DNA from: Planctomycetota bacterium | Lineage (GTDB): Bacteria > Planctomycetota > UBA8108 > SXIK01 | Direction of reading: 5' to 3' | Assembly: GCA_965223845.1 (NCBI GenBank) | Contig: CBDCXR010000004.1 | Coordinates: 2,784,001 to 2,848,000 of the forward strand | DNA length: 64,000 nucleotides | In this document: one piece after another, positions 1 through 64,000 of the stretch | Position numbering within the stretch: the first letter of the stretch is position 1 | Layout of the letters: every line of letters starts with the position of its first letter | Notes under the pieces: generated by a model | Told to the model about the DNA's origin: nothing | What the model saw: only the letters and a program-made list of their open reading frames with translations | The model's database searches: none | Translations under genes and position numbers: made by a program

Positions 1-1265
1 TTCACGCTCATTTTCTCGACCACGGCCTCGACGACGATCGAGCTCGAGCCGAAGCCGTCGCTCTTCAGCGTCGTCGTGATCGAGGCGAGCAGATTGTCGC
101 GCTCGCTCGCGGTGAGGCGGCGCCGACGGACGAGTGCGGCGTAGGCGTCGTTGATCTTCTTGAGACCGAGCTGAATCGCCTCAGGCTGCAAATCTTTGAG
201 CCGGACTCGATAGCCCTTCCTCGCCGTCAGAGCTGCGATGCCTCCCCCCATCACGCCGGCGCCGAGGATCCCGACGCGACGTTCGCCGTTAGCCGCGGCG
301 ACTCCCGATCCACCGCGTCGCACGTCCTCGCTCGTGAGAAAGATCTGAACGAGATTCTTGCTGATCTCTGACGCGATGAGCGGCCCAACGGCCTTCGCCT
401 CCAAAGCGAGTCCGGCCGCCATCGTGAGCGGATAGCCGCCGATCACTGCGTCGAGCGCCGCCGTCGGTGCCGGGTAGTGACCGCCGCTCTTCTGCTCGAT
501 CCCCTTGGCGGCGACGCGCCGGACAATGGCACGCCCAATCGGATTTCCTTCGAGGAGACGCGTCCCAAACGAGCGTGTCGGACGCCGAGGCCGAAACTTG
601 CGCTTTCCACCGCGCTCGATCGCGTGTCGGAGAAACGCGCGAGCCTCGGCGATGAGGAGAGTCGGATACACCGCACGATCGATGAGGCCGAGGCGACCGG
701 CCTTCCGCGTGTCGACCGGCTTTCCCGAGAGAATGAGCGGCAGCGCCGCCTGGATCCCGATGAGCCGCGGGAGGCGCTGCGTTCCCCCGAACCCGGGGAT
801 GATTCCGAGGTTCACTTCGGGGAGACCGATCTTTGTCTTTTCGGAAAGCGATGCGATGCGGAGATCGCACGCCAGCGCGAGCTCCGTGCCGCCGCCGAGA
901 CAGTTTCCGTGGATCGCGGCGAGCGTGATCGCCGGAATCGACGAGAAGAGATCGAGGATTTGCTGCCCGCGACCGGCCTTCGCCTCAGCCTCGGCCGGAT
1001 CCTCGATCGCGCGAATCTCCGCGATGTCCGCGCCCGCGATGAACGTGTCGGAATCCTCTTTTCCGTTCGCCACGATCAGCCCCTTGATCGAGGGGTCGCC
1101 GCCGATCGCCTTGAGGAGAGCCTCGAGATCCTCGAGCACGCTCGCGGTCAACTTGTTGACCTTTTCGCCGGGAAGATCGAACTCGAGGCGAGCGATGCCG
1201 TCGCCTTCGTCCGCCAGCGTCCACGCGCCGGTCTTCGTCTCTGCTGGGATGTCGATCACCGTCAT
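1..1265 (-). CDS. fadJ: Fatty-acid oxidation complex alpha subunit (enoyl-CoA hydratase / 3-hydroxyacyl-CoA dehydrogenase); 3' end runs off the window
   Basis: Not in the ORF track. Manual translation from ATG 1265 (GAGGAA upstream) gives MTVIDIPAETKTGAWTL...DLPGEKVNKL...FIAGADIAEI (crotonase motif) and later VGILGAGVMGGGIA (NAD-binding). Lies downstream of a thiolase. Confidence 0.92.
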   Translation of the reverse strand, partial: MTVIDIPAETKTGAWTLADEGDGIARLEFDLPGEKVNKLTASVLEDLEALLKAIGGDPSIKGLIVANGKEDSDTFIAGADIAEIRAIEDPAEAEAKAGRGQQILDLFSSIPAITLAAIHGNCLGGGTELALACDLRIASLSEKTKIGLPEVNLGIIPGFGGTQRLPRLIGIQAALPLILSGKPVDTRKAGRLGLIDRAVYPTLLIAEARAFLRHAIERGGKRKFRPRRPTRSFGTRLLEGNPIGRAIVRRVAAKGIEQKSGGHYPAPTAALDAVIGGYPLTMAAGLALEAKAVGPLIASEISKNLVQIFLTSEDVRRGGSGVAAANGERRVGILGAGVMGGGIAALTARKGYRVRLKDLQPEAIQLGLKKINDAYAALVRRRRLTASERDNLLASITTTLKSDGFGSSSIVVEAVVEKMSV

Positions 1266-1321
1266 GTGTTCCTCTTCCGCTTCGTGAGCGACTCGTTCGA
1301 GTGCCGTCGTCCGCCGAGAAT

Positions 1322-2665
1322 TCAGTTCCGCTCCACGACGATTGCCGCGCCTTGTCCCCCTCCCACGCAAAGCGTGGCGAGTCCGCGCTCGAGATCGTTC
1401 GCCGCGAGCTCGCGGAGGAGCGTCAATACGAGTCGCGCGCCCGTCGCTCCGACCGGGTGCCCGAGTGCGATCGCGCCGCCGTTTACGTTCAGGCGCTCGC
1501 GGTCGAGCATCCCGATCGGGGCGTCACGTCCGAGTTCCCGGCGCGCGAACTCGCCGGACTCGAACGCGCGCTGATTCGCGATCACCTGAGCAGCGAAGGC
1601 CTCGTTCAGCTCGACTCGCTCGATCGCGTCGAACTCGATTCCAGCGCGGTCGAGAGCGACCGGCGTCGCGAACGCCGGCCCGAGACCCATCCGGTTCGGC
1701 GGGCAACCCGCAAACGCGTAGGAGCGGATGTATCCGAGTGGCTCGACGCCGAGCTCGTCGGCCTTCGCCTCGCTCGCGACGAGGAGAGCGCAGCCGCCAT
1801 CCGTAACCCCACACGCGTTTCCAGGCGTTACCGTACCGTAGCGCCGGTCGAAGTAGGGTCTCAGCTTCTGCAGAGCCTCGACCGATTGGTTCTCTCGCGG
1901 GCCGATGTCGCGCGAGAGGGCGCTGAAATCTCTCGGGGGGTAGATGCTCACGATTTCGTCGTCGAAGAATCCCGAATTCGCCGCGGCAACCGCGCGCCGG
2001 TGACTTTCGAGCGCGAAGGCGTCTTGCTCGTCGCGCGAGACGCCGAACTCACTCGCGAGATTCTCAGCGGTCTCTCCCATATTGAGCCCGCAGTAGCCGT
2101 CGGTGAGACCGACCTCGAGCCCGATCTGCGGCGACAGATCCGAGAAGCGGAAGCTCGTGAGCGCGCCGATTCGCGCGCCCAGCGTTCGCGCCCGCGCGAG
2201 CTTCATGAATTTCCGCTGCGCTTTCTTGCGAAAGAGAAACGGTGCTCCCGACATCGACTCGGTCCCCCCGGCGAGAACGAGCGACGCCCGGCCGAGGCGA
2301 ATTCGATCGCAGGCTTCGGTGAGGGCCTCCATCCCCGAGGCGCAGTTCCGGTGCACCGTGTGCGCGGGCACGGAAATCGGGAGGCCGAGCCGAAGCGCGA
2401 TGACCCGCGCGATGTTCATCGCGTCGGCAGGCTGCGCGACGCAGCCGACGACCACTTCTTCTACGGCGTCCGTCGGCACTCCGAGACGGAGCACCAGTTC
2501 TTCCGCGGGCAGCCGAAAGAGCTCCGCGGCGTGGACATCCTCCAGGCCCGAATGCATCTTCACCCACGGTGTTCGAAGGCCGCCCAATATGGCGATGCGT
2601 TCGCTGCGTTCCGATTCGTTCGAGTGGTCCATAGCCTTCGCTTCCGCGTGGTTCTCGGTACTCAC
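1322..2665 (-). CDS. fadI: Acetyl-CoA C-acyltransferase (thiolase)
   Basis: [28 protein letters not shown] and LCVGGGQG thiolase motifs. Start could be ATG 2632. Confidence 0.93.
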
Positions 2666-2988
2666 GGCGCGCCGAGGCGAGTTTCGGTCTCCCCCGCGAG
2701 TGCGTTCGGTCGTTCGAGCATCATCATCCTACCGTCCCATCGCGCGAGACGAGCGCCCCGAGGGACGTCGTCCCGCCGTCCGGTGCGGACCGCTCCTTCC
2801 GAGTACGTCCGCCGCGACAGTCTCGATTCTGACATCGGACGGCCCCGCGTCCGATCCGCACTCGATTCCGATCGGATCGCCCGGCGGCCGAGAATCCAGC
2901 CGTGGCGCCCAGCCGCCCCGTATTCCTCCCCGCGGTCGCCGAGTAGAATCCGGCCACTCGTTTTCCCGTCCGGTTCGGAGTCCGTTTC

Positions 2989-3495
2989 ATGAATGAAATC
3001 GAGCGCTGTCTCAGCGCGAACGCCCGGTTCGCGGAGTCGTACGCCTACGCCGGGCTCGACGCGAAGCCGTCCCGACGCCTCGCCGTCGTGACCTGCATGG
3101 ATGCCCGCATGCTGAGGCTCGACGAGGCCCTCGGCCTCGAGACCGGCGACGCACATCTCCTGCGGAATGCCGGCGGGCTCGTCACCGATGACGCGCTAAG
3201 ATCGCTCGTCCTCTCGACACAGGTTCTCGGAACGCGCGAGATCATCGTGATCCAGCACACGAAGTGCGGACTCATCGGCCTTCGCGACGACGAGCTGCGA
3301 GCGCGGCTCGAAAGTGAATCCGGGTCGTCTCCAGACGAGCCGGCTCGGTTCCTCGGCTTCGACGATCTGGAAACGAGCGTGCGGGCTCAGCTCGAGCGAG
3401 TTCGCACCCACCCGTGGCTGCCCGGTGACACCGTGGCCCGCGGCTTCATCTACGACGTCGACACGGGTCGACTCGAAGAGGTGAACGCCGGCTGA
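2989..3495 (+). CDS. Small beta-class carbonic anhydrase
   Basis: TCMDAR, RNAGG and HTKCG Zn-ligand motifs; C-terminal GFIYDVDTGRL. Confidence 0.9.
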   Translation: MNEIERCLSANARFAESYAYAGLDAKPSRRLAVVTCMDARMLRLDEALGLETGDAHLLRNAGGLVTDDALRSLVLSTQVLGTREIIVIQHTKCGLIGLRDDELRARLESESGSSPDEPARFLGFDDLETSVRAQLERVRTHPWLPGDTVARGFIYDVDTGRLEEVNAG

Positions 3496-3547
3496 AGAAC
3501 GCCCCGGCGTCCGGCGGTTCGCGCTTCTCCGCTGCGGCGACTGCCGC

Positions 3548-4936
3548 TCACTCGATCCGCACGTAGCGGCCGTAGTGATCCCGCGACAGCTTGCGAAGAA
3601 AGTCCTCCTCCGCGCCGTGGAATCCGAGCGTGAAGATGCGGATCCCGCGGAGGAAGTTCATCTCACGCATGCTGCGGTGAATCTCTCCCATGAGCTGCGG
3701 TGCGTCGGTCGGGAGATCCCGCCCGGACGACCCGACGTGGGTGGGAGCGCCATCCGTTATCAAGTAGACCGTATCGACGGAGAGATCGGCGAACGCGACC
3801 TCGAGCGCCAGGTCGGTGACCGTCACCCCTTCGGGCTTGAGCCCGTCGACGAATCGGATCGCATCCTTTTTCGCCTTCGACCGCGCGGGCGTGAGCGACT
3901 CTTTCCACGAATCCACGCCAGAGCTGTAAGCGACGATGTTGAAGCTGACGTCCTCGGGGAGCGCCCGGATCACGCGCGCGAGCTCCTTCTTCGCTCGCAC
4001 GATGCGCTGCCGATCGGGCGGCGGGCCGGTCGGCTCGCGCTTCCCAGACCTCTTGCCGCCGCGAACGACGGTGCGCGAACCCGGGCGGCGGGGCGCCACG
4101 CCGTCGGGGAGGGTGTCGGTGGTGAGCATGCTTCCCGAGGTGTCGAGGATGAACACGATGTTCTTTCCGGTGACGCTCGCCCCAAAAAGCGTGAGGGCGG
4201 TCTTTCCGCCCTTGTTCGGATCGCGCGGCTCGAAAAGCTCTTGGTCGCTCTCCCGCGCGCTCACGTAGTTCTTGTAGTCCTGGGGGTGAGTGAGCTCGAC
4301 GCGAATGAGGCGTACGAGAGCCGCCTGAAACGAAAACGCGAGACGATCCGCGTCGTCTGCGCGAGTTCCTTTCCCCGACTCGAGCTCGAGGTAACGGTCG
4401 ATGATCGCCTCGACGACGGAGCGTTTCTTCGCCCTCGAGAGATAATCGAGGGAGCGACGAACGACGACCGGCTCGTCGTCGCGAAGAGCTTTGAGCGCGG
4501 TCTCGAGGATATCGAGCTCGCGATGGAACGACGCCGCGTCGAGGAGGAGAAGGCGACTGCGCCAGGATCGGTGCTTCGCGGCGAGCGTTTCCATTTCGAG
4601 CACGGCACGCGGCGCGTCGACGGCGGCAAGGGTCTTTGCGGCGCGGCCGTGGAACGCGTAGAACTGCCGCGGCGAGAGGTCCTCCCCGGCCCGCCGGAGG
4701 AATCGATCGTACGCGTCCAGCACCGCGCGGACCGCAGTGCGATCGTTCCGCCTGAGCGCAGACTTCACCGCGACGAGGAACGCGGGCCGGTCACTCTCGC
4801 GGACGGCGGTCTCGACGTCGCGAAGAGCACTCTTGTACGCCTTCGCGGAAATCCCATCCGCGCTCGCCGGCGCGGGGAGAGAGAGCGCTAGAGCCAGCGC
4901 GAAACCGATTCCGAGTGGTCGACAGCGGCGGGACAT
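3548..4936 (-). CDS. Secreted HEAT-repeat / VWA domain protein
   Basis: Signal peptide (ALALSLPAPASA), helical repeats, MIDAS motif FILDTSGSM and YLITDGAP. Start uncertain (4936-4975). Confidence 0.8.
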   Translation of the reverse strand: MSRRCRPLGIGFALALALSLPAPASADGISAKAYKSALRDVETAVRESDRPAFLVAVKSALRRNDRTAVRAVLDAYDRFLRRAGEDLSPRQFYAFHGRAAKTLAAVDAPRAVLEMETLAAKHRSWRSRLLLLDAASFHRELDILETALKALRDDEPVVVRRSLDYLSRAKKRSVVEAIIDRYLELESGKGTRADDADRLAFSFQAALVRLIRVELTHPQDYKNYVSARESDQELFEPRDPNKGGKTALTLFGASVTGKNIVFILDTSGSMLTTDTLPDGVAPRRPGSRTVVRGGKRSGKREPTGPPPDRQRIVRAKKELARVIRALPEDVSFNIVAYSSGVDSWKESLTPARSKAKKDAIRFVDGLKPEGVTVTDLALEVAFADLSVDTVYLITDGAPTHVGSSGRDLPTDAPQLMGEIHRSMREMNFLRGIRIFTLGFHGAEEDFLRKLSRDHYGRYVRIE

Positions 4937-5013
4937 ATCCGGATTGTCCCATGCCGTCATGACGGCGACAACCACCGCGAGAGACTCGAGGCCGCCAGCG
5001 AATCTCGCGATCT

Positions 5014-5499
5014 TTACCAGCGAGAGGCGCTCGTCCCCTTGATCCGGGCCGGCGTCCGCTCGTCGACGGGAGTTTCACTCGCGAGCTCTCGCGCCCGAGC
5101 GAGGTAGGGCTCCTCACGCTCGAGCACGGCCTCGACGAGCTGATGCGCCCGTGGCCAAGCTTCGAGAGCCGGGAGACGGCGCCGCTTCTCCTCGATCTCG
5201 CTCGCCATGAACCGAATGACGGGACCGAGGAGATACGCCGCGTTCAGGTAGTTGTACTCGGAGAATCGGAGCGGAAACCCGAACGAGGAGGGAACGTGTC
5301 CTTCCTCTTCGAGGACATCGAGGAATGCCGCGCGATTGAGATCGGTCGCGCGGTACCAGTCGATGAAGAAGGAGCGGACCTTGCGGTCGAAGTCGTCACG
5401 GACTTGCACCTCGGCGTTGCCGATCAGGTACCGGATGAAGGAAGTGCTTTCGAGGCCGTAGACCTCTTCGAGAGCGGCGGTGAGTGCGGGGTCGGTCAT
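5014..5499 (-). CDS. Hypothetical helical protein, possibly ferritin-like, coupled to nuoN
   Basis: 161-aa ORF whose ATG overlaps the nuoN TGA (TGATG). Plausible protein composition; the fold is a guess. Confidence 0.65.
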   Translation of the reverse strand: MTDPALTAALEEVYGLESTSFIRYLIGNAEVQVRDDFDRKVRSFFIDWYRATDLNRAAFLDVLEEEGHVPSSFGFPLRFSEYNYLNAAYLLGPVIRFMASEIEEKRRRLPALEAWPRAHQLVEAVLEREEPYLARARELASETPVDERTPARIKGTSASRW

Positions 5500-7106
5500 C
5501 AGAGGAAGAGCTCGACATCGAGGGTCGTCTTCAGAATCGCCTCGGCCCGAAGGAACAGATAAAACGTGAGCGCCACCATGCCGAGCACGACGACACGCCC
5601 GAGAACGGACGTCGCGGGCTTCGGTGGAGCGAGCGACTCGTCGGCGGATTCGAAGTACATGGTCTTAGCGATCGCGAGGTAGTAGTAGGCGGAAATCGCG
5701 GTGTTCACCGCGGCTGCGATCGCGAGCACGTAGAACCTCGTCTCGTGGACGTCGATGACGCTCATGAGCAGGTGGAACTTGCCGACGAATCCCGCTGTCG
5801 GAGGGATGCCGATGAGAGAAAAGAGGAACACGGTGAGCGATGCGGCCAGCCACGGAGCGCTCTTCCCCATGCCGCGAAACGCCGAGACTTCCGACGATCC
5901 GGTGCGATTTTCGAGAATGATCAAAACTGCGAACGCGCCGAAGTTCATCGCCAGGTAGGCGAGAAGATAGAAGCCGATCGTCTGCGCTCCGCTGTACTCG
6001 ACGTCGTAGCCGAGCACGGTGAGCCCCATCATCAGATACCCTGCGTGCGCGATCGATGAGTAGGCGAGGAGACGCTTCAAGTTCGTCTGCCAGAGCGCCG
6101 CCAAGTTGCCAAACGTCATCGTCACGATCGAAAGGACGATGAGGAGCGTCCGCCAATCGAGTTCGGCCCAGATGCTCGCCGCGGCCGAGCCGGGTGTGAG
6201 CTCGCTCGTCGAGCCCGAGAGCGCGTGAAAGAACCGGATCGCGATCGCGAATCCGGCCGCCTTGGAGAGCACCGACAAGAACGCGGTGATCGGCGTCGGC
6301 GCGCCCTCGTAAACGTCGGGCGCCCAAAAGTGCATCGGGATCGTCGACATCTTGTAGGCGAACCCGAGGAAGATGAAGAGGAGCGCGACCGTCGCCGCGA
6401 TGATCGTTCGCAGCTGCATCGCGCCCGTGCTGTACACCGGGTCATCGGGATTCCACGCAATCTCGCCCAGCGAAGCGATGGCACCGGAGCCCGTGAGCCC
6501 GAACCAGAGCGAGAATCCGAAGCCCATGATCGCTGCGGCGACGCTGCCGTAAATGATGTACTTAAGCGCCGCCTCGGAACCACGGCGGTCGGTGCGGAGA
6601 TAACCGACGAGGATGTACGAGCAGATGCTGAGGAGTTCGAGCGAGAGAAACATCATGACGAAGTGCGTCGACGACGCCATGAGCATCCCACCGAAAACCG
6701 AAGCGAGCAGGATGAAGTAGTACTCGCCCATGCGCCTCCCCTCGAGCTGCTTCGAGACGAAGCTGAGGAGGATCACCGGGATGGATCCGAGGAGAAAGAG
6801 GAGCTTGAAGAAGTTCGCGAAGGGATCGATCGCGACCATCCCCAAGAAGAGTTCTCGACTGGCGTCGGCGTTGTACTCGATCGTCGAGAGCGGCATCAGG
6901 CAGGCGCACAGCGCGACCCATGCGAGATGCTTCGACGCGCGGAGCGGAAGGAATAGGTCGAGGAGGAGGACGACCATCGCCGCGATCGCGACCTGAAGCT
7001 CCGCCCCGAAATACTCGAGACTCGAGAGGAGCGCCGGGACGACGTTCTCGCCGAACGCTTCCATGTCGGTCTGGAGGAGGAGCGAAGATAGAAACTGTCC
7101 GAACAT
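5499..7106 (-). CDS. nuoN: NADH-quinone oxidoreductase subunit N
   Basis: EAALKY, YKMSTIPMHFWAPDVYEGAP, KRLLAYSSIAHAG, GIPPTAGFVGKF. Confidence 0.96.
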   Translation of the reverse strand: MFGQFLSSLLLQTDMEAFGENVVPALLSSLEYFGAELQVAIAAMVVLLLDLFLPLRASKHLAWVALCACLMPLSTIEYNADASRELFLGMVAIDPFANFFKLLFLLGSIPVILLSFVSKQLEGRRMGEYYFILLASVFGGMLMASSTHFVMMFLSLELLSICSYILVGYLRTDRRGSEAALKYIIYGSVAAAIMGFGFSLWFGLTGSGAIASLGEIAWNPDDPVYSTGAMQLRTIIAATVALLFIFLGFAYKMSTIPMHFWAPDVYEGAPTPITAFLSVLSKAAGFAIAIRFFHALSGSTSELTPGSAAASIWAELDWRTLLIVLSIVTMTFGNLAALWQTNLKRLLAYSSIAHAGYLMMGLTVLGYDVEYSGAQTIGFYLLAYLAMNFGAFAVLIILENRTGSSEVSAFRGMGKSAPWLAASLTVFLFSLIGIPPTAGFVGKFHLLMSVIDVHETRFYVLAIAAAVNTAISAYYYLAIAKTMYFESADESLAPPKPATSVLGRVVVLGMVALTFYLFLRAEAILKTTLDVELFL

Positions 7107-7121
7107 CGTCGACTCCTAGCC

Positions 7122-8900
7122 TCAGTTCCCGATGACCGCGCGAACCATCGTCGTCATCGCATCGAGGGAACCGTCCATGAATTCGATCAGGATCGACGGG
7201 TAGACGCCGAGCGCGATGCAGAGAAACGCCAGCGGAACGAGAGTGACGACTTCGCGGAACGAGACGTCCGGGAAACGCTTGTAGCTCTCGTCCTTGATCG
7301 TTCCGAGATACACCCGCTGAATCGTCCAGAGGATGTAGACGGCGGTGAGAATGATTCCGAGGAGCGAGACGTAGACGATCCACCGCGCACCGAGCCCGTC
7401 GCTCGAGGTGATGAGTCCGGTGTCGTCCCAGGCTCCGACGAAGCAGAGGACTTCACTGATGAATCCGTTCAGCCCCGGCAGCCCGAGCGACGCGAAGAAC
7501 CCGATGGTCGCGAGGCCGGTGTACCACGGCATCTGAAGTCCTATGCCGCCGAAGCGCGTGAGGTCTCGGTGATGCGCGCGATCGTAGATGATTCCGACGA
7601 TGAGGAACATCATCGCGCTCGAGACTCCGTGGTTGAACATTTGAAGCGCCGCCCCGTTCACGCCGGCCGACGTGAGTGCCGCGAGTCCGAGAAGCACGTA
7701 TCCCATGTGACTGACGGACGAGTACGCGACGAGCTTCTTGAAGTCCTTCTGCGCGAGCGCGCAGAACGCTCCGTAGATGATGTTGATCATCCCGAGGCAA
7801 GCGATCAGCGCTACGAACGCGCGGTGGGTCGCCGCACTCGGAAGCATCGGATACGACAGCCGGAAGAGGCCGTAGCCGCCCATCTTGAGGAGGATTCCGG
7901 CGAGCATCATGCTCACCGCGGTGGGAGCTTGAACGTGCGCATCCGGGAGCCAGGTATGGAACGGGAACACGGGGATCTTGATCGCGAACCCGATAAAGAG
8001 CCCGATGAAGAGGAGCGAGCCGACGACGACGTTCGCCTGTGCGTACACCGGCATGATCTCCATGAGGGTCAGCATGTTGAACGTGTGCGGCTCGGACACG
8101 AAAAACATCACGAGCATGACGAGGAGCATCAACACCGAGCCGACGAGCGTATAGATGAAGAATTTGATGGCCGCGTAGAGTCGATTCTCTCCGCCCCAGA
8201 TTCCGATGAGGAAGTACATCGGAAGGAGCACGACTTCCCAAAAGACGTAGAAGAGGAAGAAGTCGAGTGCGCAGAAAACGCCGATGAGACCCGTCTCGAG
8301 AACGAGGAACAGAAGGAAGTACCCCTTCGTTCCCTTCCCGATCGACCACGAGTAGATGAGGCAGAGCACCGAGAGCAGTGCAGTCAGCCAGATGAGCGGA
8401 AGGCTCAACCCGTCGACGCCGAGAAAGTAGTTCACGTTGAACTTTTCGATCCACGGGACGAATTCGACGAATCCGAGCTGCGCCGTCTGCTCGGCGTCGA
8501 GCGCGTAGGCGAGCTCGGCCGCGCTCTCCCAGGCATCGACCGCAGCCGGGTTCATCGCCCCGCGGGCCTCATCACTTAGCGAGTAGCGCGCGACCGCGTC
8601 CGCATCCGGAGTGAGGTAGGTCGCCTTCCACCGCGCTACACCGTCGAGACCGGAGAACTCCTCGCCCTTAGCGGCGCTCGAGATCACCGAGTCTTGATGC
8701 GCGCTCAGGACCTGCATGCCGTTCAGTGCATCGTCGCCGCCTTGCTGGTAGCCGCGGACGAGCCCCATCGCGATGAGAAACGTCAGCGCGGACCCGATGA
8801 TGGCCACGGTCTTGATCAGCCACTGCCAGCTCGCGGGGATCAGAAGGATCACCGCCGCGGTGAGGAGCGGGAGAAAGATACACCAAGTGAGGGTAATCAT
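7122..8900 (-). CDS. nuoM: NADH-quinone oxidoreductase subunit M with N-proximal insertion
   Basis: LGVDGLS, FYVFWE, AIKIPVFPFHTWLPDAH, LLKMGGYG, LGLPGLNGFISE. Confidence 0.96.
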   Translation of the reverse strand: MITLTWCIFLPLLTAAVILLIPASWQWLIKTVAIIGSALTFLIAMGLVRGYQQGGDDALNGMQVLSAHQDSVISSAAKGEEFSGLDGVARWKATYLTPDADAVARYSLSDEARGAMNPAAVDAWESAAELAYALDAEQTAQLGFVEFVPWIEKFNVNYFLGVDGLSLPLIWLTALLSVLCLIYSWSIGKGTKGYFLLFLVLETGLIGVFCALDFFLFYVFWEVVLLPMYFLIGIWGGENRLYAAIKFFIYTLVGSVLMLLVMLVMFFVSEPHTFNMLTLMEIMPVYAQANVVVGSLLFIGLFIGFAIKIPVFPFHTWLPDAHVQAPTAVSMMLAGILLKMGGYGLFRLSYPMLPSAATHRAFVALIACLGMINIIYGAFCALAQKDFKKLVAYSSVSHMGYVLLGLAALTSAGVNGAALQMFNHGVSSAMMFLIVGIIYDRAHHRDLTRFGGIGLQMPWYTGLATIGFFASLGLPGLNGFISEVLCFVGAWDDTGLITSSDGLGARWIVYVSLLGIILTAVYILWTIQRVYLGTIKDESYKRFPDVSFREVVTLVPLAFLCIALGVYPSILIEFMDGSLDAMTTMVRAVIGN

Positions 8901-8945
8901 GTGCTTAGCTCGGTTCTCTCGTCGATCAGGACACCGAGTCCAACA

Positions 8946-11123
8946 TCAGTTTCCAGGAGTCTCCGCCGCTTCAGCCGCGGCCTCCGGGCCGCCTTCGATT
9001 CCGCTGAAGCCGGGATGATTGAAGACAAAGATCACACCGGCGGCGATCAAGACCCCGGCGACGAGCAGCACGGAGGCGTACACGTACTGCTGGAGAAGTC
9101 CCGTCTGGAGTCGCTTGACCTTGCGACCGCCCCAGAGCGTGACGTCGCCGAGTCCGCGCACGGAGCCATCGACGCCGTCGAAGTCCACCGTACCGACGAC
9201 GCCGGTGAAGTACTGGCATACCGTTCCGGTCCAGTTCACGAATCCGTCGACGACGTACTTATCGAATACTCCACACGCGAAATTCGCGGTGTGAAGAAGA
9301 CGGAGCGTGATCCACGTGTAGAAGCGGTCGATGTACCAGAGGTTCCTAAGGCACGTGTTGATCGCGGCGAGCGGACCGGACGCGACAACGTTCTTTCCGT
9401 AGAACGGCCCCGACGGGAGAAAGAACGCCCAGGCGAGCGCGAGCCCGGCAACGAACAACCCACTGGCCACGTAAGGGACGACGTGATGGGCTTCGGTGTA
9501 CGCCGCCATCATGGCGTCGAACTGGGTCGTAACCGTCCCGAACGGAACGAGGACCTCCGACGCAACGCGATTCTCGAACCAGTGGATGTCGAGGACGAAG
9601 GGAATGCCGCCCGCGATCACCGAGAGCACGGCGAGAATGATCAGCGGCACGGTCATCGTGAGCGGAGACTCGTGCGCGTGCTCGTAGGCCTTCTCGTTTC
9701 TCGGCGTGCCGTAGAACGTCTTGAAGAACATGCGGAACATGTAGAAGCAGGTCATGCCCGCCGTCACCGTTCCGAGGAGGAACGGCATCCATGCGAGCGC
9801 CGTCCCGCGATGCTCGGCGAACGCGCTCGCCTGAGAGAGGATCGCGTCCTTGGACCAAAAGCCGGAGAGAAACGGCAGTCCCGCGATCGCGAGAGTTCCG
9901 ATGAGGAACGTCGCGTGCGTAATCGGCAGCTTCTTCCGAAGCCCGCCCATGTCGTCCATCTCGTTTGAATGGACCGCGTGGATCACGCTTCCCGAGCCGA
10001 GGAAGAGGAGCGCCTTGAAGAAGGCGTGGGTCACGAGGTGGAAGAGTCCGGCGAAGACACTCCCGCATCCGAGCCCGAGCACCATGTACCCGAGCTGCGA
10101 AATCGTCGAATACGCGAGGACCTTCTTGATGTCCGTCTGGCTGAACGCGATCGTCGCCGCGAAGAACGCGGTGAACCCTCCGACGAGAGCGATCACGAAG
10201 AGTGTGTCGCTGCTCATGAAGTCGCCGCCGGCAAAGTATGGCGCGCCGGCGAGGAGCGGAAACATCCGTCCGATGAGGTAGACACCCGCTGCGACCATCG
10301 TCGCGGCGTGAATCAGCGCCGACACGGGAGTCGGACCCTCCATCGCATCGGGAAGCCAAACGTGCAGCGGAAACTGCGCCGACTTTCCGACGGGACCGAT
10401 GAAGAGACAGATCCCGGCGAAGGTGAGCAGCGCAGCCGGCCACGCCCCCGCTTCGACGCTGGCGAAGATTCGGTCATAGTCGAGCGAACCGACCTGCGTC
10501 GCGATCACGAGGATCGCGATGAAGAAGCCGATGTCGCCGATCCGCGTCGTCATGAACGCCTTGATGGACGCGGCCTGCGCGGACTTCTTCTCGAAGTAGA
10601 ATCCGATGAGGAAGTAAGAGCAGAGGCCGACGAGCTCCCAAAAGATGAACGTGAAGAGCAGGTTTCCCGCGATGCAGAGCCCGAGCATCGAAAAGGAGAA
10701 GAGCCCGAGGAACGCGAAAAACCGCGGGTAACGCACCTCGCCGTGCATGTACCCCATGGAATACACGTGAACGAGGAGGCTCACGAGCGTCACGACGAAG
10801 AGCATGACGATCGTCAAATTGTCGATCGCGATGCTGAAGTCGAGTCGGAACCCACCGTTCGCATCGTTTCCGATGTCGATCCAGCCGAGACCGAGCTCCG
10901 GGTACCAGAGCTGCGCGACGACGCCCTGCTCAGCCGAAAGGAGCTGCGCGGTGAGGTAGAGGGCGATCGCGAACGAGCCGCCGATGAAAATCGTCGGCAC
11001 CCAGTCGCCCTGACGCGGCAACTTGCTCCCGCAAAGCGCTTGGATGACGAAACCGACCAGCGGCAGCACGGTGAGAACGAGCGCCCACTGGCAGAAGTCG
11101 ATGTTTTCAGTGCTGACCGGCAT
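8946..11123 (-). CDS. nuoL: NADH-quinone oxidoreductase subunit L with extended lateral helix
   Basis: FIFWELVG, GKSAQFPLHVWLPDAMEGPTPVSALIHAATMV, HAFFKALLF, LQTG. Confidence 0.97.
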   Translation of the reverse strand: MPVSTENIDFCQWALVLTVLPLVGFVIQALCGSKLPRQGDWVPTIFIGGSFAIALYLTAQLLSAEQGVVAQLWYPELGLGWIDIGNDANGGFRLDFSIAIDNLTIVMLFVVTLVSLLVHVYSMGYMHGEVRYPRFFAFLGLFSFSMLGLCIAGNLLFTFIFWELVGLCSYFLIGFYFEKKSAQAASIKAFMTTRIGDIGFFIAILVIATQVGSLDYDRIFASVEAGAWPAALLTFAGICLFIGPVGKSAQFPLHVWLPDAMEGPTPVSALIHAATMVAAGVYLIGRMFPLLAGAPYFAGGDFMSSDTLFVIALVGGFTAFFAATIAFSQTDIKKVLAYSTISQLGYMVLGLGCGSVFAGLFHLVTHAFFKALLFLGSGSVIHAVHSNEMDDMGGLRKKLPITHATFLIGTLAIAGLPFLSGFWSKDAILSQASAFAEHRGTALAWMPFLLGTVTAGMTCFYMFRMFFKTFYGTPRNEKAYEHAHESPLTMTVPLIILAVLSVIAGGIPFVLDIHWFENRVASEVLVPFGTVTTQFDAMMAAYTEAHHVVPYVASGLFVAGLALAWAFFLPSGPFYGKNVVASGPLAAINTCLRNLWYIDRFYTWITLRLLHTANFACGVFDKYVVDGFVNWTGTVCQYFTGVVGTVDFDGVDGSVRGLGDVTLWGGRKVKRLQTGLLQQYVYASVLLVAGVLIAAGVIFVFNHPGFSGIEGGPEAAAEAAETPGN

Positions 11124-11178
11124 GGTGGTTCGGCTGCCTTCGGTATCTCGGCGACCCGCGATCGGTCGCGGCGAGACG

Positions 11179-11583
11179 TCAACCCTTGAGCGACTGCGCC
11201 TCCGGGACGTCCACCGTGTTGAGATTGCTAAACAGATTGAGCACGATCGCGATGGCGACAGCGGCCTCGGCCGCCGCGATCACGACGATAAACAGGGTCA
11301 CGATCTGCCCGTCCACGAGACCGGCGGGCGTAAACTTTGAAAACGCGACAAAGTTGAGTCCGGCCGAGTTGAGCATGAGCTCGACGCCCATCAGAACGGC
11401 GATCGCGTTCCGCCGCGTGATGATGATCATCAACCCGATTCCGAAGGCGAGTGCGCTCACGACGAGATAGTGGGAAAGCCCAACGTCGCTCGCCGCCTGA
11501 GTCACCTCGGGAGTCGCGGCCTCCGCAGTAGCGGCGGCCTGCGCGAGCCAAGGGGAGATCAAGGAGTCGAATGCCTTGAGCAT
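11179..11583 (-). CDS. nuoK: NADH-quinone oxidoreductase subunit K
   Basis: RRNAIAVLMGVELMLN and AAAEAAVAIAI; N-terminal extension. Confidence 0.93.
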   Translation of the reverse strand: MLKAFDSLISPWLAQAAATAEAATPEVTQAASDVGLSHYLVVSALAFGIGLMIIITRRNAIAVLMGVELMLNSAGLNFVAFSKFTPAGLVDGQIVTLFIVVIAAAEAAVAIAIVLNLFSNLNTVDVPEAQSLKG

Positions 11584-12132
11584 CTAGCGACCCTCCCCTT
11601 CCGTCGGGGGCGACTCGCCGCCCTTTGTCCGCTCACCGTCGCGCCGGACGAGGTAGCTCGCTCCGACCATCGCGACGAGGAGCAGAATCGACACCGCTTC
11701 GAAGGGCAGGACGTACCGACTCATGAAGTCGGCGCCGATCTCGCGCGCGACGAATCCACCGTCCTTCGGCGGGATTTCATTCCAAGGCACGCCGCGGGCG
11801 AGAAGGATCAGTCCGACGATCACCCCGAAGCCGGTGACGACCCCGGGCAGGATCAACGTCCAGTGGCGACGTTCCCGGAGAGGGATGTCGACCTTCTGCG
11901 TGAGCATGATTCCAAAGAGCATGAGGATCAGGATTCCACCGATGTAAACGACGACTTGCGTGAAGCCGAGGAAGCCCGCTCCCATGTGAAGGTAAAGGCC
12001 CGCGAAACCCGCGAGGCTCAGAATGAGCCAGAACGCCATGTGCACGATGTCCCGCGTGAAAAGAACGATCAACGCGGGCAGCACCGTCGCGACGGCGAAC
12101 ACCCAGAACATGAAGTCGCTAAAAAAATCCAC
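11584..12132 (-). CDS. nuoJ: NADH-quinone oxidoreductase subunit J
   Basis: QVVVYIGGILILMLFGIML and YVLPFEAVSILLL. Confidence 0.93.
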   Translation of the reverse strand: MDFFSDFMFWVFAVATVLPALIVLFTRDIVHMAFWLILSLAGFAGLYLHMGAGFLGFTQVVVYIGGILILMLFGIMLTQKVDIPLRERRHWTLILPGVVTGFGVIVGLILLARGVPWNEIPPKDGGFVAREIGADFMSRYVLPFEAVSILLLVAMVGASYLVRRDGERTKGGESPPTEGEGR

Positions 12133-12231
12133 GGTCAGAATCCACCGCTGGTTCGCTGGATTTCGGTTTCACTCCGCGCGTCGATCCCGCGGGAGACGAA
12201 CCGGACTGCGCCAGAGCGTGCCCGCTCGGCG

Positions 12232-12870
12232 CTATTTCTTTTTCTCGCCGCCTTTCTTTCCGCCTTCGCTCTTCGCTTCCTTCGCCTTCTCTTCCTTCAG
12301 CTTCTCCGCATTGCGTGCGGCGGCTTCCTTGTCCGCCTGAGCGCGCGCTTTCTTCTCCGCCGCTAGGCGCTCGTTCTCCCCTCGAGCCCACTCGACAAAG
12401 CGCTCGTCTTCGTCGGTGTACACCTCATCCGTGAGGAGATTCTTCTCCATCATGGTTCGGTCGGTAGCGTGGTAGTCGAAGTCGGGACCGAGGAAGATGC
12501 ACTTCGGCGGACAGGGTTCCTCACAGAGTCCGCAGAAGATGCACACCGTGTAGTCGACGGTAAACTTCGCGAGCGTCGCCTTCTGCCCGCGATAGCCCCC
12601 CTTCAGCACCCCGTCCGATCCGCGCGTCCCTTCGATGTAGATGCAGTCGACCGGGCAGATGTCGGAACACTTCCAGCACATCACGCACTTTTCGGTCTCG
12701 AGATAATGAATTCCGCGATGCCGCGGCGGGATCGGGTCTTGCTCGTGCGGATACTGAACCGTGATCGTGTGCTTCTTGTAGTTGAGGAAATACTTCAGCG
12801 TGATGCCCATGCCGATCATGATCGACTTGGCGACTCTGAAGATGTCCGAGAAGTAACGACTCACTGACAT
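12232..12870 (-). CDS. nuoI: NADH-quinone oxidoreductase subunit I (2x[4Fe-4S])
   Basis: TVQYP, CVMCWKCSDICP and CIFCGLCEEPCP; Lys/Glu-rich tail. Confidence 0.93.
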   Translation of the reverse strand: MSVSRYFSDIFRVAKSIMIGMGITLKYFLNYKKHTITVQYPHEQDPIPPRHRGIHYLETEKCVMCWKCSDICPVDCIYIEGTRGSDGVLKGGYRGQKATLAKFTVDYTVCIFCGLCEEPCPPKCIFLGPDFDYHATDRTMMEKNLLTDEVYTDEDERFVEWARGENERLAAEKKARAQADKEAAARNAEKLKEEKAKEAKSEGGKKGGEKKK

Positions 12871-12906
12871 GAGTTCTTTCCTCGACGCCCGCGGGCGCCT
12901 ACCGAA

Positions 12907-14148
12907 TCAGTTCGCAACGAACCCAAAGAACGCCCGGCCTCCCGTCATGAGGTCCCAGGCAACCGCTCCGACGAGGCCGACCATGCTGAGAGGAAGCAAC
13001 ACTTTCCAGCAGATGTACATCATCTGATCGAGGCGCACGCGCGGGAGCGTCCAGCGCACCCACATCTGAATGAAAACGAGGAAGATCGCCTTGTTCACGA
13101 AGACGCCGGCCTTGATCAACATGCCGGCTGTCACCGCGAGGGCCGACGAGTCCGCGCTCATCCCGATCGAGTCGATGATTGGGATCCCGCTCCACCACCC
13201 GCCGAGATAAAGCGCGACCGCGATCGCCGAAACGAGATACATCGCGCCGTACTCGGCCATGAAGAAAAGGCCGAAGCGCATGCCGCTGTACTCGGTGTGA
13301 AAGCCGGAGACGAGCTCCGACTCCGCCTCGGGGAGATCGAAGGGCGCGCGCTTGCACTCCGCGAGACTCGCCACGAGGTAGACGATCATAAGGAGCGGCA
13401 TGAACGGATTGCGAAAGACGAACCACGAGAAGAACCAGCCCTCCTGCTGGTTGACGACCTCGACGAGCGAGAACGACCCCGCGAGCGCGATCACGGTGAC
13501 GAACGCGAGCCCGATCGGGATCTCGTAGCTCACCATCTGCGCGGCGGTCCGAATCGTGGCGAAGAGCGACCACTTATTGTTCGAAGCCCAGCCGGCCATG
13601 ATCACGCCGAGCACTTCGGTCGATCCGACGGCAGCGACGAAGAAGAGTCCGAGGTGCATGTCGCTCGCGACGAGGTTGTGCCCGAAGGGAAGCGGCACGA
13701 ATCGAATGAGCACGCCGGCGAAGACGATCATCGGCGCGAGCGCAAACAGCGGGCGGCTCGCGAGTCGCGGGATGATGTCTTCCTTCGCGATGAGCTTGAG
13801 ACCGTCGGCGAGCGTCTGAAGCGCCCCGTGCGGCCCGACTTCCATCGGACCGAGACGGCACTGCATGTGTGCCGACACCTTCCGTTCGAGCCAGACGGCA
13901 AAGAGCGAGAAGACGTTGATGAAGCCGAAAATGAGGAGACACACGATCAGCATCGCGAGCCCCGTAAAGACGAGGTCGAGGCCGACGAACGTCGTCGCCG
14001 AGTCGCCGGCGAAATAGGCGAACGCCGAATCCATGAGCGATTCGATGAAGTTCGGGCCGTGGATCTCCGGCGTATCACGCTCGGCGCCCAGCTGCTCGTA
14101 AGTCTTCGCCTGCCCGAGAACTACGGATAGCGCCGCGGTCAAGTTCAT
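12907..14148 (-). CDS. nuoH: NADH-quinone oxidoreductase subunit H
   Basis: WLERKVSA, RLGP, PFDLPEAESELVSGFHTEYSG, RWTLPRVRLDQ. ATG 14148 overlaps the nuoD stop (ATGA). Confidence 0.96.
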   Translation of the reverse strand: MNLTAALSVVLGQAKTYEQLGAERDTPEIHGPNFIESLMDSAFAYFAGDSATTFVGLDLVFTGLAMLIVCLLIFGFINVFSLFAVWLERKVSAHMQCRLGPMEVGPHGALQTLADGLKLIAKEDIIPRLASRPLFALAPMIVFAGVLIRFVPLPFGHNLVASDMHLGLFFVAAVGSTEVLGVIMAGWASNNKWSLFATIRTAAQMVSYEIPIGLAFVTVIALAGSFSLVEVVNQQEGWFFSWFVFRNPFMPLLMIVYLVASLAECKRAPFDLPEAESELVSGFHTEYSGMRFGLFFMAEYGAMYLVSAIAVALYLGGWWSGIPIIDSIGMSADSSALAVTAGMLIKAGVFVNKAIFLVFIQMWVRWTLPRVRLDQMMYICWKVLLPLSMVGLVGAVAWDLMTGGRAFFGFVAN

Positions 14149-15290
14149 CGGTCGACCTCTCCCATGACGATGTCGAAGCTCCCGATGATCGCGACCAGGT
14201 CCGCGAGCATGCACGTCCCGTCGGCCGTCATCGCATCCAGGATGCTGATGTTGTTGAACGACGGCCCGCGCGCCTTCACTCGGTACGGGTTGGCGGTGCC
14301 GTCGCTCACGACGTAGAACCCGACCTCGCCGCGCGCGCCTTCGACCTTGTGATACGTCTCGCCCTTCTTCGGCTTGACGGCGCGGTAGGCCTTCTTGTCG
14401 CAAAACGGCCCGTCGGGAATCCCGTCGAGCGCCTGCCGCACGATCTTGCAGCTCTCGCGCATTTCGCGAATTCGGACCATGTACCGATCCCAGCAGTCGC
14501 CGAGTTGCCCCATCTCGCCCGACCCGACCGGGACGTCGAACTCGAAGCGGTCGTAGATTCCGTACGGCTCATCGCGGCGCAGGTCTCTCGCGACTCCGCT
14601 TCCGCGAAGCGAAGGACCGGTCACGCCGTAGTTGATCGCCATATCTGCACCGAGCACGCCGACGTTCGCCGTTCGCGAGATGAAAATCCCGTTGTACGAC
14701 AGGAGCGAGTCGTACTCGTCGATGACGGCGGGCTCGAAGTAGTCGACGAACTCGCGCGCGTCCCGCAGCGTCTCCTCCGTCATGTCGAAAGACACACCGC
14801 CGACGCGCACGTAACTGTAATTGAGCCGCTGCCCGCAGATCTTCTCGAAGATCTTCAGAATCTTCTCGCGGTCGCGCCACGCGTGGAGGAACGGCGTGAT
14901 CGCGCCGAGATCGAGCGCGTAGGTGCCGAACGAGATCAGATGGCTCGCAATGCGATTGAGCTCCATCACGATCACGCGGATGTACTCCGCCCGTTCCGGC
15001 ACGTTCAAGCCGAGGAGCTTCTCAACCGCCTGCGAGTACGCCAGGTTGTTCCCGATCGCGCACAGGTAGTCCATGCGATCCGTGTACGGAACGACCTGGA
15101 TGTAGTTGTTCCCTTCGGCGCACTTCTCGAAGCAGCGGTGCAGGTAACCGACGTGGGACTCGGTCTCGAGCACCATCTCGCCGTCCGTCCGCACGACCAC
15201 GCGAAACACCCCGTGGGTGCTGGGATGCTGCGGCCCCATGTTGAGGAGCATCTCCTCGGTGCGGACGTCCTGAATGCCGATCGATTCCAT
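14145..15290 (-). CDS. nuoD: NADH-quinone oxidoreductase subunit D
   Basis: NMGPQHPSTHGV, GYLHR, DRMDY and C-terminal GEVDR; quinone-site His/Tyr intact. Confidence 0.97.
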   Translation of the reverse strand: MESIGIQDVRTEEMLLNMGPQHPSTHGVFRVVVRTDGEMVLETESHVGYLHRCFEKCAEGNNYIQVVPYTDRMDYLCAIGNNLAYSQAVEKLLGLNVPERAEYIRVIVMELNRIASHLISFGTYALDLGAITPFLHAWRDREKILKIFEKICGQRLNYSYVRVGGVSFDMTEETLRDAREFVDYFEPAVIDEYDSLLSYNGIFISRTANVGVLGADMAINYGVTGPSLRGSGVARDLRRDEPYGIYDRFEFDVPVGSGEMGQLGDCWDRYMVRIREMRESCKIVRQALDGIPDGPFCDKKAYRAVKPKKGETYHKVEGARGEVGFYVVSDGTANPYRVKARGPSFNNISILDAMTADGTCMLADLVAIIGSFDIVMGEVDR

Positions 15291-15330
15291 GCGTTCTTCG
15301 TAGCTCCCGGACCGCGCGATCGCGCGCAGC

Positions 15331-15819
15331 TCAGTAGACGACGTTCCTGATTCCTCGGTACGTCTCGGGAATGACGTAGTCCTTCCGCAGCGGATGCCCC
15401 TCCCAATCTTCGGCGCAGAGAATGCGGACGAGATTGGGATGGCCTTCGAAGATGACGCCGACGAGGTCGAAGGTTTCGCGCTCGTGCCAGTCCGCGGTAC
15501 GCCAGACGCTCTCGACGCTGGCGACCGCCGGATTGTCTCGCGGAAGCGCGACCTTGACGATGAGTCGGTGCAGCTGGCGCGTCGAGTCGAGGCAGTAGAC
15601 CACTTCGATCTCTTCGCGATCCGGATAGTCGACTCCCGAGATCAAGCTGAGCAGATCGAAGTCGAGACGCGAGTCCGAACGGACGAACTGCGCGAGCTCG
15701 AGAAGACGATCAGCCTTCACGACGAGGAACGGATCGACGATGCCGCGCTGGTCGTCGACGACGCCGTCGCCCAGCTTCTCCTTCACGATGTCGTGAATCG
15801 CTTCTCGCTCGAGTCCCAT
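15331..15819 (-). CDS. nuoC: NADH-quinone oxidoreductase subunit C
   Basis: ADWHERETFDLVGVIFEGHP and WEGHPLRKDY. Confidence 0.95.
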   Translation of the reverse strand: MGLEREAIHDIVKEKLGDGVVDDQRGIVDPFLVVKADRLLELAQFVRSDSRLDFDLLSLISGVDYPDREEIEVVYCLDSTRQLHRLIVKVALPRDNPAVASVESVWRTADWHERETFDLVGVIFEGHPNLVRILCAEDWEGHPLRKDYVIPETYRGIRNVVY

Positions 15820-15916
15820 CTCTCGCCGCTCCTCAGAGCGTCCTCACCACGACTCCCGGTCTGAACACCGAACCACCGATCGAGCCGAAGTCGTCCCGAT
15901 CTCCGCGCGCTGAGCC

Positions 15917-16477
15917 CTACGCCTCTGCCGGCCCGACGGGCTGCGGCACGTAGACTTCCGGCTTCGTGCTGCGCCGCGTGCGGTCGGCAATTCGCTCGCG
16001 CCGCATCAACTTTTGAACCTTAAAGAGCCCCTCGAGAAGCGCCTCCGGCCGCGGCGGACAGCCGGGCACGTAGACGTCCACCGGGATGAGAAGGTCGACG
16101 CCCTTCACAACGTGGTAGCCGTGTTTCACGTACGGTCCGCCACGAATGACGCAGCCGCCCATCGCAATCACGTACTTCGGCTCGGGCATCTGGTCGTAGA
16201 GACGCCGCACCCGCGGCCCCATCTTGTGCGTCACGGTTCCGGCGACGACCATCAGGTCGGCCTGTCGCGGCGTGGCGCGAAACGGACCCGACCCGAAGCG
16301 ATCGATGTCGTACTTGGACGCCCCGGTCGCCATCATCTCGATCGCACAGCACGCGAGCCCGAAGGTGAGTGGCCACACCGAGGACGCGCGCGTCCAGTTC
16401 ACGAGCTCGTCAACCGTGCTCAGAAAGACATTGTCCTTCACGAGCGGGTCGGGATTCAGATTCTCGGGCATGGTCAT
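15917..16477 (-). CDS. nuoB: NADH-quinone oxidoreductase subunit B
   Basis: [19 protein letters not shown] and [14 protein letters not shown]. Confidence 0.97.
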
Positions 16478-16860
16478 CGCAGATCACCCACCACCGTGCG
16501 ACCGAGTCGCCGGTCTTTCGTTTCGCCGGTTTCGTCGTCCTGGTTTCTCGCCCGCCGCGAACGGGAGGGCGAAGCGATCGAACTCCGCAAGGAACGAACG
16601 GGCCTCAAGACTCGGGAGGCGCGCCTGCATCTCACGTGCACCCGCGCGCGAAAAATCACCCGAGCCGCCGTCAAGGTCGCGCGGCCGACGCAAGCCACAT
16701 CACGTGAGCCGACGCAGGCCAACCCAAAACCTTCCGGCCCGGCCGCGAAAGAACCCCCACCGCCGCTAAGAAATGTCAGTGCCAGAGGTTGCGCCTCGGA
16801 TGCCGAGCGATCGCCGCGCATTCTACTCACGCGGTGTCGCAGCGAGGAAGTCGACACGCG

Positions 16861-16877
16861 TGGGACAAATTGTCGCA
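16861..16877. promoter_or_regulatory. Imperfect palindrome, possible regulator site between nuoA and nuoB
   Basis: TGGGACAAATTGTCGCA in a 423-bp gap; resembles the GNGRC-N5-GTCGC box of RegA/RegR-type regulators. Confidence 0.3.
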
Positions 16878-16900
16878 TTGATGGCTCAGAGAGAACGCGA

Positions 16901-17368
16901 TCAGCCGCGCACGAGCTCGGCCGACGATTCGCTCTCCGGCGCCGGTCGTGGCGCCCCGGGTACCGCCGATTTCGCGCTCGTCGACTTCACCCAGTCGAGG
17001 TCGCCCTTCGACCAGCAGTACACGAAGCCGACGCCCAGGATCACCAGGAAGAAGAGGACCTCGAGAAAAAGAAACGAGCCGAAACCCGCTTCTCGAAAGC
17101 CCTTGAACACGAGCGCCCACGGAAAGAGGAACGTGACCTCGACGTCGAAGATGAGAAACACGAGGGCGATCGTGTAGAAGCGCATGTCGAACCGGACCCA
17201 CGACGGTCCAACGGTGGGCTCGCCGCACTCGTACGTCTCCATCTTCCCGGATTCCGAAGGATCCTGGACCCGCGGACGAAGGAGTCGCCCGATCACCGCT
17301 ACGGTGACAAGGACAAACACGAGTCCGAAGAGGAGAAAAACGAGAACCGTGGAGAGTTCGTATCCCAT
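16901..17368 (-). CDS. nuoA: NADH-quinone oxidoreductase subunit A
   Basis: KMETYECGE, FLIFDVEVTFLFPWA, KGDLDW. Confidence 0.96.
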   Translation of the reverse strand: MGYELSTVLVFLLFGLVFVLVTVAVIGRLLRPRVQDPSESGKMETYECGEPTVGPSWVRFDMRFYTIALVFLIFDVEVTFLFPWALVFKGFREAGFGSFLFLEVLFFLVILGVGFVYCWSKGDLDWVKSTSAKSAVPGAPRPAPESESSAELVRG

Positions 17369-17426
17369 CGAAGTCGAGCCGGGAAGGTTCGTGTGAGCGC
17401 GCGTCGATCCAAGCGGATCAGAGCAA

Positions 17427-17454
17427 AGACTATAAAAGCGCCCTCGATTTGCAA
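17427..17454 (-). promoter_or_regulatory. Putative sigma70 promoter of nuoA
   Basis: TTGCAA-16 nt-TAGTCT on the minus strand, in an AT-rich patch about 60 bp upstream of nuoA. Confidence 0.35.
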
Positions 17455-17503
17455 CGGCTTTTTTCGCCGGGCGCGCGCGAGCCGACCGGGGAAGAGATCG
17501 GGC

Positions 17504-18040
17504 TCATCGCGCCGCGGGACTAGCGTCTGTCGCGGCCAGAGTGCGGTTGATCTCCTCGATCGCCCGGCGATTGTCGACCGCCGCCCGGACTTCCGCGCGA
17601 AACGCGAGGGCATTCGCGACGAGCGCGAACACGACAACCACCGCGTGTACCCACCATCCCGGAACGTCGCGGAGGAGGACGCTTCCGTCCGGACGGATGA
17701 TTCGACTGTGAACCTCGCCCCCCATGAGGGCCGTCAGAATGATCAGCGCGGACGCGAGGCAAGCGAGGGGAAACACGCGACGCTTCAGCTCGCGTGTGAG
17801 CGGGACGTATTTCTGGGCGAGCGCCGGATGCTCCTCAACGGCGTCGCGCACGTCCTTTCCCGTCCCGATCAAGTAGAACATCGAGAGACAGTGGATGAAG
17901 CAGGTGAAAATCGACGTTCCGAGCCCCAGCGTGAAGTGCTGGAGCACGGCCTCGCGGCCGTCGAGAGTCACACCCGCAGCGGCGGTGACGACAAGAAGCA
18001 CCGCGTCCACCGCGATAAATACCAGTAGCGCTACGTACAC
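17504..18040 (-). CDS. Hypothetical four-helix membrane protein
   Basis: Four hydrophobic segments with His residues (QHFTLG, IHCLSMFYLIGTG, VHAVVV); co-oriented with nadA and nuoA. Confidence 0.75.
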   Translation of the reverse strand: MYVALLVFIAVDAVLLVVTAAAGVTLDGREAVLQHFTLGLGTSIFTCFIHCLSMFYLIGTGKDVRDAVEEHPALAQKYVPLTRELKRRVFPLACLASALIILTALMGGEVHSRIIRPDGSVLLRDVPGWWVHAVVVVFALVANALAFRAEVRAAVDNRRAIEEINRTLAATDASPAAR

Positions 18041-18063
18041 GGGGCCTCGGCGTCGCGCCGTCC

Positions 18064-19143
18064 TCAGGAATCGCGCGGCACCGCGAGCATCCGCTCGAGG
18101 CTCCGGCGGGCTCCGTCCGCGACGTCGGGCGGAACGTCAACCTCGAACACGTCTTCCTTGAGCGCGCGCTCGACCTGCGGGAGGTCGATCATCTTCATGT
18201 ACGGACAGTGGAGACGGCACCCGATGCACCCGTCCGCCATGACGAACTCCTTGTCGGGATACGCCTGCTGAAGTCGGTACACGAGCGCCCATTCGGTCGC
18301 GATGATGAACGTCTTCGCCTCTGGGTGACGCGCGACAGCGTCCATCATCCCCGATGTCGAGCAAATCTCGTCGGCGAGCTCGAGCAGGTCCTCGCGACAC
18401 TCGGGGTGCGCGATGACGACCGCGTCCGGATGGCGCTCGCGCTCACCCTCGAGACTGGGCGCGCGGAGGACGTCGTGGGTCGGACAGACGCCGTCGTAGA
18501 CCATGACGTCCTTTTCCGGAACTTGTCGCGCGACCCATCGCCCCAGATTGCGATCGGGAGTGAAGAGGATCTTATCGGAATCGAGGCTCCGGACGACGCT
18601 GACCGCGTTCGCCGAGGTGCAGCAGATGTCCGAGAGCGCCTTCACTTCTGCCGTACTGTTGATATACGTCACGACCGCCCGGTCCGGCTCTCTCTCGCGG
18701 AGCTCTTCGAGGCTCTCGGGCGTAATCGAGTCGGCGAGCGAACACCCGGCGGCGAGGTTCGGAAGGAGCACCTTCTTACCGGGGTTCAGAACCTTGGCGG
18801 ACTCCGCCATGAAGTGGACGCCGCAAAAAACGATGCGTTCGGCCTCGGTTTTTTGTGCCTCGAGCGCCAGGGCGAGCGAATCGCCTAGGATGTGCGCGAC
18901 CTCTTGGACCTGCGGCAACTGGTAGTTGTGCGCGAGGATGACCGCGTTCTTCTCTCGAGCGAGGTGCCGAATTCGGTCTTGCTGCGCGCGAATCGACGGC
19001 AGATCGTCGGCGTCGACGCTCCAGGGCGCGGGCGCCGAGAAGGTCGCGATCCCGCCGCCGTGCGAATCCCCGTCGGACGCGAGATCGGACGGGATCGGCT
19101 CAGCGGGAGCGGCGGCGTCTTCGGCGGCGATTGGACTCTTCAA
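18064..19143 (-). CDS. nadA: Quinolinate synthase
   Basis: AVILAHNYQ, GDSLAL, FCGVHFMAE, GCSLAD, YINS, CTSANA, AHPEC, CPYMK. Start uncertain: TTG 19143 chosen, ORF open to 19332. Confidence 0.95.
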   Translation of the reverse strand: MKSPIAAEDAAAPAEPIPSDLASDGDSHGGGIATFSAPAPWSVDADDLPSIRAQQDRIRHLAREKNAVILAHNYQLPQVQEVAHILGDSLALALEAQKTEAERIVFCGVHFMAESAKVLNPGKKVLLPNLAAGCSLADSITPESLEELREREPDRAVVTYINSTAEVKALSDICCTSANAVSVVRSLDSDKILFTPDRNLGRWVARQVPEKDVMVYDGVCPTHDVLRAPSLEGERERHPDAVVIAHPECREDLLELADEICSTSGMMDAVARHPEAKTFIIATEWALVYRLQQAYPDKEFVMADGCIGCRLHCPYMKMIDLPQVERALKEDVFEVDVPPDVADGARRSLERMLAVPRDS

Positions 19144-19645
19144 TCGATGCGGTCTCTTCGCTAGTTGCGAGACGGTGAAATCGCGACATCGACCAGATTC
19201 ACGCGGCGACGAAATGCGCCCCTCGAGTGCGCGTGGGTTCCCCCGCGCGCCGTGGCTCGCGCCGACGAATCTAGCGAACTTTCGAAGGAGGATGATTGTA
19301 CCTCGCCCCCCCTCCCTTGCAAGACGGCCCACGTCCTACAAGCTCCCGCACAGCGCGAGTTTCAGCGTGCGATGCTCACCTTCGCGGCGCGACGAATGAG
19401 CGCAGCATTTTTGGGCCGATTCTTCTGGAGTTGAAAAAGGGAACTCCCTATTCTACCGGCTCTTTCGCACGGAGCGGCGGCGGACGGAGTGCCTCCGCCG
19501 ACTCGGTGATCGCGACCCGTCCGCATGCGGGCGAGTCATCGGCTCGGGGAGGATTCTGCCCTGGAAAGGCGATTCGCCGCGAGCCAGCTCCGTCCGGTTC
19601 TACGCCTGCGTTTCGGCGTCGGACGGTTTCGGTGATGGGAAAACG

Positions 19646-21070
19646 ATGACAACTCAGCCCGCCCGCCAATTCAAGATCCGCCGCGGCCTCGATCTGCCGC
19701 TGACGGGGGAGCCGGACGCGACCCTCGACGACGCGAGCGGAGTTCGATCCGTCGCGCTGCTCGGCCCGGACTACGTGGGGATGCGTCCGACGATGGCGGT
19801 GAAGGTCGGTGACCACGTCGAGCGCGGTCAGGTGATCTTCAGCGACAAGAAGACCGCCGGGGTCGTCTACACGGCGCCGGGGACCGGAACGGTGTCGGCG
19901 GTTCACCGCGGCGAGAAGCGCGCCTTTCTCTCCTGCGTGATCGATCTCGACGACGACGAGGAAGCCGGCGGTGCGGTCTCGTTCGCCGACCAAACGAAGA
20001 AGCGGCTCGACGAGCAGACGCGCGACGAAGTCGAGTCCGTGCTCGTCGCCTCGGGCCTGTGGCCGTCACTCCGCACGCGGCCCTTTAGTCGCGTACCGGC
20101 ACCGGGCTCGGCTCCGAGCTCGATCTTCGTCACGGCAATCGATACGAACCCGCTCGCTGCCGACCCCGCGACGCTCATCGCGCGTCGACGCGAGCATTTC
20201 CAGACTGGACTGACAGCGCTCGCGAAGCTCACCGACGGACCGGTGTACCTTTGCCAACGACCCGACGCGAACCACCTCGCGGGTTGGGGGGCGGAGGCGG
20301 GGCGCCAAAATATCGTCACTGCGGCCTTCGCGGGCCCCCATCCGGCGGGCCTCGCCGGGACCCACATCCACCTCCTCGACCCGGTCAGCGCTTCGAAAAC
20401 CGTCTGGTCGATCGGTTACCAAGACGTCCTCGCGTTCGGCGCTCTTTTTCAGACCGGTGAGCTCGACGTCGAGCGCATCGTTTCAATCGCCGGACCGGCG
20501 GCCAACCGGCCGCGTCTCGTGCGCACGCGCATCGGCGCGAACATCGACGATCTCATCCGCGGCGAGATCTCACCCGAGCTCACCGCGAGCGACGACGCGA
20601 GCGGAAAGCGCGACTGGCGCGCGGTATCCGGCTCCGTCCTATCGGGGCGCACCGCGGCCGGGCCGCTCGGATTCCTCGGCCGGTACCACGTTCAGGTGAG
20701 CCTCCTGCGAGAAGGGCGCGACCGCGTCTTCCTCGGATGGCAGCGGCCCGGGTTCGACAAGTTCTCGGTGAAGAGCGTCTTCGCGTCGAAGCTCTTCCCC
20801 GGAAAGAAATTCCCGCTGTCGACTTCGACCGAAGGCAGCAGGCGAGCGATGGTACCGATCGGCTCCTACGAGAAGGTGATGCCGCTCGATATCGAGCCGA
20901 CGTTTCTCCTCCGCTCGCTCATCGTCGACGACACGGACCAAGCGCAGGCGCTCGGCTGTCTCGAGCTCGACGAGGAAGATCTCGGCCTTTGCACGTTCGT
21001 CTGTCCCGGGAAGTACGAGTACGGTCCGATCCTGCGTCGGAACCTATCGACGATCGAGAAATTCGGTTAG
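19646..21070 (+). CDS. nqrA: Na+-translocating NADH:quinone oxidoreductase subunit A
   Basis: [45 protein letters not shown]. Confidence 0.96.
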
Positions 21071-21079
21071 AGCGCCGCC

Positions 21080-22297
21080 ATGAGATTCGCACGAAACTTC
21101 CTCGACCGCCTCCGCCCCCACTTCGAGCAGGGCGGGAAGCTGGAGAAGCTCTATCCAGCTTACGAGATGGTCGATACGTTTCTGTTCACGCCCGACGAGG
21201 TCACTCGCGGCGCGTCTCACGTGCGCGACGCGCTCGATCTAAAGCGCATGATGATCACGGTCGTCGCCGCACTCGGCCCGTGCATCCTCATGGCGATGTG
21301 GAACACCGGCTACCAGGCGAATCTGGCTTTCGCCGCGGTGTCGAATCCCGAGCTCACGTGGCAGGCCTCGCTCGTAGAGACCCTCGGTCTCGCCCTAGAT
21401 CCGGCGAGTCACGTTTCGAACGCGATCCACGGCGCGGCGTACTTCATCCCCGTGTTCCTCGTCTGCAACATCGTCGGCGGGTTTTGGGAGGCGCTCTTCG
21501 CGCTCATTCGAAAGCACGAGATCAACGAAGGTTTTCTCGTCACGGGAATGCTGTTTCCGCTGACGCTTCCGCCCACGATTCCGCTCTGGCAGGTCGCCCT
21601 CGGGATTTCTTTCGGTGTCGTCCTCGGAAAAGAGGTGTTCGGTGGGACCGGGCGGAACTTCCTCAACCCCGCGCTCACCGCCCGCGCGTTTCTCTATTTC
21701 GCCTACCCCGCACAGATCACGGGCAACGTGTGGACCGCCGGGGCGTCGCCCGACGGCGTGAGCGGCGCGACGATTCTCGGTGAGATCGCCGACGTCGAGC
21801 TCGCACCGGCTGCGCTCGAGAGCTTCGATTGGATGACCGCATTCCTCGGGACGACGCCCGGATCCATGGGCGAAACATCCGCGCTCGCCTGCGTCATCGG
21901 TGCGGTGGTTCTCATCGCGACGGGCGTCGGCTCCTGGCGAATCATGGCCGGCGTCGTGATCGGGACGCTCGCGTTTTCCGGGCTCCTCTACGGCATCGGC
22001 AGCGACACGAACTATCTCTTCCGAGTCCCGCCGTACTGGCACCTCGTGATCGGTGGATTCGCATTCGGAACGGTCTTCATGGCGACCGACCCGGTGTCCG
22101 CGGCGATGACGACACTCGGGAAGTGGATCTACGGAATCCTCATCGGGGTAATGACGATCCTCGTCCGCGTGGTCAATCCCGCGTTTCCCGAGGGCATCAT
22201 GCTCGCGATTCTCTTCGGCAACGTCTTCGCACCGGTGATCGACCACTACGTCGTGAAGGCCAACATCAAACGCCGTCTGGCGAGGACTCAAGCGTGA
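21080..22297 (+). CDS. nqrB: Na+-NQR subunit B
   Basis: [25 protein letters not shown] site [15 protein letters not shown]. Confidence 0.96.
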
Positions 22298-22334
22298 CCG
22301 CGACCCCAAGCGCTCCCTCGCTCGGAGGAGGCTC

Positions 22335-23144
22335 ATGAGCAAATCCACCGACAGCATCGCCAACACGTTTATCGTCGCGACGGTCCTGTGCGTCGTGTGC
22401 TCGGTGCTCGTCTCGTCCGTAACCGTCTTTCTGCGGGAGGTACAGGGCGAGAACAAGGAGCGCGACCGGCAAAAGAACGTGCTCGTCGCGGCCGGGCTCT
22501 ACGACGAGGCGAGCGGCGATCCGGCCACGATCCCGGAGCAGTTCTCACGGTTTGAAGCGCGCGTCGTCGAGTTCGCGACCGGTGATTTCTACACCGGCGA
22601 AGACATCGATCCGGCGACGTTCGACCAGAAGGCCGCGGCGAAGGACCCTGCACGCGGGACGCTGGTCGCGCGCGACGTCGATATCGCCGGGATCAAGCGA
22701 CAATCGAAGTACGCCGTCGTCTACCTTCTTCGAGGCGCGGGAGGCGCGGTCGAACAGGTCGTTCTCCCGGTCCACGGGTACGGACTCTGGTCGACTCTCT
22801 ACGGCTTCCTCGCGCTGGGGCCGGACCTGAACACGATCCGCGGCCTCACGTTCTACGAGCACAAGGAGACCCCGGGGCTCGGCGGCGAGGTCGACAATCC
22901 GAGCTGGAAAGCGAAGTGGCGAACGTCCAAGAAGGCGTTCTGCGACGACGACCTCGAGAAGGTTTGCATCGAGGTCGTCAAGGGAGCGGCGGCGAGCGCC
23001 GATCCTCACGCAGTGGACGGACTCTCGGGCGCGACGATCACTACGCGAGGCGTCTCGAATCTCCTCGCCTACTGGCTAGGCGAGCACGGATTCGGTCCGT
23101 TTCTCAGCAAACTTCGGGCGGGCGCGGCAACTTCGGAGAATTGA
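22335..23144 (+). CDS. nqrC: Na+-NQR subunit C
   Basis: GYGLWS, ETPGLGGE and FMN site VDGLSGATIT. Confidence 0.95.
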   Translation: MSKSTDSIANTFIVATVLCVVCSVLVSSVTVFLREVQGENKERDRQKNVLVAAGLYDEASGDPATIPEQFSRFEARVVEFATGDFYTGEDIDPATFDQKAAAKDPARGTLVARDVDIAGIKRQSKYAVVYLLRGAGGAVEQVVLPVHGYGLWSTLYGFLALGPDLNTIRGLTFYEHKETPGLGGEVDNPSWKAKWRTSKKAFCDDDLEKVCIEVVKGAAASADPHAVDGLSGATITTRGVSNLLAYWLGEHGFGPFLSKLRAGAATSEN

Positions 23145-23156
23145 CTCGAGGTCCAA

Positions 23157-23801
23157 ATGGCAAAGGAACGCGCGAAGGACGTCCTCTTCGGACCGGTCTT
23201 CAGCAACAACCCGATCGCGCTTCAAGTCCTCGGGATTTGCTCGGCGCTCGCAGTGACGAGTCAGCTGAAGCCCACGGTGACGATGTGTCTCGCCGTCCTC
23301 TTCGTGCTCGGCGTCTCGAACTCGGCGGTGAGCCTCATCCGCTCGTATATCCCGAACAGCATCCGCATCATCGTCCAGATGACGATCATCGCGACCCTCG
23401 TCATCGTCGTCGACCAATTCCTTCAGGCGTACGCGTTCGAGACGAGCAAGCAGCTCAGCGTGTTCGTCGGTCTCATCATCACGAATTGCATCGTGATGGG
23501 GCGCGCCGAGGGTTACGCGATGAAGAACGGCGTCTTCATGAGCTTTCTCGACGGTGTCGGAAACGGGCTCGGGTACAGCGTCCTTCTTCTGATCGTCGGA
23601 GTGATCCGAGAATTCGTCGGCTCGGGGAAGCTGTTCGGCATCGAGATCCTTCGTCTCGCGAGCGTCGTCGGACCCGAAGGGGAACCGGGCTGGTACGTGC
23701 AGAACGGCCTGATGCTGCTCCCACCGAGCGCGTTCTTCATCATCGGCCTTCTCATCTGGGCGCTCCGCACCTGGAAGACCGATCAGGTCGAGGATCACTG
23801 A
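23157..23801 (+). CDS. nqrD: Na+-NQR subunit D
   Basis: [18 protein letters not shown] and [13 protein letters not shown]. Confidence 0.96.
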
Positions 23802-23802
23802 C

Positions 23803-24402
23803 ATGCTCGAACAGTACTTGAGCCTCTTCTTCAAGGCCGTCTTCGTCGAGAACCTCGCGCTCGCGTTCTTCCTCGGAATGTGCACCTTCCTCGCGGTGTC
23901 GAAGCAGGTGAGCACGGCGATGGGCCTCGGCATCGCCGTGATCGTGATCCAGGGAATCACGGTCCCGGTGAACAATCTCATCTACAACCACGTACTCAAG
24001 CCCAGTGCTCTCGCGGAGGGCGTCGATCTCACTTTCCTCGGGCTGATCAGCTACATCGGCGTGATCGCTGCGATGGTGCAGATCCTCGAGATGACGCTCG
24101 ATCGATACGTGCCCGCTCTCTACAACGCGCTCGGGATCTTCCTACCGCTCATCACCGTAAACTGCGCCATCCTCGGCGGATCGCTCCTCATGGTCGAACG
24201 CGACTACACGTTTGGCGAGAGCGTCGTGTTTGGGCTCGGATCGGGAGTCGGCTGGGCCCTCGCGATCGTTGCGCTCGCCGGCATCCGCGAGAAGCTCAAG
24301 TATTCGGACGTACCGACGGGACTCCGCGGGCTCGGCATCACGTTCATCATCGTGGGCCTCATGGCGCTCGCGTTCATGGGCTTCGGCGGGATCAAGCTGT
24401 AG
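23803..24402 (+). CDS. nqrE: Na+-NQR subunit E
   Basis: [13 protein letters not shown] and [10 protein letters not shown]. Confidence 0.96.
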
Positions 24403-24468
24403 GCGTCCCGCGGATGCGTCGTGCCGCCTGGTTCGAGACACCACTCTTAGAGACTGACCCGAAAACCT

Positions 24469-25698
24469 ATGACTGAGATCGCCCTCGGAGTGGTCATGTT
24501 CACGGTGATCGTGCTCGCGCTCGTCGTGATGATCCTCGCGGCCAAAGCGAAGCTCGTCGCGAGCGGCGATGTCCGCATCCTCATCAACGACGACGAGTCG
24601 AAGGCGCTCACCGTCCCTGCGGGCGGCAAGCTGCTGAACGTTCTCGGCGACAGCAAGATCTTCGTGTCGTCCGCCTGCGGCGGCGGCGGGACCTGCGCGC
24701 AGTGCAAGGTGAAGATCTTCGAGGGCGGCGGCGACATTCTCGCGACCGAGCTGAGCCACATCTCGAAACGCGAGGCCGCCGAGGGCGTGCGCCTTTCCTG
24801 CCAGGTCGCGGTGAAGCAGGACATGAAGATCGAGGTTCCCGCCGAAGTCTTCAGCGTTCGGAAATGGAACTGCGTCGTCCGCTCGAATCACAACGTCGCG
24901 ACTTTCATCAAGGAGCTCGTCCTCGAGCTCCCACCCGGCGAGGACGTCGATTTCCGCGCCGGTGGATACATCCAGATCGAGTGTCCGCCCCACAAGCTCA
25001 AGTACGACTCGTTCGACGTCGAGGAGGAGTACCGCGAGGACTGGGACAAGTTCAAGCTGTGGGACATCGAGTCGAACGTCACCGAACCGGTCGTTCGCGC
25101 GTACTCGATGGCGAACTACCCCGAGGAGAAGGGCATCATCATGCTCAACGTGCGCGTCGCGACCCCGCCCCCGCGCGCGCCGGCGGGAACTCCGCCCGGA
25201 AAGATGTCGTCGTGGATCTTCGATCTGAAGCCGGGCGATGAGGTGACGATCTCCGGACCCTTCGGCGAGTTCTTCGCCAAAGACACCGACGCCGAGATGA
25301 TCTACATCGGAGGAGGTGCGGGGATGGCGCCGATGCGCTCCCACCTCTTCGATTTGCTCAAGCGCATCCACACGAAGCGGAAGGTCAGCTTCTGGTACGG
25401 CGCGCGCAGCAAGCGCGAGATGTTCTATGTCGACGATTTCGACATGCTCGCGCGCGAGAACGACAATTTCGAGTGGCACGTCGCGCTGTCGGACCCCCTC
25501 CCGGAAGACGAATGGGAAGGTTACACCGGCTTCATCCACCAGGTCCTTTACGACAACTATCTGAAGGACCACCCTGCTCCCGAGGACTGCGAGTACTACA
25601 TCTGCGGCCCTCCGATGATGAACGCCGCTGTGTTCAAGCTTCTCGATGATCTAGGCGTCGAGAAGGAAAACGTCGCGTACGACGACTTCGGCGGCTGA
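24469..25698 (+). CDS. nqrF: Na+-NQR subunit F
   Basis: [12 protein letters not shown] [2Fe-2S], [26 protein letters not shown]. Confidence 0.97.
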
Positions 25699-25708
25699 GT
25701 CGACTCGA

Positions 25709-26827
25709 ATGCGTGTCCTCGGCCCAGTCTTTCCGTCTCGATCGCCGAACCGAGAACTCGCTCCTCACGCCATTTTGGTCTCGAGCGCTCTTCTCCTTTG
25801 CGTCGTGCCCGCGTGCGAGCGACCGCCCGCCGTCATCTCCTACGGCGGCGCGACGATGGGGACGACCTACTCCGTCAAGATCGCCGGCGTGCTCACGGAA
25901 GACGAGCAACTCCGACTCGAGCGCGCAACGGCGGCGCGGCTCGACGAGATCGACCGGCGAATGTCGACTTGGCGGGACGACTCCGAAGTGACGCGATTCG
26001 GCGCCTCGGCGTCGACCGAGTGGTTCGAAGTCTCCGGGGAAACCGCCGCCGTCGTCGCCACCGCGCAGCGCATCGCCGAAGACACCGGGGGCGCGTTCGA
26101 TATCACCGTTGCTCCGCTCGTCGATCTCTGGGGATTCGGTCCTGAAGGAGAAAAGAGCGTCCCGAGCGACGACGACATCGCCGCTGCGATGGAGACCTGC
26201 GGCTGGTCCCGCCTCGATGTCGGAACGGATTCCGCGGGCCAACCGGCCCTGCGGAAGACAGTCCCCGACCTCCGGATCGATCTCTCGGCGATAGCGAAGG
26301 GCTACGCCGTCGATGCGATCGCAGAGGTCCTGGAGGCGATGGGACACTCGTCCTACATGGTCGAGATCGGAGGAGAGGTGCGCGTCGCGGGCGAGAAGGC
26401 GCCGGGAACTCCGTGGCGGATCGGCATCCAACTCCCCGACGCCGCGCGCGCGGTCGTCGAGTCGATCGTCGCCCTCGAGCACGGCGCGCTCGCGACTTCC
26501 GGCGACTACCGCAACTTCTTCCGCGCGGGGGCTCGCCGGTACTCGCACACGATCGACCCCCGCACCGGTCGGCCGGTCGAACACTCGCTCGCCTCCGTGA
26601 GCGTAATCGCACCGACGTGTGAAGAGGCCGACGCTCTCGCAACCGCGCTCATGGTTCTCGGCCCGGAAGAAGGCTATACTCTCGCTACAGAGCGCGGCCT
26701 TGCGGTGCTCCTGGTCGTGCGGAAGCCATCGCCGAACGGCGCAGCCGAGCCGGAGGCGCCTAGATTCGAACACCGCATGACGCCGAGCATGGAGCGCCAC
26801 CTATCGCGCTCGACGCATTCGCCGTAG
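25709..26827 (+). CDS. apbE: FAD:protein FMN transferase
   Basis: TMGTTY, DLSAIAKG, EIGGE, ATSGDY, HTIDPRTG, ADALATA. Confidence 0.95.
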   Translation: MRVLGPVFPSRSPNRELAPHAILVSSALLLCVVPACERPPAVISYGGATMGTTYSVKIAGVLTEDEQLRLERATAARLDEIDRRMSTWRDDSEVTRFGASASTEWFEVSGETAAVVATAQRIAEDTGGAFDITVAPLVDLWGFGPEGEKSVPSDDDIAAAMETCGWSRLDVGTDSAGQPALRKTVPDLRIDLSAIAKGYAVDAIAEVLEAMGHSSYMVEIGGEVRVAGEKAPGTPWRIGIQLPDAARAVVESIVALEHGALATSGDYRNFFRAGARRYSHTIDPRTGRPVEHSLASVSVIAPTCEEADALATALMVLGPEEGYTLATERGLAVLLVVRKPSPNGAAEPEAPRFEHRMTPSMERHLSRSTHSP

Positions 26828-26887
26828 TCGCTGTTCCGTCGGCGCGCGCCTCGTCCGGACGTCCCGACACCATCGCGAAGAACGAGC

Positions 26888-27112
26888 ATGGAAGTCTACT
26901 TGATCGCGTTCGCCACGTTTGCCGCCGTCATCGCCGCAATGGCGATCGGAGTCATCGTCAGCGGCCGACGCATCCGAGGGACGTGCGGCGGATTGAACGC
27001 GTGGACAGACGGTGACGGGCGGCCGATCTGCGATGCCTGCGCCGATTGTCCGGAGCAGAAGCAGAACTGCGAGCTCGAGGACGCAGCGGCGACTTCCTCC
27101 GCGCGTCGTTGA
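26888..27112 (+). CDS. nqrM: Na+-NQR maturation protein NqrM
   Basis: AMAIGVIVSGRRIRGTCGGL followed by CDAC; follows apbE. Confidence 0.85.
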   Translation: MEVYLIAFATFAAVIAAMAIGVIVSGRRIRGTCGGLNAWTDGDGRPICDACADCPEQKQNCELEDAAATSSARR

Positions 27113-27558
27113 GTGCGGTCCCCGCGCTCGGTGAACCTTCGCCAACTTCGAACGGAGATCCGCGCGTGACGGCCGTGTACGTTCTCCCGACTCCTTGCGC
27201 GGCGGCCGCTCGTGTCGTCGAGAGTCTTCGCGTGCCGTCGAGATTCGAGCGCGACCGAGGGCTTCTCGTCGTCGATCATCCCGAGGCGGCGGAGGTCGCG
27301 CTCGCGTGCGGTGCGCTCAGTCACGCGGCGGCACGTGAGCTGTTCGACGCTCGCCGACACCTGCTGCCGCCCCGCCGCGTCGTCGTAGCGCGGTGCGGCG
27401 TCGACTGTCCGCGCGCGCTGCGCACCTACGCCGTCGCGCCACCAGCGAGCGAATGGCTGCCCGTCGACGCTTGGATCGAGTGCTGTGCTCCCGGCCGAGA
27501 CGTACTCGCGCGAGCCCTCGCAGCGAGCGAAGCATCCGACTCGACAGATTCGCCATGA
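27109..27558 (+). CDS. Highly divergent NuoB-like protein
   Basis: VVDHPEAAEVALACGALSH aligns with Nuo[20 protein letters not shown], and TYAVAPPASEWLPVDAWIECCAPGRDVL with [31 protein letters not shown] overlaps the nqrM stop (alternative GTG 27166); its TGA overlaps the next ATG. Confidence 0.7.
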   Translation: MSAVPALGEPSPTSNGDPRVTAVYVLPTPCAAAARVVESLRVPSRFERDRGLLVVDHPEAAEVALACGALSHAAARELFDARRHLLPPRRVVVARCGVDCPRALRTYAVAPPASEWLPVDAWIECCAPGRDVLARALAASEASDSTDSP

Positions 27559-29156
27559 GCGACGCGGGAACAGTGAATGTCTCGGCTCGACCGCGGAGAC
27601 CCGCGCTCGACGAGCAACTGCGCCATCGATTCGGATCGATCGTCAATCGGCGGACCGACGGCGCGAAGGAGGGCTCTCCGTCGATCCTCACCGTCCCGCG
27701 AGAACACGTCCTCCCCGTTCTCGCGTTTCTCGCGCGAGACGCGGATCCTCGCGCGGCGACTCTCTGGGACATCACCGTCGTCGATCACGGGGCCGGGAGG
27801 GACGTTCCGCGCTTCGAGGTCCTCTACTCCGTTCGGGACGCGACGGGCGCCGCGCTCGCCGTCTCGGTGTTCATCGCCGCGGACGATCTCGCCCTCCCGT
27901 CCTGCGTCGACCTCTGGCCGAGCGCCGAGTGGCTCGAACTCGAGGCGGAGGATTTCTTCGGTCTCGAGTTCGACGGCCATCCCCACACGCACCGCCTGTT
28001 TCTCCCCGACGACTACCCGGCGTTTCCACTCCGGCGAGAGATTCCGCTCGCCGGCGTCTCGCGTGAACGCGCGCCGCTCGCCAGCCCACCGCGCGCCGGC
28101 CGAGGGCGCTTCCGGATGGATGGAGTCGGCGACGCGCCGGTCGTCGGACCGAGCATCGAGTGGACGTCGCAAGGGGAGCGCGTCGCCGAGGTCGATGTCG
28201 CCATCGGACGATCGCACCTCGGATTTGAAAAGCGCTTTGAAGGTCTCGGCGCCGAGGAGTGCGTCGAGCTCGCCCGCCACATCGATCGGCGCGCCACGGT
28301 CCACGTCGCGTGGGCCGTCGCCCTCGCCTTCGAGCAGGCATTCGATCTCGCCGTAGATACTCGGGGCGAGACGCTCCGCGTCATCGCCGGCGAGCTCGAA
28401 CGAATCGCCGCGCATCTCGCGTGCGTGCGAGAGACGTTTCTCGCGATCGGATGCGAGCGACTCGCCGGGTCGGCGACGCGGCTTCTCGCGAGTGCGGAGA
28501 CCGCGCTGGCGAGTGCAGCGATCACCGTCGAGTTCGGAAATGCACGCGAGGCCGCGGGCTCGGCGCTCACCGAGGCGCTCGGGCTAGTGTTCGCGCGTCT
28601 TCCGCGTGGCTTGACCGATTTCCGGCAGAACTTTGCGCGGGATCGTTTCGCCGCACTTCGTCTCCGCGGGATCGGCGTCACTCGCGGCGGCTCCGCGGGA
28701 ACGGGTCCCACCGCTCGCGCCGCGGGAATCGCTCGGGATGTCAGACGCGATGCCCCCTACGGAAGATACGACGCACTCGAGTTCGACGTCCCCGTCGGCA
28801 ACGGAGGCGATGCTCTCGCTAGGCTCCAACTCCGCCTCGACGAAACGGTCGAGTCTCTGCGTGTGCTCGCGCGCGAGAGAGACGAGCTCGAGCGGCTCGG
28901 CCCGAGCGACGAGCCGAAGACGGTGGCGAGTGAACCCTCGAACCGTTACGCGCACGCGAGGGTCGAGGCTCCAGACGGCGAGATCACGGCGACGCTGGTC
29001 CTCGAAAAAGACGGAACGCCGCTCCGACTCGGGCTTCGATCCGCATCGTTCCAGCACACCGCCGCGCTGCCGAACATCCTCCGCGCCGAGTCCGTCGAAG
29101 ACGTCGCAGCGATCGGTGCGAGCCTTGGGATCCATTCCGGCCTCGTCGATCGTTGA
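27555..29156 (+). CDS. Divergent NuoC-NuoD fusion lacking quinone-site residues
   Basis: NuoC part: RFEVLY, WPSAEWLELEAEDFFGLEFDGHP, FPLRRE. NuoD part: GRSHLGFEK, ELERIAAHL, TGPTARAAG, RDVRRDAPYGRY, VEAPDGE, terminal GLVDR. HPxxHG and DY are absent. Confidence 0.85.
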   Translation: MSDAGTVNVSARPRRPALDEQLRHRFGSIVNRRTDGAKEGSPSILTVPREHVLPVLAFLARDADPRAATLWDITVVDHGAGRDVPRFEVLYSVRDATGAALAVSVFIAADDLALPSCVDLWPSAEWLELEAEDFFGLEFDGHPHTHRLFLPDDYPAFPLRREIPLAGVSRERAPLASPPRAGRGRFRMDGVGDAPVVGPSIEWTSQGERVAEVDVAIGRSHLGFEKRFEGLGAEECVELARHIDRRATVHVAWAVALAFEQAFDLAVDTRGETLRVIAGELERIAAHLACVRETFLAIGCERLAGSATRLLASAETALASAAITVEFGNAREAAGSALTEALGLVFARLPRGLTDFRQNFARDRFAALRLRGIGVTRGGSAGTGPTARAAGIARDVRRDAPYGRYDALEFDVPVGNGGDALARLQLRLDETVESLRVLARERDELERLGPSDEPKTVASEPSNRYAHARVEAPDGEITATLVLEKDGTPLRLGLRSASFQHTAALPNILRAESVEDVAAIGASLGIHSGLVDR

Positions 29157-29350
29157 TCGGCGTCCAGGCGGGGTCGAATCGTCTCGGGTATGGACGTAAA
29201 CCCCACGCCGGGCTCGTTCGCTGAGCGCGAGGTGCGGCGCATCCCGAACGACCGTTTCCGGACGAGAAACCATCGGAGCCCTGCTTGTCAGAGCTGCCAC
29301 GAGGGTTTCCACCATTGGGCCGGAAGCCGACCTCGGCGTACGCGCCACCT

Positions 29351-29365
29351 TGGCATGGACCTTGC
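29351..29365 (+). promoter_or_regulatory. Sigma54 (-24/-12) promoter of the pilin-like gene
   Basis: TGGCATGGACCTTGC matches TGGCAC-N5-TTGC with exact spacing, 36 bp before the ATG. Confidence 0.7.
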
Positions 29366-29401
29366 GGAATTCGTTCGGAGGAATCTTGAGAGGACATCCC
29401 C

Positions 29402-29896
29402 ATGAGACGACATCGACGAGAAGCCGGGTTCTCGCTCATCGAGCTCATGATCGTTCTGGCGATCATCGCGATCATTCTCGCGTTCGCGATCCCGAGCCTC
29501 ATGAGTTCTCGAAAGTCAGCGAACGAAACCGCGGCGATCGGGAACCTCCGCACGCTCCACTCGATTCAGCTCCAGTACCGCCTCCAGCACGGCCAATACG
29601 CTCGTAGCGCGCCGCAACTCGAGTCGTCGGGCCTGCTCACGATCCCCACGGGACCGATCGGAATGATCGAGGCGCAGGGTTACCGCGTCGCCATCGTCGC
29701 GCCGAACGGAACGTGGTGGGCGGTCGCGTTTCCGCTCGAGCCCGGCATTACGGGCGATCGCCGCTTCATCATCGGTGAGGCGGGCTCCGTCCGAGCGATC
29801 AGGGATCTGATCGCCGTTCCGCCTCCCGTCGTTCCGATCGTGCCTCCGGTCGCAGACGACTTCTCGCCGGATCGGACCGACTCGCGCACGTTCTAA
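29402..29896 (+). CDS. Type IV pilin-like (prepilin cleavage/methylation) protein
   Basis: AG|FSLIELMIVLAIIAII class III signal, then SANETAAIGNLRTL. Confidence 0.88.
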   Translation: MRRHRREAGFSLIELMIVLAIIAIILAFAIPSLMSSRKSANETAAIGNLRTLHSIQLQYRLQHGQYARSAPQLESSGLLTIPTGPIGMIEAQGYRVAIVAPNGTWWAVAFPLEPGITGDRRFIIGEAGSVRAIRDLIAVPPPVVPIVPPVADDFSPDRTDSRTF

Positions 29897-29998
29897 GTCG
29901 CGGCGGTCTTCGGCCCGGGTCACGGTCGACGGCCGGTCTCGGAAGAGTGTCGGATCCGGGAACCGAGGCGGCGACCGGGCGTGTCTTCCGGACGCCCG

Positions 29999-31495
29999 CT
30001 ACTCCTCCCCGAAGCAGTAGAGATGCTCCGACGTGCGCAGATAGATGCGGCCGCCTACGATCGCCGGCGTCGCGTAGGCGTCCTCGTTGAACGCGACCGA
30101 TCCGACCTCCTGCCAATCCGCTTCGGCGGTGATCACGCTGAGCTCGCCGCGTTCGCTGAGGAGGTAGACGTGGCCCCCACCGACGACCGGTGAGCTGTAG
30201 TAGTTGCCGCCCCCGGAAACTCGCCCGTGCTTCAGCACCTCGCCGCTCGCGGCGTCGAGGCACGACACGATCCCGGAGTTCTTCACCATGAAGATTCTCC
30301 CGGCGACGAGGACGGGCGACGGGACGTAGGGAAGCATGCGGTCGTGCGTCCACCGGATATGGGTTGAGGTGACGTCGCCGTCTCCGCCCGGGGAGATCGC
30401 CATGATCACGTTTTGCGCGGTCTCGAACACGTGGCGCATCCCTTCGTACTCCGTGCGAGTGATCCGCCCGTCCTTGTCGCGATCGATCTGGCGAAACCGT
30501 CGCCCGATCGCGCCCCCCGGATCGATCTCGTCGGCTTCGAGCGTCTCGCTTTTGTCCTCGTCCTTTTCGGCCACGAGATCGGTGAAACTCGGAACCGAGA
30601 TGCGATCTCCGGCGTCGGCCCCGGGCGCCCAACCAGTCACGTAGACGACTCCGTCGCGACCGACGGTCGGGGTGACGTTGACGATTCGCGAGAGTCCCCG
30701 AGCCGTCCACCGCTCGTCGCCCGAGTCGTAGTCGTAGCCGACGACGCGGAGCGTTCCCGCGAGCACGATCTCCCGCCTCCCGTTCCACTCGCGCACGATC
30801 GGCGTCGCGTAGCTTCGAGTGAACTCGGCGCGGTCCGTGTGCCAAATCTCATCGCCCGTTCTCTTGTCGATCGCCCGGAGGAACGAGTCGGTGTCATGAT
30901 CTTGCGCGACGATCACGCGGTCACCGTCGATTACCGGCGAGCTGCCCGCGCCGAAGTCGTCGTTGAAAGGCCCCATCGGGATCGTCCACTCGAGGTCACC
31001 GTCGGCCGAGTAGCACACGAGCCCCGCAGCACCGAAGAGACTCACGACGCGTTCACCGTCCGTGGCCGGACTCGGCTGAGCGTGGCTACCAATCGAGTGG
31101 ATGCGCTCCTCGCCGCGGGGTTCGAGCGCGCGCTCCCAGAGGATCTGTCCCGACGCAGCATCGAGCGCGATCGTGAGCAGGCTCTCGTCGCGCACGCCGG
31201 TCACGTAAACGCGATCTCCCCACACCACCGGTGACGAGTGTCCGGGCGGAAGCGGCGTTTTCCACACGACGTTCGTCTCGGGGCCGATCTCGACCGGAGG
31301 CGCGGCGCCTCGCCCGACGCCCGCGCAGTTGACACCGCGAAACTGCGGCCACTCGCGTGCAGAAGTCCCGCGACAGCCGGCGCCGGCGAGAAGGGCCGCG
31401 ATCGCGACACACGAAACGCTCCGGAGCACGATGGGGCTCGACCGACGCAAGTCCGTCTCAGGGTTCGCCGCCCGATGGATCACGTTCACGCTCAC
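29999..31495 (-). CDS. PQQ-binding-like beta-propeller protein with EF-hand insertion
   Basis: WPQFRG, GHSSPVVW, SPATDGERV, YYSSPV, ATPAI; EF-hand loops DEDKSETLEADE and DRDKDGRITRTE. Confidence 0.85.
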   Translation of the reverse strand: MSVNVIHRAANPETDLRRSSPIVLRSVSCVAIAALLAGAGCRGTSAREWPQFRGVNCAGVGRGAAPPVEIGPETNVVWKTPLPPGHSSPVVWGDRVYVTGVRDESLLTIALDAASGQILWERALEPRGEERIHSIGSHAQPSPATDGERVVSLFGAAGLVCYSADGDLEWTIPMGPFNDDFGAGSSPVIDGDRVIVAQDHDTDSFLRAIDKRTGDEIWHTDRAEFTRSYATPIVREWNGRREIVLAGTLRVVGYDYDSGDERWTARGLSRIVNVTPTVGRDGVVYVTGWAPGADAGDRISVPSFTDLVAEKDEDKSETLEADEIDPGGAIGRRFRQIDRDKDGRITRTEYEGMRHVFETAQNVIMAISPGGDGDVTSTHIRWTHDRMLPYVPSPVLVAGRIFMVKNSGIVSCLDAASGEVLKHGRVSGGGNYYSSPVVGGGHVYLLSERGELSVITAEADWQEVGSVAFNEDAYATPAIVGGRIYLRTSEHLYCFGEE

Positions 31496-31525
31496 TCTCC
31501 TTCGTCATATTCTTCGATCCGATCG

Positions 31526-32452
31526 TCAAGACCAGACCGCGACCTCGGGATCCGACTCGCTGTACCCGATGAACGTCGCGAGGACGACGCGCGGTAGATC
31601 GCCGTCGACTCCCGGCACCTCGTGAATCGCCCGCGTGTTGAAAAAGTAGAGGTCGCCGGGCTCGAGTTCCACGCGACAGCTCTCGATTCGGGTCGCGCGC
31701 GCGTAGCGATGGAACGTGCCGGCAGACAGATGTTCGTCGACGTCGCGATCCCAGAGACGGCGATGGATGATGCATTGCGCGGTCTCGCGCCCACGGACGG
31801 CGTTCTGGAGCACGAGGACGCCGGCAAACTGATGCTCGAATCGGTAGACCGAATACGCGTTCCGCTTTTCGCGAAGTCGCACCGAATCGAAGTGCGGCGG
31901 ATAGGCGTAGTCGCCGTAGTGAACACGGAAGATCGCCGGGCCGTAGCGCTCGCCGGTCGGCTCGCGAGCCGTCCGAACCGTCCTTCCCGGGCCGAGCTGA
32001 GCGAGGCGGTCGTAGATGACGTCGATCGGATTCGCCGTCCCGCGAAAGAGCGTGCGAAACCTCCGCCGGGTCTCGTCCGCGTGCCGAAAGAATCCCTCCG
32101 GATCGTCCCCGCGGTAGCCAAGGCTCGTCCCGATATCGATCCGTCGCTTCCGACCCGCGCGCGGAGCGGGACGACTCGGCGACGATCGATCTCCACTCAC
32201 GCGGACGTATCCCTCCGGGATTCCCTCGCGCAGAAACCGGTCCGGCGTCGGCGCCGCAGGGTCGTACGCGAGATCGTTCGCGATGAGGCGCTCGACGAGC
32301 TCGGCGCACGCGGGCTGCGGATACGCAGCACGAAAGACGACCGCCGGAACCTCCGCGCGCGCGAGGGAGCGCAGGTGGTCCGTGCCGCCGCGACGCGATG
32401 GACGGGGCGACAGCTCGACGGGGATCCAGGCGGATCGACTGGACGGGCGCAT
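31526..32452 (-). CDS. 2-oxoglutarate/Fe(II) oxygenase-like protein
   Basis: HFD ... LEPGDLYFFN ... IHEV ... R pattern (HxD...H...R). Start uncertain (32452 or 32491). Confidence 0.7.
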   Translation of the reverse strand: MRPSSRSAWIPVELSPRPSRRGGTDHLRSLARAEVPAVVFRAAYPQPACAELVERLIANDLAYDPAAPTPDRFLREGIPEGYVRVSGDRSSPSRPAPRAGRKRRIDIGTSLGYRGDDPEGFFRHADETRRRFRTLFRGTANPIDVIYDRLAQLGPGRTVRTAREPTGERYGPAIFRVHYGDYAYPPHFDSVRLREKRNAYSVYRFEHQFAGVLVLQNAVRGRETAQCIIHRRLWDRDVDEHLSAGTFHRYARATRIESCRVELEPGDLYFFNTRAIHEVPGVDGDLPRVVLATFIGYSESDPEVAVWS

Positions 32453-32792
32453 GTGGAGTTTTCCGACAGACCTTCTCGACATTCGCCACACGACGTCCGC
32501 GCCGGCCGAATGCGTCGAACTCTTCTATTTGTTCTAACGAATCTCGGAGGCTCAACTCAACTGTTCCGGCCGACCGGCGGCGGCCTCGCTGAAACGTGGA
32601 GGCTGAAGGCGAACCGCCGACCGCTGTCTTCCCACCTACCACACACTTTTTCCGTTCGCCGATCCTCGCGGGTTGGTACTCTGGCCGCCCGCGCGAGGGA
32701 TCGCGGAGACTCACTCGGTCTCCGCGCAGTGGACGAGGATTGGGTCGACCGGCCGGTCGCGACGATCGGCCGCGGGAAAACGAGGTGGCTTC

Positions 32793-33995
32793 GTGGTCGG
32801 CACGGTCGTCGGCGCGATTCTTCTCTTCGTCGTGTACGTTGCCGTCGAGTGGCTCACCCGCCGCTCGCTCGCGCGTCGCTACGGCTTCGCGGTCGCCGGG
32901 GTTCTCGACGACGTGCGCGGCGTGCGGTGTGCGTTCGCTTCTTGGCGCCGCGCGCCGAGAGTCTTCGGACGATCGCTGCGAACACTCCCGGTTCCAGCGC
33001 TTGCATTCGTCTTCGTCGCGTGCGTAGCCGCCGGCGTTGCGGCCGACTCGGAAACCGCGATCAGCGGGGCGCTCGGACTCGCCGCGCTCTTCGTCGCGGC
33101 TGCGCTCGACGCCGCGCCTTTCCTCGAATCGAGCTCGAATCCCGCAGACTTCGCTCCTCGACGCGCGCGCGTCGTCCTCGTGCGAGTCGGTTGGGTGCTC
33201 GTCGCGGCGGTTTCGCTCATCGGAGTCGTTCGTCTCGCGGCGACGTGGAACCTCTCGACGATTTCTCCGCGAAGCGACGCGATCGGTGCGTGGCACTTTG
33301 TGCAGCAGCCGCTCGGTGCGCTGCTCCTCGTCGCGAGCGTCGTCGCGCTTCGCGAACGCCACGCCCTCACGGCGCTCGAGGCCGTCGAACGCGATCGTAC
33401 CCTCGGGTCCCTCGCGCTGCGCTGCGCCTGGGCGACGGCCCTCGCGCAGTTGTTCTTCGGCGGCGTGAGTCCGGGCTTCGCGCTCCCCGCCGGGCGAGGC
33501 GGCGCGGTCCTTGCACTTCTCGTTCTCGCGACGAAGCTCGGCCTCGTGGCCATCGTCTCGACGTGGTTCCGGATGCGCGGACCGCGCTGGCGTGCACACC
33601 AGTCTGCCCGCGCGCTCGAAATCGCACTTCCGCTCGCTGCGCTCCATCTCGCGTTGGCTAGCCCCACGGCCCCTTGGCCAGCGGTAGGGTTCGCGACCGG
33701 CATCGAGGTGCTCGTCGCCGGGTTGGTTTTGTTCGCGGCCTGGTGGGCACCCAAGTTCTCCGCGAATGCGGCCGCGCTCGCCGTTCGCATCGGCTCGGGG
33801 ATCGCGGCACCCGTCCGCGCCGTCGCGCTCGTCGCGCGAGTCGTCGTCGACGACGTCCTCGCCGGGGCGCTGGAATGGATCGCGGCATTCGCAGTTCGGG
33901 GCTTCACGCGATTGCTCGCATCGCGGCGCGCGCTCGCGGCCGCACTGGCGATCGCGTTCGTGAGCTCCCTCGTTCTGTATTTGGCCGTGCGATGA
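32793..33995 (+). CDS. Highly divergent NuoH-like membrane protein, apparently fused to a NuoL C-terminal helix
   Basis: GTG with GAGGTGG RBS. WLTRRSLAR~WLERKVSAH; WHFVQQPLG~WFVFRNPF; LFFGG~LYLGG; KLGLVAIVSTWFRMRGPRWRAHQ~[23 protein letters not shown]; ALPLA~LLPLS. Confidence 0.7.
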   Translation: MVGTVVGAILLFVVYVAVEWLTRRSLARRYGFAVAGVLDDVRGVRCAFASWRRAPRVFGRSLRTLPVPALAFVFVACVAAGVAADSETAISGALGLAALFVAAALDAAPFLESSSNPADFAPRRARVVLVRVGWVLVAAVSLIGVVRLAATWNLSTISPRSDAIGAWHFVQQPLGALLLVASVVALRERHALTALEAVERDRTLGSLALRCAWATALAQLFFGGVSPGFALPAGRGGAVLALLVLATKLGLVAIVSTWFRMRGPRWRAHQSARALEIALPLAALHLALASPTAPWPAVGFATGIEVLVAGLVLFAAWWAPKFSANAAALAVRIGSGIAAPVRAVALVARVVVDDVLAGALEWIAAFAVRGFTRLLASRRALAAALAIAFVSSLVLYLAVR

Positions 33996-35254
33996 TCGAG
34001 TCGCTCTTCGCCATCAGCCTCTCGCTCCCCTTCGCGACCGCGGTGTGGATCGCGACGCGATCGGCTCCGGCGCCGTCGGACGAGTCAGTCCGCAGAGCGG
34101 CGCTCGCCGGAAGCGCGGCGAGCCTCGCGTTTCTGATTCCACTCCTTTCCGGGCTCGGCGCAGAGACACCGCAGGTGAGGCTCGATGGCTTCGCCGGAGT
34201 GTTCGCTCCCCTCGGCGCGGCGATCGTGATGGCTGCGATCGCCGCCCTTCCGCGGGACCCAAACGCGCGCGGTAGCTACGTCGCGGCGCTCGGAATCCAG
34301 AGTAGCCTCCTCGCCGCACTCGCGACGGCGGACGGAGCGACGTTTCTCGCGAGCTGGATCCTCGCAGGCTTCTTTCTCCGCGCGCTTCTTCCCCCCGCGC
34401 AGTCCTCGTCCGCGCGACGGGCGCGCCTTTATGTCACGTTTGGATTCCCTGCCGCGGGCGTCGCATTGCTTCCCGCCGCGAGTGAAGCGGGAGGCGAGGC
34501 GTGGGTTGCGATCGCTACCAGCCTCGCGGCCGGCATGGTGCTCCCTCTCCTTCCGTTTCAACGCGGGTACCTGGAAGCGGGAGAGAGCGTCGCGTCGCCG
34601 GCGCGAGCTCTGTTGGTGTCGGCATCCGTACTTCTCTCCGTAACCGCCCTCCTTAGGTTCGCGGGAAGCGGACTCGACGGTCTGGGGCACGTGTTCACCG
34701 TCTGGGCGATCGCGAGTCTCGTTTACGCAGCTCTGACCGCGACGCTCGAGACCAGGCTCGAGCGTTCGATCACTCTCGTAGCGACAGGGCACGCTGCGCT
34801 CGCGGCGGCGGGCATTGGCACCGGCGACGTCACCGCGATCTCCGGCGCGGTCCTCCTCGTCGCCGCGACGCTAGCGAGCGCTACGCTCCTTCTCGTGACG
34901 GCGGACTCGGTCGCGCACGGACGGGCGACTCGCGGTGTCCGCGCCGGCTTCGCCGTCACCGCCGCGCTCTGGATCGGACTGGGGCCGAGTCCGTTCATCG
35001 CCGGGGCCACGCCGATCGTGCGCGCTCTAGGCGCGAACCAACTTGGAGCGCCCGCCGCCGCGATCACCGCACTCGTTGTACTCCACGTCGCACTCGCCGC
35101 CCGCTGCATCCGCGCACTCGTCGCCGGCGCGGCCGACCGCGTCTCGGTGGTCGAGTCGCGCGGGCGCATCGAAAGCGCGATCGCAATCGCTCTCCTCGCG
35201 CTCCTCCTCGCGCTCGGCTGGATGCCCGATCTCGTCCCGGCATCGCTTCGTTAG
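33992..35254 (+). CDS. Highly divergent NuoM-like antiporter-family subunit
   Basis: ATGA overlap with the previous gene. RLDGF~GVDGL; ADGATFLASW~LDFFLFYVFW; LPLLPFQRGYLEA~IPVFPFHTWLPDA; RLERSITLVATGH~DFKKLVAYSSVSH; LGWMP~LGVYP. Confidence 0.78.
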   Translation: MIESLFAISLSLPFATAVWIATRSAPAPSDESVRRAALAGSAASLAFLIPLLSGLGAETPQVRLDGFAGVFAPLGAAIVMAAIAALPRDPNARGSYVAALGIQSSLLAALATADGATFLASWILAGFFLRALLPPAQSSSARRARLYVTFGFPAAGVALLPAASEAGGEAWVAIATSLAAGMVLPLLPFQRGYLEAGESVASPARALLVSASVLLSVTALLRFAGSGLDGLGHVFTVWAIASLVYAALTATLETRLERSITLVATGHAALAAAGIGTGDVTAISGAVLLVAATLASATLLLVTADSVAHGRATRGVRAGFAVTAALWIGLGPSPFIAGATPIVRALGANQLGAPAAAITALVVLHVALAARCIRALVAGAADRVSVVESRGRIESAIAIALLALLLALGWMPDLVPASLR

Positions 35255-35331
35255 CGAGTGCTCCGGTCAGCTGACGCACGGGTCGAGTCGGGACCGGCAG
35301 AGATTCTGCACCGATCTTGGACGCGCACGAG

Positions 35332-35361
35332 TTGACGGACTCCGGCGTGCCATCGTAGTGT
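35332..35361 (+). promoter_or_regulatory. Putative sigma70 promoter upstream of a structured leader
   Basis: TTGACG-18 nt-TAGTGT. Confidence 0.4.
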
Positions 35362-35365
35362 TCAC

Positions 35366-35785
35366 GACGGAGCGCGCGGACCAACCTCTGCGGGACCGTC
35401 GGCGCGCCGAACCCACCTCGTCTTGGGAGGGACGAGAGGCAGTTCGGAGTGCTCTTCGCCACCGCCTCGCCGGTAGCGAAAGCACCCACTTGGAGAGGGA
35501 TCGCGAGGCGCATTGCGGCACCGCCTCGCCGGCAGCCGGATCGAAGGGAAGCCCCGTTCGCCGCGGCGTCCGTCGCACATGGACGCCGCAGCGCGGAAAG
35601 CTCCTCGAAAGCGCTGTCGAGCACGAATCGGCTGCGTTCACCCGAGCGCAGCCGGAATGAGGTTTCACGCATCGCGGCTGCGCGCTAGCGATCGCCCGCG
35701 TGCCGAGCGAGCCGAGATCGGCTCAGCTTCACTCTCGGCACGCTTGCGGTCGATCTCGGCGGGAGCCGCGGCGGAACACCGCCGC
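35366..35785 (+). ncRNA. Candidate structured RNA or long 5' leader
   Basis: Eight or more consecutive hairpins in a gene-free interval; no known family recognised. Confidence 0.35.
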
Positions 35786-35799
35786 CCGGAGGAAATCCG

Positions 35800-37872
35800 T
35801 TGAACGGACGATGGTACATCGCAGTCGCCGGAATGGGTCTTTGGTGGACGACTGCCTCGCACGCTCAGCATCCGGTCAAAGGCTATCCCACCATGCTCGC
35901 GCTCGACGGCCCCATCGCCCCGGGAACTGGGCAGAGGATCTCGGGTTCGGGAGCTCCGCGCGAATTTGGTATTTGGGTCGAGCTATGGCGCGTCCGCCAA
36001 GGAGCTCGTGCGGCGGAGTCGGTAGCATCCGTTCCTGCGGCACCGGACGGGACGTTTGTTGTCGATCCGGTCGACGTCGGGGCCGGCGATGCCTTTTACG
36101 CCACACTCTCGCGTAGTTGGCAGTTCGATCGACCCGCGGACCTCGAAGGGTGGACGGGCTCCTCGGACGGAACTTTGCAGGTTTCCGGCGGAGTTCTTCG
36201 CGTTACGGTCGGTGACGGCAACGGCGACGGATTCCGCGACCCGTCCACCACGCTCTTCTTCACGTACAACCCGGCGTACTACCGCGTGATCGAGATTCGG
36301 CTGAGGAATCCGGCGCCGGCGAACGCCGCGAGTCGACACCTCGGCGTTCATTGGGGCGCCGGGTATCCGAACGACGTCCACCGTCACCTCGTGGCGATGC
36401 CGGAGGCGATGAGCGAGTTCGAAACCCTCCTCATCCCGATGGGACTCGGCCACACTCGTCTCGTACCGGGTCCCGTAACGGTCGATCTCGACGGTCTCTG
36501 GAACCAGGGCACAACGAACAACGCACTCCGGCTCGACCCCTGGTGCGGCATCCCGCGCGACGACGGCTCGCTCGACGGTCTCGAATTCGAAATCGACACG
36601 ATTCGCATCCGCGAGGACATGCGCTGGGACTTCCACCGCACAGGCGACGCGATGGGGATCGGTCGCGCCACCAATCTGAGCGGCTTCGCGATCGTCGACG
36701 GCGCACTCTCGTTCGCCGCCGACGGCGCCCCCACGATCGAATTTGACGTCGATACCGGCATCGTCGACCCGGCGCATTTCGCTCACTTCGCCATCGGCAC
36801 GGACAACGATCGCGTCGGCGTTTCCGACAACGCGATCGGAATGCGCTGCCGAGACATTCTCGGGACGCCGCTCGCCGTCGATTTCCTCCTCAGTGCGATC
36901 GGACGACAAGACGAGTTCTTTGCCATCGACGGCTCGGGGATGGGGTGGTCAGCCGCCGGACGCATCGCGGCCGCCGGGATCGAGTTCGACATTCCGCGGG
37001 ACGCGACTCCGGGTGATCAGCTTCGTATCGACTACCTAGGATTCATTCCGGCGCAGCCGTACGGCCCGAGCGATGCGATCGTCGCTCAGCCCGCGAACAA
37101 TCCGCCGGTCGCGGTCGCGACGAGCTCGGCGGTGAACGGTGAGGTGGAGCTCGACGCGCTCGGCATCGCCAGCGTCGAGCTCGACGCGTCGCCGTCCCAC
37201 GACGGTGACAACGGAACCCAGGGTCTTTCGTACTCCTGGGAGCAGGTGCTGGGACCGCCTGCGAGGATCGCGTCCCCGGCTGGTGTGATCACGGCGGTCG
37301 AGTTCGATGCCGCCGGCGACTACGCGTTTCGCGTCACCGTCGACGACGGGCAAGCCGTCGACGCGCTCGCGTCGGCCGAGGTCGAGGTCACAGTCCTCGA
37401 AGCCGCGCCCACCGATCCACCCGAGCCGCCGGAGCCGACCGCCCTCTTTGTTCGGGGCGAGGTCGACGGAAACGGCGTCGCGCTCGAAGTTCGCGACGGC
37501 CTCGCGATCCTGCGCGGACTCTTTCGGTCGTCGCGAACGGGAGCGATCGACTTCGCGTGTCCCGATGCAGCCGACGTGAACGACGACGGCCGCATCGATC
37601 TTGCCGACGGGATCGCGATCTTTCGGCACCATCGGGGCGCCGATCTCCCGCCGCCCGCACCCTATCCCGAGTGCGGCGCGGACCCGACGGACGATGCGCT
37701 CGGAGTCTGCACCTACGACGAGACGCAGTGCGCATCGACCGCGACCGCCGGCGACCGACAGCAGGAGAAACGCTTTCGACGGATGCTGAAGAAAAAGCGC
37801 GACCAAATGCGCGAAGGCAAGCGACGCGACACTCGGCGCCGCCCGTGCCGAGAGAAGCGGACTCGACGCTAA
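35800..37872 (+). CDS. Secreted protein with PKD-like and dockerin-like domains
   Basis: TTG with GGAGG RBS; signal peptide; NNPPVA...LDASPSHD...LSYSWEQV...GDYAFRVTVDDG (PKD); FVRGEVDGNG...CPDAADVNDDGRIDLAD...CGADPTDD; basic tail. Confidence 0.8.
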   Translation: MNGRWYIAVAGMGLWWTTASHAQHPVKGYPTMLALDGPIAPGTGQRISGSGAPREFGIWVELWRVRQGARAAESVASVPAAPDGTFVVDPVDVGAGDAFYATLSRSWQFDRPADLEGWTGSSDGTLQVSGGVLRVTVGDGNGDGFRDPSTTLFFTYNPAYYRVIEIRLRNPAPANAASRHLGVHWGAGYPNDVHRHLVAMPEAMSEFETLLIPMGLGHTRLVPGPVTVDLDGLWNQGTTNNALRLDPWCGIPRDDGSLDGLEFEIDTIRIREDMRWDFHRTGDAMGIGRATNLSGFAIVDGALSFAADGAPTIEFDVDTGIVDPAHFAHFAIGTDNDRVGVSDNAIGMRCRDILGTPLAVDFLLSAIGRQDEFFAIDGSGMGWSAAGRIAAAGIEFDIPRDATPGDQLRIDYLGFIPAQPYGPSDAIVAQPANNPPVAVATSSAVNGEVELDALGIASVELDASPSHDGDNGTQGLSYSWEQVLGPPARIASPAGVITAVEFDAAGDYAFRVTVDDGQAVDALASAEVEVTVLEAAPTDPPEPPEPTALFVRGEVDGNGVALEVRDGLAILRGLFRSSRTGAIDFACPDAADVNDDGRIDLADGIAIFRHHRGADLPPPAPYPECGADPTDDALGVCTYDETQCASTATAGDRQQEKRFRRMLKKKRDQMREGKRRDTRRRPCREKRTRR

Positions 37873-38046
37873 CCGATCCGCCACCGACCGCGTTCCCGTC
37901 GCGCGTTCGGGAACCGAGGCGCCGGGAGCGAGCACCGAGAATCTCGACGACAGACGCGATCCGCGCGTAGATTCACCGGGACCATCCGGGGTAGTCTGCC
38001 GGGAACCCCTCCTCGGTTTCCTCGGCTCGACTCCGCGAGAGGCCCC

Positions 38047-39570
38047 ATGACCGACTTCTCGAAGCGCAGCCTCTCGGGCGCGATGGTTCTCGCGCTTGGC
38101 TGCGCCGTGATCCTCTACTCCGCAGACGGCGACTCGCCCGCGCCGTCCGCCTCGTGGCCACAGTTTCGCGGCGTGAACTCGAGCGGCCTCTCCCGCGGAG
38201 CATCGACGCCGACCGAGTTCGGCCCCGGAAAGAACGAGCTTTGGCGGCTTCCGATCGGGCTCGGCCACAGCTCGCCGTGCATCGCCGGCGACGCGATCTT
38301 CGCGACGACGTGGGATCCCGAAACGAAGAAACTCGCCGTCGTATGCGTCGATCGAACGACGGGAACGATCCGCTGGGAACGGACCGTTCCTGCGACGGCG
38401 ATCGAAAAGGGACATCCGTCGTTCAATCCGGCGAGCAGCTCGCCGGCAACCGACGGCGAGCGCGTTGTCGCGTACTTCGGCTCCTTCGGGCTCATTTGTT
38501 TCGATCGCGACGGGACGAAGCAGTGGGATCTCCCGATGCCGCTCGCAAGAACCTTTGGAGGAAACGCCGCGTCACCGGCGATCTTCGGGGATCGAGTCAT
38601 CCTCTATCGCGCGACCTACGTCGACCACTTCCTCCTCGCCGTCGACAAACGAACGGGAAACCAGCTCTGGCGAATTCCTCAAGCTGAGCCCTTCACGGGG
38701 GAGATGGCCGGCACGGCCTGCCCGATCGTCGCCGGGAAGCGATTGATCGTGCACACGGCGCGATCGATGCAGGCGTTCGATATCACAAGCGGCGAGCGCA
38801 TCTGGGTGGCGAAGTGCGCGACGACTGGAACCAGCACGCCGGTGCTCGCCGGAGACGAGGTGCTCGTCGCCGCGTGGAACAAGATGGGAGAGCCCGCGCT
38901 CCGCCCTGCGTTCCCGACGTTCGAGGAGCTCGTCGCCAAGCACGATCGCGACGCCGACAAGACGATCAGCCGGGACGAGCTGCCGACGATCTGGATTTTC
39001 CATCGTCCCGACGGTGCGGAGGCTCCGCTGAACGGCGGGACGATCCGATTTCGCAGCGCCGATCGCGACCAGAGCGGCGAGATCACTCGCGATGAGTGGG
39101 CCGCGCGAGTTCGCGATATCGATAAGTTCCGGGCCGGCTACAAGACGCACGGCATCCTCGCGATCCCGATCACAAGCGAAGGAGTCGTCGGCGACGATGG
39201 TGTCCGCACCCTCGAGAAGCAGGGGATCCCGGAGGTTCCGTCTCCGCTTTGCGACGGGACCTACGTCTACTTCGTCAAGAACGGCGGCGTCCTCACCTGT
39301 CTCGACCTAAAGACGGGAAAGCGCATGTACCGGATGCGCACGCGGGGACGCGGGACGCACTACGCATCCCCGATCATCGCCGGCGGTAAGTTGTACACCG
39401 TCTCCGGAGCAGGCCAGATCACCGTCCTCTCGCTCGGGCCGAAGCCCGAGCTTCTGGCCGTGAACGAGATGGGCGAGAGCGTGTATGCAACTCCCGCGGT
39501 CGTCGACGACACGCTCTACGTTCGAACTCACTCGACGCTCTTCGCCTTTCGCGAACGCGACGCCGACTGA
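38047..39570 (+). CDS. PQQ-binding-like beta-propeller protein with EF-hand insertion
   Basis: WPQFRG, GHSSPCI, SPATDGERV, HYASPI, ATPAV; DRDADKTISRDE and DRDQSGEITRDE. Paralogue of 29999-31495. Confidence 0.85.
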   Translation: MTDFSKRSLSGAMVLALGCAVILYSADGDSPAPSASWPQFRGVNSSGLSRGASTPTEFGPGKNELWRLPIGLGHSSPCIAGDAIFATTWDPETKKLAVVCVDRTTGTIRWERTVPATAIEKGHPSFNPASSSPATDGERVVAYFGSFGLICFDRDGTKQWDLPMPLARTFGGNAASPAIFGDRVILYRATYVDHFLLAVDKRTGNQLWRIPQAEPFTGEMAGTACPIVAGKRLIVHTARSMQAFDITSGERIWVAKCATTGTSTPVLAGDEVLVAAWNKMGEPALRPAFPTFEELVAKHDRDADKTISRDELPTIWIFHRPDGAEAPLNGGTIRFRSADRDQSGEITRDEWAARVRDIDKFRAGYKTHGILAIPITSEGVVGDDGVRTLEKQGIPEVPSPLCDGTYVYFVKNGGVLTCLDLKTGKRMYRMRTRGRGTHYASPIIAGGKLYTVSGAGQITVLSLGPKPELLAVNEMGESVYATPAVVDDTLYVRTHSTLFAFRERDAD

Positions 39571-39624
39571 CCCGGCGAGCGATCACAGCGTCGATTCGAC
39601 CACCATCCACTCGAGAGATGCGCC

Positions 39625-41469
39625 ATGCCGAGGAAGCACCCACGATCGATTCGTTCTGCCCTAGCGCTAGCGGCTCTCCTAGTCGTAACCGGAGTCCCGG
39701 CGCGCGCGGTTGATCCACCGCCGTTTCGCTGGACGGGCGTCACGATCGACGAGATCGACATCGGCTACGGAATCCAGCTCAGCGACGTCGACGGCGACGG
39801 CGCGACCGACATCGTACTCGCCGACAAGAAGACGATTCAGTGGTACCGGAATCCGACCTGGGAGAAATACGTCATCGCGAAGGATCTTACCGAGCGCGAC
39901 AACGTCTGCGTCACCGCGCGCGATCTCGATGGCGACGGCAAGTGCGAGATCGCGGTCGGCGGTCAGTGGAACTTTCGCGAATCGCGAAAGGATGGCGCCG
40001 TCTTCTACTTGATTCCGGGTGAAGATCGCACGAAGCCATGGACCCCGGTCAAGCTCTACAACGACCCGAGCACGCACCGGATGCACTGGGTGAAGACACC
40101 GGACGGAGGCTACTCGCTCCTCGTCAAGCCGCTCCGCGGACGAGGGAGTGACAACGGCGACGGTCCGGGTCTCCGCATCCTCGAGTACGTGCGGCCGGCC
40201 GATCCGCGGGCGGAGTGGACGACGCACGTGGTGAGCGACTTTCTCCATCTCTCGCACAACTTCCACCCGGTGAACTGGGACGACGATGTCGAGGAGGAGA
40301 TCATCGTCGCGGCGAAAGAAGGAGTCTGGCACTTCGACCGCCAGGGAAGCGAATGGAAGGCGACGCAACTCACGAAGGACTTCGCCGGCGAAATCCGTGA
40401 CGGCGTCCTGCCGAGCGGAAAGCGATTCATCGTGACCGTCGAGCCGATGCACGGAAACAAATCGGCGGTCTATGTCGAGCCGGACGACGAAGGTGGAACG
40501 TGGAAGCTCGCCGCCGTGCTCGATCCTGCGCTCATCGACGGACACGCGCTCGCGTGCGCCGACTACCTGGGGGTCGGATACGACCAGGTCGTCGTCGGCT
40601 GGCGCGCCATGCACCCGAAGGGAACGCCGGGGATCAAGTTCTTCACTCCGATGAGTCCGGACGGGACCGAGTGGCGCGAGCAGCACGTCTCCGGGGCGGA
40701 GCTCGCGGTCGAGGACATCAAGGCCGGGGATCTGAACGGCGACGGCCGCCCGGACATCGTCGCGGCCGCACGGCAGACGAAGAACCTGAAGATCTTCTTT
40801 TCCGGGTCGTTCACTGCGACGCCGATCTACCAGAACGCCGAGTGGACGCGCGGCTGGTGGATGCCGCGCCACCGGCAAAAGCTCGCCGACTTGAAGAAGC
40901 AGGGTGAGGTCGACGTCCTCATGATCGGCGACTCCATCACGCACGGGTGGGAACGCGCGGGGCGCGCGACGTGGGAAAAGTACTACGCGAAACGAAAAGC
41001 GTTCAACATCGGGTACAGCGGAGACCGCACGGAGCACGTTCTCTGGCGCCTCGCACACGGCGAGGTCGACGGGATCTCACCGAAGCTCGCCGTCGTCATG
41101 ATCGGGACGAACAACACGGGGCAGCGAAAGGATCCCGCCGAGGCGACCGCCGAAGGCATCCGGGCGATCGTCGACGACCTACGCCGGCGACTGCCGAAGA
41201 CGAAAATCCTCCTCCTCGCGATCTTCCCTCGGGAGCCGCACGCAAACGGGGATCAGCGCCGGCTGAACGAGGCGATCAACGCACGCATCGCGAAGCTTGC
41301 GGATGGCGACTTCGTTCACTTCCTCGACATCAACGCGTCGTTCCTCACGGAGGACGGACGGTTGACGAAGGAGGTGATGCCGGACTTTCTCCACCCGAAT
41401 GAGAAGGGGTATGCGATCTGGGCGGAGGCTATGGAGCCGGCGATTCGGCGTCTTCTGGGGGAGGAGTGA
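39625..41469 (+). CDS. Secreted FG-GAP/VCBS propeller fused to an SGNH/GDSL hydrolase
   Basis: DVDGDG, DLDGDG and DLNGDGRPD repeats; C-terminal IGDSIT, GYSGD, IGTNN and DFLHP catalytic blocks. Confidence 0.88.
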   Translation: MPRKHPRSIRSALALAALLVVTGVPARAVDPPPFRWTGVTIDEIDIGYGIQLSDVDGDGATDIVLADKKTIQWYRNPTWEKYVIAKDLTERDNVCVTARDLDGDGKCEIAVGGQWNFRESRKDGAVFYLIPGEDRTKPWTPVKLYNDPSTHRMHWVKTPDGGYSLLVKPLRGRGSDNGDGPGLRILEYVRPADPRAEWTTHVVSDFLHLSHNFHPVNWDDDVEEEIIVAAKEGVWHFDRQGSEWKATQLTKDFAGEIRDGVLPSGKRFIVTVEPMHGNKSAVYVEPDDEGGTWKLAAVLDPALIDGHALACADYLGVGYDQVVVGWRAMHPKGTPGIKFFTPMSPDGTEWREQHVSGAELAVEDIKAGDLNGDGRPDIVAAARQTKNLKIFFSGSFTATPIYQNAEWTRGWWMPRHRQKLADLKKQGEVDVLMIGDSITHGWERAGRATWEKYYAKRKAFNIGYSGDRTEHVLWRLAHGEVDGISPKLAVVMIGTNNTGQRKDPAEATAEGIRAIVDDLRRRLPKTKILLLAIFPREPHANGDQRRLNEAINARIAKLADGDFVHFLDINASFLTEDGRLTKEVMPDFLHPNEKGYAIWAEAMEPAIRRLLGEE

Positions 41470-41477
41470 GAGGTTTA

Positions 41478-41494
41478 CACGAAGGGCGCGAAGG
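41478..41494 (+). repeat. REP-like repeat, left arm
   Basis: CACGAAGGGCGCGAAGG; 16/17 identical to the inverted copy at 42472-42488. Confidence 0.65.
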
Positions 41495-41517
41495 GGACGC
41501 GAAGGGAGACGAAGCAA

Positions 41518-41634
<117 letters not shown>

Positions 41635-41686
41635 AATGTGCGTGGGAGGGAGTGAAGAAAAGAGTCTTTGGGGCTTTTCGTGGAGT

Positions 41687-42385
41687 TCAATCCGGATAGT
41701 AGAGCCAGCGGCCGTTGCCGACGTACCAGTGAGACGTGTTCGGCGTCCAGACATGATACGAGACGTAGTAGCCGGCTCTACCGCTTGTGCGCGAAGGGTC
41801 GTAGTGGATTCGATCGCGCAGCTCCTTTCGAGTCGCCGGGAACCCGGATAGGTCTTCCGGGTAGTTTCCGGTCTTTGCGCTCGTGTCTTCCACGTATTCG
41901 ACTACGCGTTCTGCTTCCGCGTAGACCATCGCCCACTGGACCGCGAGATAGCCCGGCCATAGGATCGAAACGGACGCGACGGCGACGGCCGCTACGGCTC
42001 CGATCACACGGGTCGACCGCATCGGAGTGGCGAGCAGGAGTCCCGCGGGCAGGTTCGCAAAGAGACCGTTCGCGAGAAACCCGAGGGAAGCGACTGAGCT
42101 AACCGCGTGGTAGACGATCAGTCCGCCCGCTGCTTCCACCGGCACGATCACCGCGAAGGCGATTGTCAGAGGCGTTCGCGCGCAAGCGAGCGCGATGGCC
42201 GCGGGGAGACTCGGCACGAACCAGAGCCACGGTAGTGCATCCTCGCCCACCACGTCCTGCCGCGTCGCCTCGTCGAGCATTGCGAGGGCGCCTCCGCAGA
42301 CCGCGAAGTAGATCGACGCAACGGCGACTCGCCCGACAAAGAGGACCAGGTGCGGAGTTTCCTGACTGCCTCTGGTGTCACTCAT
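41687..42385 (-). CDS. Hypothetical membrane protein
   Basis: Several hydrophobic helices, then a soluble aromatic tail (KTGNYPEDLSGF...YYVSYHVW...WLYYPD). Confidence 0.65.
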   Translation of the reverse strand: MSDTRGSQETPHLVLFVGRVAVASIYFAVCGGALAMLDEATRQDVVGEDALPWLWFVPSLPAAIALACARTPLTIAFAVIVPVEAAGGLIVYHAVSSVASLGFLANGLFANLPAGLLLATPMRSTRVIGAVAAVAVASVSILWPGYLAVQWAMVYAEAERVVEYVEDTSAKTGNYPEDLSGFPATRKELRDRIHYDPSRTSGRAGYYVSYHVWTPNTSHWYVGNGRWLYYPD

Positions 42386-42471
42386 CGCGACCCCCGCCGG
42401 CTTTGGAAGACGTCTCCGGGCTCACGAGCTGAGAAACGGCGCCTGCGGCCGCACATCTCAACTCCCTTGTT

Positions 42472-42488
42472 CCTTCGTGCCCTTCGTG
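42472..42488 (-). repeat. REP-like repeat, right arm
   Basis: CCTTCGTGCCCTTCGTG is the reverse complement of CACGAAGGGCACGAAGG. Confidence 0.65.
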
Positions 42489-42550
42489 GTGAATTCTCTT
42501 ACGAGCAATTCACCGCCGCCGAAGAACCAAAACGCGCACGGCACCGCAAC

Positions 42551-43783
42551 TCAGACCAGCCCGAGCCACCCATCCCAGCGCGCGATCGCCGCGAGTGCGA
42601 CGTGTGGATCCCCCACGTCCTCCGGCTCTAGGCGCTCGGTGAGCTCGACGACCACCGAGAGCGCGCCGTCGTAATCGAGATCGTCGTCGAACGCCGCCCG
42701 GACTCGTTCGTCCGCTTCGGCGATCCACTCCGGCTTCGCCGCGCTCTCGTCCGCGGGCGCCTTCTTCGCCTCGTCGAGGAGATACTCGCGAAAACCGAGA
42801 ACCGCGTTGACCCGGTCGCGCGAGCGGTCGAGGCACGCGTCGCCGAAGTCGATCGTGTCTCGATAGTGAGCCGAGAGCAGTGCGGCGCGAATCACGGCGC
42901 CGCGGAAGCCGTCATTGAGAAGCTCTCTCACCGTGACGACGTTGCGCGCGACGAGGCTCATCGGCTCGCCTTCGACGTAGACCTCGCCGGAATGGAGCCA
43001 GTAGCGCGCGAGCGGCTTGCCGGTGAGCGATTCGGCCTGCGCCGCTTCGCACTCGTGGTGCGGGAAGAGGTTGTCGTGCGCTCCCGTGTGAATGTCGAAC
43101 GCTCCCCCGAGATACTTCCGTCCCATGGCGACGCACTCGACGTGCCAGCCGGGGAAGCCGCGACCCCACGGGCTCGGCCAGTGCCGCTGGTGCTCGACAT
43201 CCGTCCTCCAGAGGTCGATATCGAGAACGTGTCGCTTCTCGGGATGCGCCGGGTTCCTCGATCCGCCGAGGATCGTCTCCAGCTCCGCGCGGCTCTTTCC
43301 CGTCAGGTGGCCGAACTGCGGCGCCTTGTCGACATCGAAGTAGACGTTTCCTCCTGCGGAGTACGTCAACCGTTTTTCCTCGAGCTGCTCGACGAGCGCG
43401 ATCATGTCGTCGATGTGCTCCCGCGCGCGCGGGTAGACCGTCGCGTCGAGGATGTGGAGCGCGCGCCGCTCCTCGTGGAACTTTCGCTCTTCGTCCTCGA
43501 TGAGCTCGGACGCGTGAAGACCCGTTCGCGCCGCGGCGATCTCGGTGAAGTCTTCCTCGAACTCGTTCAGGTGCCCGACGTCGGTGATGTTCATCACCTG
43601 CGTGACCTCGAGGCCATTCGCCTCGAGCGTTCGCCGGAGGACGTCGCCGAGGAGATACGAGCGAAACTTGCTCAGGTCGAGCGCCGCCTTCACGGTCGGC
43701 CCGCAGTGGTAGAGTCCCGCCCGTCCGGGCTCGAGCGGCGTGAACTCGCGCTTCGCTCCGGTTCGATCACTGAGCTTCAGCAT
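42551..43783 (-). CDS. Cysteinyl-tRNA synthetase-like protein with degenerate HIGH/KMSKS and no anticodon domain
   Basis: ATG 43783 with GGAGGAGG RBS. CGPTV, MNITDVGH, SPWGRGFPGWHVEC, FDIH, FPHHECE and HYR are present; HIGH is DLSK and KMSKS is PMSLV. Confidence 0.88.
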   Translation of the reverse strand: MLKLSDRTGAKREFTPLEPGRAGLYHCGPTVKAALDLSKFRSYLLGDVLRRTLEANGLEVTQVMNITDVGHLNEFEEDFTEIAAARTGLHASELIEDEERKFHEERRALHILDATVYPRAREHIDDMIALVEQLEEKRLTYSAGGNVYFDVDKAPQFGHLTGKSRAELETILGGSRNPAHPEKRHVLDIDLWRTDVEHQRHWPSPWGRGFPGWHVECVAMGRKYLGGAFDIHTGAHDNLFPHHECEAAQAESLTGKPLARYWLHSGEVYVEGEPMSLVARNVVTVRELLNDGFRGAVIRAALLSAHYRDTIDFGDACLDRSRDRVNAVLGFREYLLDEAKKAPADESAAKPEWIAEADERVRAAFDDDLDYDGALSVVVELTERLEPEDVGDPHVALAAIARWDGWLGLV

Positions 43784-43905
43784 CTCATCCCTCCTCCGGT
43801 CGTGCGCCTCCACCGCGACGACGCTCGCGACGTTTCTCCTCCCCCGCCCCCCGAAGATTCTGACGGTTTCCCGAGCGGACGGAAAGTCCCCGCCGACATC
43901 GGCTT

Positions 43906-45195
43906 TTACTCGGGCACGATCTTCATGTGTCGCTTCTTCCCCCGCCGGAGGAGGATCTCTCCGTCAACGAGATCCGCGGCCGTCACGACTCGATCCTCGT
44001 CCACCGACTCTCCGTTCAAGTAGAGCCCGCCCTGACGAGCCTGTCGACGCGCGTCGTTTCTCGAATCGCAGAGCTTCGAGCTCGCGCTCAAATCGACGAC
44101 GGAGATTCCTGACTCGAGATCGGCGCGCGGTACGGCGTAGGTCGGAACGGAGTCACCGCCTCCGGTCTTTCCGCCGCCGAAGAGCGCCCTCGCACCCTTT
44201 TGCGCGGCCTTCGCCTCCTCCTCGCCGTGCGTGAGACGCGTCGCCTCGAACGCGAGCACTTCCTTCGCCTTCCGGATGTCCGCGCCTTCGAGTCGATCGA
44301 GAGCTTCGATTTCCCCAAGGTCGAGAAACGTAAAGACACGCAGGTACCGCCCCGCGTCGCGGTCGTCGGTGTTGACCCAGAACTGGTAGTAGTCGTACGG
44401 GCTCGTACGCTCGGCGTCGAGCCAGATCGCCCCCTTCTCCGTCTTCCCCATCTTCTGACCGCTGGCGGTCGTGATGAGGGGCGTGGTGAGAGCGTGGGCG
44501 CGTCGACTGTCGGCGCGGCGAATGAGCTCGAGGCCCGCGACGATGTTCCCCCACTGATCACTCCCGCCCATCTGGAGCGCGCAGCCGTACTTCCTCGAGA
44601 GGACGAGGTAATCGTAGGCCTGGAGGAGGCTGTAGTTGAATTCGAGAAAGGACAGCCCCGCCGGCGACGCGAGTCGCAGCTTCACGCCCTCGGCCGCAAG
44701 CATGCGGTTCACGCTGAAGTGGCGTCCGACGTCGCGGAGGAAGTCGAGGTAGTGAAGGTCGAGCAGCCAGTCCGCGTTGTTGAGCACGATTCCGCGCTCT
44801 TCCTTCGGATCGTCGCTCGGCGCGAGGTCGAGGTAGCGCGAGATCTGCTCCCGCTGCGCGGCGAGATTCGCGGCGACGGCACCCTCGTCGAGGAGCTTTC
44901 GCATCTCCGTCTTGCCGCTCGGGTCGCCAACGAGACCCGTGCCGCCGCCCATGAGGACGATGGGGCGATGGCCTGATCGCTGGAGGTGAGCGAGAAGGAT
45001 GACCTGCACCAGGTTTCCGACGGTGAGGCTCGGCGCGGTCGGATCGAAGCCGATATAGGCCGTGACGCGCTCCTCCGCGAGCAGCTTCTCGAGCGGTCGC
45101 TGATCGGTCTCGTCGTCGCTCGTCTGATGGATGAGTCCGCGCTCGCGGAGAGCGCTCAGGAAATCGCTCACGGACTTCGCCTCGTTCGTGCTCAA
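43906..45195 (-). CDS. tyrS: Tyrosine--tRNA ligase
   Basis: YIGFDPTAPSL, GDPSGK, EFNYSLLQAYD, QMGGSDQWGN, KMGKT, S4-like C-terminus ending RRGKK. Confidence 0.96.
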   Translation of the reverse strand: MSTNEAKSVSDFLSALRERGLIHQTSDDETDQRPLEKLLAEERVTAYIGFDPTAPSLTVGNLVQVILLAHLQRSGHRPIVLMGGGTGLVGDPSGKTEMRKLLDEGAVAANLAAQREQISRYLDLAPSDDPKEERGIVLNNADWLLDLHYLDFLRDVGRHFSVNRMLAAEGVKLRLASPAGLSFLEFNYSLLQAYDYLVLSRKYGCALQMGGSDQWGNIVAGLELIRRADSRRAHALTTPLITTASGQKMGKTEKGAIWLDAERTSPYDYYQFWVNTDDRDAGRYLRVFTFLDLGEIEALDRLEGADIRKAKEVLAFEATRLTHGEEEAKAAQKGARALFGGGKTGGGDSVPTYAVPRADLESGISVVDLSASSKLCDSRNDARRQARQGGLYLNGESVDEDRVVTAADLVDGEILLRRGKKRHMKIVPE

Positions 45196-45596
45196 ACTAG
45201 TTCACTCCCGGATCCGCGCGACTCGGGCCACACTTGCGCGAGCTCTTCGAGCGCGCCGCAGACGAGCTCGGCCGCGTGAACCGAGTCGTCGTCGAGCCCG
45301 CCGGCGCGCGACGAGAGCTCTTCGACGTCGAGCGCGGCGCACTCGGCTCTGGTCCGTCCCACCAACCAGTCGGCGAGGATCGAACCGCAGACGATCGACG
45401 CAGCGCAGCCGTAGACCTGGTAGCGACAGTCCGCGACCTCGCCGCTCGGCCCCCACTGAACGTAGAGATCGATCAGGTCCCCACACCGATCACCCTCGAC
45501 GCGGATCTTGGCGTCCGGATCCGAAAGCACGCCGGCGCGCCTCGGACACGTAAGGTGTTCGTCGAAAGGATTCTTCTCGGGGTCGAGCGGGTCCAT
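45192..45596 (-). CDS. IscU/NifU N-terminal-like Fe-S scaffold protein
   Basis: H..CPRRAG, CGD, YGCAASIVCGS; the canonical third Cys (HC) is HA. Confidence 0.8.
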   Translation of the reverse strand: MDPLDPEKNPFDEHLTCPRRAGVLSDPDAKIRVEGDRCGDLIDLYVQWGPSGEVADCRYQVYGCAASIVCGSILADWLVGRTRAECAALDVEELSSRAGGLDDDSVHAAELVCGALEELAQVWPESRGSGSELV

Positions 45597-45617
45597 CGCA
45601 CGAGCAACGGACCGAGC

Positions 45618-45935
45618 CTAAAGAAGCTCGTCGAGCTTGCTCTTATACTGCGACTTCGGATAGAGGCCGACGAGCTGATCGACGACCTCACCGCCCTTGA
45701 AGAGAAGCACGGTCGGAACGCTCATGATGCCGTACTTTCCGGCGGTGTCCTGCGCCTTGTCGATGTCGACCTTGCCGACCTTCGCCTTGCCGTTGTACTC
45801 GTCGGCCAGCTCGTCGACGATCGGGGAGAGCTGCTGACACGGCGGGCACCAAGTCGCGCCGAAATCTACGAGAACCGGCTGCTCCGCCTGGAGGACTTCC
45901 GTCTCGAAGTTGGTGTCGTCGAAATCGAGCGCCAT
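45618..45935 (-). CDS. trxA: Thioredoxin
   Basis: LVDFGATWCPPC and YGIMSVPTVLLFKGG. Confidence 0.93.
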   Translation of the reverse strand: MALDFDDTNFETEVLQAEQPVLVDFGATWCPPCQQLSPIVDELADEYNGKAKVGKVDIDKAQDTAGKYGIMSVPTVLLFKGGEVVDQLVGLYPKSQYKSKLDELL

Positions 45936-46266
45936 CGCTCGCGCCTCCTAACGGGATACAGAAACTCGCTGAACTCGTCCGGCCGGATCCGTCATCGCTG
46001 CCGCGGCCGGTCGGGCGCCGCCCGAGAGGTCCGCAGGGGCCGGAAACGGGGGAGTCTACAACAAAACGCGGCCGCCGCCAAACGCCCTAAAGCCCAGGAT
46101 CGATTCCCGAAAGTCGGCCGCATCCGGGAACTCCTGAAGGTGAGACGCCGCGGACCTGGACGGTCTTACTGAAGCGCTTACAATCGTCCCCTCGGCACGC
46201 TGGTCGTACTCGGACCACCGCTAGAGCCGCCGGAACTCTGCCTCGCCCCTTCTCGTTGGAAGGATC

Positions 46267-48879
46267 ATGAATCACGCCCGCGTCGATCGACCTCTCGCGT
46301 CCCGTCTCCGCTCCCTCCGCCGCAGGCCGAATCAGCCGGCCGCACGTTCGTTCGTGTTCCCTGCCATCGCAATCGTCGCGCTGGCGATCGGGACGGGCGG
46401 CGGCGGGCTCGAGGCCGGGCAAGACATCTTGGGGCTGGGCGGCGGGGCGTCGTCGTCGAAGGTGAAATGGACGTTGTCGGTCGAGCCGACGACCGCGGCT
46501 CCGGGGGACGAGGTGACCGTGAAGGCGGCGTATGATGTCCAGGCGAACTGGTACCTCTATGCCCCAGATCACGATCCAGAGAAGGGGCCGGGTCGCCCCC
46601 TCAGCTTTGCGGCCGGGCACACGTCGTTGTCGCCCGTCGGGGCCGTCCGGTTCCCGAGTCCAGGCGTCAAGCGTCAGGAGGACCTCGGCTGGGAGTTTCG
46701 AATTCTCTCCGGCGAAGGCGCCCTCGAGCAGACGTTTCGCGTGAACTCAGATGCGAGCCCCGGGGACGTCGCGATCGCGGTCAAGATCGAAGGACAGGCC
46801 TGCGACCCATCTCTCTGTATCGACCAATCTTTCGCTGATTCGGTAACTCTTGCCATCGCGACGGCGTCGACGACTTCCGACTCGGCGGCAGCCAGCGTAG
46901 TAGGTACGACGGGCGGTGACGAGAACGAAGGCACGCCGCCCGGTACGCCATCCGTTCTCGAGAGCCCACAAGGCTTGTTCCGTGGAGCCGATTCCACCAA
47001 GTCGCGCGCCTCGTGGCGCTTCGAGGTCGAACCCGCGACGGTGAATCGCGGCGAGACAATTACGATCGCCGCGCACTACAAGCTCGACCACGGTTGGCAT
47101 ATCTACTCGCCGGACTACAAGGGAATCGGAATTCCGACGGCGATCGGTGTCGCGAGCGATCCCACACTCGCGCGCTTCGGTAAGCCCACGTTTCCGCCCC
47201 CGAAGCTCGGAATGATGGCCGGCATGACGGAGCCTCAGCGATGGCTCGAAGGCGAGGGAACGATCCGGCAACGATTTACGGTGCCGCCCGCCGCGAGTCC
47301 CGGCCCGCTCGAGCTTTCCGTGAAAGTCGATTTCCTGACCTGCACGGAAACCCAGTGCCTCCTTCCAGAGGCGGCGTCGGACAGGCTGTCGGTCACCGTA
47401 TCGGACGCACCGCCGGTGCGAGTTCGCGGACTTCCGGCCGGCGACGACCTCGGGCCGGAAGACGCGCCCGCTCCTCCGCGGGCCGAGCCAGACGATGACG
47501 CGGACGAGGTGCCTCTCGGCGATCAGCCGCTCTGGCCATTCATGCTCGTCATGATCGGCGGCGGGCTGTTTACGCTCGTCATGCCGTGCACGTACCCCAT
47601 GATCCCGATCACGATTTCGTACTTTACGAAGCAGGCGGAAGCGAGAAGCGGATCCGTGCTCCCGCTCGCGCTCACGTACGGCGCGGGCATCGTCGTGATC
47701 TTCAGCGTCATCGGAGTGGCATTCGGAGAATCGATCATTCCGTTTGCTCAGTCGTGGCAGCTCAATTTCCTCTTCTTCCTGCTCTTCGTCGTGTTCGCGC
47801 TCGCGCTCTTCGGCATGATCAATCTCCGCCTCCCGGCGTCGTTTTCTAAGCTTGCGGGTCAAGCGTCTCAAAGACAGGGATATCTCGGCGTTTTCATCCT
47901 CGGCACGCTCCTCGTCGTAACGTCGTTCACGTGTACCGCGCCGATTCTCGGTGGACTGCTCTTCGGTGCCGCGGCGGGAGACGTGTCGACGGGTAGACTC
48001 CTCATGGGAATGAGCGTTTTCGGCGGAACCGTTGCCGCTCCGTTCGTGCTCCTCGCACTCTTTCCCGGTCGCGTTCAGAACTTGCCGAAAGCGGGCGAGT
48101 GGATGAACGTTCTCAAAGTGTCGCTCGGCTTCATTGAGCTCGCCGCCGCCGTAAAGTTTCTGTCGACGGCAGACCTGGGCCTCAAGCTCGGCCTTCTCCC
48201 GCGCGAGCTCTTCCTCGTGATCTGGGCCGCGATCGCCGCGGTCCTCGGCTTCTACTTGCTCAATTTCTTCCGCATGAAGACCGACAAGACGGAGTCCATC
48301 GGAGCGATCCGCATGCTGTCGGGGCTCGCGGCGCTCACGCTCTGCTTTTACTTCCTCGTCTGGCCGGTCGCGGGATTCAAGTTCGGCTGGGTCATGGCTT
48401 CGATTCTGCCTCCCTATTCCGCCGAGAAGCGGATCGACCTCGGTGGTGATGCTCCCGCGCCTGCGGGTGTTGACGCCGCGGCGAAAGAAGGGACGCCGTG
48501 GCCGATCGTGAAGGACGACCTCGCCGCAGGGCTCGAGCTCGCGAAGACGCTGGGAAAACCTGCTCTCATCAATTTCACGGGGCACACATGAACGAACTGC
48601 CGACTGATGGAAGTTTCCGTCTTCACGAAACCTGAGATCACGGCGCTTCTCGCGCAGTACGTCGAGGTTCGTCTCCACGTCGACGACCCCGATTCACCGG
48701 AAAAGACGAAGCGGCACCTCGCCTACCGGAATCGACTCGTACAGTCCGTGGCGCTCCCGATCTACGCGATCGTCGAGCCCGACGAACCCGAGACGCTCCT
48801 CAAGCGGTTCGACGGCGCGGACATTTCGGGCAAACGGTTCGGCGCGTTTCTGGAGAACTACCTTCGGAAGCGTGGTTAG
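46267..48879 (+). CDS. dsbD: DsbD-family thiol:disulfide interchange protein, probable selenoprotein (UGA at 48589-48591)
   Basis: Two DsbD-N-like domains (CDPSLC, CTETQC); transmembrane domain (MPCTYPMIP, SFTCTAP, PKAGEWM); thioredoxin domain INFTGHT-TGA-TNCRLME continuing in frame to 48879. Confidence 0.85.
48606..48621 (+). promoter_or_regulatory. Candidate bacterial SECIS hairpin
   Basis: GATGGA-AGTT-TCCGTC: 6-bp stem with a GU-containing tetraloop 20 nt after the UGA. Confidence 0.6.
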
Positions 48880-49105
48880 GTGTGCGTTCGGCGGCGGCAG
48901 CTCGTCCCGCCGCGCGACCGGCGCCGGCCGCTCCGGTCTGCGCGCGGAGTCTCAGATTCCGGCCGCGTCACGCGGCCCACCCGTCCCCCAAAGCCCTTGC
49001 CCCCGGCTCCAGATCCCTTTAAGCTCGGAACTTAGGCTTTCTCCCCACTCCCACCAGCCTTCCGAGCGATTCCCCCCTTTCGGGTGGGGGCGAAGGAGAT
49101 CTCGT

Positions 49106-50665
49106 TTGGTTTCGAACCATTCCCCCGATCCCGCACCGCGCGGCGCTCGCCCCTCCGTGCCCAGGCCTCGGGTCGCCCGCTCCGCCGTTTCCGTCGCGGC
49201 AGCGCTTCTCCTCGCGGCGATCTTCGCCGGCGGACGAAACGAAGCGTCGGAGACGGCGCCGGCCGGTCATGTGCGCTGCACGGAGTGCGATTCGAAAGGC
49301 CGGGAGAAGTGTCCCGACTGCGCGGGAAAAGGGATGCTCGCCCGAACCTGTCCCGATTGCGGCGGATCCGGCGAGCGCTCCTGCGTCACCTGTTCGGAGG
49401 GTGAGAACGCCGCTGGCGCGGGTCGTGTGCACTGCTCCTACTGCGGAGGCTCGGGGACGACGGGCTCGGACGAGACGCGGGTCTGTCCTCGGTGTAAGGG
49501 GCAGCAGACTCTAGCCTGCCCGTCCTGTTTCGGTCGGGGTCACAAGAACTGCCGGAAGGTCATTCGCGACAAGGTCTGCCCGAGGTGCCGGTTCTCGGGG
49601 CGGATCACGTGCCGGACCTGCGAGGGGAAACGTTGGCTCAATCCAGCCGTGCTGCGGGCGCGGAAGGCGGCGCCGCTCAAGGCGACGAGTACCGCGACGC
49701 CGTCGAGCGCGACTACGCGCGGCGCTAGCGAGACGCTCGACGTCCGCCGAACGATCCGCGACGAATCGGACGATGCGAAGCCCGAGCTCGCTCCGATCCC
49801 CGAGCTCCGCACTCGGTTCGCGAAGCTCGCCCCACGGCTCGACTTGCATTTCGAGCTCTTCGCCAACGACCTCCGGCTCGACGCACGCGACTTCGCCGAT
49901 GATGCGCGCGTGCTCGAGCGCCAAGTTCGGCGCGAATCGTCCGTGGCCCTCGCGAAGATTTCCGAAGAGCTCGAATCCGTGATCGAGTCGTCGCAGCGAT
50001 TCGTTCGGCGGTGGAGCGAGCTGCAGCCCTTGTTCGTACGCGAGTACAAGGCGCACGAAAACGCGACCCGTACCTGGGAGACCTACGACAAGCGATCGCG
50101 CGGACTCACCGGATCCCGCCTCGCCCGCCTCGAGAAGGAATACCACGGGCGCCTGTCGACGACGACCCGCATCGCCGAGTCGCGCACGCGAGAGCTCAGC
50201 GAGAAGAATCCCGAGGGACTCCAAGCCGATTTGAAGGCGATGCGTCTCACCGTGGCCGAGCTCGCGAAGCGGTCGAAGCGCGAACTCAAACTCGCGGCGG
50301 CGGAACGGAAAGCGGCCGAGGCCGCCGCCGAGACCGACGCCCGATCGCGCGACCCCGCTCCCGACTCGGGATCAGCGAAGCGGCAGAACCGACGCTCGTC
50401 CGCCACCGGACGGTCGAACGGGACAAAGTCGCGCGCCGCGTGGATCACGTCGGCGAATCGGTCATCGCAGCGCGACGAAGACTCCGGCGCGCGGGCGGAA
50501 TCTCGCCGAGATCGCTCCGATCGAGCGGCGCCGAAACGCAAGGACGACGAAGCCGACGGCGGTGGAGGCTCGTTCGGCCCGGTAGTCGCGGCCGTCGTCG
50601 GCTTCCTCGTCGCGTGCGGAGTGTTCCTTCTTCGCGGGTTTTTCCGCGGGCGGTTGACGGGTTGA
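49106..50665 (+). CDS. Protein with DnaJ-type zinc-finger repeats, coiled coil and C-terminal TM helix
   Basis: TTG with AAGGAG RBS; N-terminal hydrophobic helix; nine CxxC(xGxG)-type repeats; C-terminal VVAAVVGFLVACGVFLL. Confidence 0.75.
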   Translation: MVSNHSPDPAPRGARPSVPRPRVARSAVSVAAALLLAAIFAGGRNEASETAPAGHVRCTECDSKGREKCPDCAGKGMLARTCPDCGGSGERSCVTCSEGENAAGAGRVHCSYCGGSGTTGSDETRVCPRCKGQQTLACPSCFGRGHKNCRKVIRDKVCPRCRFSGRITCRTCEGKRWLNPAVLRARKAAPLKATSTATPSSATTRGASETLDVRRTIRDESDDAKPELAPIPELRTRFAKLAPRLDLHFELFANDLRLDARDFADDARVLERQVRRESSVALAKISEELESVIESSQRFVRRWSELQPLFVREYKAHENATRTWETYDKRSRGLTGSRLARLEKEYHGRLSTTTRIAESRTRELSEKNPEGLQADLKAMRLTVAELAKRSKRELKLAAAERKAAEAAAETDARSRDPAPDSGSAKRQNRRSSATGRSNGTKSRAAWITSANRSSQRDEDSGARAESRRDRSDRAAPKRKDDEADGGGGSFGPVVAAVVGFLVACGVFLLRGFFRGRLTG

Positions 50666-50898
50666 GGCTAAGAACCGTCGCGTGAGTTCGCGCGGCAGGT
50701 GCGCTGCGGCCGACCCGCATCCTTCGCCAGAGCCTCCTTCGGGGCCGTGCGGCGGGTAGTGGACATCGGAAGCGTCGGCGCCCCGATCCTGGGCGTGGCG
50801 GGAACGCGCTTTCGGTTAGTGCGCGGCGAGTGTCTCGCGCGCTCTCGCCGATGCCCATGGCAGCGCTCCGCTCACCGGTGCGGACCGCGGGCTCACGA

Positions 50899-51477
50899 TC
50901 ACTCGTCCAGATAAATCTGCTTCAGCTTGACGAGTGCGCGGCGGCAGTGCATCTGCGCTGCTTCGGGCGTGCGGCCACCCAGTCGCTCCCCCACCTCCTT
51001 CCACGGCAGGCGGAGATAGTATCGGAGGATGATCACTTCGCGGTAGTCGCGAGAGAGCCCGTCCATCGCCGCTTCGAGTCGGCCGCGGTCCTCCATGTCG
51101 ACGACGCGACTCGCGGGCGACGGAGTCTCGCCCGGAACGTTGGCGCCTTCGAGCGCGACTTCGCGCCGCATGTCGCGTCTCTGCGCGCGAAAGAACTGCA
51201 GGCGACCGCGGATCTTGTGCTCGATGATCCCCATGAGCCAGCGGCGAAAGGACCCCTTCCCGCAGTAGGTGTACTTCGGGAGATCGCGGTAGGCCTCGTA
51301 GTACGCCGACTGCGCGAGGTCCAGCGTATCCAGTCGTCCGCGTAGAGCCGGTCCGAGTCGAAATCGCACGGCCTGGAGCACGTCGGGATACGACTTTTCG
51401 AAGAGAGCTTCGGCGGCGCGACGATCGCCGTCTTGGGCGCGGCGCACCAGCTCGCGTGTCGTCGGAGGTTCTAGCAT
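50899..51477 (-). CDS. ECF RNA polymerase sigma factor
   Basis: RAQDGDRRAAEALF, DLAQ, SFRRWL, TPSP, LSRDYREVIILR (regions 2 and 4). Confidence 0.9.
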   Translation of the reverse strand: MLEPPTTRELVRRAQDGDRRAAEALFEKSYPDVLQAVRFRLGPALRGRLDTLDLAQSAYYEAYRDLPKYTYCGKGSFRRWLMGIIEHKIRGRLQFFRAQRRDMRREVALEGANVPGETPSPASRVVDMEDRGRLEAAMDGLSRDYREVIILRYYLRLPWKEVGERLGGRTPEAAQMHCRRALVKLKQIYLDE

Positions 51478-52291
51478 CGATCGATCGTCTCTCGTCGTCG
51501 CATGTCTTCTCGCGCTCTAGGCCCGATTATAGAAACTTGCTCGGCGAGAGGACCAGATCGAACTCGGTGCGGAGCCGGTGCGCGGCTCTCCCGTCGCGGG
51601 CTAGCTCGACGGGACGCGCAGCGCCGAGGAGTGGCGTGTCGGCCGAGAGTACGGGGCAGCGGGGCCGGATGTTCGGTGGAATGACGCGGCGAGCCTCGAG
51701 GGACGCCGCGAACCGCACCGCGGGAACGCTGCACATCGATCCCGACCTTCGCCGGACGGGCCAGATTCGCCCGGATCACGGCACCGGCGGAGTTTCGAGT
51801 CGCGAAATCGACCAGTAAGATGGAAGCGTACGAAAACGGGCGGCGTTGGCATCGCATCCGCACGCCCCTCTCGCCTGAGGAGGGCGCCGCTCCGGCCCTA
51901 ACGACGGCCGTCGCGGCGCGGAAACGGGTGGAAGGGGGACGTCGGCGCGATGAGCCGTTCGAGTCGCGTCCGGGGTCGGCGCCTTCCGCTTCTCGCCATC
52001 CGGAGCCATCGGTCCGGGATCGGCGTGGCCCGAGCCTCGGATCCGGGGCGAGCGCGGCCTCGCGCGGGCGCCGCGGCGCTGCTGCCCTCCCCCCGAGACC
52101 GAGGATCGCCCCAGATCGAGGACTCCCTCCCGAGGCAGACATCATCGACATCGACGGCCAGTAGGGACGCATTCGTGGACGGCGAAGACCAGCGTTGGAC
52201 ACCGGCGATCGCCCGAGCGCACTCCGGCGACGCGCGACGCGCGCGTGCGGAGTCCGCGGGCTTGCCGTCGCGGCTGCGCGCGTGCGGTTCG

Positions 52292-55200
52292 GTGGGACGC
52301 GCGATCGCGGCGGACCGGCTCGCGCGAGTCAGTGTCGTCGCCCTCCTCCCGTTTCTCCTCGCCGGCTGCGGTCTCGGCGGACTGATCGCGGGCGCCGTCG
52401 GAATCATCGCCGAGTCGAGCGGCAGTTCCTCCGGGTCGTCCGGCCCTCCGTCCGCGGTCACTTTCGCTGTCGTTGCTCCGCGAGAGGAACTGCGCGCTTC
52501 CGGTCTCGCGGACGTCGTTCCGATCTGCGTCGGCACGAGCGGCCGAGTCGAGCTCGACGATCTCGTCGTCGAATTCACGCTCGAAACGGACGACTCGACG
52601 GGGAACGACGGCTGGCTTCGCGCGAGTCCCGCCCGACCGCCGGATCCGTCATCCTGCGCGGGACTCCAGTTCTGGTGGGACGCGAGCTCCGACCTCGACC
52701 TCGAGTCGCGCTCGGAACGAGTACGCGTCCGCGCGTCGCTCCGCGGCGACGTGGCGACCGCGGTCGAGACGGGGAGCTTCGTCGTCGGGAACACTCCCCC
52801 TGAGCTCTTCTTGGTGCCCGAGCCGCCCGGCAACTTCGGCACCGAGACGATCTCCTTCCGGGCGCGCGACGCGGAGAGCGACCCGCTCGTCGACTTCGCA
52901 GTCGACTACCGTCTGCCGGCGGACATCGCGGCGAGCTTCTGCGACGAGATCGACGAGGAGGGAAGCTGCTGGCTGCCCTACTGCTCGCCCGACCAGGACA
53001 CGAGCGGCGAGTGCGCGCCCTGCGACGGCGCCGATCCACTGCCGTCCCGGCTCCTCGTCGACTCCGACTCCTCGACGCGCAGCTCGCACCGCTGGCGGAC
53101 GGCCTGCGCGCGGGGAATCGGACGCCGCAACATCAGCGTCACGGTCCGAGTCCGCGCGCGCGACGAGTTCGGCACGGTCGTCGAGGATGCCCTCCCGCTT
53201 CGAATCGAGAACAACACCGCGCCTCGGGTCGACTTCATCGGGATTCCCGGCGAGCGCGACGCGAGCTTCGAGATTCCCATCTTCTTCGAAGCGTTCGAGG
53301 AAGACTGTGTCGATTTCCAAGAGGTCGGTTGCGAGGACTCCTTTCAGTCCGTCGACGTCATCGTCCAGTACGGTCTTCGCGGCGAGGCAGATGTTCCTCC
53401 TCTCGACGAACGCTTTTCCGACCCGCAGTTCCGCCGCCGCGCGCTCGGCGTCGAGCCGTCAACGGACGGCGGCGCTGCGCTCCGAGCAGAGTTTCAAATC
53501 GCGACTCCCGCCTCGAGCGCCGCGGACACGCGTGCGCCGATCGATCTCGCGGCATCTCCCGACGGCGTCGCGCACGTCTTTGTCTGGAACAGCGGCCGCG
53601 ATCTCGACCCTCTTTCGACGCGCGTCGCGCGCATCCGCCTGACGCCGTTCGACCAAGGGCAGGGCATTTCGAGCACGCGCGAGTTCACCGTCGACAACGA
53701 CGCGTTTCCGCGCCAGGAGGCGCTCCACCCCTTGCGCGGTGTGGTGAGTGGGGTCGCCAGCGGCGACATCAACGGGGACGGCCGCACCGACATCGTCTGC
53801 AGCTTTGCCGACGAGCGCCGGCTCGAACTCTACCTCCGCGACGGGGACGGCGCGCTCCCGGAGTCCCCCACCCAGGTCCTCCTCGACGGCCCCTCTGTGT
53901 TCACGGATGTCGTGATCGAAGACCTCGACGGGAACGGGCACGCCGACGTCGTTGCGCTCGGGCGCGAATGCGAACTCGTCGGCTGCGTCCGGCGCGGCGT
54001 CGTCTACGTCTTCTACGGCGATGCGGTCGGCGAGGAATCGCGGCTCAGCGGATCTCCGCTCGCCCTCGGCGCGGGTCGCGATCCGCGCTCGATCGCGACC
54101 GGCAACTTCGACGGCGAAAGCGACCGGGACATCGCGATCGCCGACCACGCCGGTCGGGCGATCGGTGTCCTTCTCGCGAGCGCGCCGCGTTCGTATTTTC
54201 CGCTCTCGACGGTCGTGCTCGGGCTCGAGCAGGACGATCGACCGGACGTCGTGGTCGCCGCCGACCTGGCCGGAGACGACCGCGACGAGATTCTCACTCA
54301 ACAGCGGAACCGATCGAGTGTCCCGATCCTCGCCTGGGAGAACGGAGAGCTCGCGCCCGTCACGACTCTCACCACCCTGAGCGTCGGCTCGCTCCTCGAG
54401 CTGCCGACCTCGCTGGCGGTCGCCGATCTGACGGGCGACGGCGCCGTCGATCTCGTCGTCGGAAGTGCACGGAACGCCGAAGCGCTCGTTTTGAGGAACA
54501 CGACGGGAACGGTGTCCGGAAACGAGCCGATTTCGTTCGCTCTCTGCGCGACGATCCCGCTCGGCACGACGCCCGAACGACTCGCCATGGTTCCGGCCGG
54601 AGGCGGAGCGAGGCCCGAGTTCGTCATCGGAGCGCTCGGGTACGAGCGCGGTGGCACGCTCGAGCTCGTTCACGTTCGCCCGGGCGCGGCGGCGCGTCTT
54701 CCGGGCGCCGATCTCGGCGCGACATCGGTCGACCCTTGCGCCGAGCTCTCCGTCCATTCGTTCAAGACGCTCCGCGTGCCGCAGCCAAACCCCGACGCGG
54801 AGATTCTCGGCGCACTCGCACTCGACGATTTCGACGACGACCGCGTGACCGATCTCCTCGTCGGCGGATCGAACGGCGCTCGCCGACTCGTCGGGGAGAC
54901 CGCCGGAAGCCTCACGCCGGAGCTCCTCCGGCGGTTCGACCAAGCATCGACCTACGACGCGACCTTCGCCGACTTCGGCTGCACGCTGATGCGCGGCGTC
55001 GCGACGCTCCGTCTCAGCACCACCCTGGGCGCGGACGGCGCTGCGACGCGGTATCAACTGCGTCTCTTTCTGCAGGACGCTCTCGTCGAATTCGGTCCGA
55101 CGCCCGACTGGGAGAGTCCCCTCCTGCCGCTCGCGCAAGCCGAAGCGCGCATCACCGGTCTCGCACTCTCGAACCCGTGCGATGCGACGATCGCCGTCAG

Positions 55201-56077
55201 CCGAGACGGAGGAGTCGATGTCCACCGAATCGACCTGAGGGAAAGCGAGATCGCGCCCTACCAACTCGACGATCCCGACTCGCCGACAGGCCCGATCGTT
55301 CTCGGATCGTTCTTCGGGAGCAGCGCGACCGGACTGGTTCGACTCGGCAGCAACGCACAGGGGGAAGGGCGACTGAGTTTCTTCCGCATCGACCTGCTGC
55401 CGCTCCGGCCCGCGCCTCCGGCGGCGATCCAGCCCGACGCCGTCCTTCCGACCGGCGACGTCTTTCCGTCGGGGCTCCTCGGCGCCGATCTCGATCGCGA
55501 CGGTTTCCCCGACCTCGTCGTCCTCCACAAAGACCTCCGCGCCGAGACCGAGCGCGTGCAGACGCGTCTGCAGCGAGTTCCCGAGCCTTGGCCGGACCGG
55601 CTCGCGGAAGTCGATCAGGAGTTCGATATCGGGTATCTCCTCGAGCGCGGGGATCACGTGCAGGTGGTCGACGTCGACGCGGACGGTAATCTCGACCTGG
55701 CGTTCGTGCTACGCTCGACGGGTCGGTTCGTCGCGTTTCGCGGACTCTCCGATCCCGCCGGGTCATTCGAGCCGTTCCCTGCGATCGAGACCTCGATCCC
55801 CCCGGCGTTTCACGGTGCCGTCCTCTCGGACACGACCGGAGACGGACGCCCGGATCTCGTCGTCTCGACGCGCCGCGCCGCCGCGGCCATCGTTCACGTT
55901 TTTCACCAACAGCCCGGCTCGACGTTCCCCGCCCTGCCGTCGCGCGCGATCGTCGTCGACGATTTCGGCTCCGGCTTCGTCGAGCTGCGCGCGACCGACT
56001 TGACGAGTGACGGGCGGGACGAGCTCGTCCTTTTCGGCCCCGAATCAAACGACACCTGGATCATCCGGACGCGCTGA
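52292..56077 (+). CDS. Large FG-GAP/VCBS repeat lipoprotein
   Basis: Lipobox LLAGC; many D(I/L)xGDGxxD repeats; Ig-like N-terminal segments (NTPP, NTAP). Start uncertain (ORF open from 51950). Confidence 0.8.
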   Translation: MGRAIAADRLARVSVVALLPFLLAGCGLGGLIAGAVGIIAESSGSSSGSSGPPSAVTFAVVAPREELRASGLADVVPICVGTSGRVELDDLVVEFTLETDDSTGNDGWLRASPARPPDPSSCAGLQFWWDASSDLDLESRSERVRVRASLRGDVATAVETGSFVVGNTPPELFLVPEPPGNFGTETISFRARDAESDPLVDFAVDYRLPADIAASFCDEIDEEGSCWLPYCSPDQDTSGECAPCDGADPLPSRLLVDSDSSTRSSHRWRTACARGIGRRNISVTVRVRARDEFGTVVEDALPLRIENNTAPRVDFIGIPGERDASFEIPIFFEAFEEDCVDFQEVGCEDSFQSVDVIVQYGLRGEADVPPLDERFSDPQFRRRALGVEPSTDGGAALRAEFQIATPASSAADTRAPIDLAASPDGVAHVFVWNSGRDLDPLSTRVARIRLTPFDQGQGISSTREFTVDNDAFPRQEALHPLRGVVSGVASGDINGDGRTDIVCSFADERRLELYLRDGDGALPESPTQVLLDGPSVFTDVVIEDLDGNGHADVVALGRECELVGCVRRGVVYVFYGDAVGEESRLSGSPLALGAGRDPRSIATGNFDGESDRDIAIADHAGRAIGVLLASAPRSYFPLSTVVLGLEQDDRPDVVVAADLAGDDRDEILTQQRNRSSVPILAWENGELAPVTTLTTLSVGSLLELPTSLAVADLTGDGAVDLVVGSARNAEALVLRNTTGTVSGNEPISFALCATIPLGTTPERLAMVPAGGGARPEFVIGALGYERGGTLELVHVRPGAAARLPGADLGATSVDPCAELSVHSFKTLRVPQPNPDAEILGALALDDFDDDRVTDLLVGGSNGARRLVGETAGSLTPELLRRFDQASTYDATFADFGCTLMRGVATLRLSTTLGADGAATRYQLRLFLQDALVEFGPTPDWESPLLPLAQAEARITGLALSNPCDATIAVSRDGGVDVHRIDLRESEIAPYQLDDPDSPTGPIVLGSFFGSSATGLVRLGSNAQGEGRLSFFRIDLLPLRPAPPAAIQPDAVLPTGDVFPSGLLGADLDRDGFPDLVVLHKDLRAETERVQTRLQRVPEPWPDRLAEVDQEFDIGYLLERGDHVQVVDVDADGNLDLAFVLRSTGRFVAFRGLSDPAGSFEPFPAIETSIPPAFHGAVLSDTTGDGRPDLVVSTRRAAAAIVHVFHQQPGSTFPALPSRAIVVDDFGSGFVELRATDLTSDGRDELVLFGPESNDTWIIRTR

Positions 56078-56078
56078 T

Positions 56079-58835
56079 ATGACGCGACGCAACTCGAGCC
56101 TATCCTCAGCGAGAACCACCGCCGTGCTCGCGGCCATCCTTCTCGCCGCCCACGCGGGAACGATGTCCGCGCAACCGACGGATCTCGTCTTGAGCGAGAT
56201 CGATCCGGCCGGCGACGTTCAATGGGTCGAGCTCTTCAACCAGAGCGCCGACGAGACGGTGACACTCGCCGGCTACTCGATCCAAATCTTCGACATCGAT
56301 GGCGCGAGGAGCGCTGTCAGCACGCTCCCGGAAACGGTCGCGGTCGCACCCGGCGGGCACGCGCTTGTCTACCTCGAAGGGAGCTGCGCCTCGACGCCTC
56401 CGGTCCCGAACGCGATCTGCCACCCGTTTCTCGGCAAGGGGCGCTGCCTCTTCGATATGGATCGCGACGGCGGGCTCGTCTCGCTCGTCTGGGATCCGCT
56501 CGCGACCGAGGTCGACCGCGTTCGTTATCCCCCGCTTCCGAAGGACTCGACGTACGCACGCGTCGAGAACACATGGTGCGTCGCGGCCGGCAGAACCCCC
56601 GGAACCGCGAACGAGAGCGCCGACGGGGTGTGTTGGCCGACGGGCGCCGTCCGACTCGGTGAAGTCTCGACGGCGGAAGACCTCGGCGTTCCGGATCAGT
56701 GTCTCTTCCAGACTTGTCCGGACTGGGTCGAGCTCGTCTACGACGGACCGGAGGACGAGATCATCGATCTTCGCCTCTACACCATCGAGACGCGGACCGG
56801 TTCGACGTACCGGTTTCACGACGCGTTTCGGTTCGGTGACGAACCCGCACCCGTTCTGAGCGCCGAACGTCCCCGAGCGGTGATCATCTTCTCGACCGGC
56901 CCGCGCGATCCGAGCTGGCCAACGACGTTCTTTCACGCCGAGATCGAGCTTCAGGCCTCGGGCGACAGTCTCCGGCTGTCGCGCGATGACGAATGGGACG
57001 CGGTGACGATCCCGCGGCTCCTTCCGGGCGAATGCTACTCGCGTCTCGAGTCGGACGAGTGGCAGATCACCTCCCAGTGCACTCCGAACGAGCCCAATCC
57101 CATCGCGGACGCACTCACCCGGAACCATCCGCCTTCCGCGGAGATCATCGATCGATTCCCGCTCCGCGTCGTTCCCAGCACGGCCGACGCCCCCGTCCGC
57201 ATCGAGGTGTTCGCTGAGGTCGTGGATCCGGACGACGACCTCCAGCGCGTCGAGCTCGAGCTCATCACCCCGGATTCGCTCCGCACGTCGTTTCCGATGC
57301 GTTCGGGAAAACTCGTCTCCTGCCGGCGATCGAGCAATGACAGCCGCGTCTTCGTCGGTGAGTTCGACGCGCCGCTCGACGCGGAGCTCGATCTCGCGGT
57401 GCGTGTCATCGCGAGCGATCGCCGCGGCAATCAGATCACGAGTGCGCCTCACGCGTTTTTCGTCCAGGATCCCGACTGGCGCGCGCCGGACCGAAATCCG
57501 ACGGACGCGATCCGGATCAACGAAGTCGCCGCGCACGAACCGTCCGGGCCGGGCGATTGGGTCGAGCTCCACAACACCGCGAATCAGACGGTCCTCGTCG
57601 GCTCGCTTTTTCTAACGAACGACATCCGCCGACTGCGCGGCGTGCGCCTCCCGAGCGGTCTCCTCATGCGTGCGGGACAGTACCTCCGCGTGTGGTGCGA
57701 CAATCGGTCGATCGCGTCCGACGCGAACGGGGAACCGCATCTTCCCTTTGAGCTCGAGCCCTGCCGAGATGAGATCGTGCTCCTCCACACCGACGGCAAG
57801 CACGTCATCGATTCTCTCCGCTTCCACGAAGAGAAGGCGGACATCACCCTCGGCCGATTGCCGAGCGAGCATACGCTCCCCGAAGCAGAACACTTTGGCC
57901 TGATGACGCCGACGCCCAACCAGCCGAACGTCACGCAAGCCTGTTTTCAGCTCCGCGAGTTCGATCTCGGACCGCGCCCGGTGATCAACGAAATCCTCGT
58001 CGACAACTGGGAGACGATCGGCGACGCCGGCGATGAGTTCGGCGACTGGATCGAGCTCTACAATCCCTACGACAGCCCCGTCGATCTCACCGGTTGGGGT
58101 CTCCGCGACGGCGATGGCGCCGAGAATTTCGAGGATCCGTGGCTCTTTCCGCCCGGGATCGTGCTCGAGCCGGGGTGCTTTCTCACCGTGTGGTGCGACA
58201 ACGACGAGCAGTGCGAAAACAATCTCGACGTCGCGACGGCCTGCTCGGACGAACCGATCGGCGAGCTCCACACGACGTTCGAGCTCAATCGACTGCGCGA
58301 AATGGTCCAGCTCGTCGATCCTTGCTCGCGCGTCGTCGAGTGCATCACTCTCAAGTTCCAAACACGCGACGTCGCCCTCGGTCGTATTCCCGACGGCGGC
58401 GCGCAGATGGAGTTCCTGGTGCCGACCCCCGCGGGACCGAATCTCTCCCTCGACGGTGCGATCGCACCCATGGAGTGCGGTCTCACCAACGGCCCGCCGG
58501 ACGACTTCCCCACCGATGTCACGTGTGGTGTGCTGGGCCCGCCGACCGACTGCGCAGTGACGTTTCGTCGCGGCGATTCCGACCAGAGCTGCTCGGTGAA
58601 TCTCGCGGACGCCGTGTTCACGCTGGAGGCTCTGTTCGTCCGTGCGATCCCGCTTCCCTGCCCGGACGCGGCCGACGCGGACGACACGGGTTCGATCTCG
58701 ATCACCGACCCGATCTGGACGCTCAACTATCTCTTCGGTACGGGAGATCCGCCGCCGTCTCCCGGCCCGCACCGACCGGGCGCCGATCCGACGGAGGACG
58801 ACCTCGGCGCCTGCGGCCAAGCTCCGTGCAACTGA
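56079..58835 (+). CDS. Secreted lamin-tail-domain repeat protein with C-terminal dockerin-like domain
   Basis: Signal peptide; four (I/L)(N/S/G)E...W(V/I)EL...TP units; FRRGDSD...CPDAADADDTG...DPTEDDL. Confidence 0.82.
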   Translation: MTRRNSSLSSARTTAVLAAILLAAHAGTMSAQPTDLVLSEIDPAGDVQWVELFNQSADETVTLAGYSIQIFDIDGARSAVSTLPETVAVAPGGHALVYLEGSCASTPPVPNAICHPFLGKGRCLFDMDRDGGLVSLVWDPLATEVDRVRYPPLPKDSTYARVENTWCVAAGRTPGTANESADGVCWPTGAVRLGEVSTAEDLGVPDQCLFQTCPDWVELVYDGPEDEIIDLRLYTIETRTGSTYRFHDAFRFGDEPAPVLSAERPRAVIIFSTGPRDPSWPTTFFHAEIELQASGDSLRLSRDDEWDAVTIPRLLPGECYSRLESDEWQITSQCTPNEPNPIADALTRNHPPSAEIIDRFPLRVVPSTADAPVRIEVFAEVVDPDDDLQRVELELITPDSLRTSFPMRSGKLVSCRRSSNDSRVFVGEFDAPLDAELDLAVRVIASDRRGNQITSAPHAFFVQDPDWRAPDRNPTDAIRINEVAAHEPSGPGDWVELHNTANQTVLVGSLFLTNDIRRLRGVRLPSGLLMRAGQYLRVWCDNRSIASDANGEPHLPFELEPCRDEIVLLHTDGKHVIDSLRFHEEKADITLGRLPSEHTLPEAEHFGLMTPTPNQPNVTQACFQLREFDLGPRPVINEILVDNWETIGDAGDEFGDWIELYNPYDSPVDLTGWGLRDGDGAENFEDPWLFPPGIVLEPGCFLTVWCDNDEQCENNLDVATACSDEPIGELHTTFELNRLREMVQLVDPCSRVVECITLKFQTRDVALGRIPDGGAQMEFLVPTPAGPNLSLDGAIAPMECGLTNGPPDDFPTDVTCGVLGPPTDCAVTFRRGDSDQSCSVNLADAVFTLEALFVRAIPLPCPDAADADDTGSISITDPIWTLNYLFGTGDPPPSPGPHRPGADPTEDDLGACGQAPCN

Positions 58836-58891
58836 CGCGCGGAAACGACGACAACGGTCGCCGGCCCCCGACCGTCCCATCGAGCTCGAGC

Positions 58892-61789
58892 ATGTCCAAC
58901 CCCGATCCCAACGAAACCGATCCCGCCACCGAGCCGGCCGGCGCCGAACCGCGTCCGCCGCTCGACGCATCGGCGGCGTCGCGTCTCTTCAGCGACATGT
59001 TCCGGGCGCTCGACGATTCCGACGCGACGCTCTCGTTCGAAGTCGATCCGCCGTCGAGACGCCTCGGTCGCCGACTCGCCGAACGCGAGGACGACTATCG
59101 CTCCTACCTCGAGCGACGAGTGGAATCGCTGCGGGACCAACTGCTCGGCGCACGTGTAGGGAGCTGCGACATCCTGGAGGAGATCGGTCGCGGCGGAATG
59201 GGAATCGTGTTCAAGGCGCGCCAGGAATCGCCGATGTTCACGCGTGAGATCGCGATGAAGTTCATGCTGTCGAACCCCGACGCGCGGAGCGACGATCGCG
59301 AACGCTTCATGAACGAAGTGAAGGGTCTCGCGCGGCTGAGCCATCCCTCGCTCGTACCGCTCTTTGACTCGGGGATTGAACGAGATCTCTACTACTTCTC
59401 GATGGAGCTCGTCGACGGTCACGCTCTCACAGACCGAGACGCGCTCGAGCCGCTGTCGCTCGACGATCGCCTCCGCATCGTCCGAGACATCGCCCTCGCC
59501 CTCGAGTACCTCCACACGGAAGGAGTGATCCACCGGGACGTGAAGCCCGGGAACATCATGATCGATCGGAGCGGGAACGCGCGACTCCTCGATTTCGGGA
59601 TCGCGCAGTTCTCGACCGAGGCGCGACGCCGCGTCGCCCAAGCGGGATCTCCGTTCTACATGGCGCCCGAGGTGATCGACCCGCGAGGATCGTACGGTCC
59701 GATCGGTCCCGGCACGGACATCTACGCGCTCGGCGCCGTCCTCTACCGACTTCTCGTCGGACGCGAAGTCTTCGGCGGTGACGGTGATATCTCGCGCATC
59801 TTTGCGGACACTCTGTCGGCGCCCCCGGAGTTTCCGCAGGAGCGCTCGAAGCGCATTCCGGCCGGCGTCGAAACGATCATCCGACGCTGCCTGCGAAAGC
59901 GCGTCGACGAACGCTACGCGAGCGCCGCGGAGCTCGCCGACGACATCGCTGCGTTTCTCGACCGCGGTCGGCAGCGGCCGGCGCGCCGCCTCACCGCCGC
60001 CACTCTCGTTCTCGGTTGCGCGACCGTGCTCGGCGTGACGCTCCAGCACGGCGAATCCGACGGTCGCGCGCCGCGAGAAAACGCTCCCGATCCCGCGGCG
60101 ATCGTTCGCAGCGAGCTCGACGAGATCCAGCTCGACGATCTTCTCGGCGCCCACCTAAGCGAGGAGGATCTCGCCGCCGTCGAGCAGCGGTTCGGCGCGA
60201 CGCGCGAAGCGATCCTCGCCGTCGAAGGGCCGGAAGCTCTCTCCGCCTACCGGCGCGCGATCGACCAGTTTTGGGCCGACGAGGTGGACCGCGCGCGGGA
60301 TCGAGCCGAAGCGGCCCGCGCGAAAGCGAAAGAAGAAGGTGCAGACCTCGTCGAGAGCTCAGCCGCCGAGTGGAAATCGGGGGCTACGCTGCTCGCGAAC
60401 GCGTCGCATCGCGGTTGGCGCGACGACGTCGCGCTCCTTCAGGTGGTTCGCGCCGAGGCATCGTTTCGCGCCGCGACGGACGAGGCGCGACGGCAGATCG
60501 AACGGGAGCGGGAAGAGCGCGCGGCGTCTCGGGCCGAAGCGGCCGCTCTGCGCTCGCAGGGTCGCGTGAACGCGGACCTTCTTCGCTTCTCGCCCGAGGC
60601 AGAGTCGACGTTCGCCGACGCGGAACGGGCGCTCGAGGAAGGCCAGGCCGCCGCTCGCCGAGGGAGCAGCGAAGAGGCGGTGAAGCTCTTCGTGCGCGCA
60701 GAGGGAGCTTACGACGCCGCGAGCGATCTCGGTGTCGCCGCGGAGCGACGGTTTCGGACGGAACGCTCCGCGCTCGCAGAGCGGCTCTTCCGCTGGACTT
60801 CGGCCGTCCGCCGCGCGCGCGAGCACCTCTCGCTCAACTTCGAGGCGCGACTCGAAGAGTTCGACCGCGAGGAGAAGGGCATGCTCGAATTGTCGGATCA
60901 GCTCGATTCGACGCCGCGTGCGGATCTCCTCACCGAGCTCGCGACGCGCGTAAGTGACGCCGAAGAGGCGCTCGGCGAAGCGAAGAGCACCCTCGCCCGT
61001 TTGCGCGAAGAAGCGGACGCGGCGCGCACACGAAACGAACATGATTCCCGTTTTTCGGCTCGGTACCCCGCCGAGCCCGCGATCGCCCGCGAGCATCTTC
61101 GCCGCGCGCGGAGCGCACGCACCCAGTCCGAGGAGTACTGGAGCGCGGGGGCGTTTCGACGCTCGCTCGCGTCGGCGGCGCTCGCGCGCTCGAGTCTCGA
61201 TGAAGCGTGGAGGCTCCGAGCGACCGCGCTCGAAGGAATGATCTGGATCGACGGCGGAGAGAGCGGCGGACAACGCATCGACGGATTTTGGATCGACGCC
61301 GCTGAGGTCACCGTGGCCGACGTGCTCGCTTGGATCGAGCGCGAACCGACCGGGGCGGAGGGCCGGTCTCCCCGAGGCTGGAAGGAGCAAACCGGAACGC
61401 CGAGGCGGCCGGTCGTCGGAGTTCCGTACGAATACGCCCTCGCCTTCGCCGCGGCACACGGGAAATCGCTCCCCACGCTGCGCGAGTGGCGCCGGGCGGT
61501 GGGAGTCTGGGGACCGACTGAGCCCTGGCGCGATCGCCTCGTCGCGGTTCGCCCCGCACGCCGGCCCAAGCGATGCGTGTTCCTGATCGGGAACGCCGCC
61601 GAATGGGTTCGGCCGGAGGACGGACGCAGCGAGCCGCGCCTCGTCGGAGGCAGTTACCTCACTGCCGAGCGTCGATTCCTGCGCGCGGACGATCCCGGCG
61701 TGCCCGCAAGCGAGGTGACGGACGCAACACTGCGCGCGGTCGCCGGGTTTCGCTGCCTGCTCCGGCCCGCCGAGGAGACGGCGCCGTGA
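58892..61789 (+). CDS. Ser/Thr protein kinase with helical region and C-terminal FGE-sulfatase-like domain
   Basis: IGRGGMGIVF, AMK, HRDVKPGN, DFG, YMAPE, DIYALG; probable TM helix; FWIDAAEVT, LPTLREW, GNAAEW, GGSY, GFRC. Confidence 0.9.
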   Translation: MSNPDPNETDPATEPAGAEPRPPLDASAASRLFSDMFRALDDSDATLSFEVDPPSRRLGRRLAEREDDYRSYLERRVESLRDQLLGARVGSCDILEEIGRGGMGIVFKARQESPMFTREIAMKFMLSNPDARSDDRERFMNEVKGLARLSHPSLVPLFDSGIERDLYYFSMELVDGHALTDRDALEPLSLDDRLRIVRDIALALEYLHTEGVIHRDVKPGNIMIDRSGNARLLDFGIAQFSTEARRRVAQAGSPFYMAPEVIDPRGSYGPIGPGTDIYALGAVLYRLLVGREVFGGDGDISRIFADTLSAPPEFPQERSKRIPAGVETIIRRCLRKRVDERYASAAELADDIAAFLDRGRQRPARRLTAATLVLGCATVLGVTLQHGESDGRAPRENAPDPAAIVRSELDEIQLDDLLGAHLSEEDLAAVEQRFGATREAILAVEGPEALSAYRRAIDQFWADEVDRARDRAEAARAKAKEEGADLVESSAAEWKSGATLLANASHRGWRDDVALLQVVRAEASFRAATDEARRQIEREREERAASRAEAAALRSQGRVNADLLRFSPEAESTFADAERALEEGQAAARRGSSEEAVKLFVRAEGAYDAASDLGVAAERRFRTERSALAERLFRWTSAVRRAREHLSLNFEARLEEFDREEKGMLELSDQLDSTPRADLLTELATRVSDAEEALGEAKSTLARLREEADAARTRNEHDSRFSARYPAEPAIAREHLRRARSARTQSEEYWSAGAFRRSLASAALARSSLDEAWRLRATALEGMIWIDGGESGGQRIDGFWIDAAEVTVADVLAWIEREPTGAEGRSPRGWKEQTGTPRRPVVGVPYEYALAFAAAHGKSLPTLREWRRAVGVWGPTEPWRDRLVAVRPARRPKRCVFLIGNAAEWVRPEDGRSEPRLVGGSYLTAERRFLRADDPGVPASEVTDATLRAVAGFRCLLRPAEETAP

Positions 61790-62850
61790 ATCGATGGCCG
61801 CTCGCCGCGATCAGTCTCGCTGTTGCGTGCGGCTGCGGCGCGGTTCCCGAGTACGAGCTCGACGGTGATCGCCGCGACGCGCCGCTTCCCTACTCGGTCT
61901 ACGTCTATATCGAATCGGCACCGGCGGACGACGATCCGCAGGCGACGACGCGGGATCTCCCGCTCAACCCCACGCGTCTCTCGGATCGAATTCTAGCGGC
62001 GCAAGACGAGCTCAATCTCGTCGCCTCGCTCACGGTCGCGCCGCCGGAGGTCGCGACGCTCGAATCCGCGCGCGTCGACGCACTTCGCGTGGGCGCCGAC
62101 GTGTTCCTCCGCTGGGAATCGCCACAGCCGGCCGCGTACCGTTTCTCGCATCGGAGTGCGTGGTTCCTTCCGAACACGGCGCTCTGGTTCATCGCCGGAT
62201 TTCCGAGCTTTTGGGTGCGAGATCGCATCTACGAAATCGAATGGCGGGGCGAGTGGGTCCTCGAGTCCCTCCTGAGCGGCCGCGAGGAGCGGGCCGCGAG
62301 GGAGCTCAGCGCGGAAGTCCCGCTCCACCTTTCGGAGCGAGGATTCAGCGCCGCGGCGCTCTACACGCCGCCCGGCTTCTACGAGGGTCCGGACGTCGGA
62401 CGCCTTCTCGCACCGGTGGCCGAGTCGTGGCTGACGCGTGAGCTCGCGACCGCTCTCCGCGATACGCTCGAGCGGGCCGGAGGAAATGCGGGAATCGAAG
62501 TCCAGCTCGCACGAAACGGAGACCGCTTCGAGCTCGCGATCGCGAGCTCGAGCCCTCTCCGCCGGCTCCGCCTCGACGAAGCCGGCCGGACACTCGCGGA
62601 GTGGGACGCGATCAACATGCCGCGACCAAAGACGAGTGGAGGTGACGGCTCGCGCCGCTACTCCCTCCGGATCGATGCGCAGAAACTCGCCGCGGCCACC
62701 GCCGCAGGCGGCCGGAGAGCAACCGCGCGCGTCCGCTGGGATACCTCGCGGACGTTTCGGCTGCGGCTGAACGGCGGGCGCGATCTTCTCCTCCGCGTTC
62801 TCGCCGCGCGCACGCGCGGGAGAGCGGCCGCTGGCGGTGGGCGGAACTGA
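61786..62850 (+). CDS. Hypothetical lipoprotein
   Basis: GTG overlaps the kinase stop (GTGA); MNRWPLAAISLAVACGC lipobox-like start. Confidence 0.65.
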   Translation: MNRWPLAAISLAVACGCGAVPEYELDGDRRDAPLPYSVYVYIESAPADDDPQATTRDLPLNPTRLSDRILAAQDELNLVASLTVAPPEVATLESARVDALRVGADVFLRWESPQPAAYRFSHRSAWFLPNTALWFIAGFPSFWVRDRIYEIEWRGEWVLESLLSGREERAARELSAEVPLHLSERGFSAAALYTPPGFYEGPDVGRLLAPVAESWLTRELATALRDTLERAGGNAGIEVQLARNGDRFELAIASSSPLRRLRLDEAGRTLAEWDAINMPRPKTSGGDGSRRYSLRIDAQKLAAATAAGGRRATARVRWDTSRTFRLRLNGGRDLLLRVLAARTRGRAAAGGGRN

Positions 62851-62868
62851 TTGGCCGTACCGATACCG

Positions 62869-63020
62869 TTTCGGCCGTACCGGTACCGCGTTCGTTTCGC
62901 GATGACCGCGGCTCTTCTTGAAATTAGTAGTTATAACGAACTATTTCGGCCGTACCGGTACCGCGTTCGTTTCGCGATGACCGCGGCTCTTCTTGAAATT
63001 AGTAGTTATAACGAACTATT
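62869..63020. repeat. Perfect 75-bp tandem duplication with internal palindromes
   Basis: 62869-62943 is identical to 62944-63018; contains CGGTACCG and TAGTT-ATAACG-AACTA. A partial copy GGCCGTACCGATACCG lies at 62853-62868. Confidence 0.92.
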
Positions 63021-63197
63021 GTTGAGTTGACCGCCGAGCGCGTTGCGAGTCCGACTCGTGCGCCGCGGCCCAAAATCAACCGAAGTTCGCCGTTCCTATC
63101 AGGTTTTCAAGCGATCGCGAGGATCTCCGGGCAGATCTTCCTCCGCGGGTGCGCCTTGTGTTGGCGCTTCGGCGCTTCGGATTCTGAGAGGTCGACT

Positions 63198-64000
63198 CTA
63201 AGGCGCCGCCGGCACCGCTCCTGAGATCAGCGGCTCGCAGATCTGGCGGTGAAACACCCGCATCCAGTACGTCCCGGCAGGGAAGACCACACCCTTCACG
63301 CCTTCCCGATACTGCTCGAGCGCCGCGCGGTAGCGTGTTCGAAAGTCGACGAGCGCGCGGAGCTCTCCTTGTCTGGGGCAGGGACGCCTCGCCTGAATCG
63401 TCGGCGAGAGCTTCCACCTCTTCTCGTAGCTCTGGGGTGAATCGGTCGGACGTTGACTTCGGGCTCGCCGCGCTCCGAGAAAGCCAGTGCCCGATTGCTC
63501 GATCTCCGCTCGGCACTCGGCCTCTCGCTCTTCGACGGCCCGCTCGACTTCCGCGACAAACTCTGAGAGATTCCGTTCCGCGAAGCATGGCGGTGGCACG
63601 ATCTCGAGCGGAACCTCCTCCGGCATCTGGTCCGAGAAGAACCAATCCGGCTTCTCGGCGTGGATGGTCGTTCCGAACTGCCTCGGCTCGCTCCCGACGC
63701 CCGGCCACTCCCCCGCGTCGGGAACGAGCCCGGACGAGACAGGATTGCAGTACGTGTAGACCAACTGGCGGAGAACGTCCTCGGATTCGACCGCCCGCAC
63801 GCAGTTCGCCCGCGAGCAATCGAAGAGACAGTCGAACCGAGCCCGAAGCGCATTCAAGCAGCGAGCGAGGAGCCCGTTGAACCGATGGAGGAACGGCGAA
63901 AGCTGATAGCCAGGATCCGTGATCACCAGGTGATAGTGATTCGAGAGGGCCACGAACGCGTGGATCTCGACGCCAGTTTCTACCGCCGCGTAGGCGAGGC
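63198..64000 (-). mobile_element. HUH/Y1 transposase, RAYT-like; 5' end off the window
   Basis: EIHAFVALSNHYHLVITD (HUH), YTYCNPVSSGLV (catalytic Tyr helix), WPG, FPAGTYWM. Confidence 0.85.

What the first reader, a model, noticed from the sequence alone, without database searches (positions are those of the whole stretch)
27109..35254. A second, catalytically stripped complex I module attached to the Na+-NQR operon
Seen: four plus-strand genes in canonical nuo order: NuoB-like (27109-27558), NuoCD (27555-29156), NuoH-like with an L-like tail (32793-33995) and NuoM-like (33992-35254). About 1,500 codons are free of stops or visible frameshifts. Stop/start overlaps link nqrM-B', B'-CD' and H'-M', and H' has a strong RBS. 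Yet the quinone His/Tyr, the NuoH acidic loop and the NuoM Glu/Lys residues are gone. Three unrelated genes sit where nuoEFG would lie. Inference: either a repurposed pseudo-enzyme complex (scaffold, assembly or regulatory partner of NQR or of the intact complex I) or an operon decaying under relaxed selection. The Ala/Arg/Val bias fits decay; the intact coupling fits function. This is the best candidate for an undescribed system in the window.
Basis: partly seen in the sequence, partly recalled or inferred. Interest (0 to 1): 0.85.

Follow-up and report, generated by a model that had tools for sequence, protein, structure and literature searches.

The report
Redox-dead complex I remnant beside NQR
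Four genes next to the sodium-pumping NADH dehydrogenase operon are very diverged, catalytically dead leftovers of a second respiratory complex I that related bacteria still carry intact; they still look like translated proteins, and this may show one respiratory enzyme replacing another.

Summary
The four genes exist at the stated coordinates. CD' (27555-29156) is a clear fused NuoC-NuoD (Pfam). B', H' and M' fall below every curated cut-off. However, each beats 0 of 400 shuffled controls in BLASTP against NuoB, NuoH and NuoM sets, and the best hits of H' and M' are subunits of relatives' second complex I.

New here:
- Same-order relatives carry an intact 14-gene nuoA-N operon (nuo2), divergent from nuo1. 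The window has NQR plus B'-CD'..H'-M' in that place.
- The NuoD tree puts CD' beside nuoD2 on a branch about ten times longer.
- The quinone His/Tyr and three of four N2 cysteine columns are lost.

Signs of continued maintenance: CD' keeps universal core residues beyond shuffle controls. H' and M' keep second-codon-position T like true membrane subunits. There are no stops in 1,502 codons, against 14 expected.

Signs of decay: nine subunits are gone, composition has drifted to Ala/Arg, B' has a poor coding signal, no orthologous module was found, and the nearest NQR-bearing relatives lack it.

An unrelated metagenomic lineage also links NQR to a His/Tyr-less NuoCD, with dN/dS 0.11-0.17.

Verdict: a real, unusual variant; whether it still functions is unresolved.

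The parts
5499..16477 (-). Intact complex I operon nuo1 (nuoB, C, D, H, I, J, K, L, M, N, with no nuoEFG). It is the canonical partner set of this genome and serves as the reference for all comparisons.
   Evidence: Pfam: Oxidored_q6 4e-28, NADHdh 2e-110, Proton_antipo_M 3.6e-73. PF00346 and PF01058 hits in the own genome. ORFs. The subunit labels I, J, K, L and N come from tblastn correspondence with relatives. The nuoA ORF I first picked has no coding signal and is left out.
19646..25698 (+). [quoted passage not shown]
   Evidence: Pfam: NQRA_N, NQRA_2nd, NQRA_SLBB; NQR2_RnfD_RnfE 2.9e-102; FMN_bind; Rnf-Nqr twice; Fer2 + FAD_binding_6 + NAD_binding_1.
25709..26827 (+). apbE (flavin transferase).
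   Evidence: Pfam ApbE 7.3e-95.
26888..27112 (+). NqrM-like small ORF (74 aa). Its TGA stop overlaps the TTG start of B'.
   Evidence: NqrM (PF04400) is the top Pfam hit but falls below the cut-off (E 0.054, 13.7 bits). It is conserved behind nqrF/apbE in G003 (54%), G016 (67%) and L113-L117 (42-51%). The exact sequence is in the public protein collection.
27109..27558 (+). B': a degenerate NuoB-like ORF (149 codons, TTG start).
   Evidence: NCBIfam NuoB 1.7e-4, 21 bits. BLASTP against the own NuoB gives E 5e-5. Best BLASTP score is 32.7 bits, against a maximum of 26.9 in 400 shuffles. My own NuoB HMM gives 6.8 bits, against a maximum of 2.0 in 600 shuffles. Three of four conserved Cys columns are lost (C43A, C44R, C109G; C140 kept). 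Coding score is -0.11 and GC3 is below GC1. The ORF is absent from the public protein collection with any of its 5 possible starts.
27555..29156 (+). CD': a fused NuoC-NuoD protein (533 aa) that lacks the conserved His loop and Tyr of the quinone site.
   Evidence: Pfam 30kDa and 49kDa. It keeps 49 of 90 family-conserved NuoD columns, with H22>A, H26>gap and Y75>R. It exceeds all 12 shuffles at universal columns, 44 against a maximum of 32 of 74. Trees.
29402..29896 (+). Unrelated insert: a protein with a prepilin-type N-terminal methylation motif.
   Evidence: Pfam N_methyl 2.1e-9. NCBIfam GspG/ComGC-like N-terminus.
29999..31495 (-). Unrelated insert: a PQQ-like beta-propeller protein with an EF-hand.
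   Evidence: Pfam PQQ_2 1.2e-25.
31526..32491 (-). Unrelated insert: a WelO5-like 2OG-Fe(II) oxygenase.
   Evidence: Pfam WelO5 1.8e-17, 64 bits, above the cut-off of 27.
32793..33995 (+). H': a degenerate NuoH-like membrane protein (400 aa, GTG start preceded by GAGGTGG). Only residues of about 67-290 resemble NuoH. The tail 285-400 has no detectable relative.
   Evidence: NCBIfam NuoH 1.5e-5. BLASTP gives 44.3 bits to NuoH2 of G005, against a maximum of 31.6 in 400 shuffles. My own HMM gives 18.1 bits, against a maximum of 8.4 in 600 shuffles. Tail test. T at codon position 2 is 0.36. The exact sequence is in the public collection.
33992..35254 (+). M': a degenerate antiporter-like (NuoM-like) membrane protein (420 aa). 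Its ATG overlaps the stop of H' (ATGA).
   Evidence: Pfam Proton_antipo_M E 0.0044, below the cut-off. NCBIfam 2.3e-4. BLASTP gives 38.5 bits, colinear 8-409 against 58-514 of NuoM2 of G004, against a maximum of 33.9 in 400 shuffles. ESM Atlas first hit is a NuoM family at 0.95. It is not significant against my own HMMs. T at codon position 2 is 0.33.

Best explanation
B'-CD' and H'-M' are the surviving core of a former canonical 14-subunit complex I (nuo2). The core comprises the NuoB-like, NuoC-NuoD, NuoH-like and one antiporter-like subunit. In this lineage nuo2 was displaced by Na+-NQR.

The proteins can no longer move electrons or pump ions. B' has lost three of the four conserved cysteine columns of the N2 cluster. 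CD' has lost the quinone-site His loop and Tyr. NuoA, E, F, G, I, J, K, L and N are gone.

The genes are nevertheless not free-running pseudogenes. They have been kept as translated, folded (CD') and membrane-embedded (H', M') proteins while diverging very fast.

I infer, but have not shown, the following:
- B'-CD' are made by read-through and translational coupling from the nqr-apbE-nqrM transcript.
- H'-M' are made from their own promoter in the 300-bp gap after the divergent oxygenase gene.
- The products form a small, cofactor-free, complex-I-like membrane assembly. Its role is structural (a scaffold or assembly partner), or it is merely tolerated, rather than catalytic.

Shown: homology, descent from a nuo2-type ancestor, the residue losses, and the selection signatures. 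Inferred: expression, assembly, and any present function.
For: Homology and origin:
- Pfam hits for CD'.
- BLASTP calibrated by shuffles for B', H' and M', 0 of 400 each. The best hits of H' and M' are NuoH2 and NuoM2 of same-order genomes.
- Relatives G004, G005, G012 and G036 carry nuoA-N (nuo2). In G004 and G010 it is divergent from nuo1.
- In the NuoD tree, CD' sits in an 8-row clade with nuoD2 of G001, G002 and G004 (99* quick, 97/99* careful). Its end branch is 2.13-2.54, against 0.08-0.30 for nuoD2.

Dead chemistry:
-.
- There is no trace of the A, E, F, G, I, J, K or L subunits in any frame of 26001-38000.

Still constrained:
- CD' keeps 44 of 74 universal columns that are invariant in nuo2 (shuffles: mean 24, maximum 32). 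It keeps only 11 of 60 nuo2-specific ones (shuffles: mean 7).
- Four metagenomic relatives in the same subclade (P0017, P0021, P0062, P0063) also lack the Tyr. The three with an aligned N-terminus (P0017, P0021, P0062) also lack the second His; P0063 has gaps there. They keep 60-70 of the 90 conserved columns.
- 0 stops in 1,502 codons, against 14.2 expected from the genes' own position-specific composition (P = 7e-7; CD' alone 0.002).
- T at codon position 2 is 0.36 and 0.33 in H' and M', against 0.11-0.15 at positions 1 and 3. True membrane subunits show the same pattern. GRAVY is 0.92-0.93, against -0.14 and -0.34 expected without codon structure.
- Coding scores of CD' (0.31) and M' (0.25) lie within the range of accepted neighbours (0.21-0.34).
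- Three 4-bp stop/start overlaps are present.

Parallel case:
- A His/Tyr-less NuoCD lies directly behind nqrM in another lineage. It evolves at dN/dS 0.11-0.17.
Against: - Nine of 14 subunits are gone, and three unrelated genes, two of them on the other strand, split the module.
- Composition is pushed to A+R+G+P+V at 0.48-0.56 and Lys to 0-0.8%, as GC-biased drift under weak constraint would give.
- B' has a negative coding score, GC3 below GC1, and is absent from the public protein set with all 5 of its possible starts.
- M' shows no site-specific retention beyond shuffles (21 of 85 against a mean of 22) and is not significant against my own HMMs.
- The coding score of H' equals that of two antisense frames.
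- Taken alone, the open frames of B', H' and M' are only weakly surprising (P = 0.15, 0.036 and 0.07).
- No orthologue of CD' was found in 21 of 21 genomes of the order. No relatives of H' or M' were found by the word-indexed search of 5.8 billion proteins. The best relative of CD' anywhere is 40% identical and comes from a 2.5-kb contig.
- The two nearest NQR-bearing relatives, G003 and G016, have nothing Nuo-like after nqrM, so NQR does not need the module.
- In the parallel lineage, one contig (L117) shows the same kind of operon reduced to fragments.
- There is no expression evidence.
Confidence: 0.5

Rival explanations
1. Plain relic. After NQR took over, the nuo2 operon lost its function. 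Large deletions and insertions removed most of it. The four remaining ORFs now evolve neutrally and are open only because stops are rare in 70% GC DNA and too little time has passed.
For: - Nine subunits are lost and foreign genes are inserted.
- The composition has drifted to Ala/Arg and Lys is near zero.
- B' has a poor coding signal and is not among the publicly called proteins.
- M' shows no retention above shuffles.
- B', H' and M' would be open by chance with P of 0.04-0.15 each.
- Spurious ORFs of 679 and 729 aa exist in the same region.
- The module is missing in G003 and G016.
- L117 shows deletion decay of a comparable NQR-linked operon.
- No orthologous module was found.
Against: - The long branch of CD' (2.1-2.5 changes per site) did not erase universal core columns (44 of 74 against a shuffle maximum of 32), while lineage-specific ones were erased. 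Those changes therefore accumulated under selection.
- H' and M' are about 23-25% identical to NuoH2/NuoM2 yet fully keep second-position T and their hydrophobicity.
- The alignments of CD' (18-533) and M' (8-409) to their homologues are colinear in a single frame.
- All four together are open with P = 7e-7.
- The relic reading therefore needs a very recent death after a long fast-evolving but selected phase.
Confidence: 0.3
2. NQR accessory family. A quinone-site-less NuoCD (with partners) is a recurrent, selected add-on of Na+-NQR operons. It is shared by descent or transfer between this genome and the P0018 metagenomic lineage, and it acts in NQR assembly, regulation, or electron or ion hand-over.
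For: - In L113, L114 and L116, a NuoCD that lacks the His/Tyr follows nqrM on the same strand (whole in L113 and L114, only its first 96 residues in L116). L117 carries a 200-aa remnant of it. NqrF in these contigs is 63-65% identical to the window's.
- That NuoCD has dN/dS of 0.11-0.17.
- L114 continues with NuoA, CD, E, F, G and H, and has no NuoB.
- A clade of CD' plus the P0018 family is not rejected. On the 74-row tree p-AU is 0.51 and the constrained tree is 1.3 lnL better. On the 36-row careful tree p-AU is 0.085.
- In the window, B' is coupled to nqrM by a TTGA overlap.
Against: - The careful tree places CD' with nuoD2 and P0017 (96/94*, 97/99*), and the constrained tree is 12.7 lnL worse.
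- The gene content differs. The P0018 lineage has NuoA and EFG but no NuoB. The window has B' but no A or EFG.
- NQR-bearing G003 and G016 lack any such gene.
- L117 shows the linked operon decaying.
- The P0018 type was not found above 41% identity in 400 sampled genomes of the phylum.
- Adjacency may only reflect an old neighbourhood of two NADH dehydrogenase operons.
Confidence: 0.12
3. Still an enzyme. This would be a minimal Ech/FHL/Ehr-like energy-converting module (small subunit, large subunit, NuoH-like and antiporter-like subunits) that uses another substrate or cofactor set.
For: The four retained subunit types are the ones shared by complex I and the group 4 hydrogenase-type complexes; this statement is recalled and was not tested. 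The large subunit is fused C-D as in some hydrogenase-type proteins (P0006, P0009).
Against: - There is no NuoI-type ferredoxin subunit.
- B' keeps 1 of 4 conserved Cys columns.
- CD' has no Cys motifs of a NiFe site in its sequence and branches inside complex I NuoD. It does not branch with the 9-row hydrogenase/Ehr-like clade (99*).
- The conserved charged columns of NuoH and NuoM are mostly not matched (with the alignment caveat).
Confidence: 0.03

Closest known systems
Canonical 14-subunit complex I (nuoA-N), here the nuo2 operon of same-order relatives (G004, G005, G012; also G036 of the same class)
   Same: The gene order B, C-D, (E-F-G), H..., M is the same. CD' nests beside nuoD2 in the NuoD tree. 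The best matches of H' and M' are NuoH2 and NuoM2. The position, divergent from nuo1, is also shared.
   Different: - Nine subunits are missing.
- C and D are fused.
- The conserved His loop and Tyr, and 3 of 4 Cys columns, are lost.
- The branch is about 10 times longer.
- NQR is inserted ahead of the module and unrelated genes take the place of EFG.
Ehr complexes (energy-converting hydrogenase-related complexes)
   Same: Members of the complex I / group 4 hydrogenase superfamily whose catalytic subunit has lost its catalytic ligands. They are retained together with membrane subunits. Their function is unknown and has been proposed to be charge translocation (passages read in PMC6349859).
   Different: Ehr large subunits group with group 4 NiFe hydrogenases. 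CD' branches inside complex I NuoD, apart from the 9-row hydrogenase-like clade. The Ehr complexes described keep antiporter-like subunits that are thought to be active. Here the antiporter-like protein is barely recognisable.
Swapping of NQR and canonical NDH-1 while a non-canonical NDH-1 without the NADH module stays (Marinimicrobia)
   Same: The same three players appear: NQR, a canonical 14-subunit NDH, and an NDH without the NADH module. NQR and the canonical NDH alternate between clades (passages read in PMC6143742). Among the 40 relatives here, the 10 genomes of genus g5 have both nuo types and no NqrB match, whereas G003 has NQR and only nuo1.
   Different: That paper, in the passages I read, reports presence and absence. 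It does not report a stripped remnant of the replaced enzyme kept as open frames behind the nqr operon.
NQR-linked NuoA-NuoCD-NuoEFG-NuoH cluster of metagenome contigs L113/L114 (P0018 family)
   Same: A fused NuoCD without the conserved His/Tyr lies directly downstream of nqrM on the same strand.
   Different: It keeps NuoA, E, F, G and a good NuoH (Pfam 8.5e-53), has no NuoB, is far less diverged (Complex1_49kDa 1e-71), and is under clear purifying selection. It sits in a different clade in the best trees, although a shared origin is not rejected.
Campylobacter/Helicobacter complex I, with nuoE and nuoF replaced by unrelated genes
   Same: Unrelated genes sit at the nuoE/F position of a nuo operon. 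This is recalled; the paper appears only as a reference-list entry in PMC6143742.
   Different: There the replacement genes are on the same strand and are part of a working enzyme. Here two of the three are on the opposite strand and the flanking subunits are catalytically dead.

Membership tests
NuoD / Complex1_49kDa | Matches the family profile above the curated cut-off | tested here: met
   Pfam PF00346 3.1e-33, 115 bits against a cut-off of 24. The NCBIfam NuoD equivalog models are not reached (151 bits against 360).
NuoD / Complex1_49kDa | Conserved His of the N-terminal loop and Tyr of the quinone head-group site. The roles are recalled; the columns are at least 90% conserved in 71 reference sequences. 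| tested here: not met
   H22>A, H26>gap and Y75>R (numbering of the window's own NuoD). The control NuoD2 of G004 keeps all three.
NuoC / Complex1_30kDa | Matches the family profile above the curated cut-off | tested here: met
   Pfam PF00329 3.5e-28, 99 bits against a cut-off of 22.5.
NuoB / Oxidored_q6 | Matches the family profile above the curated cut-off | tested here: not met
   Pfam E 0.083, 13.1 bits against 27. NCBIfam 21 bits against 116. Not found by the PF01058 scan of the genome. Remote homology is supported only by shuffle calibration and by BLASTP against the own NuoB (E 5e-5).
NuoB / Oxidored_q6 | Four conserved cysteines that hold the N2 [4Fe-4S] cluster. The role is recalled; the columns are at least 90% conserved in 71 references. 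| tested here: not met
   C43>A, C44>R and C109>G; C140 is kept. Caveat: the overall column match of B' is not better than that of shuffles.
NuoH / NADHdh | Matches the family profile above the curated cut-off | tested here: not met
   No Pfam NADHdh hit up to E 10. NCBIfam NuoH 24.4 bits against 305. My own HMM gives 18.1 bits, against a maximum of 8.4 in 600 shuffles. ESM Atlas 0.83 is a lead only.
NuoH / NADHdh | Conserved acidic and basic residues of the loops that line the quinone tunnel and E-channel (roles recalled) | tested here: not met
   23 of 60 conserved columns match. E173, D200, K203, K207, E208, E294, E349, D356, E361, E363 and E384 do not match. The C-terminal R..PR.R..Q motif is kept. 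The match is only slightly above shuffles (23 against a maximum of 20).
NuoL/M/N / Proton_antipo_M | Matches the family profile above the curated cut-off | tested here: not met
   Pfam 16.7 bits against 21.5. NCBIfam 19.8 bits against 827. My own HMMs are not significant. BLASTP gives 38.5 bits, above all 400 shuffles. ESM Atlas 0.95.
NuoL/M/N / Proton_antipo_M | Conserved Glu (TM5) and Lys/His (TM7, TM8, TM12) of the proton path (roles recalled) | tested here: inconclusive
   In the alignment E146>gap, K308>V, K339>S and K388>E. However, the alignment of M' performs no better than shuffled sequences. M' contains no Lys at all, so no conserved Lys can be present.
Respiratory complex I (as a whole enzyme) | At least the 11 core subunits NuoA-D and H-N encoded together | tested here: not met
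   Only B, C-D, H and one antiporter-like gene are present. tblastn with all 14 nuo2 proteins of G004 finds nothing for A, E, F, G, I, J, K or L in 26001-38000.
Ehr / group 4 NiFe-hydrogenase-related complexes | The large subunit groups with group 4 hydrogenase large subunits rather than with NuoD | tested here: not met
   The hydrogenase-like rows (P0006, P0009, P0011, P0012 and others) form a separate 99* clade of 9. CD' lies in the NuoD part.
Na+-NQR operon (as an accessory gene) | Conserved presence behind nqrM in NQR-bearing relatives | tested here: not met
   Absent behind nqrM in G003 and G016. A comparable NuoCD is present only in the unrelated contigs L113, L114, L116 and L117.

The most novel reading that the evidence does not exclude
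Quinone-site-less NuoCD proteins, with degenerate partner subunits, are a so far undescribed, selected accessory module of Na+-NQR operons. They would have been recruited at least twice, or spread with NQR, from complex I. They would work as a cofactor-free scaffold or regulator that links NQR to membrane or NADH-module components. The window would be its most reduced form and L114 (NuoA-CD-EFG-H without NuoB) its fuller form.
Probability: 0.13. Interest if true: 0.78.

Novelty: new variant of a known kind. Interest (0 to 1): 0.5.

Why it matters
If the four proteins are still made, they would be a bacterial example of complex I core subunits kept as pseudo-enzymes after losing every redox and ion-path residue. 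That would bear on which parts of complex I are needed for folding and assembly alone, and on what a cofactor-free Q-module could do beside NQR.

If they are relics, the locus is still useful. It would capture the replacement of a canonical H+-pumping complex I by Na+-NQR in one place on the chromosome. Intact, stripped and fully deleted states are all available in relatives: G004/G005/G012 are intact, this genome is stripped, and G003/G016 are deleted.

The second, independent NQR-NuoCD linkage in metagenome contigs shows purifying selection and has no NuoB. It may be the more promising lead for an undescribed respiratory arrangement.

Tried and rejected
- Direct BLASTP of H' and M' against the window's own NuoH, NuoM and NuoN gave nothing (E 0.31-5).
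- phmmer against PDB sequences: H' gave no hit up to E 1. M' gave only E 0.02-0.3 to Nad2/Nad4.
- The genome-contig scan with alignment A2 used a generic NuoC motif. It returned 80 ordinary fused-NuoCD loci. None of them had B', H', M' or nqr neighbours (0 tblastn hits).
- Conserved-column counts first looked like strong evidence of constraint for all four proteins. The shuffle control showed most of that to be alignment bias. I keep the argument only for CD' and, weakly, for H'.
- H' tail 285-400, H' 1-160 and M' 300-420: no homology to any Nuo subunit beyond shuffles. The 'L-like tail' is dropped.
- The NuoC-domain tree (51 rows, 151 columns) is unresolved for CD'.
- AlphaFold2 without an alignment gave M' pLDDT 48.7 and H' 47.2. 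This is too low for a fold search, so none was run.
- Complex prediction of B' with the NuoD part of CD' gave no verdict (score 0.09, mark 0.32). This is no evidence either way.
- The look-up of sequencing runs listed no RNA holder. It listed only four DNA runs of one sample, which may be the source of the assembly. There is therefore no expression data. Read laying on their contigs gave no usable polymorphism.
- Word-indexed protein searches found no relatives for M' and only H' itself for H'. Their sensitivity is limited, since the same kind of search missed P0017 for CD'.
- The search of 400 sampled genomes of the phylum with P0018 gave a best identity of 41%, so no further NQR-linked locus was obtained.
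- Literature searches listed no paper that, by title or abstract start, describes a stripped complex I module behind an nqr operon. I read passages of PMC6349859 and PMC6143742 only. Supplements were not opened.
- The taxon of the genome was not established.

Full report
WHAT IS THERE. The window is GC-rich (0.61-0.70). It holds three respiratory gene sets side by side.
- On the minus strand lies an intact complex I operon without nuoEFG, which I call nuo1 (nuoB to nuoN, about 5499-16477). Pfam gives Oxidored_q6 4e-28, NADHdh 2e-110 and Proton_antipo_M 3.6e-73.
- Divergent from it, on the plus strand, lies nqrABCDEF (19646-25698). All subunits are Pfam-confirmed, including the three NqrA domains.
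- Behind that come apbE (7.3e-95) and a 74-codon NqrM-like ORF. NqrM is its top Pfam hit but falls below the cut-off (E 0.054).

The junctions read TTGA, ATGA and ATGA, and GAGGTGG precedes the GTG of H'. Independent short-read contigs of four runs of one sample reproduce 26000-36000. Three have no difference, and one has a single extra C behind 28003 at depth 4.9. The frames are therefore not assembly artefacts. That sample may be the source of the assembly.

ARE THEY COMPLEX I GENES? CD' certainly is. It matches Complex1_30kDa (3.5e-28) and Complex1_49kDa (3.1e-33), both above Pfam's cut-offs.

B', H' and M' do not reach any curated cut-off.
- Pfam gives Oxidored_q6 E 0.083, no NADHdh hit, and Proton_antipo_M E 0.0044.
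- NCBIfam gives NuoB 1.7e-4, NuoH 1.5e-5 and NdhD/NuoM 2.3e-4, at 20-24 bits against cut-offs of 116-827.

Ala-rich membrane sequences invite false matches, so I calibrated with shuffles.
- In BLASTP against sets of NuoB, NuoH and NuoL/M/N proteins taken from fetched loci, the real sequences scored 32.7, 44.3 and 38.5 bits.
- None of 200 global and 200 local shuffles reached these scores; the maxima were 26.9, 31.6 and 33.9.
- My own HMMs supported B' (6.8 bits, 0 of 600 shuffles) and H' (18.1 bits, 0 of 600). They did not support M'.
- The ESM Atlas put M' next to NuoM-family clusters at 0.95, and H' next to NADHdh clusters at 0.83, which is a lead only.

I accept all four homologies, that of M' with the least confidence. 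The claimed L-like tail of H' (285-400) has no support.

WHERE THEY COME FROM. Same-order relatives (G004, G010) carry two complete complex I operons, back to back.
- One is the orthologue of nuo1 (NuoD 80%, NuoB 82% identical).
- The other is a second operon, nuo2, which is a full nuoA-N set with nuoEFG.
- nuo2 is also complete in G005, G012 and G036, and partial on short contigs of G001, G002, G009 and G014.

In the window, NQR plus B'-CD' ... H'-M' lie where nuo2 lies in those relatives, in the same orientation relative to nuo1.
- The best BLASTP partners of H' and M' are NuoH2 of G005 and NuoM2 of G004.
- In a NuoD-domain tree, CD' falls in a clade of 8 rows with nuoD2 of G001, G002 and G004 and four metagenomic proteins. 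Support is 99* on the quick 74-row tree and 97/99* on the careful 36-row tree.
- Its end branch is 2.13-2.54 changes per site, against 0.08-0.30 for nuoD2.
- The own genome has no other NuoD.

The gap between CD' and H' is 3.6 kb, and relatives have nuoEFG there. In the window it holds a prepilin-type gene, a PQQ propeller and a WelO5-like oxygenase, the last two on the other strand. No trace of NuoA, E, F, G, I, J, K or L was found in any frame of 26001-38000.

WHAT IS LOST. The numbers below use the window's own NuoD and NuoB numbering, and the roles of the residues are recalled.
- NuoD: against 71 diverse NuoD sequences, 90 columns are at least 90% identical. CD' keeps 49 and the control NuoD2 keeps 82. 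The two His of the N-terminal loop and the Tyr are A, gap and R.
- NuoB: B' matches 17 of 56 conserved columns, against 49 for the control. It has A, R and G at three of the four conserved Cys columns.
- NuoH: H' matches 23 of 60 columns (control 59). It misses most conserved acidic loop residues but keeps the C-terminal Arg/Pro motif.
- NuoM: M' matches 25 of 103 columns (control 94), and it contains no lysine at all.
- A warning from my own control applies. Shuffled versions of B' and M' match as many conserved columns as the real sequences, so for those two proteins the residue-level statements are only as good as a forced alignment.

DECAY OR MAINTENANCE? Points for decay:
- Nine subunits are gone and the operon is split by foreign genes.
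- A+R+G+P+V is 0.48-0.56, against 0.33-0.45 in the nuo1 (excluding my misassigned nuoA ORF) and nqr proteins. Lys is 0-0.8%.
- B' has a negative coding score and GC3 below GC1. With all five possible starts it is absent from the public protein collection, whereas the NqrM-like ORF, CD', H' and M' are present.
- No orthologue of CD' exists in the 21 genomes held for the order. The best relative anywhere is 40% identical. Word-indexed searches find nothing for H' or M'.
- The nearest NQR-bearing relatives, G003 (NqrF 80%, NuoB 90% identical) and G016, have unrelated genes right after nqrM.

Points for maintenance:
- CD' keeps 44 of 74 columns that are both invariant in nuo2 and universal (shuffles: mean 24, maximum 32). 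It keeps only 11 of 60 that are nuo2-specific (shuffles: mean 7.2). Its many substitutions therefore avoided the structural core.
- The four metagenomic proteins that group with CD' (P0017, P0021, P0062, P0063) have also lost the Tyr. The three with an aligned N-terminus (P0017, P0021, P0062) have also lost the second His; P0063 has gaps there. They keep 60-70 of the 90 columns. This suggests a lineage of stripped but conserved NuoCD proteins.
- H' and M' are only about 23-25% identical to their nuo2 counterparts. Even so, they have T at codon position 2 in 0.36 and 0.33 of codons, against 0.11-0.15 at positions 1 and 3. They have about ten hydrophobic segments each and a GRAVY of 0.92-0.93, where their base composition alone would give -0.14 and -0.34.
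- Given their own position-specific composition, 14.2 stops are expected in the 1,502 codons and none is seen (P = 7e-7). By gene, P is 0.002 for CD', 0.036 for H', 0.07 for M' and 0.15 for B'.
- The alignments of CD' and M' to their homologues run in one frame from end to end.

Together these points mean that most of the divergence happened under selection for a translated, folded or membrane-embedded product. They cannot show that selection still acts today.

A PARALLEL CASE ELSEWHERE. The family of P0018 is 34% identical to CD' and also lacks the His/His/Tyr. It was found on six metagenome contigs.
- On L113, L114 and L116 it lies directly behind nqrABCDEF-nqrM (on L116 only its first 96 residues before the contig ends), and L117 carries a 200-residue remnant there. 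NqrF there is 63-65% identical to the window's.
- L114 continues with NuoA, NuoCD, NuoE, NuoF, NuoG and NuoH, all Pfam-confirmed, and has no NuoB.
- This NuoCD evolves at dN/dS 0.11-0.17, against 0.03-0.06 for nqrF, so a quinone-site-less NuoCD can be a selected protein.
- On L117, however, it is cut down to a 200-residue chimera followed by a 187-residue antiporter fragment and then the ATP synthase operon, so such operons also decay.
- In the best trees this family is not sister to CD'. A joint clade is nevertheless not rejected: p-AU is 0.51 on the large quick tree and 0.085 on the careful tree.
- The NuoC-domain tree is unresolved.
- No closer genome locus was found in 400 sampled genomes of the phylum.

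COMPARISON WITH WHAT IS KNOWN.
- The closest analogy in concept is the Ehr complexes. These are relatives of group 4 hydrogenases that lack the metal ligands and have unknown function (PMC6349859, passages). CD' is not one of them by phylogeny.
- The alternation of NQR and canonical NDH beside a persistent NDH without the NADH module is described for Marinimicrobia (PMC6143742, passages). The same pattern is seen among the 40 relatives here.
- Four literature searches listed no description of a stripped complex I core kept as open frames behind an nqr operon. These searches cover open-access papers and preprints only.

VERDICT. The module is a redox-dead, very fast-evolving remnant of a canonical complex I displaced by NQR. 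I put about 0.5 on its still being a maintained, non-catalytic protein set, 0.3 on its being a plain relic that is not yet broken, and about 0.12 on a genuine NQR-linked accessory family shared with the metagenomic lineage. Expression and binding were not testable here: no RNA run was listed, the complex prediction gave no verdict, and the single-sequence folds had pLDDT below 50.

Noticed in passing
window 5499-16477 (-): The intact complex I of this genome (nuo1) has no nuoEFG in the operon. The genome's only Complex1_51K (NuoF-like) match lies far away, at G000:C4:4986311-4986820. In several same-order relatives, nuoC1 and nuoD1 appear to be one open frame of 560-563 aa.
   Followed up: partly
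window 16474-16878 (-): The ORF I first took for nuoA has no coding signal in that frame (score -0.42, 20% Arg). The true nuoA is probably one of the overlapping minus-strand ORFs at 16827-17368.
   Followed up: no
window 31526-32491 (-): This is a WelO5-like 2OG-Fe(II) oxygenase (Pfam 1.8e-17). Its sequence shows H-F-D at the first metal motif. From memory, that would fit a hydroxylase rather than a halogenase.
   Followed up: no
window 29340-29673: Summed contig depth is about three times that of the neighbouring bins in all four runs. Many foreign contigs end here. This is the conserved prepilin-type N-terminus of the 29402-29896 gene, shared by many genes and organisms in the sample.
   Followed up: no
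window 28003: One of four contig assemblies (run X4, depth 4.9) has an extra C behind 28003, inside CD', which would shift the frame. The other three agree with the window. It may be an error or a rare variant.
   Followed up: no
L113 versus L114: The two metagenome contigs are mosaic. NuoCD, nqrB and nqrD differ at dS of about 0.11-0.13, but nqrF differs at dS 1.13. This suggests recombination inside the nqr operon.
   Followed up: no
L114 8627-15070: This is a complex I-type cluster behind NQR with NuoA, fused NuoCD (no His/Tyr), NuoE, F, G and H, but no NuoB between A and CD. The contig ends before any NuoI-N could be seen.
   Followed up: partly
window 31458-33661, both strands: Spurious ORFs of 729 aa (-) and 679 aa (+) run across the oxygenase gene, the intergenic gap and H'. 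They have flat GC1/GC2/GC3 (0.76/0.63/0.63) and no Pfam hit. They are a reminder that long open frames alone mean little in this DNA.
   Followed up: yes
G000:C4:6037417-6041551: A second cluster of three Proton_antipo_M genes lies elsewhere in the genome. It may be Mrp-type or another complex and was not examined.
   Followed up: no

Follow-up and report, generated by a model that had tools for sequence, protein, structure and literature searches.

The question raised by this locus is what use a planctomycete could have for a second protein with the fold of cysteinyl-tRNA synthetase (CysRS) in which the motifs for activation of the amino acid have degenerated. The gene lies in a 64-kb window, i.e., the whole stretch of DNA that was analysed. 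Its product, P0001, had been presented in a preliminary description as a CysRS paralogue which keeps the zinc and cysteine site, lacks both ATP-binding motifs and the anticodon domain, and may serve as a cysteine sensor or carrier, or as a Cys-tRNA-using transferase or hydrolase. Paralogues of synthetases that work outside translation (HisZ, MshC, YadB, the cyclodipeptide synthases, CDPSs, and the amino acid:carrier-protein ligases) have repeatedly given new biochemistry. A class I synthetase fold in which the amino-acid site is kept and both HIGH and KMSKS drift is, to our knowledge, rare. We propose tentatively that P0001 might be a neofunctionalised planctomycetal CysRS paralogue, i.e., a functional protein that would no longer be a tRNA synthetase and would act as a non-aminoacylating, cysteine-binding derivative. 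The CysRS paralogues listed in a review are MshC and CysRS* only (PMC9437257), and no description of the present family was found in the open-access literature searched.

The features of the gene and of its surroundings are collected in Table 1. Both the 410-residue frame and the ribosome-binding site mentioned in the preliminary description were recovered, the latter as the Shine-Dalgarno-like GGAGGAGGG, and the ATG start is consistent with the N-termini of homologues in the alignment.

Table 1. Positions in the window of the gene for P0001, of its diagnostic residues and of the adjacent genes
Feature	Position	Strand	Remarks
Coding sequence of the CysRS-like paralogue P0001	42551..43783	(-)	410 aa plus stop, open frame
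Layout of P0001: Rossmann catalytic domain, CP insertion, SC-fold, helical bundle; no anticodon-binding domain	42551..43783	(-)	
Shine-Dalgarno-like GGAGGAGGG	43789..43797	(-)	5 nt before the ATG at 43783; read from the sequence
C27 codon, first Zn ligand (CGPT)	43703..43705	(-)	E. coli C28; no variation in either the family or canonical CysRS
D36-L37-S38-K39, HIGH equivalent	43667..43678	(-)	From alignment
C217 codon (WHVEC), second Zn ligand	43133..43135	(-)	E. coli C209; from alignment and conservation
H232-T-G-A-H-D237	43073..43090	(-)	E. coli has HGGGSD and the canonical copy of this genome HTGGED; from alignment
H242-H-E-C-E246 (FPHHECE), Zn ligands H242 and E246	43046..43060	(-)	E. coli H234 and E238
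P274-M-S-L-V278, KMSKS equivalent	42950..42964	(-)	Both lysines gone; from alignment
tyrS, the genome's only TyrRS gene	43906..45195	(-)	Directly upstream; 122 nt separate it from the ATG
NifU_N-like protein	45192-45596	(-)	Upstream of tyrS
Thioredoxin	45618-45935	(-)	Upstream of tyrS
DsbD-like thiol:disulfide interchange membrane protein	46267..48591	(+)	Divergent

The membership of P0001 in the CysRS superfamily is evident from both profile and structural comparisons. PF01406 (tRNA-synt_1e), the sole domain detected, matches residues 14-321 with 264.6 bits (cut-off 27; E value 1.6e-78). The scores with the cysS models TIGR00435 (302.8 bits) and NF011108 (276.6 bits) are under the respective cut-offs of 340 and 780. 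The AF2 model (pLDDT 90.3, pTM 0.91) has the CysRS fold; in Foldseek its TM scores to CysRS structures range from 0.83 to 0.86, with 8qhp and 1u0b as the best matches (0.85-0.86). A search for longer homologues, in which fused domains were sought, gave no match above 43% identity.

P0001 is not the only cysS product of its genome. A canonical copy (G000:C4:1008394-1009845) encodes a protein of 483 residues in which HIGN, KMSKS and the anticodon domain are all present and which shares 44% identity with the paralogue, and the earlier view that P0001 is not the ordinary ligase of the cell is thus borne out. Two copies are present in all 9 genomes of the order that are at least 90% complete. The paralogue, with its frame intact, occurs in 20 of the 21 genomes of the order, the exception (G209) being 80% complete, and in 0 of the 197 genomes that were sampled from the rest of the phylum. 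Matches of at least 49% identity in the 201-genome sample of the phylum come only from 4 genomes of the same order. Further matches, in G036, G116, G145 and G166, are split or contig-edge pieces (≤47% identity) that are of canonical type or undecidable. A contig scan for related loci gave, among the matches listed, 79 canonical CysRS and a single member of the family, at 55% identity. Pairs of orthologues of P0001 with dS of 0.07-1.0 have omega values of 0.07-0.16, and the neighbouring tyrS has 0.04-0.22. The results show that the paralogue is kept beside canonical cysS by essentially the whole order, under purifying selection. Trees were built by quick searches, with SH-aLRT support alone and without any MshC sequence, from 25 and 18 family rows picked for spread. 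The paralogue clade (SH-aLRT 100) has a long stem (0.44-0.54) and is nested among planctomycete CysRS, which places its origin within the planctomycete CysRS radiation, the archaeal root of the second, 18-row tree not being clean.

For the counts of motifs, charge and entropy, the 7 family clusters below 400 aa were excluded from the 83, which leaves 76; the canonical set of 36 consists of 35 hits out of 37, the other 2 falling short of 460 aa, together with the genome's own CysRS. All four zinc-ligand positions of P0001 can be aligned with those of E. coli CysRS (1LI5), in which we take H234 and E238 to be zinc ligands. The pocket for zinc and cysteine is invariant in 76/76 members, so the ligands previously read in CGPTV, WHVEC and FPHHECE are indeed present. 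Column entropy is 0 bits at 8 pocket positions (C27, G28, T67, W213, H214, C217, H242, and E246), and all pocket residues are included in the 61 invariant columns of an alignment of 75 members, from which P0005 (467 aa) was also left out.

A different behaviour is found at HIGH-1, HIGH-3, K266, K269, S270, and G227 (E. coli numbering for the last four), which are near-invariant in the 36 canonical sequences. In the family the entropy of these columns reaches 1.3-3.1 bits, which places them at the 49th-95th percentile for the protein, versus 0 bits in the pocket, i.e., the pocket is conserved and the catalytic motifs are relaxed. Alignments to 1LI5 and to the own canonical CysRS agree in matching DLSK of P0001 with HIGH (H37-H40 in E. 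coli, HIGN in the canonical copy) and PMSLV with K266-MSKS, as had been read from P0001 alone. Across the 76 members, the first position of HIGH is Asn in 44, His in 21 and another residue elsewhere (His1 gone in 55/76), the Gly at the third is mostly replaced by S, A, D, N, Y, H, or E, and the fourth is Lys in 96% and Lys or Arg in 76/76; R41 is invariant. The first Lys of KMSKS is found in 0/76. Its second Lys is replaced by Arg in 45 and by Leu in 15, P0001 included, and is kept in 8, other residues making up the remainder, so that a basic residue stands there in 53/76. One clade carries HIGK...AMSK[A/S]. The acid that binds ribose is retained, as is the adenine-binding strand. Taken at the level of the alignment columns, the positions serving the ATP triphosphate and adenylation (His1 and Gly3 of HIGH, both lysines of KMSKS, and the third Gly of GGG) have been freed of constraint.

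Measured against these counts, the preliminary description needs some correction. Its statement that both ATP motifs are lacking holds for P0001, which is the extreme of a spectrum that includes clades with HIGK/AMSKS and in which the ribose acid and the adenine strand are retained. The loss that it had read in TGAHD as the equivalent of GGGxD was overstated: the canonical CysRS of the same genome itself has HTGGED, so that the last Gly alone differs (A, T, or S in 67/76), and the Asp is retained. The check that it proposed, for orthologues with the same substitutions, shows that the first Lys of KMSKS is never Lys, but also that one clade has HIGK...AMSK[A/S] and that 45 members have Arg at the second.

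Nine conserved substitutions are specific to the family (K39, N73, F75, R121, I189, R193, V218, A250, and L258). They amount to a new constraint, for which a pure loss-of-function sensor would have no need. The KIIK lysines are absent, and 6 residues are deleted after NITDVGHL relative to canonical CysRS.

The regions by which CysRS holds tRNA have also changed. P0001 ends about 64 residues ahead of the canonical C-terminus, the C-termini of 65 of the 76 members fall at that position to within 1 residue, and no member has the C-terminal domain; the absence of an anticodon domain, noted earlier, is thereby confirmed. Over the same 410 positions, the mean net charge is -16.8 in the family and -6.8 in canonical CysRS, P0001 itself having -25. 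The difference is visible in both the SC-fold (+0.4 vs +3.6) and the helical bundle (-7.8 vs -3.2). In the CP-domain, canonical N171 is replaced by Lys, Arg or other residues, and the conserved AGAR motif has lost its AG. In comparison with canonical CysS (E. coli 1LI5/1U0B), the paralogue thus has in common the fold, the zinc/cysteine pocket, the ribose-binding acid and the adenine strand, and differs in a HIGH motif of the form [N/H/D..]-[I/L/V]-x-K, in being about 10 charge units more acidic, and in having no anticodon domain.

Gene context does not point to a partner. In 16 of 19 loci the paralogue has a TyrRS gene no more than 5 kb away, the thioredoxin and NifU_N-like genes are conserved at most orthologous loci, and the paralogue is flanked by tyrS on one side and, on the other, by the nuoH-N cluster at its nuoN end (a cluster confirmed with Pfam in locus L073). 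The paralogue and tyrS run in the same direction in the window and at 10 f3 loci; at 4 loci they converge, at 1 they are 4.7 kb apart and at 1 they are unlinked, and the orientation of the paralogue flips between families of the order. No convincing terminator or promoter site was found between tyrS and the paralogue. A functional partner was sought in this context and no candidate came out of it; the arrangement is read as inherited synteny with no operon signal. Upstream neighbours specific to f2 have, on inspection, a Cys motif that suggests a radical-SAM protein.

In the mechanism that we propose, L-cysteine would be held by P0001 on its zinc, and an adenosine-containing moiety might be bound along with it. 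Cysteine would not be activated by ATP in the canonical manner, and tRNA would not be bound along the canonical surface. We prefer a cysteine-sensing or cysteine-presenting pseudo-synthetase that would act through a putative partner, following the logic of HisZ. The latter is a paralogue of HisRS, a class II enzyme, which has lost both catalysis and the anticodon domain, keeps the amino-acid site for regulation, and has HisG as its partner. As P0001 is class I, the likeness would be one of logic and not of descent. On the same anatomy, an ATP-independent reaction might alternatively proceed via the zinc-activated thiolate of the bound cysteine. It is conceivable that P0001 is the first class I CysRS-derived pseudo-synthetase, i.e., a zinc-dependent receptor for cysteine that needs neither ATP nor tRNA and serves either as a regulatory subunit reporting free cysteine to a putative partner or as an ATP-independent thiolate enzyme. 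If true, one order of the Planctomycetota would possess a lineage-specific layer of cysteine and thiol homeostasis. Since the family is conserved and should be easy to express, and the canonical CysRS provides a control within the same genome, a role for the cysteine pocket without ATP or tRNA is directly testable.

A somewhat unlikely alternative is that P0001 has been rewired into an ATP- or NTP-dependent cysteine ligase which, like MshC, would still adenylate cysteine but pass it to an acceptor other than tRNA (a small molecule or a protein amine, e.g., in the formation of an unknown low-molecular-weight thiol) and use an altered phosphate site made up of K39, R41, and Arg or Lys at 277-280. 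MshC (3C8Z, 8HFM) is likewise a CysRS paralogue that measures about 410 aa and has no anticodon domain, its structures match the model of P0001 with TM scores of 0.81-0.83 in Foldseek, and the clusters nearest to P0001 in protein-language-model features are those of MshC (0.97, ESM Atlas). A rewired phosphate site is possible because a Lys has been gained at HIGH-4, R41 is invariant, the second KMSKS position is frequently basic, and one clade has HIGK...AMSK[A/S]; the retained ribose acid and adenine strand also favour such an enzyme. There is, in addition, a precedent in ArgRS enzymes without KMSKS, which compensate by a Lys near HIGH. An active site would, however, be expected to be fixed, whereas the ATP-motif positions drift between clades: the Gly of HIGH becomes D, N, Y, H, or E, His1 is mostly gone and the first Lys of KMSKS always so, and P0001 itself has Leu at the second. 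MshC retains both class I motifs, while those of P0001 are degenerate and variable. Proteins derived from CysRS do not usually lose these motifs, given that H[IL]GN and KMAKS are retained in 10/10 CysRS-GT2 fusion proteins inspected. The MshC model TIGR03447 gives P0001 a score of 216.2 (cut-off 485.1). The best scores in its genome for MshA, MshB, and MshD are 157 (cut-off 462.5), 47.5 (224.35), and 37.3 (163.1), none above cut-off; among 14 control genomes in this mycothiol profile check, one was above the cut-off for each family. MshC is an ATP-dependent ligase (PMC9437257), and neither a conserved acceptor-making neighbour nor a fused domain was found for P0001.

We consider it improbable that P0001 is a Cys-tRNA-dependent transferase or deacylase, the other function entertained in the preliminary description, in which the cysteinyl moiety of Cys-tRNA would occupy the zinc pocket in the manner of cyclodipeptide synthases. 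The CDPSs, which derive from TyrRS/TrpRS-like class Ic enzymes and have basic tRNA-binding patches, offer a precedent in that they too have a class I Rossmann fold with no functional HIGH or KMSKS. For an enzyme of this kind the cysteine pocket would be needed and the activation motifs dispensable. Unlike the CDPSs, P0001 is CysRS-derived, keeps its zinc site and is strongly acidic. Positive charge has been lost in the very parts, SC-fold and helical bundle, that hold tRNA in CysRS, the anticodon domain is gone, and conservation of the CP-domain has been lost (N171 and the AG of AGAR). The distribution of the YbaK-type domain PF04073 seemed at first sight favourable, being 0/4 in the genome of the window and 3 relatives of its family. 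It is nevertheless found alongside the paralogue in 12 of 14 f3 genomes; the two distributions are not complementary, and a replacement of YbaK by the paralogue was rejected. Both the acidity and this co-occurrence weaken the idea of a Cys-tRNA-using enzyme.

Returning to the proposed cysteine-binding pseudo-synthetase, its conservation pattern is the reverse of that expected of a dedicated cysteine persulfide synthase (CPERS) specialised from the moonlighting activity of CysRS, which makes the latter a very improbable reading. An aminoacylation-independent persulfide activity of CysRS is known, and according to PMC5660078 it needs K73, K76, K266, and K269 and not the zinc cysteines. These lysines are F79, I82, P274, and L277 in P0001; three of them are gone family-wide and the fourth, K269, is Lys in 8/76, while the zinc ligands are invariant. 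The thiol and Fe-S neighbours (thioredoxin, NifU-like, and DsbD-like) would suit a CPERS, but this neighbourhood is shared synteny in which gene orientation varies.

There is scarcely any likelihood that P0001 is a synthetase of the CysRS* type, dedicated to a special tRNA without a GCA anticodon, such as the selC* tRNA-Cys of the Desulfobacterales. CysRS* (Mukai et al. 2017, PMC5389517) is a second cysS copy that likewise has no anticodon-binding domain and is altered in CP1; it is linked to selC* tRNA-Cys(UCA) and selB* and proposed to charge that tRNA. By comparison with this description, P0001 has no linked tRNA gene, no selB-like gene is apparent beside it, and its activation motifs are degenerate. 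According to ARAGORN, neither the window nor any of 18 orthologous loci contains a tRNA gene. The tRNA calls of the genome comprise one ordinary tRNA-Cys(GCA, U73), one tRNA-Sec bearing G73 and two CUA calls with poor pairing; a selC*-like tRNA-Cys is not among them. Finally, a decaying duplicate devoid of a function of its own, to which the degenerate signature motifs and the scores under curated equivalog cut-offs might point, is hardly credible in view of the intact frame in 20/21 genomes, the tyrS-like omega, the 61 invariant columns and the nine conserved substitutions, and random decay, the outcome against which the preliminary description had set its reading, is contradicted by that omega and by a pocket invariant in 76/76.

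At least 20 clusters of the family are named 'cysteinyl-tRNA synthetase' at source and others 'hypothetical protein'. The former naming mislabels the family and can distort marker-gene counts that rely on cysS.

P0001, which encodes a paralogue of cysteinyl-tRNA synthetase (CysRS), is an uninterrupted frame of 410 codons plus stop. The last base of a GGAGGAGGG box lies 5 nt upstream of its ATG, a start with which the N-termini of homologues agree in the alignment. The class I CysRS catalytic domain (PF01406) is the sole Pfam match (264.6 bits, residues 14–321), and the NCBIfam equivalog scores for cysS (302.8) and for MshC, the ligase of mycothiol synthesis (216.2), are below the cut-offs of 340 and 485.1, respectively.

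P0001 was aligned with the E. coli CysRS (PDB: 1LI5) and the canonical CysRS of its own genome. The zinc ligands listed in the preliminary description are retained: C27, C217, H242 and E246 align with E. coli C28, C209, H234 and E238, the latter two of which we take to be zinc ligands. The reported substitutions were also recovered, with D36-L-S-K39 at HIGH and P274-M-S-L-V278 at KMSKS. Loss of GGGxD, however, was too strong a claim: HTGAHD is found versus HTGGED in the genome's canonical enzyme, so that one glycine is changed but the aspartate, which serves the ribose in class I enzymes, is kept. Both KIIK lysines are absent in the family, with a 6-residue deletion just before the KIIK helix. 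As described earlier, the anticodon domain is missing, the protein ending ~64 residues short of the canonical C-terminus.

P0001 is a second copy belonging to a real gene family. The preliminary description had raised the question of a cysS elsewhere, and the genome (7.93 Mb, 91.7% complete) does contain one, encoding a 483-aa enzyme that has HIGN, KMSKS and a C-terminal domain and is 44% identical to P0001. Searching 5.8 billion proteins added 82 family clusters (320–467 aa, 46–65% identity to P0001), beyond which the next matches were ordinary CysRS (460–500 aa, 42–48%). At an identity of 49% or more, copies are confined to four of the 201 genomes sampled from the phylum, all of them from the window's own order; four other genomes yielded additional matches, which are split pieces or contig-edge fragments (at most 47%). 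Within the order, the paralogue occurs in 20 of 21 genomes, the exception being 80% complete, and a second, canonical-type match in 16, among them all nine with completeness of at least 90%.

The paralogues are monophyletic (SH-aLRT 100) on a long stem (0.44–0.54 substitutions per site). In a tree with outgroups from 16 other lineages they are nested in the planctomycete CysRS radiation, in an unresolved group together with the canonical clade of the order. These phylogenies come from quick searches, contain no MshC sequence and have an imperfect root; we read them as pointing to duplication inside the phylum and then rapid divergence. In genus g3 of family f3 (L058–L060; genomes G216, G215 and G213), the canonical CysRS stands apart from those of the rest of the order and clusters with enzymes of Phycisphaerae type (one tree places it on a long branch), which suggests that its own cysS was replaced by a foreign one where the paralogue is still HIGK/AMSKS.

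Position counts cover 76 members of the family and 36 canonical CysRS. Entropy is zero in both sets at the eight positions of the pocket (C27, G28, T67, W213, H214, C217, H242, and E246), and H232, G234 and, in the strand preceding the KMSKS loop, W262 and H264 are likewise invariant. Asn occupies the first HIGH position in 44 family members and His in 21, with other residues in the remaining 11; at the glycine position the family has S, A, G, D, N, Y, H or E. None of the 76 has the first lysine of KMSKS, the second position is R (45), L (15, P0001 included), K (8) or other (8), and the third glycine of GGG is A, T or S in 67. The entropy of the ATP-phosphate positions, 1.3–3.1 bits (49th–95th percentile of the protein), contrasts with near-invariance in canonical CysRS; unlike the pocket, these positions are released from constraint. 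Since one clade, genus g3, retains HIGK...AMSK[A/S], DLSK/PMSLV marks the far end of a spectrum. The family also shows new constraints, namely Lys at HIGH position 4 (96%), an invariant R41, and conserved switches at N73, F75, R121, I189, R193, V218, A250, and L258.

AlphaFold2, run on 75 family sequences, gave a confident model (pLDDT 90.3, pTM 0.91) that best matches CysRS (8qhp and 1u0b, TM 0.85–0.86), MshC structures coming next (0.81–0.83). CysRS holds tRNA by the SC-fold and the helical bundle, where the charge averages +0.4 and −7.8 in the family versus +3.6 and −3.2 in canonical enzymes. Over the shared 410 positions the mean net charge is −16.8 versus −6.8, some 10 units lower, and P0001 reaches −25. 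Random decay of orthologues, which the preliminary description had considered, is not seen: dN/dS is 0.07–0.16 (orthologue pairs, dS 0.07–1.0; 0.04–0.22 for the adjacent tyrS), and the paralogue evolves under purifying selection.

Very probably, P0001 is functional and not a tRNA-charging CysRS. A canonical CysRS was rejected on the motifs, the absent domain, the sub-threshold score and the coexisting cysS, in line with the earlier view that it is no ordinary ligase. Because the pocket is invariant, the activation residues drift, the tRNA-reading domain and positive surface are lost and purifying selection is strong, the selected function that fits best would be binding of cysteine on zinc without producing Cys-AMP or Cys-tRNA. 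By analogy with HisZ, the HisRS-like regulatory subunit, bound cysteine might serve sensing or regulation, or the zinc-bound thiolate might be used without ATP; we advance this role tentatively.

Second comes a rewired ligase acting on an acceptor other than tRNA, which is rather unlikely; in its favour, K39 is conserved, Arg is frequent at the second KMSKS lysine, one clade has HIGK/AMSKS, and the ESM Atlas features are MshC-like. MshC itself was rejected on its cut-off and because no mshA, mshB or mshD scored above cut-off in the genome. Less probable again is an enzyme using Cys-tRNA; as a substitute for YbaK-type editing it was rejected, the two distributions not being complementary and the protein being acidic. 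Very improbable readings are a cysteine persulfide synthase, the Desulfobacterales second copy CysRS*, and a dead gene. According to PMC5660078, persulfide synthesis requires four lysines but does not depend on the zinc cysteines (C28 and C209 of CysRS); P0001 retains the reverse set. The CysRS* role (PMC5389517) was rejected for want of a linked or unusual tRNA. ARAGORN gave two CUA-anticodon tRNA-Pyl calls, likely false positives given several mismatched stem pairs, and a 98-nt tRNA-Sec with G73.

The CysRS paralogues given in the open-access literature searched are MshC and CysRS* (PMC9437257), and no paper on this family was found there. A search for fusion forms revealed no fused partner domain in the family. 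CysRS-derived proteins normally retain the class I motifs, since H[IL]GN and KMAKS were present in 10/10 inspected CysRS–glycosyltransferase fusions. Synthetase paralogues leaving translation are a known kind; what is new here, and unusual among them, is a CysRS family in which the class I signature motifs are allowed to drift. The fusions with a family-2 glycosyltransferase (PF00535) form a large set outside the window (P0124–P0240, 720–900 aa), many labelled Chloroflexota; in a few other proteins CysRS is fused to PALP (PF00291). A role as cysteine ligases in glycoside thiol pathways is possible for these proteins.

Features in the window and on contig C4 of its genome, G000
Feature	Position	Strand	Remark
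P0001	window 42551-43783	-	410 aa
NifU_N-like gene	window 45192-45596	-	55.7 bits; overlaps tyrS start by 4 nt
Membrane protein gene (predicted)	window 41687-42385	-	232 aa; just downstream of P0001
Intergenic repeat	window ~41480-41640		
Canonical cysS	C4:1008394-1009845		
tRNA-Tyr	C4:1010409-1010492		single gene
tRNA-Pyl call	C4:1643846-1643919		CUA
tRNA-Pyl call	C4:6791124-6791203		CUA
tRNA-Sec call	C4:7438635-7438732		98 nt

The gene context gives no functional assignment. On the P0001 strand the order is thioredoxin, NifU_N-like, tyrS (the only TyrRS gene of the genome) and P0001, with a DsbD-like gene opposite. Thioredoxin–NifU–tyrS recurs in most orthologous loci. Ten f3 loci share the gene order, with a tyrS–paralogue gap of ~17–37 nt and nuoH–N convergent from the other side; NifU was undetected in three. 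Elsewhere the paralogue and tyrS have opposite orientations (four genomes), are 4.7 kb apart (one) or are unlinked (one), so the paralogue's position was inherited and co-transcription is not conserved. The membrane protein has no Pfam match and no counterpart in 18 orthologous loci. About 560 bp separate the canonical cysS from the tRNA-Tyr gene downstream of it, probably a coincidence with the paralogue adjoining tyrS. Between the GDSL/FG-GAP gene and the membrane-protein gene, the frames read SLTHSL..., SLSLSL and ERERER, suggesting a short tandem repeat whose units are purine/pyrimidine-rich.

Follow-up and report, generated by a model that had tools for sequence, protein, structure and literature searches.

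Positions 46267..48879 (+ strand) of the window, a 64,000-nucleotide stretch of a Planctomycetota bacterial genome, very probably hold a single gene in which the UGA codon at 48589-48591 is decoded as selenocysteine (Sec), and whose 870-residue product is a DsbD-superfamily thiol:disulfide reductase of the inner membrane. An earlier examination of the nucleotide sequence alone, termed here the sequence-only reading, had proposed a probable selenoprotein at this locus. That proposal is supported, and none of the refutation tests that were run spoke against it. Actual insertion of Sec at this UGA is suggested by the comparative sequence evidence presented below.

A single reading frame with one in-frame UGA

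The gene begins with ATG at 46267 and proceeds as a 774-residue open reading frame (ORF; 46267..48591, + strand) that terminates at the TGA at 48589-48591. Beyond this codon the same frame remains open (ACG AAC TGC CGA CTG ATG GAA and onward) until the TAG at 48877-48879, and the 90-residue ORF annotated at 48607..48879 starts with the Met of the conserved 'ME'. The sequence-only reading had treated the 774- and 90-residue ORFs as one frame, had predicted a read-through product of 870 residues and had assigned the TGA to the first Cys of the motif FTGxxCxNCRxME. All three statements are borne out. The TGA is the sole interruption, translation with TGA as U yields 870 residues (...INFTGHT-U-TNC-RLME...), and the codon occupies the expected motif position. 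In this translation the putative Sec is U775 (48589..48591, + strand), an assignment resting on the frame and on conservation of the column in relatives. The TGC at 48598..48600 (+ strand) encodes C778, the predicted resolving Cys of a UxxC motif, conserved as Cys in all 79 named relatives that cover the position.

Assembled reads likewise retain the TGA. Logan contigs from three runs (two samples of one study) are identical to the window across 48300-48900, TGA included, but lend only weak independent support because they may be the assembly's own source. Logan run X5 is represented by a single 151-nt contig that ends before the TGA.

Domain architecture and predicted fold

The 870-residue product has a likely signal anchor followed by two DsbD_N domains, one DsbD_TM domain and, at its C-terminal end, a thioredoxin-like domain. 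A Kyte-Doolittle scan places a hydrophobic segment, likely a signal peptide or signal anchor, at residues 30-48 (46354..46410, + strand). The first alpha-like DsbD_N domain (residues 76-186; 46492..46824, + strand) carries C179-x4-C184 and matches PF11412 at 25.3 bits when residues 1-240 are used as the query, the cut-off being 25. The second (residues 259-371; 47041..47379, + strand) carries C359-x4-C364 and scores 34.9 bits with the same model. The sequence-only reading had described two N-terminal Cys-pair domains, and each pair indeed falls within a DsbD_N match. Two distinct alpha Cys sites, separated by 136-211 residues, occur in 63 of 79 named relatives, and this conserved arrangement of paired Cys-bearing alpha domains has been described less than any other feature of the protein.

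The membrane (beta) domain spans residues 421-705 (47527..48381, + strand) with about eight hydrophobic segments by hydropathy, and matches PF02683 (DsbD_TM) at 92.9 bits over residues 423-633. Its two cysteines, C441 (MPCTYP) and C556 (FTCTAP), are each conserved as Cys in all 80 named relatives. Among 110 loci examined, TGA was found at none of residues 179, 184, 359, 364, 441, 556 and 778.

The gamma-like domain (residues 749-838; 48511..48780, + strand) has the predicted active site U775-T-N-C778 and matches PF13899 at 33.1 bits. A search of the C-terminal domain against the PDB returns 3f9u with an E value of 3.8e-10. An AF2 model of the domain, with a pLDDT of 96.7, finds its best PDB fold matches in 3f9u and E. 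coli DsbD-gamma (2fwh, 1uc7), at a TMq of ~0.7. The model places U between a strand at domain residues 24-29 and a helix at 34-43. This predicted location at the N-terminal end of the first helix, the classic attacking-Cys position of the thioredoxin fold, supports a catalytic role for the residue. T29, C33 (the U position), C36 and R37 are invariant in a 26-sequence alignment.

A divergent gene for a cytoplasmic thioredoxin with a WCPPC motif (45618..45935, - strand; PF00085, 99.6 bits) lies 330 bp upstream on the opposite strand. By analogy with the E. coli TrxA-DsbD pair, its product is a possible electron donor.

UGA and Cys codons alternate at the active site

Among 30 orthologous loci drawn from 40 related genomes, 29 have TGA at the identical alignment column, and the thirtieth (L032) ends before the site. 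In a separate search for related loci, the C-terminal 251 residues recovered no relative and the full-length protein was a successful query. A phylum-wide sample of 301 Planctomycetota genomes gave a match in 123, with 122 matches spanning the site. A single TGA is present in 84 of these and no stop in 38; in one genome of the former group, G076, the site codon itself is TGT, so that the split between TGA and non-TGA forms is 83:39. The site codon is TGA in 73, TGC in 19 and TGT in 7 of 99 aligned loci. It is TGA in 76 of the 79 named Planctomycetota loci that cover it, and the cultured Saltatorellus ferox Poly30 (locus L165) has this form. The motif FTGxxCxNCRxME occurs with CxxC in 115 of 120 database homologues among the matches listed. 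At precisely this codon, homologues therefore switch between UGA and Cys, the alternation for which the sequence-only reading had suggested looking.

Public gene calls P0002, P0017, P0039 and P0040 terminate at ...NFTGxT, and since P0017, P0039 and P0040 end exactly there, these calls have been cut at the UGA. Calls that end at the TGA, such as P0002, could also be taken as the mark of a pseudogene, in which a Cys-type DsbD acquired a nonsense mutation and the downstream part is decaying; a lone in-frame stop does resemble a fresh mutation of this kind. This explanation is nonetheless extremely improbable, as 65 different sequences, drawn from many families of the phylum, share a TGA at this column, and stop codons at the site in the aligned loci are invariably TGA, never TAA or TAG. 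In addition, the 95 codons downstream of the UGA are open and conserved as protein, with RLHTD and P.Y.I.D motifs, and the window's protein falls in a 32-row clade (SH-aLRT 96) whose members all have TGA.

A candidate SECIS hairpin downstream of the UGA

Bacterial SECIS elements in the bSECISearch model have an apical loop ~16-37 nt downstream of the UGA with a G early in the loop. A candidate of this type, GAUGGA-AGUU-UCCGUC, lies at 48606..48621 (+ strand). Its arms, GATGGA (48606-48611) and TCCGTC (48616-48621), form six pairs, one of them U-G, around the loop AGTT (48612-48615). The first loop base is 20 nt from the A of the UGA, and G occupies loop position 2. The hairpin described in the sequence-only reading is thus present and has the appropriate geometry, but it is statistically indistinguishable from background when this sequence is considered alone. 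The 65 nt after the UGA fold with -14.6 kcal/mol (z -0.96), a value that 30 of 200 shuffles equal or better, while the hairpin alone yields -5.8 kcal/mol and the 55-nt region a z of -0.30. Because these z values do not differ from those of shuffled sequences, the fold energy of the region by itself provides no support for a SECIS function.

Support for such a function comes instead from relatives. Close relatives carry GAUGGA-GGUC-UCCAUC at the same position. The mean downstream z is -1.77 for Sec forms (n=65) and -0.56 for Cys forms (n=26), and hairpins of -7 kcal/mol or better are present in 30 of 65 Sec forms compared with 3 of 26 Cys forms, a contrast that is not independent of phylogeny. 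Phylogenetically independent pairs on well-supported branches number only four, too few for significance; on average 2.3 of them differ in the expected direction, with the stronger hairpin in the Sec form, and 0.3 in the opposite one. No compensatory change occurs in the five predicted pairs of a consensus fold for the 12 closest sequences, and structure is therefore inseparable from codon conservation in this set. For 15 sister-family sequences only four pairs are predicted, one of which shows an AU/GC exchange. Stems use different registers across clades, such that a single consensus structure is inadequate. In a glutathione peroxidase-type (GPx) gene of the same genome, a comparable 6-bp hairpin has its loop, GUC, 25 nt downstream of the UGA.

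Sec machinery and alternative fates of the UGA

The sequence-only reading had proposed a search for the genes of Sec synthesis and insertion, and tRNA-Sec, selA, selB and selD are all present in this genome with scores over their family cut-offs. The tRNA-Sec match reaches 68.1 bits (cut-off 47), and the gene is also reported by ARAGORN (tRNA-SeC, anticodon tca); profile scores are 536 bits for selA, 320/353 bits for selB and 308 bits for selD. The GPx gene, with one in-frame TGA, is a further selenoprotein gene in the genome. The C-terminal query recovers no Cys paralogue of the DsbD-type protein here, its only other match scoring 21 bits. Across the phylum sample, selA is present in 82 of the 83 genomes whose gene has the TGA, compared with 221 of 301 overall. 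The one exception, G258 (90% complete), has no selA match over the cut-off, its best being 50 bits, and has a tRNA-Sec match of 50.6 bits against the cut-off of 47.

The UGA might alternatively be read as a standard amino acid, either through near-cognate decoding by Trp or Cys tRNAs or through a reassigned code. Near-cognate read-through of UGA is known in bacteria, and homologues of the protein do carry Cys at the site. We consider this very improbable given that the full Sec system is encoded in the genome and co-occurs with the TGA form, and that structure downstream of the site is stronger in Sec than in Cys forms. Moreover, the code is not reassigned here, because TGA terminates six of nine neighbouring ORFs, including a Pfam-supported NifU_N gene.

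It is also conceivable that Sec is never inserted and that the locus yields two products, a 774-residue alpha-alpha-beta protein and a 90-residue peptide initiated at the ATG at 48607. That ATG does open the 90-residue ORF, the hairpin of this gene is weak, and RF2 termination at UGA competes with Sec insertion in known systems (PMC4513850). The separate peptide, however, would start partway through the first thioredoxin-fold helix and would have neither strand 24-29 nor U775 and C778. Its ATG corresponds to the conserved Met of 'xME', which is found in Cys forms too, and the near-universal retention of selA in TGA-form genomes also argues against two products, leaving this alternative a slim chance. 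Decoding of the UGA as Sec within one 870-residue protein thus remains the preferred explanation.

Comparison with known systems

We take cd02953 to be the model of DsbD-gamma. A bacterial selenoprotein family named 'thiol:disulfide interchange protein' or 'Trx-like 2' appears under cd02953 in a GOS survey, which counts 22 Sec sequences and 2,098 Cys homologues (PMC2398784). Reviews from 2022 and 2026 place this family, with UxxC, under PF13098 and give WP_011366075.1 as its representative (PMC9312934, PMC13188914). UxxC selenoproteins of thioredoxin fold bearing this name have been catalogued since 2004-2008, and the protein examined here, probably a member of this catalogued family, does not constitute a new class. 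As far as these sources describe the catalogued family, it shares with our protein the UxxC in a thioredoxin-like domain of the interchange type, Sec (predicted here) in place of the first Cys and many Cys homologues. The comparison is one of descriptions and concerns this domain. Their hosts are given as Deltaproteobacteria and marine metagenomes, whereas the present gene belongs to Planctomycetota, and PF13098 scores 20.1 bits on its product, below the cut-off of 27.

The order of an Ig-like Cys-pair domain, an eight-segment membrane domain with two Cys and a thioredoxin-like domain is that of E. coli DsbD (DipZ; NF001419; PDB 2fwh, 1uc7, 1vrs), with which the gamma fold is also shared. In contrast to E. 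coli DsbD, our protein has a predicted Sec for the first gamma Cys and two alpha-like domains rather than one, and its alpha motif is Cx4C where that of E. coli is Cx5C. In its gamma domain, it resembles the Thioredoxin_7 type and the Bacteroides protein 3f9u more closely than it does E. coli gamma. The label 'DsbD' given in the sequence-only reading is consequently apt at the superfamily level, while membership in the E. coli-type subfamily is rejected (NF001419, 135.4 bits against a cut-off of 330). The NCBIfam search returned no model over its cut-off for this protein.

ScsB of Salmonella, Proteus and Caulobacter is a further DsbD-superfamily member. One study describes it with eight segments in the membrane and with alpha and gamma domains in the periplasm, the alpha part consisting of two tandem immunoglobulin-like folds of which the first alone has a redox motif, CX3C (PMC10907172). 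Judged by that description, the tandem Ig-like alpha subdomains, membrane domain and gamma domain are common to both proteins. Identity with ScsB is rejected because both alpha subdomains here carry Cx4C, rather than the first alone with CX3C. No ScsB family model scored in the NCBIfam search, no ScsC-like neighbour is present among the ORFs scanned around the gene, and the portions of the literature examined contain no report of ScsB as a selenoprotein.

TsoB (NF045694), a rhodanese/DsbD fusion-like selenoprotein with two Sec in UxxxxU, resembles our protein in being a selenoprotein with a DsbD-type membrane domain. It differs from the single predicted Sec in UxxC and the lack of a rhodanese domain seen here, and we reject identity with TsoB (NF045694, 130.2 bits against a cut-off of 805; no rhodanese match). 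Planctomycete selenoprotein candidates in Table S9 of PMC4807772 include 'thiol-disulfide isomerase-like thioredoxin' entries, and the part of the table consulted lists no DsbD. Within the portions of the literature covered by our search, we found no published Sec-containing full-length DsbD.

Proposed mechanism

We propose that SelB and Sec-tRNA(Sec) decode the UGA as selenocysteine, SelB probably being recruited by a small hairpin 15-30 nt downstream. Some ribosomes would be expected to stop at the UGA, giving a 774-residue product that lacks the last domain. By analogy with E. coli DsbD and ScsB, electrons may move from a cytoplasmic thioredoxin through the membrane Cys pair C441/C556 to the periplasmic U775-x-x-C778 of the thioredoxin-like domain, where Sec would be the attacking nucleophile. 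The next acceptors might be the two N-terminal immunoglobulin-like domains (C179/C184 and C359/C364), and these would reduce envelope substrates. The membrane topology, electron path and substrates given here are those predicted for a protein of this architecture.

Implications for Planctomycetota

Public protein sets cut this gene and its relatives at the UGA, which affects 83 of 122 site-spanning matches in 301 Planctomycetota genomes. Because the calls are cut at this point, they lack the gamma domain and active site, and the gene can be mistaken for a pseudogene. The repeated Sec/Cys switches provide natural comparisons for asking what advantage Sec brings to a thiol-disulfide relay. The predicted Sec sits at the nucleophile position of the domain connecting the membrane electron channel with the periplasmic arms. 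Were this protein the sole such relay in the cell, disulfide reduction in the envelope would depend on selenium supply. The processes then affected, judging from DsbD and ScsB, may include cytochrome c maturation, disulfide isomerisation and peroxide defence.

It is possible, although we advance this tentatively and think it somewhat unlikely, that the main envelope-reducing membrane relay in much of Planctomycetota is a selenium-dependent variant distinct from DsbD and ScsB, with two redox-active alpha arms whose domains serve two sets of substrates. Under this proposal, Sec would be the majority gamma nucleophile, exchanged with Cys at least 4-8 times. In genomes like this one, where the query used recovers no Cys paralogue, periplasmic reducing power would then depend on selenium.

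A single reading frame across UGA

The reductase gene at window positions 46267..48879 (+), which encodes a membrane thiol:disulfide reductase of the DsbD superfamily, is a real selenoprotein gene. A TGA at 48589-48591 closes a 774-codon ORF (46267..48591), and the frame is then open to a TAG at 48877-48879. Thus, the two ORFs that the sequence-only reading had joined are one frame, and translation with TGA as selenocysteine (Sec) yields the 870-residue product it had predicted (...INFTGHT-U775-T-N-C778-RLME...). Its central proposal, a DsbD in which UGA specifies Sec at the first catalytic Cys, is judged correct. The TGA does not stem from a consensus error, since positions 48300-48900 are identical, with zero letter differences, in Logan contigs from three runs (two samples, one study), although these runs are possibly the assembly's own source. 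TGA is also the ordinary stop codon of six of the nine neighboring ORFs.

Public gene calls shorten the gene at the UGA; miscalling, as a pseudogene or as two genes, had been anticipated. The Cys-form motif FTGxxCxNCRxME is present in 115 of the 120 listed database homologues. Three of the other five (P0017, P0039 and P0040) end at ...NFTGxT, as does the database call for the window gene itself (P0002), and these four proteins are therefore cut at the UGA.

Conservation of UGA and alternation with Cys codons

A six-frame search matched 36 of 40 relatives at E ≤ 1e-20. TGA occupies the same column in 29 of the 30 loci returned, within the motif N[FW]TGxx-TGA-xNC[RK]xME, and the 30th locus stops short of the site. 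Protein sequence past the UGA is still conserved. Among named relatives, which were taken as the top 80 of 502 matches and are hence biased toward close relatives, TGA is found at the site in 76 of the 79 loci that cover it; nearly all are Planctomycetota assemblies, with one cultured isolate, Saltatorellus ferox Poly30.

Across the phylum, a query of the C-terminal 251 residues matched 123 of 301 sampled genomes. The 122 matches that span the site comprise 84 with one TGA and 38 with none. One genome among the former (G076:C85:1185-1889, locus L102) has TGT at the active site, its single TGA lying at another point of the match, so the split is 83 TGA to 39. Codons at the site in a set of 99 loci are TGA (73), TGC (19) and TGT (7), confirming the expected Cys/UGA alternation; this set includes 40 hand-picked loci (20 without a stop and 20 with one TGA, L102 among the latter), and the 73:26 ratio therefore does not measure prevalence. 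On a 94-sequence tree built with the Sec/Cys site masked, at least eight Sec/Cys switches are required, at least four of them on well-supported branches. The window protein falls in an all-Sec set of 32 members (SH-aLRT 96), and the C-terminal query revealed no Cys paralogue of this part of the protein in the source genome.

The match at G072:C3:481429-482136 (L068) contains one TGA and one TAA. In genome G155, one match has the TGA form and another, shorter one is free of stops (G155:C9:1153918-1154577 and G155:C10:1442795-1443160), possibly a Sec/Cys paralogue pair.

Selenocysteine machinery

The source genome (7.93 Mb, four contigs) encodes the complete set of Sec genes sought: tRNA-Sec (Rfam 68.1 bits, cut-off 47; called by ARAGORN as tRNA-SeC, anticodon tca), selA (536 bits), selB (320 bits, or 353 including a C-terminal piece) and selD (308 bits). 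The selD gene encodes a 784-residue fusion (L017:1390-3744 (-), about G000:C4:5317130-5319484 of the source genome) in which Pyr_redox_2, a pyridine nucleotide-disulfide oxidoreductase domain (residues 40-333), precedes SelD AIRS/AIRS_C. It has no in-frame stop, and its active site is therefore of the Cys type or other.

Of the 301 genomes in the phylum sample, 221 carry selA, including 82 of 83 with the TGA form and 32 of 38 with the Cys form. The TGA-form genome with no selA match over the cut-off (G258; 90% complete, 140 contigs) has a best selA-like match of 50 bits and a tRNA-Sec match barely above cut-off.

A candidate SECIS hairpin

Downstream of the UGA, GATGGA (48606-48611) and TCCGTC (48616-48621) on the (+) strand flank the loop AGTT (48612-48615). 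The position and the 20-nt spacing between UGA and loop stand as originally described, but the energy of this weak hairpin (-5.8 kcal/mol) does not distinguish it: the region folds no better than shuffles (z -0.30 for 55 nt, -0.96 for 65 nt). Nonetheless, in a 45-nt context the hairpin is the core of every low-energy structure.

Close relatives carry GAUGGA-GGUC-UCCAUC in this position, in others GAUGGAAGA pairs with UCUUCCAUC, and in sister families the arms GGAAAAU and AUUUUCC enclose a GGU or GGC loop. The 5' arm is set by Met-Glu codons, while the 3' arm derives from codons that differ between clades. Coding constraint is controlled for by the Cys forms, in which the Met-Glu codons are likewise present. 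Mean folding z is -1.77 for Sec forms (n=65) versus -0.56 for Cys forms (n=26; Mann-Whitney p 2e-4), and hairpins of -7 kcal/mol or lower occur in 30/65 and 3/26, respectively, in both cases among related sequences. A tree-based control provides only four independent Sec/Cys pairs on supported branches, too few for a test.

The source genome also has a glutathione peroxidase gene whose single in-frame TGA is followed by a comparable hairpin of 6 bp (ACUCGA-GUC-UCGAGU), the loop of which lies 25 nt past the TGA. This gene (G000:C4:6272189-6272506, L200; site VASR-U-GL) encodes a second selenoprotein. Given the better folding of Sec forms, the hairpins of relatives and that of the peroxidase gene, the reductase hairpin is probably a SelB site.

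Architecture and proposed electron path

A full-length Pfam scan reveals two DsbD_N stretches, and each is matched when scanned alone (residues 1-240, 25.3 bits; residues 241-421, 34.9 bits; cut-off 25). These are followed by DsbD_TM (residues 423-633, 92.9 bits) and Thioredoxin_7 (residues 749-838, 33.1 bits). Hydropathy scanning marks residues 30-48 as an N-terminal hydrophobic segment and places about eight membrane segments within residues 421-705; with eight segments, both protein ends would lie on the same membrane side, as in E. coli DsbD. The Cys and Sec residues are C179/C184, C359/C364, C441, C556, C693 and U775/C778. C693 (48343-48345), in the last membrane segment, is also Cys in 14 of 16 sister-class loci (families f4 and f6, L033-L048); most other relatives have Ala, Gly or Ser, with Cys in 1 of 79 covered named loci (best 80 of 502).

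The C-terminal 96 residues were modelled with AlphaFold2 from a 26-row alignment (pLDDT 96.7). In the model, U falls between a strand (24-29) and a helix (34-43), where thioredoxins classically have their active site. The best solved relatives of this domain are 3f9u and E. coli DsbD-gamma (2fwh and 1uc7, TMq about 0.7). 3f9u is likewise a C-terminal domain, from a Bacteroides 'exported cytochrome c biogenesis-related protein'; its sequence matches at E 3.8e-10 and places FTGYGCVNCRKME opposite the site. DsbD-gamma corresponds to the domain model cd02953.

By homology, cytoplasmic thioredoxin would supply electrons, which would reach U775/C778 through C441/C556 and then be handed to the alpha domains, with Sec presumably in place of the attacking thiolate of DsbD-gamma. 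A thioredoxin gene lies 330 bp upstream in the opposite orientation, and its WCPPC product is a candidate electron donor. It belongs to a divergent cluster (43906-45935 (-)) that also encodes a NifU_N-like scaffold protein and tyrosyl-tRNA synthetase. Downstream, a 597-codon ORF (48872-50665 (+), GTG start at 48872) overlaps the final 8 nt of the reductase gene and may be co-transcribed with it; its product has many CxxC repeats and a hydrophobic C-terminus, and gave no match in a Pfam scan.

Tandem alpha domains and relation to known selenoproteins

The two N-terminal Cys-pair domains proposed from sequence are borne out, each alpha-like domain having a Cx4C pair. E. coli DsbD, in contrast, has one alpha domain. 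ScsB has two in tandem, of which, according to the available portion of its description, only the first is redox-active (PMC10907172), whereas the window protein has a Cx4C pair in both. Of 79 named relatives (from the best 80 of 502 matches), 63 have two distinct alpha Cys sites with 136-211 residues between them. Among the features of the reductase, this conserved tandem of putatively redox-active alpha domains is the least covered in the literature found, as far as its available portions extend.

The available portions of reviews from 2022 and 2026 (PMC9312934, PMC13188914) include, under PF13098, a selenoprotein family with a UxxC motif named 'thiol:disulfide interchange protein', which goes back to Kryukov and Gladyshev 2004. 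No published description of a full-length Sec-containing DsbD was found in the portions of the literature searched, which did not cover the 2004 paper. The reductase probably adds to an already known UxxC selenoprotein type and does not define a new class; its significance is modest, and structurally it is the tandem alpha domains that stand out.
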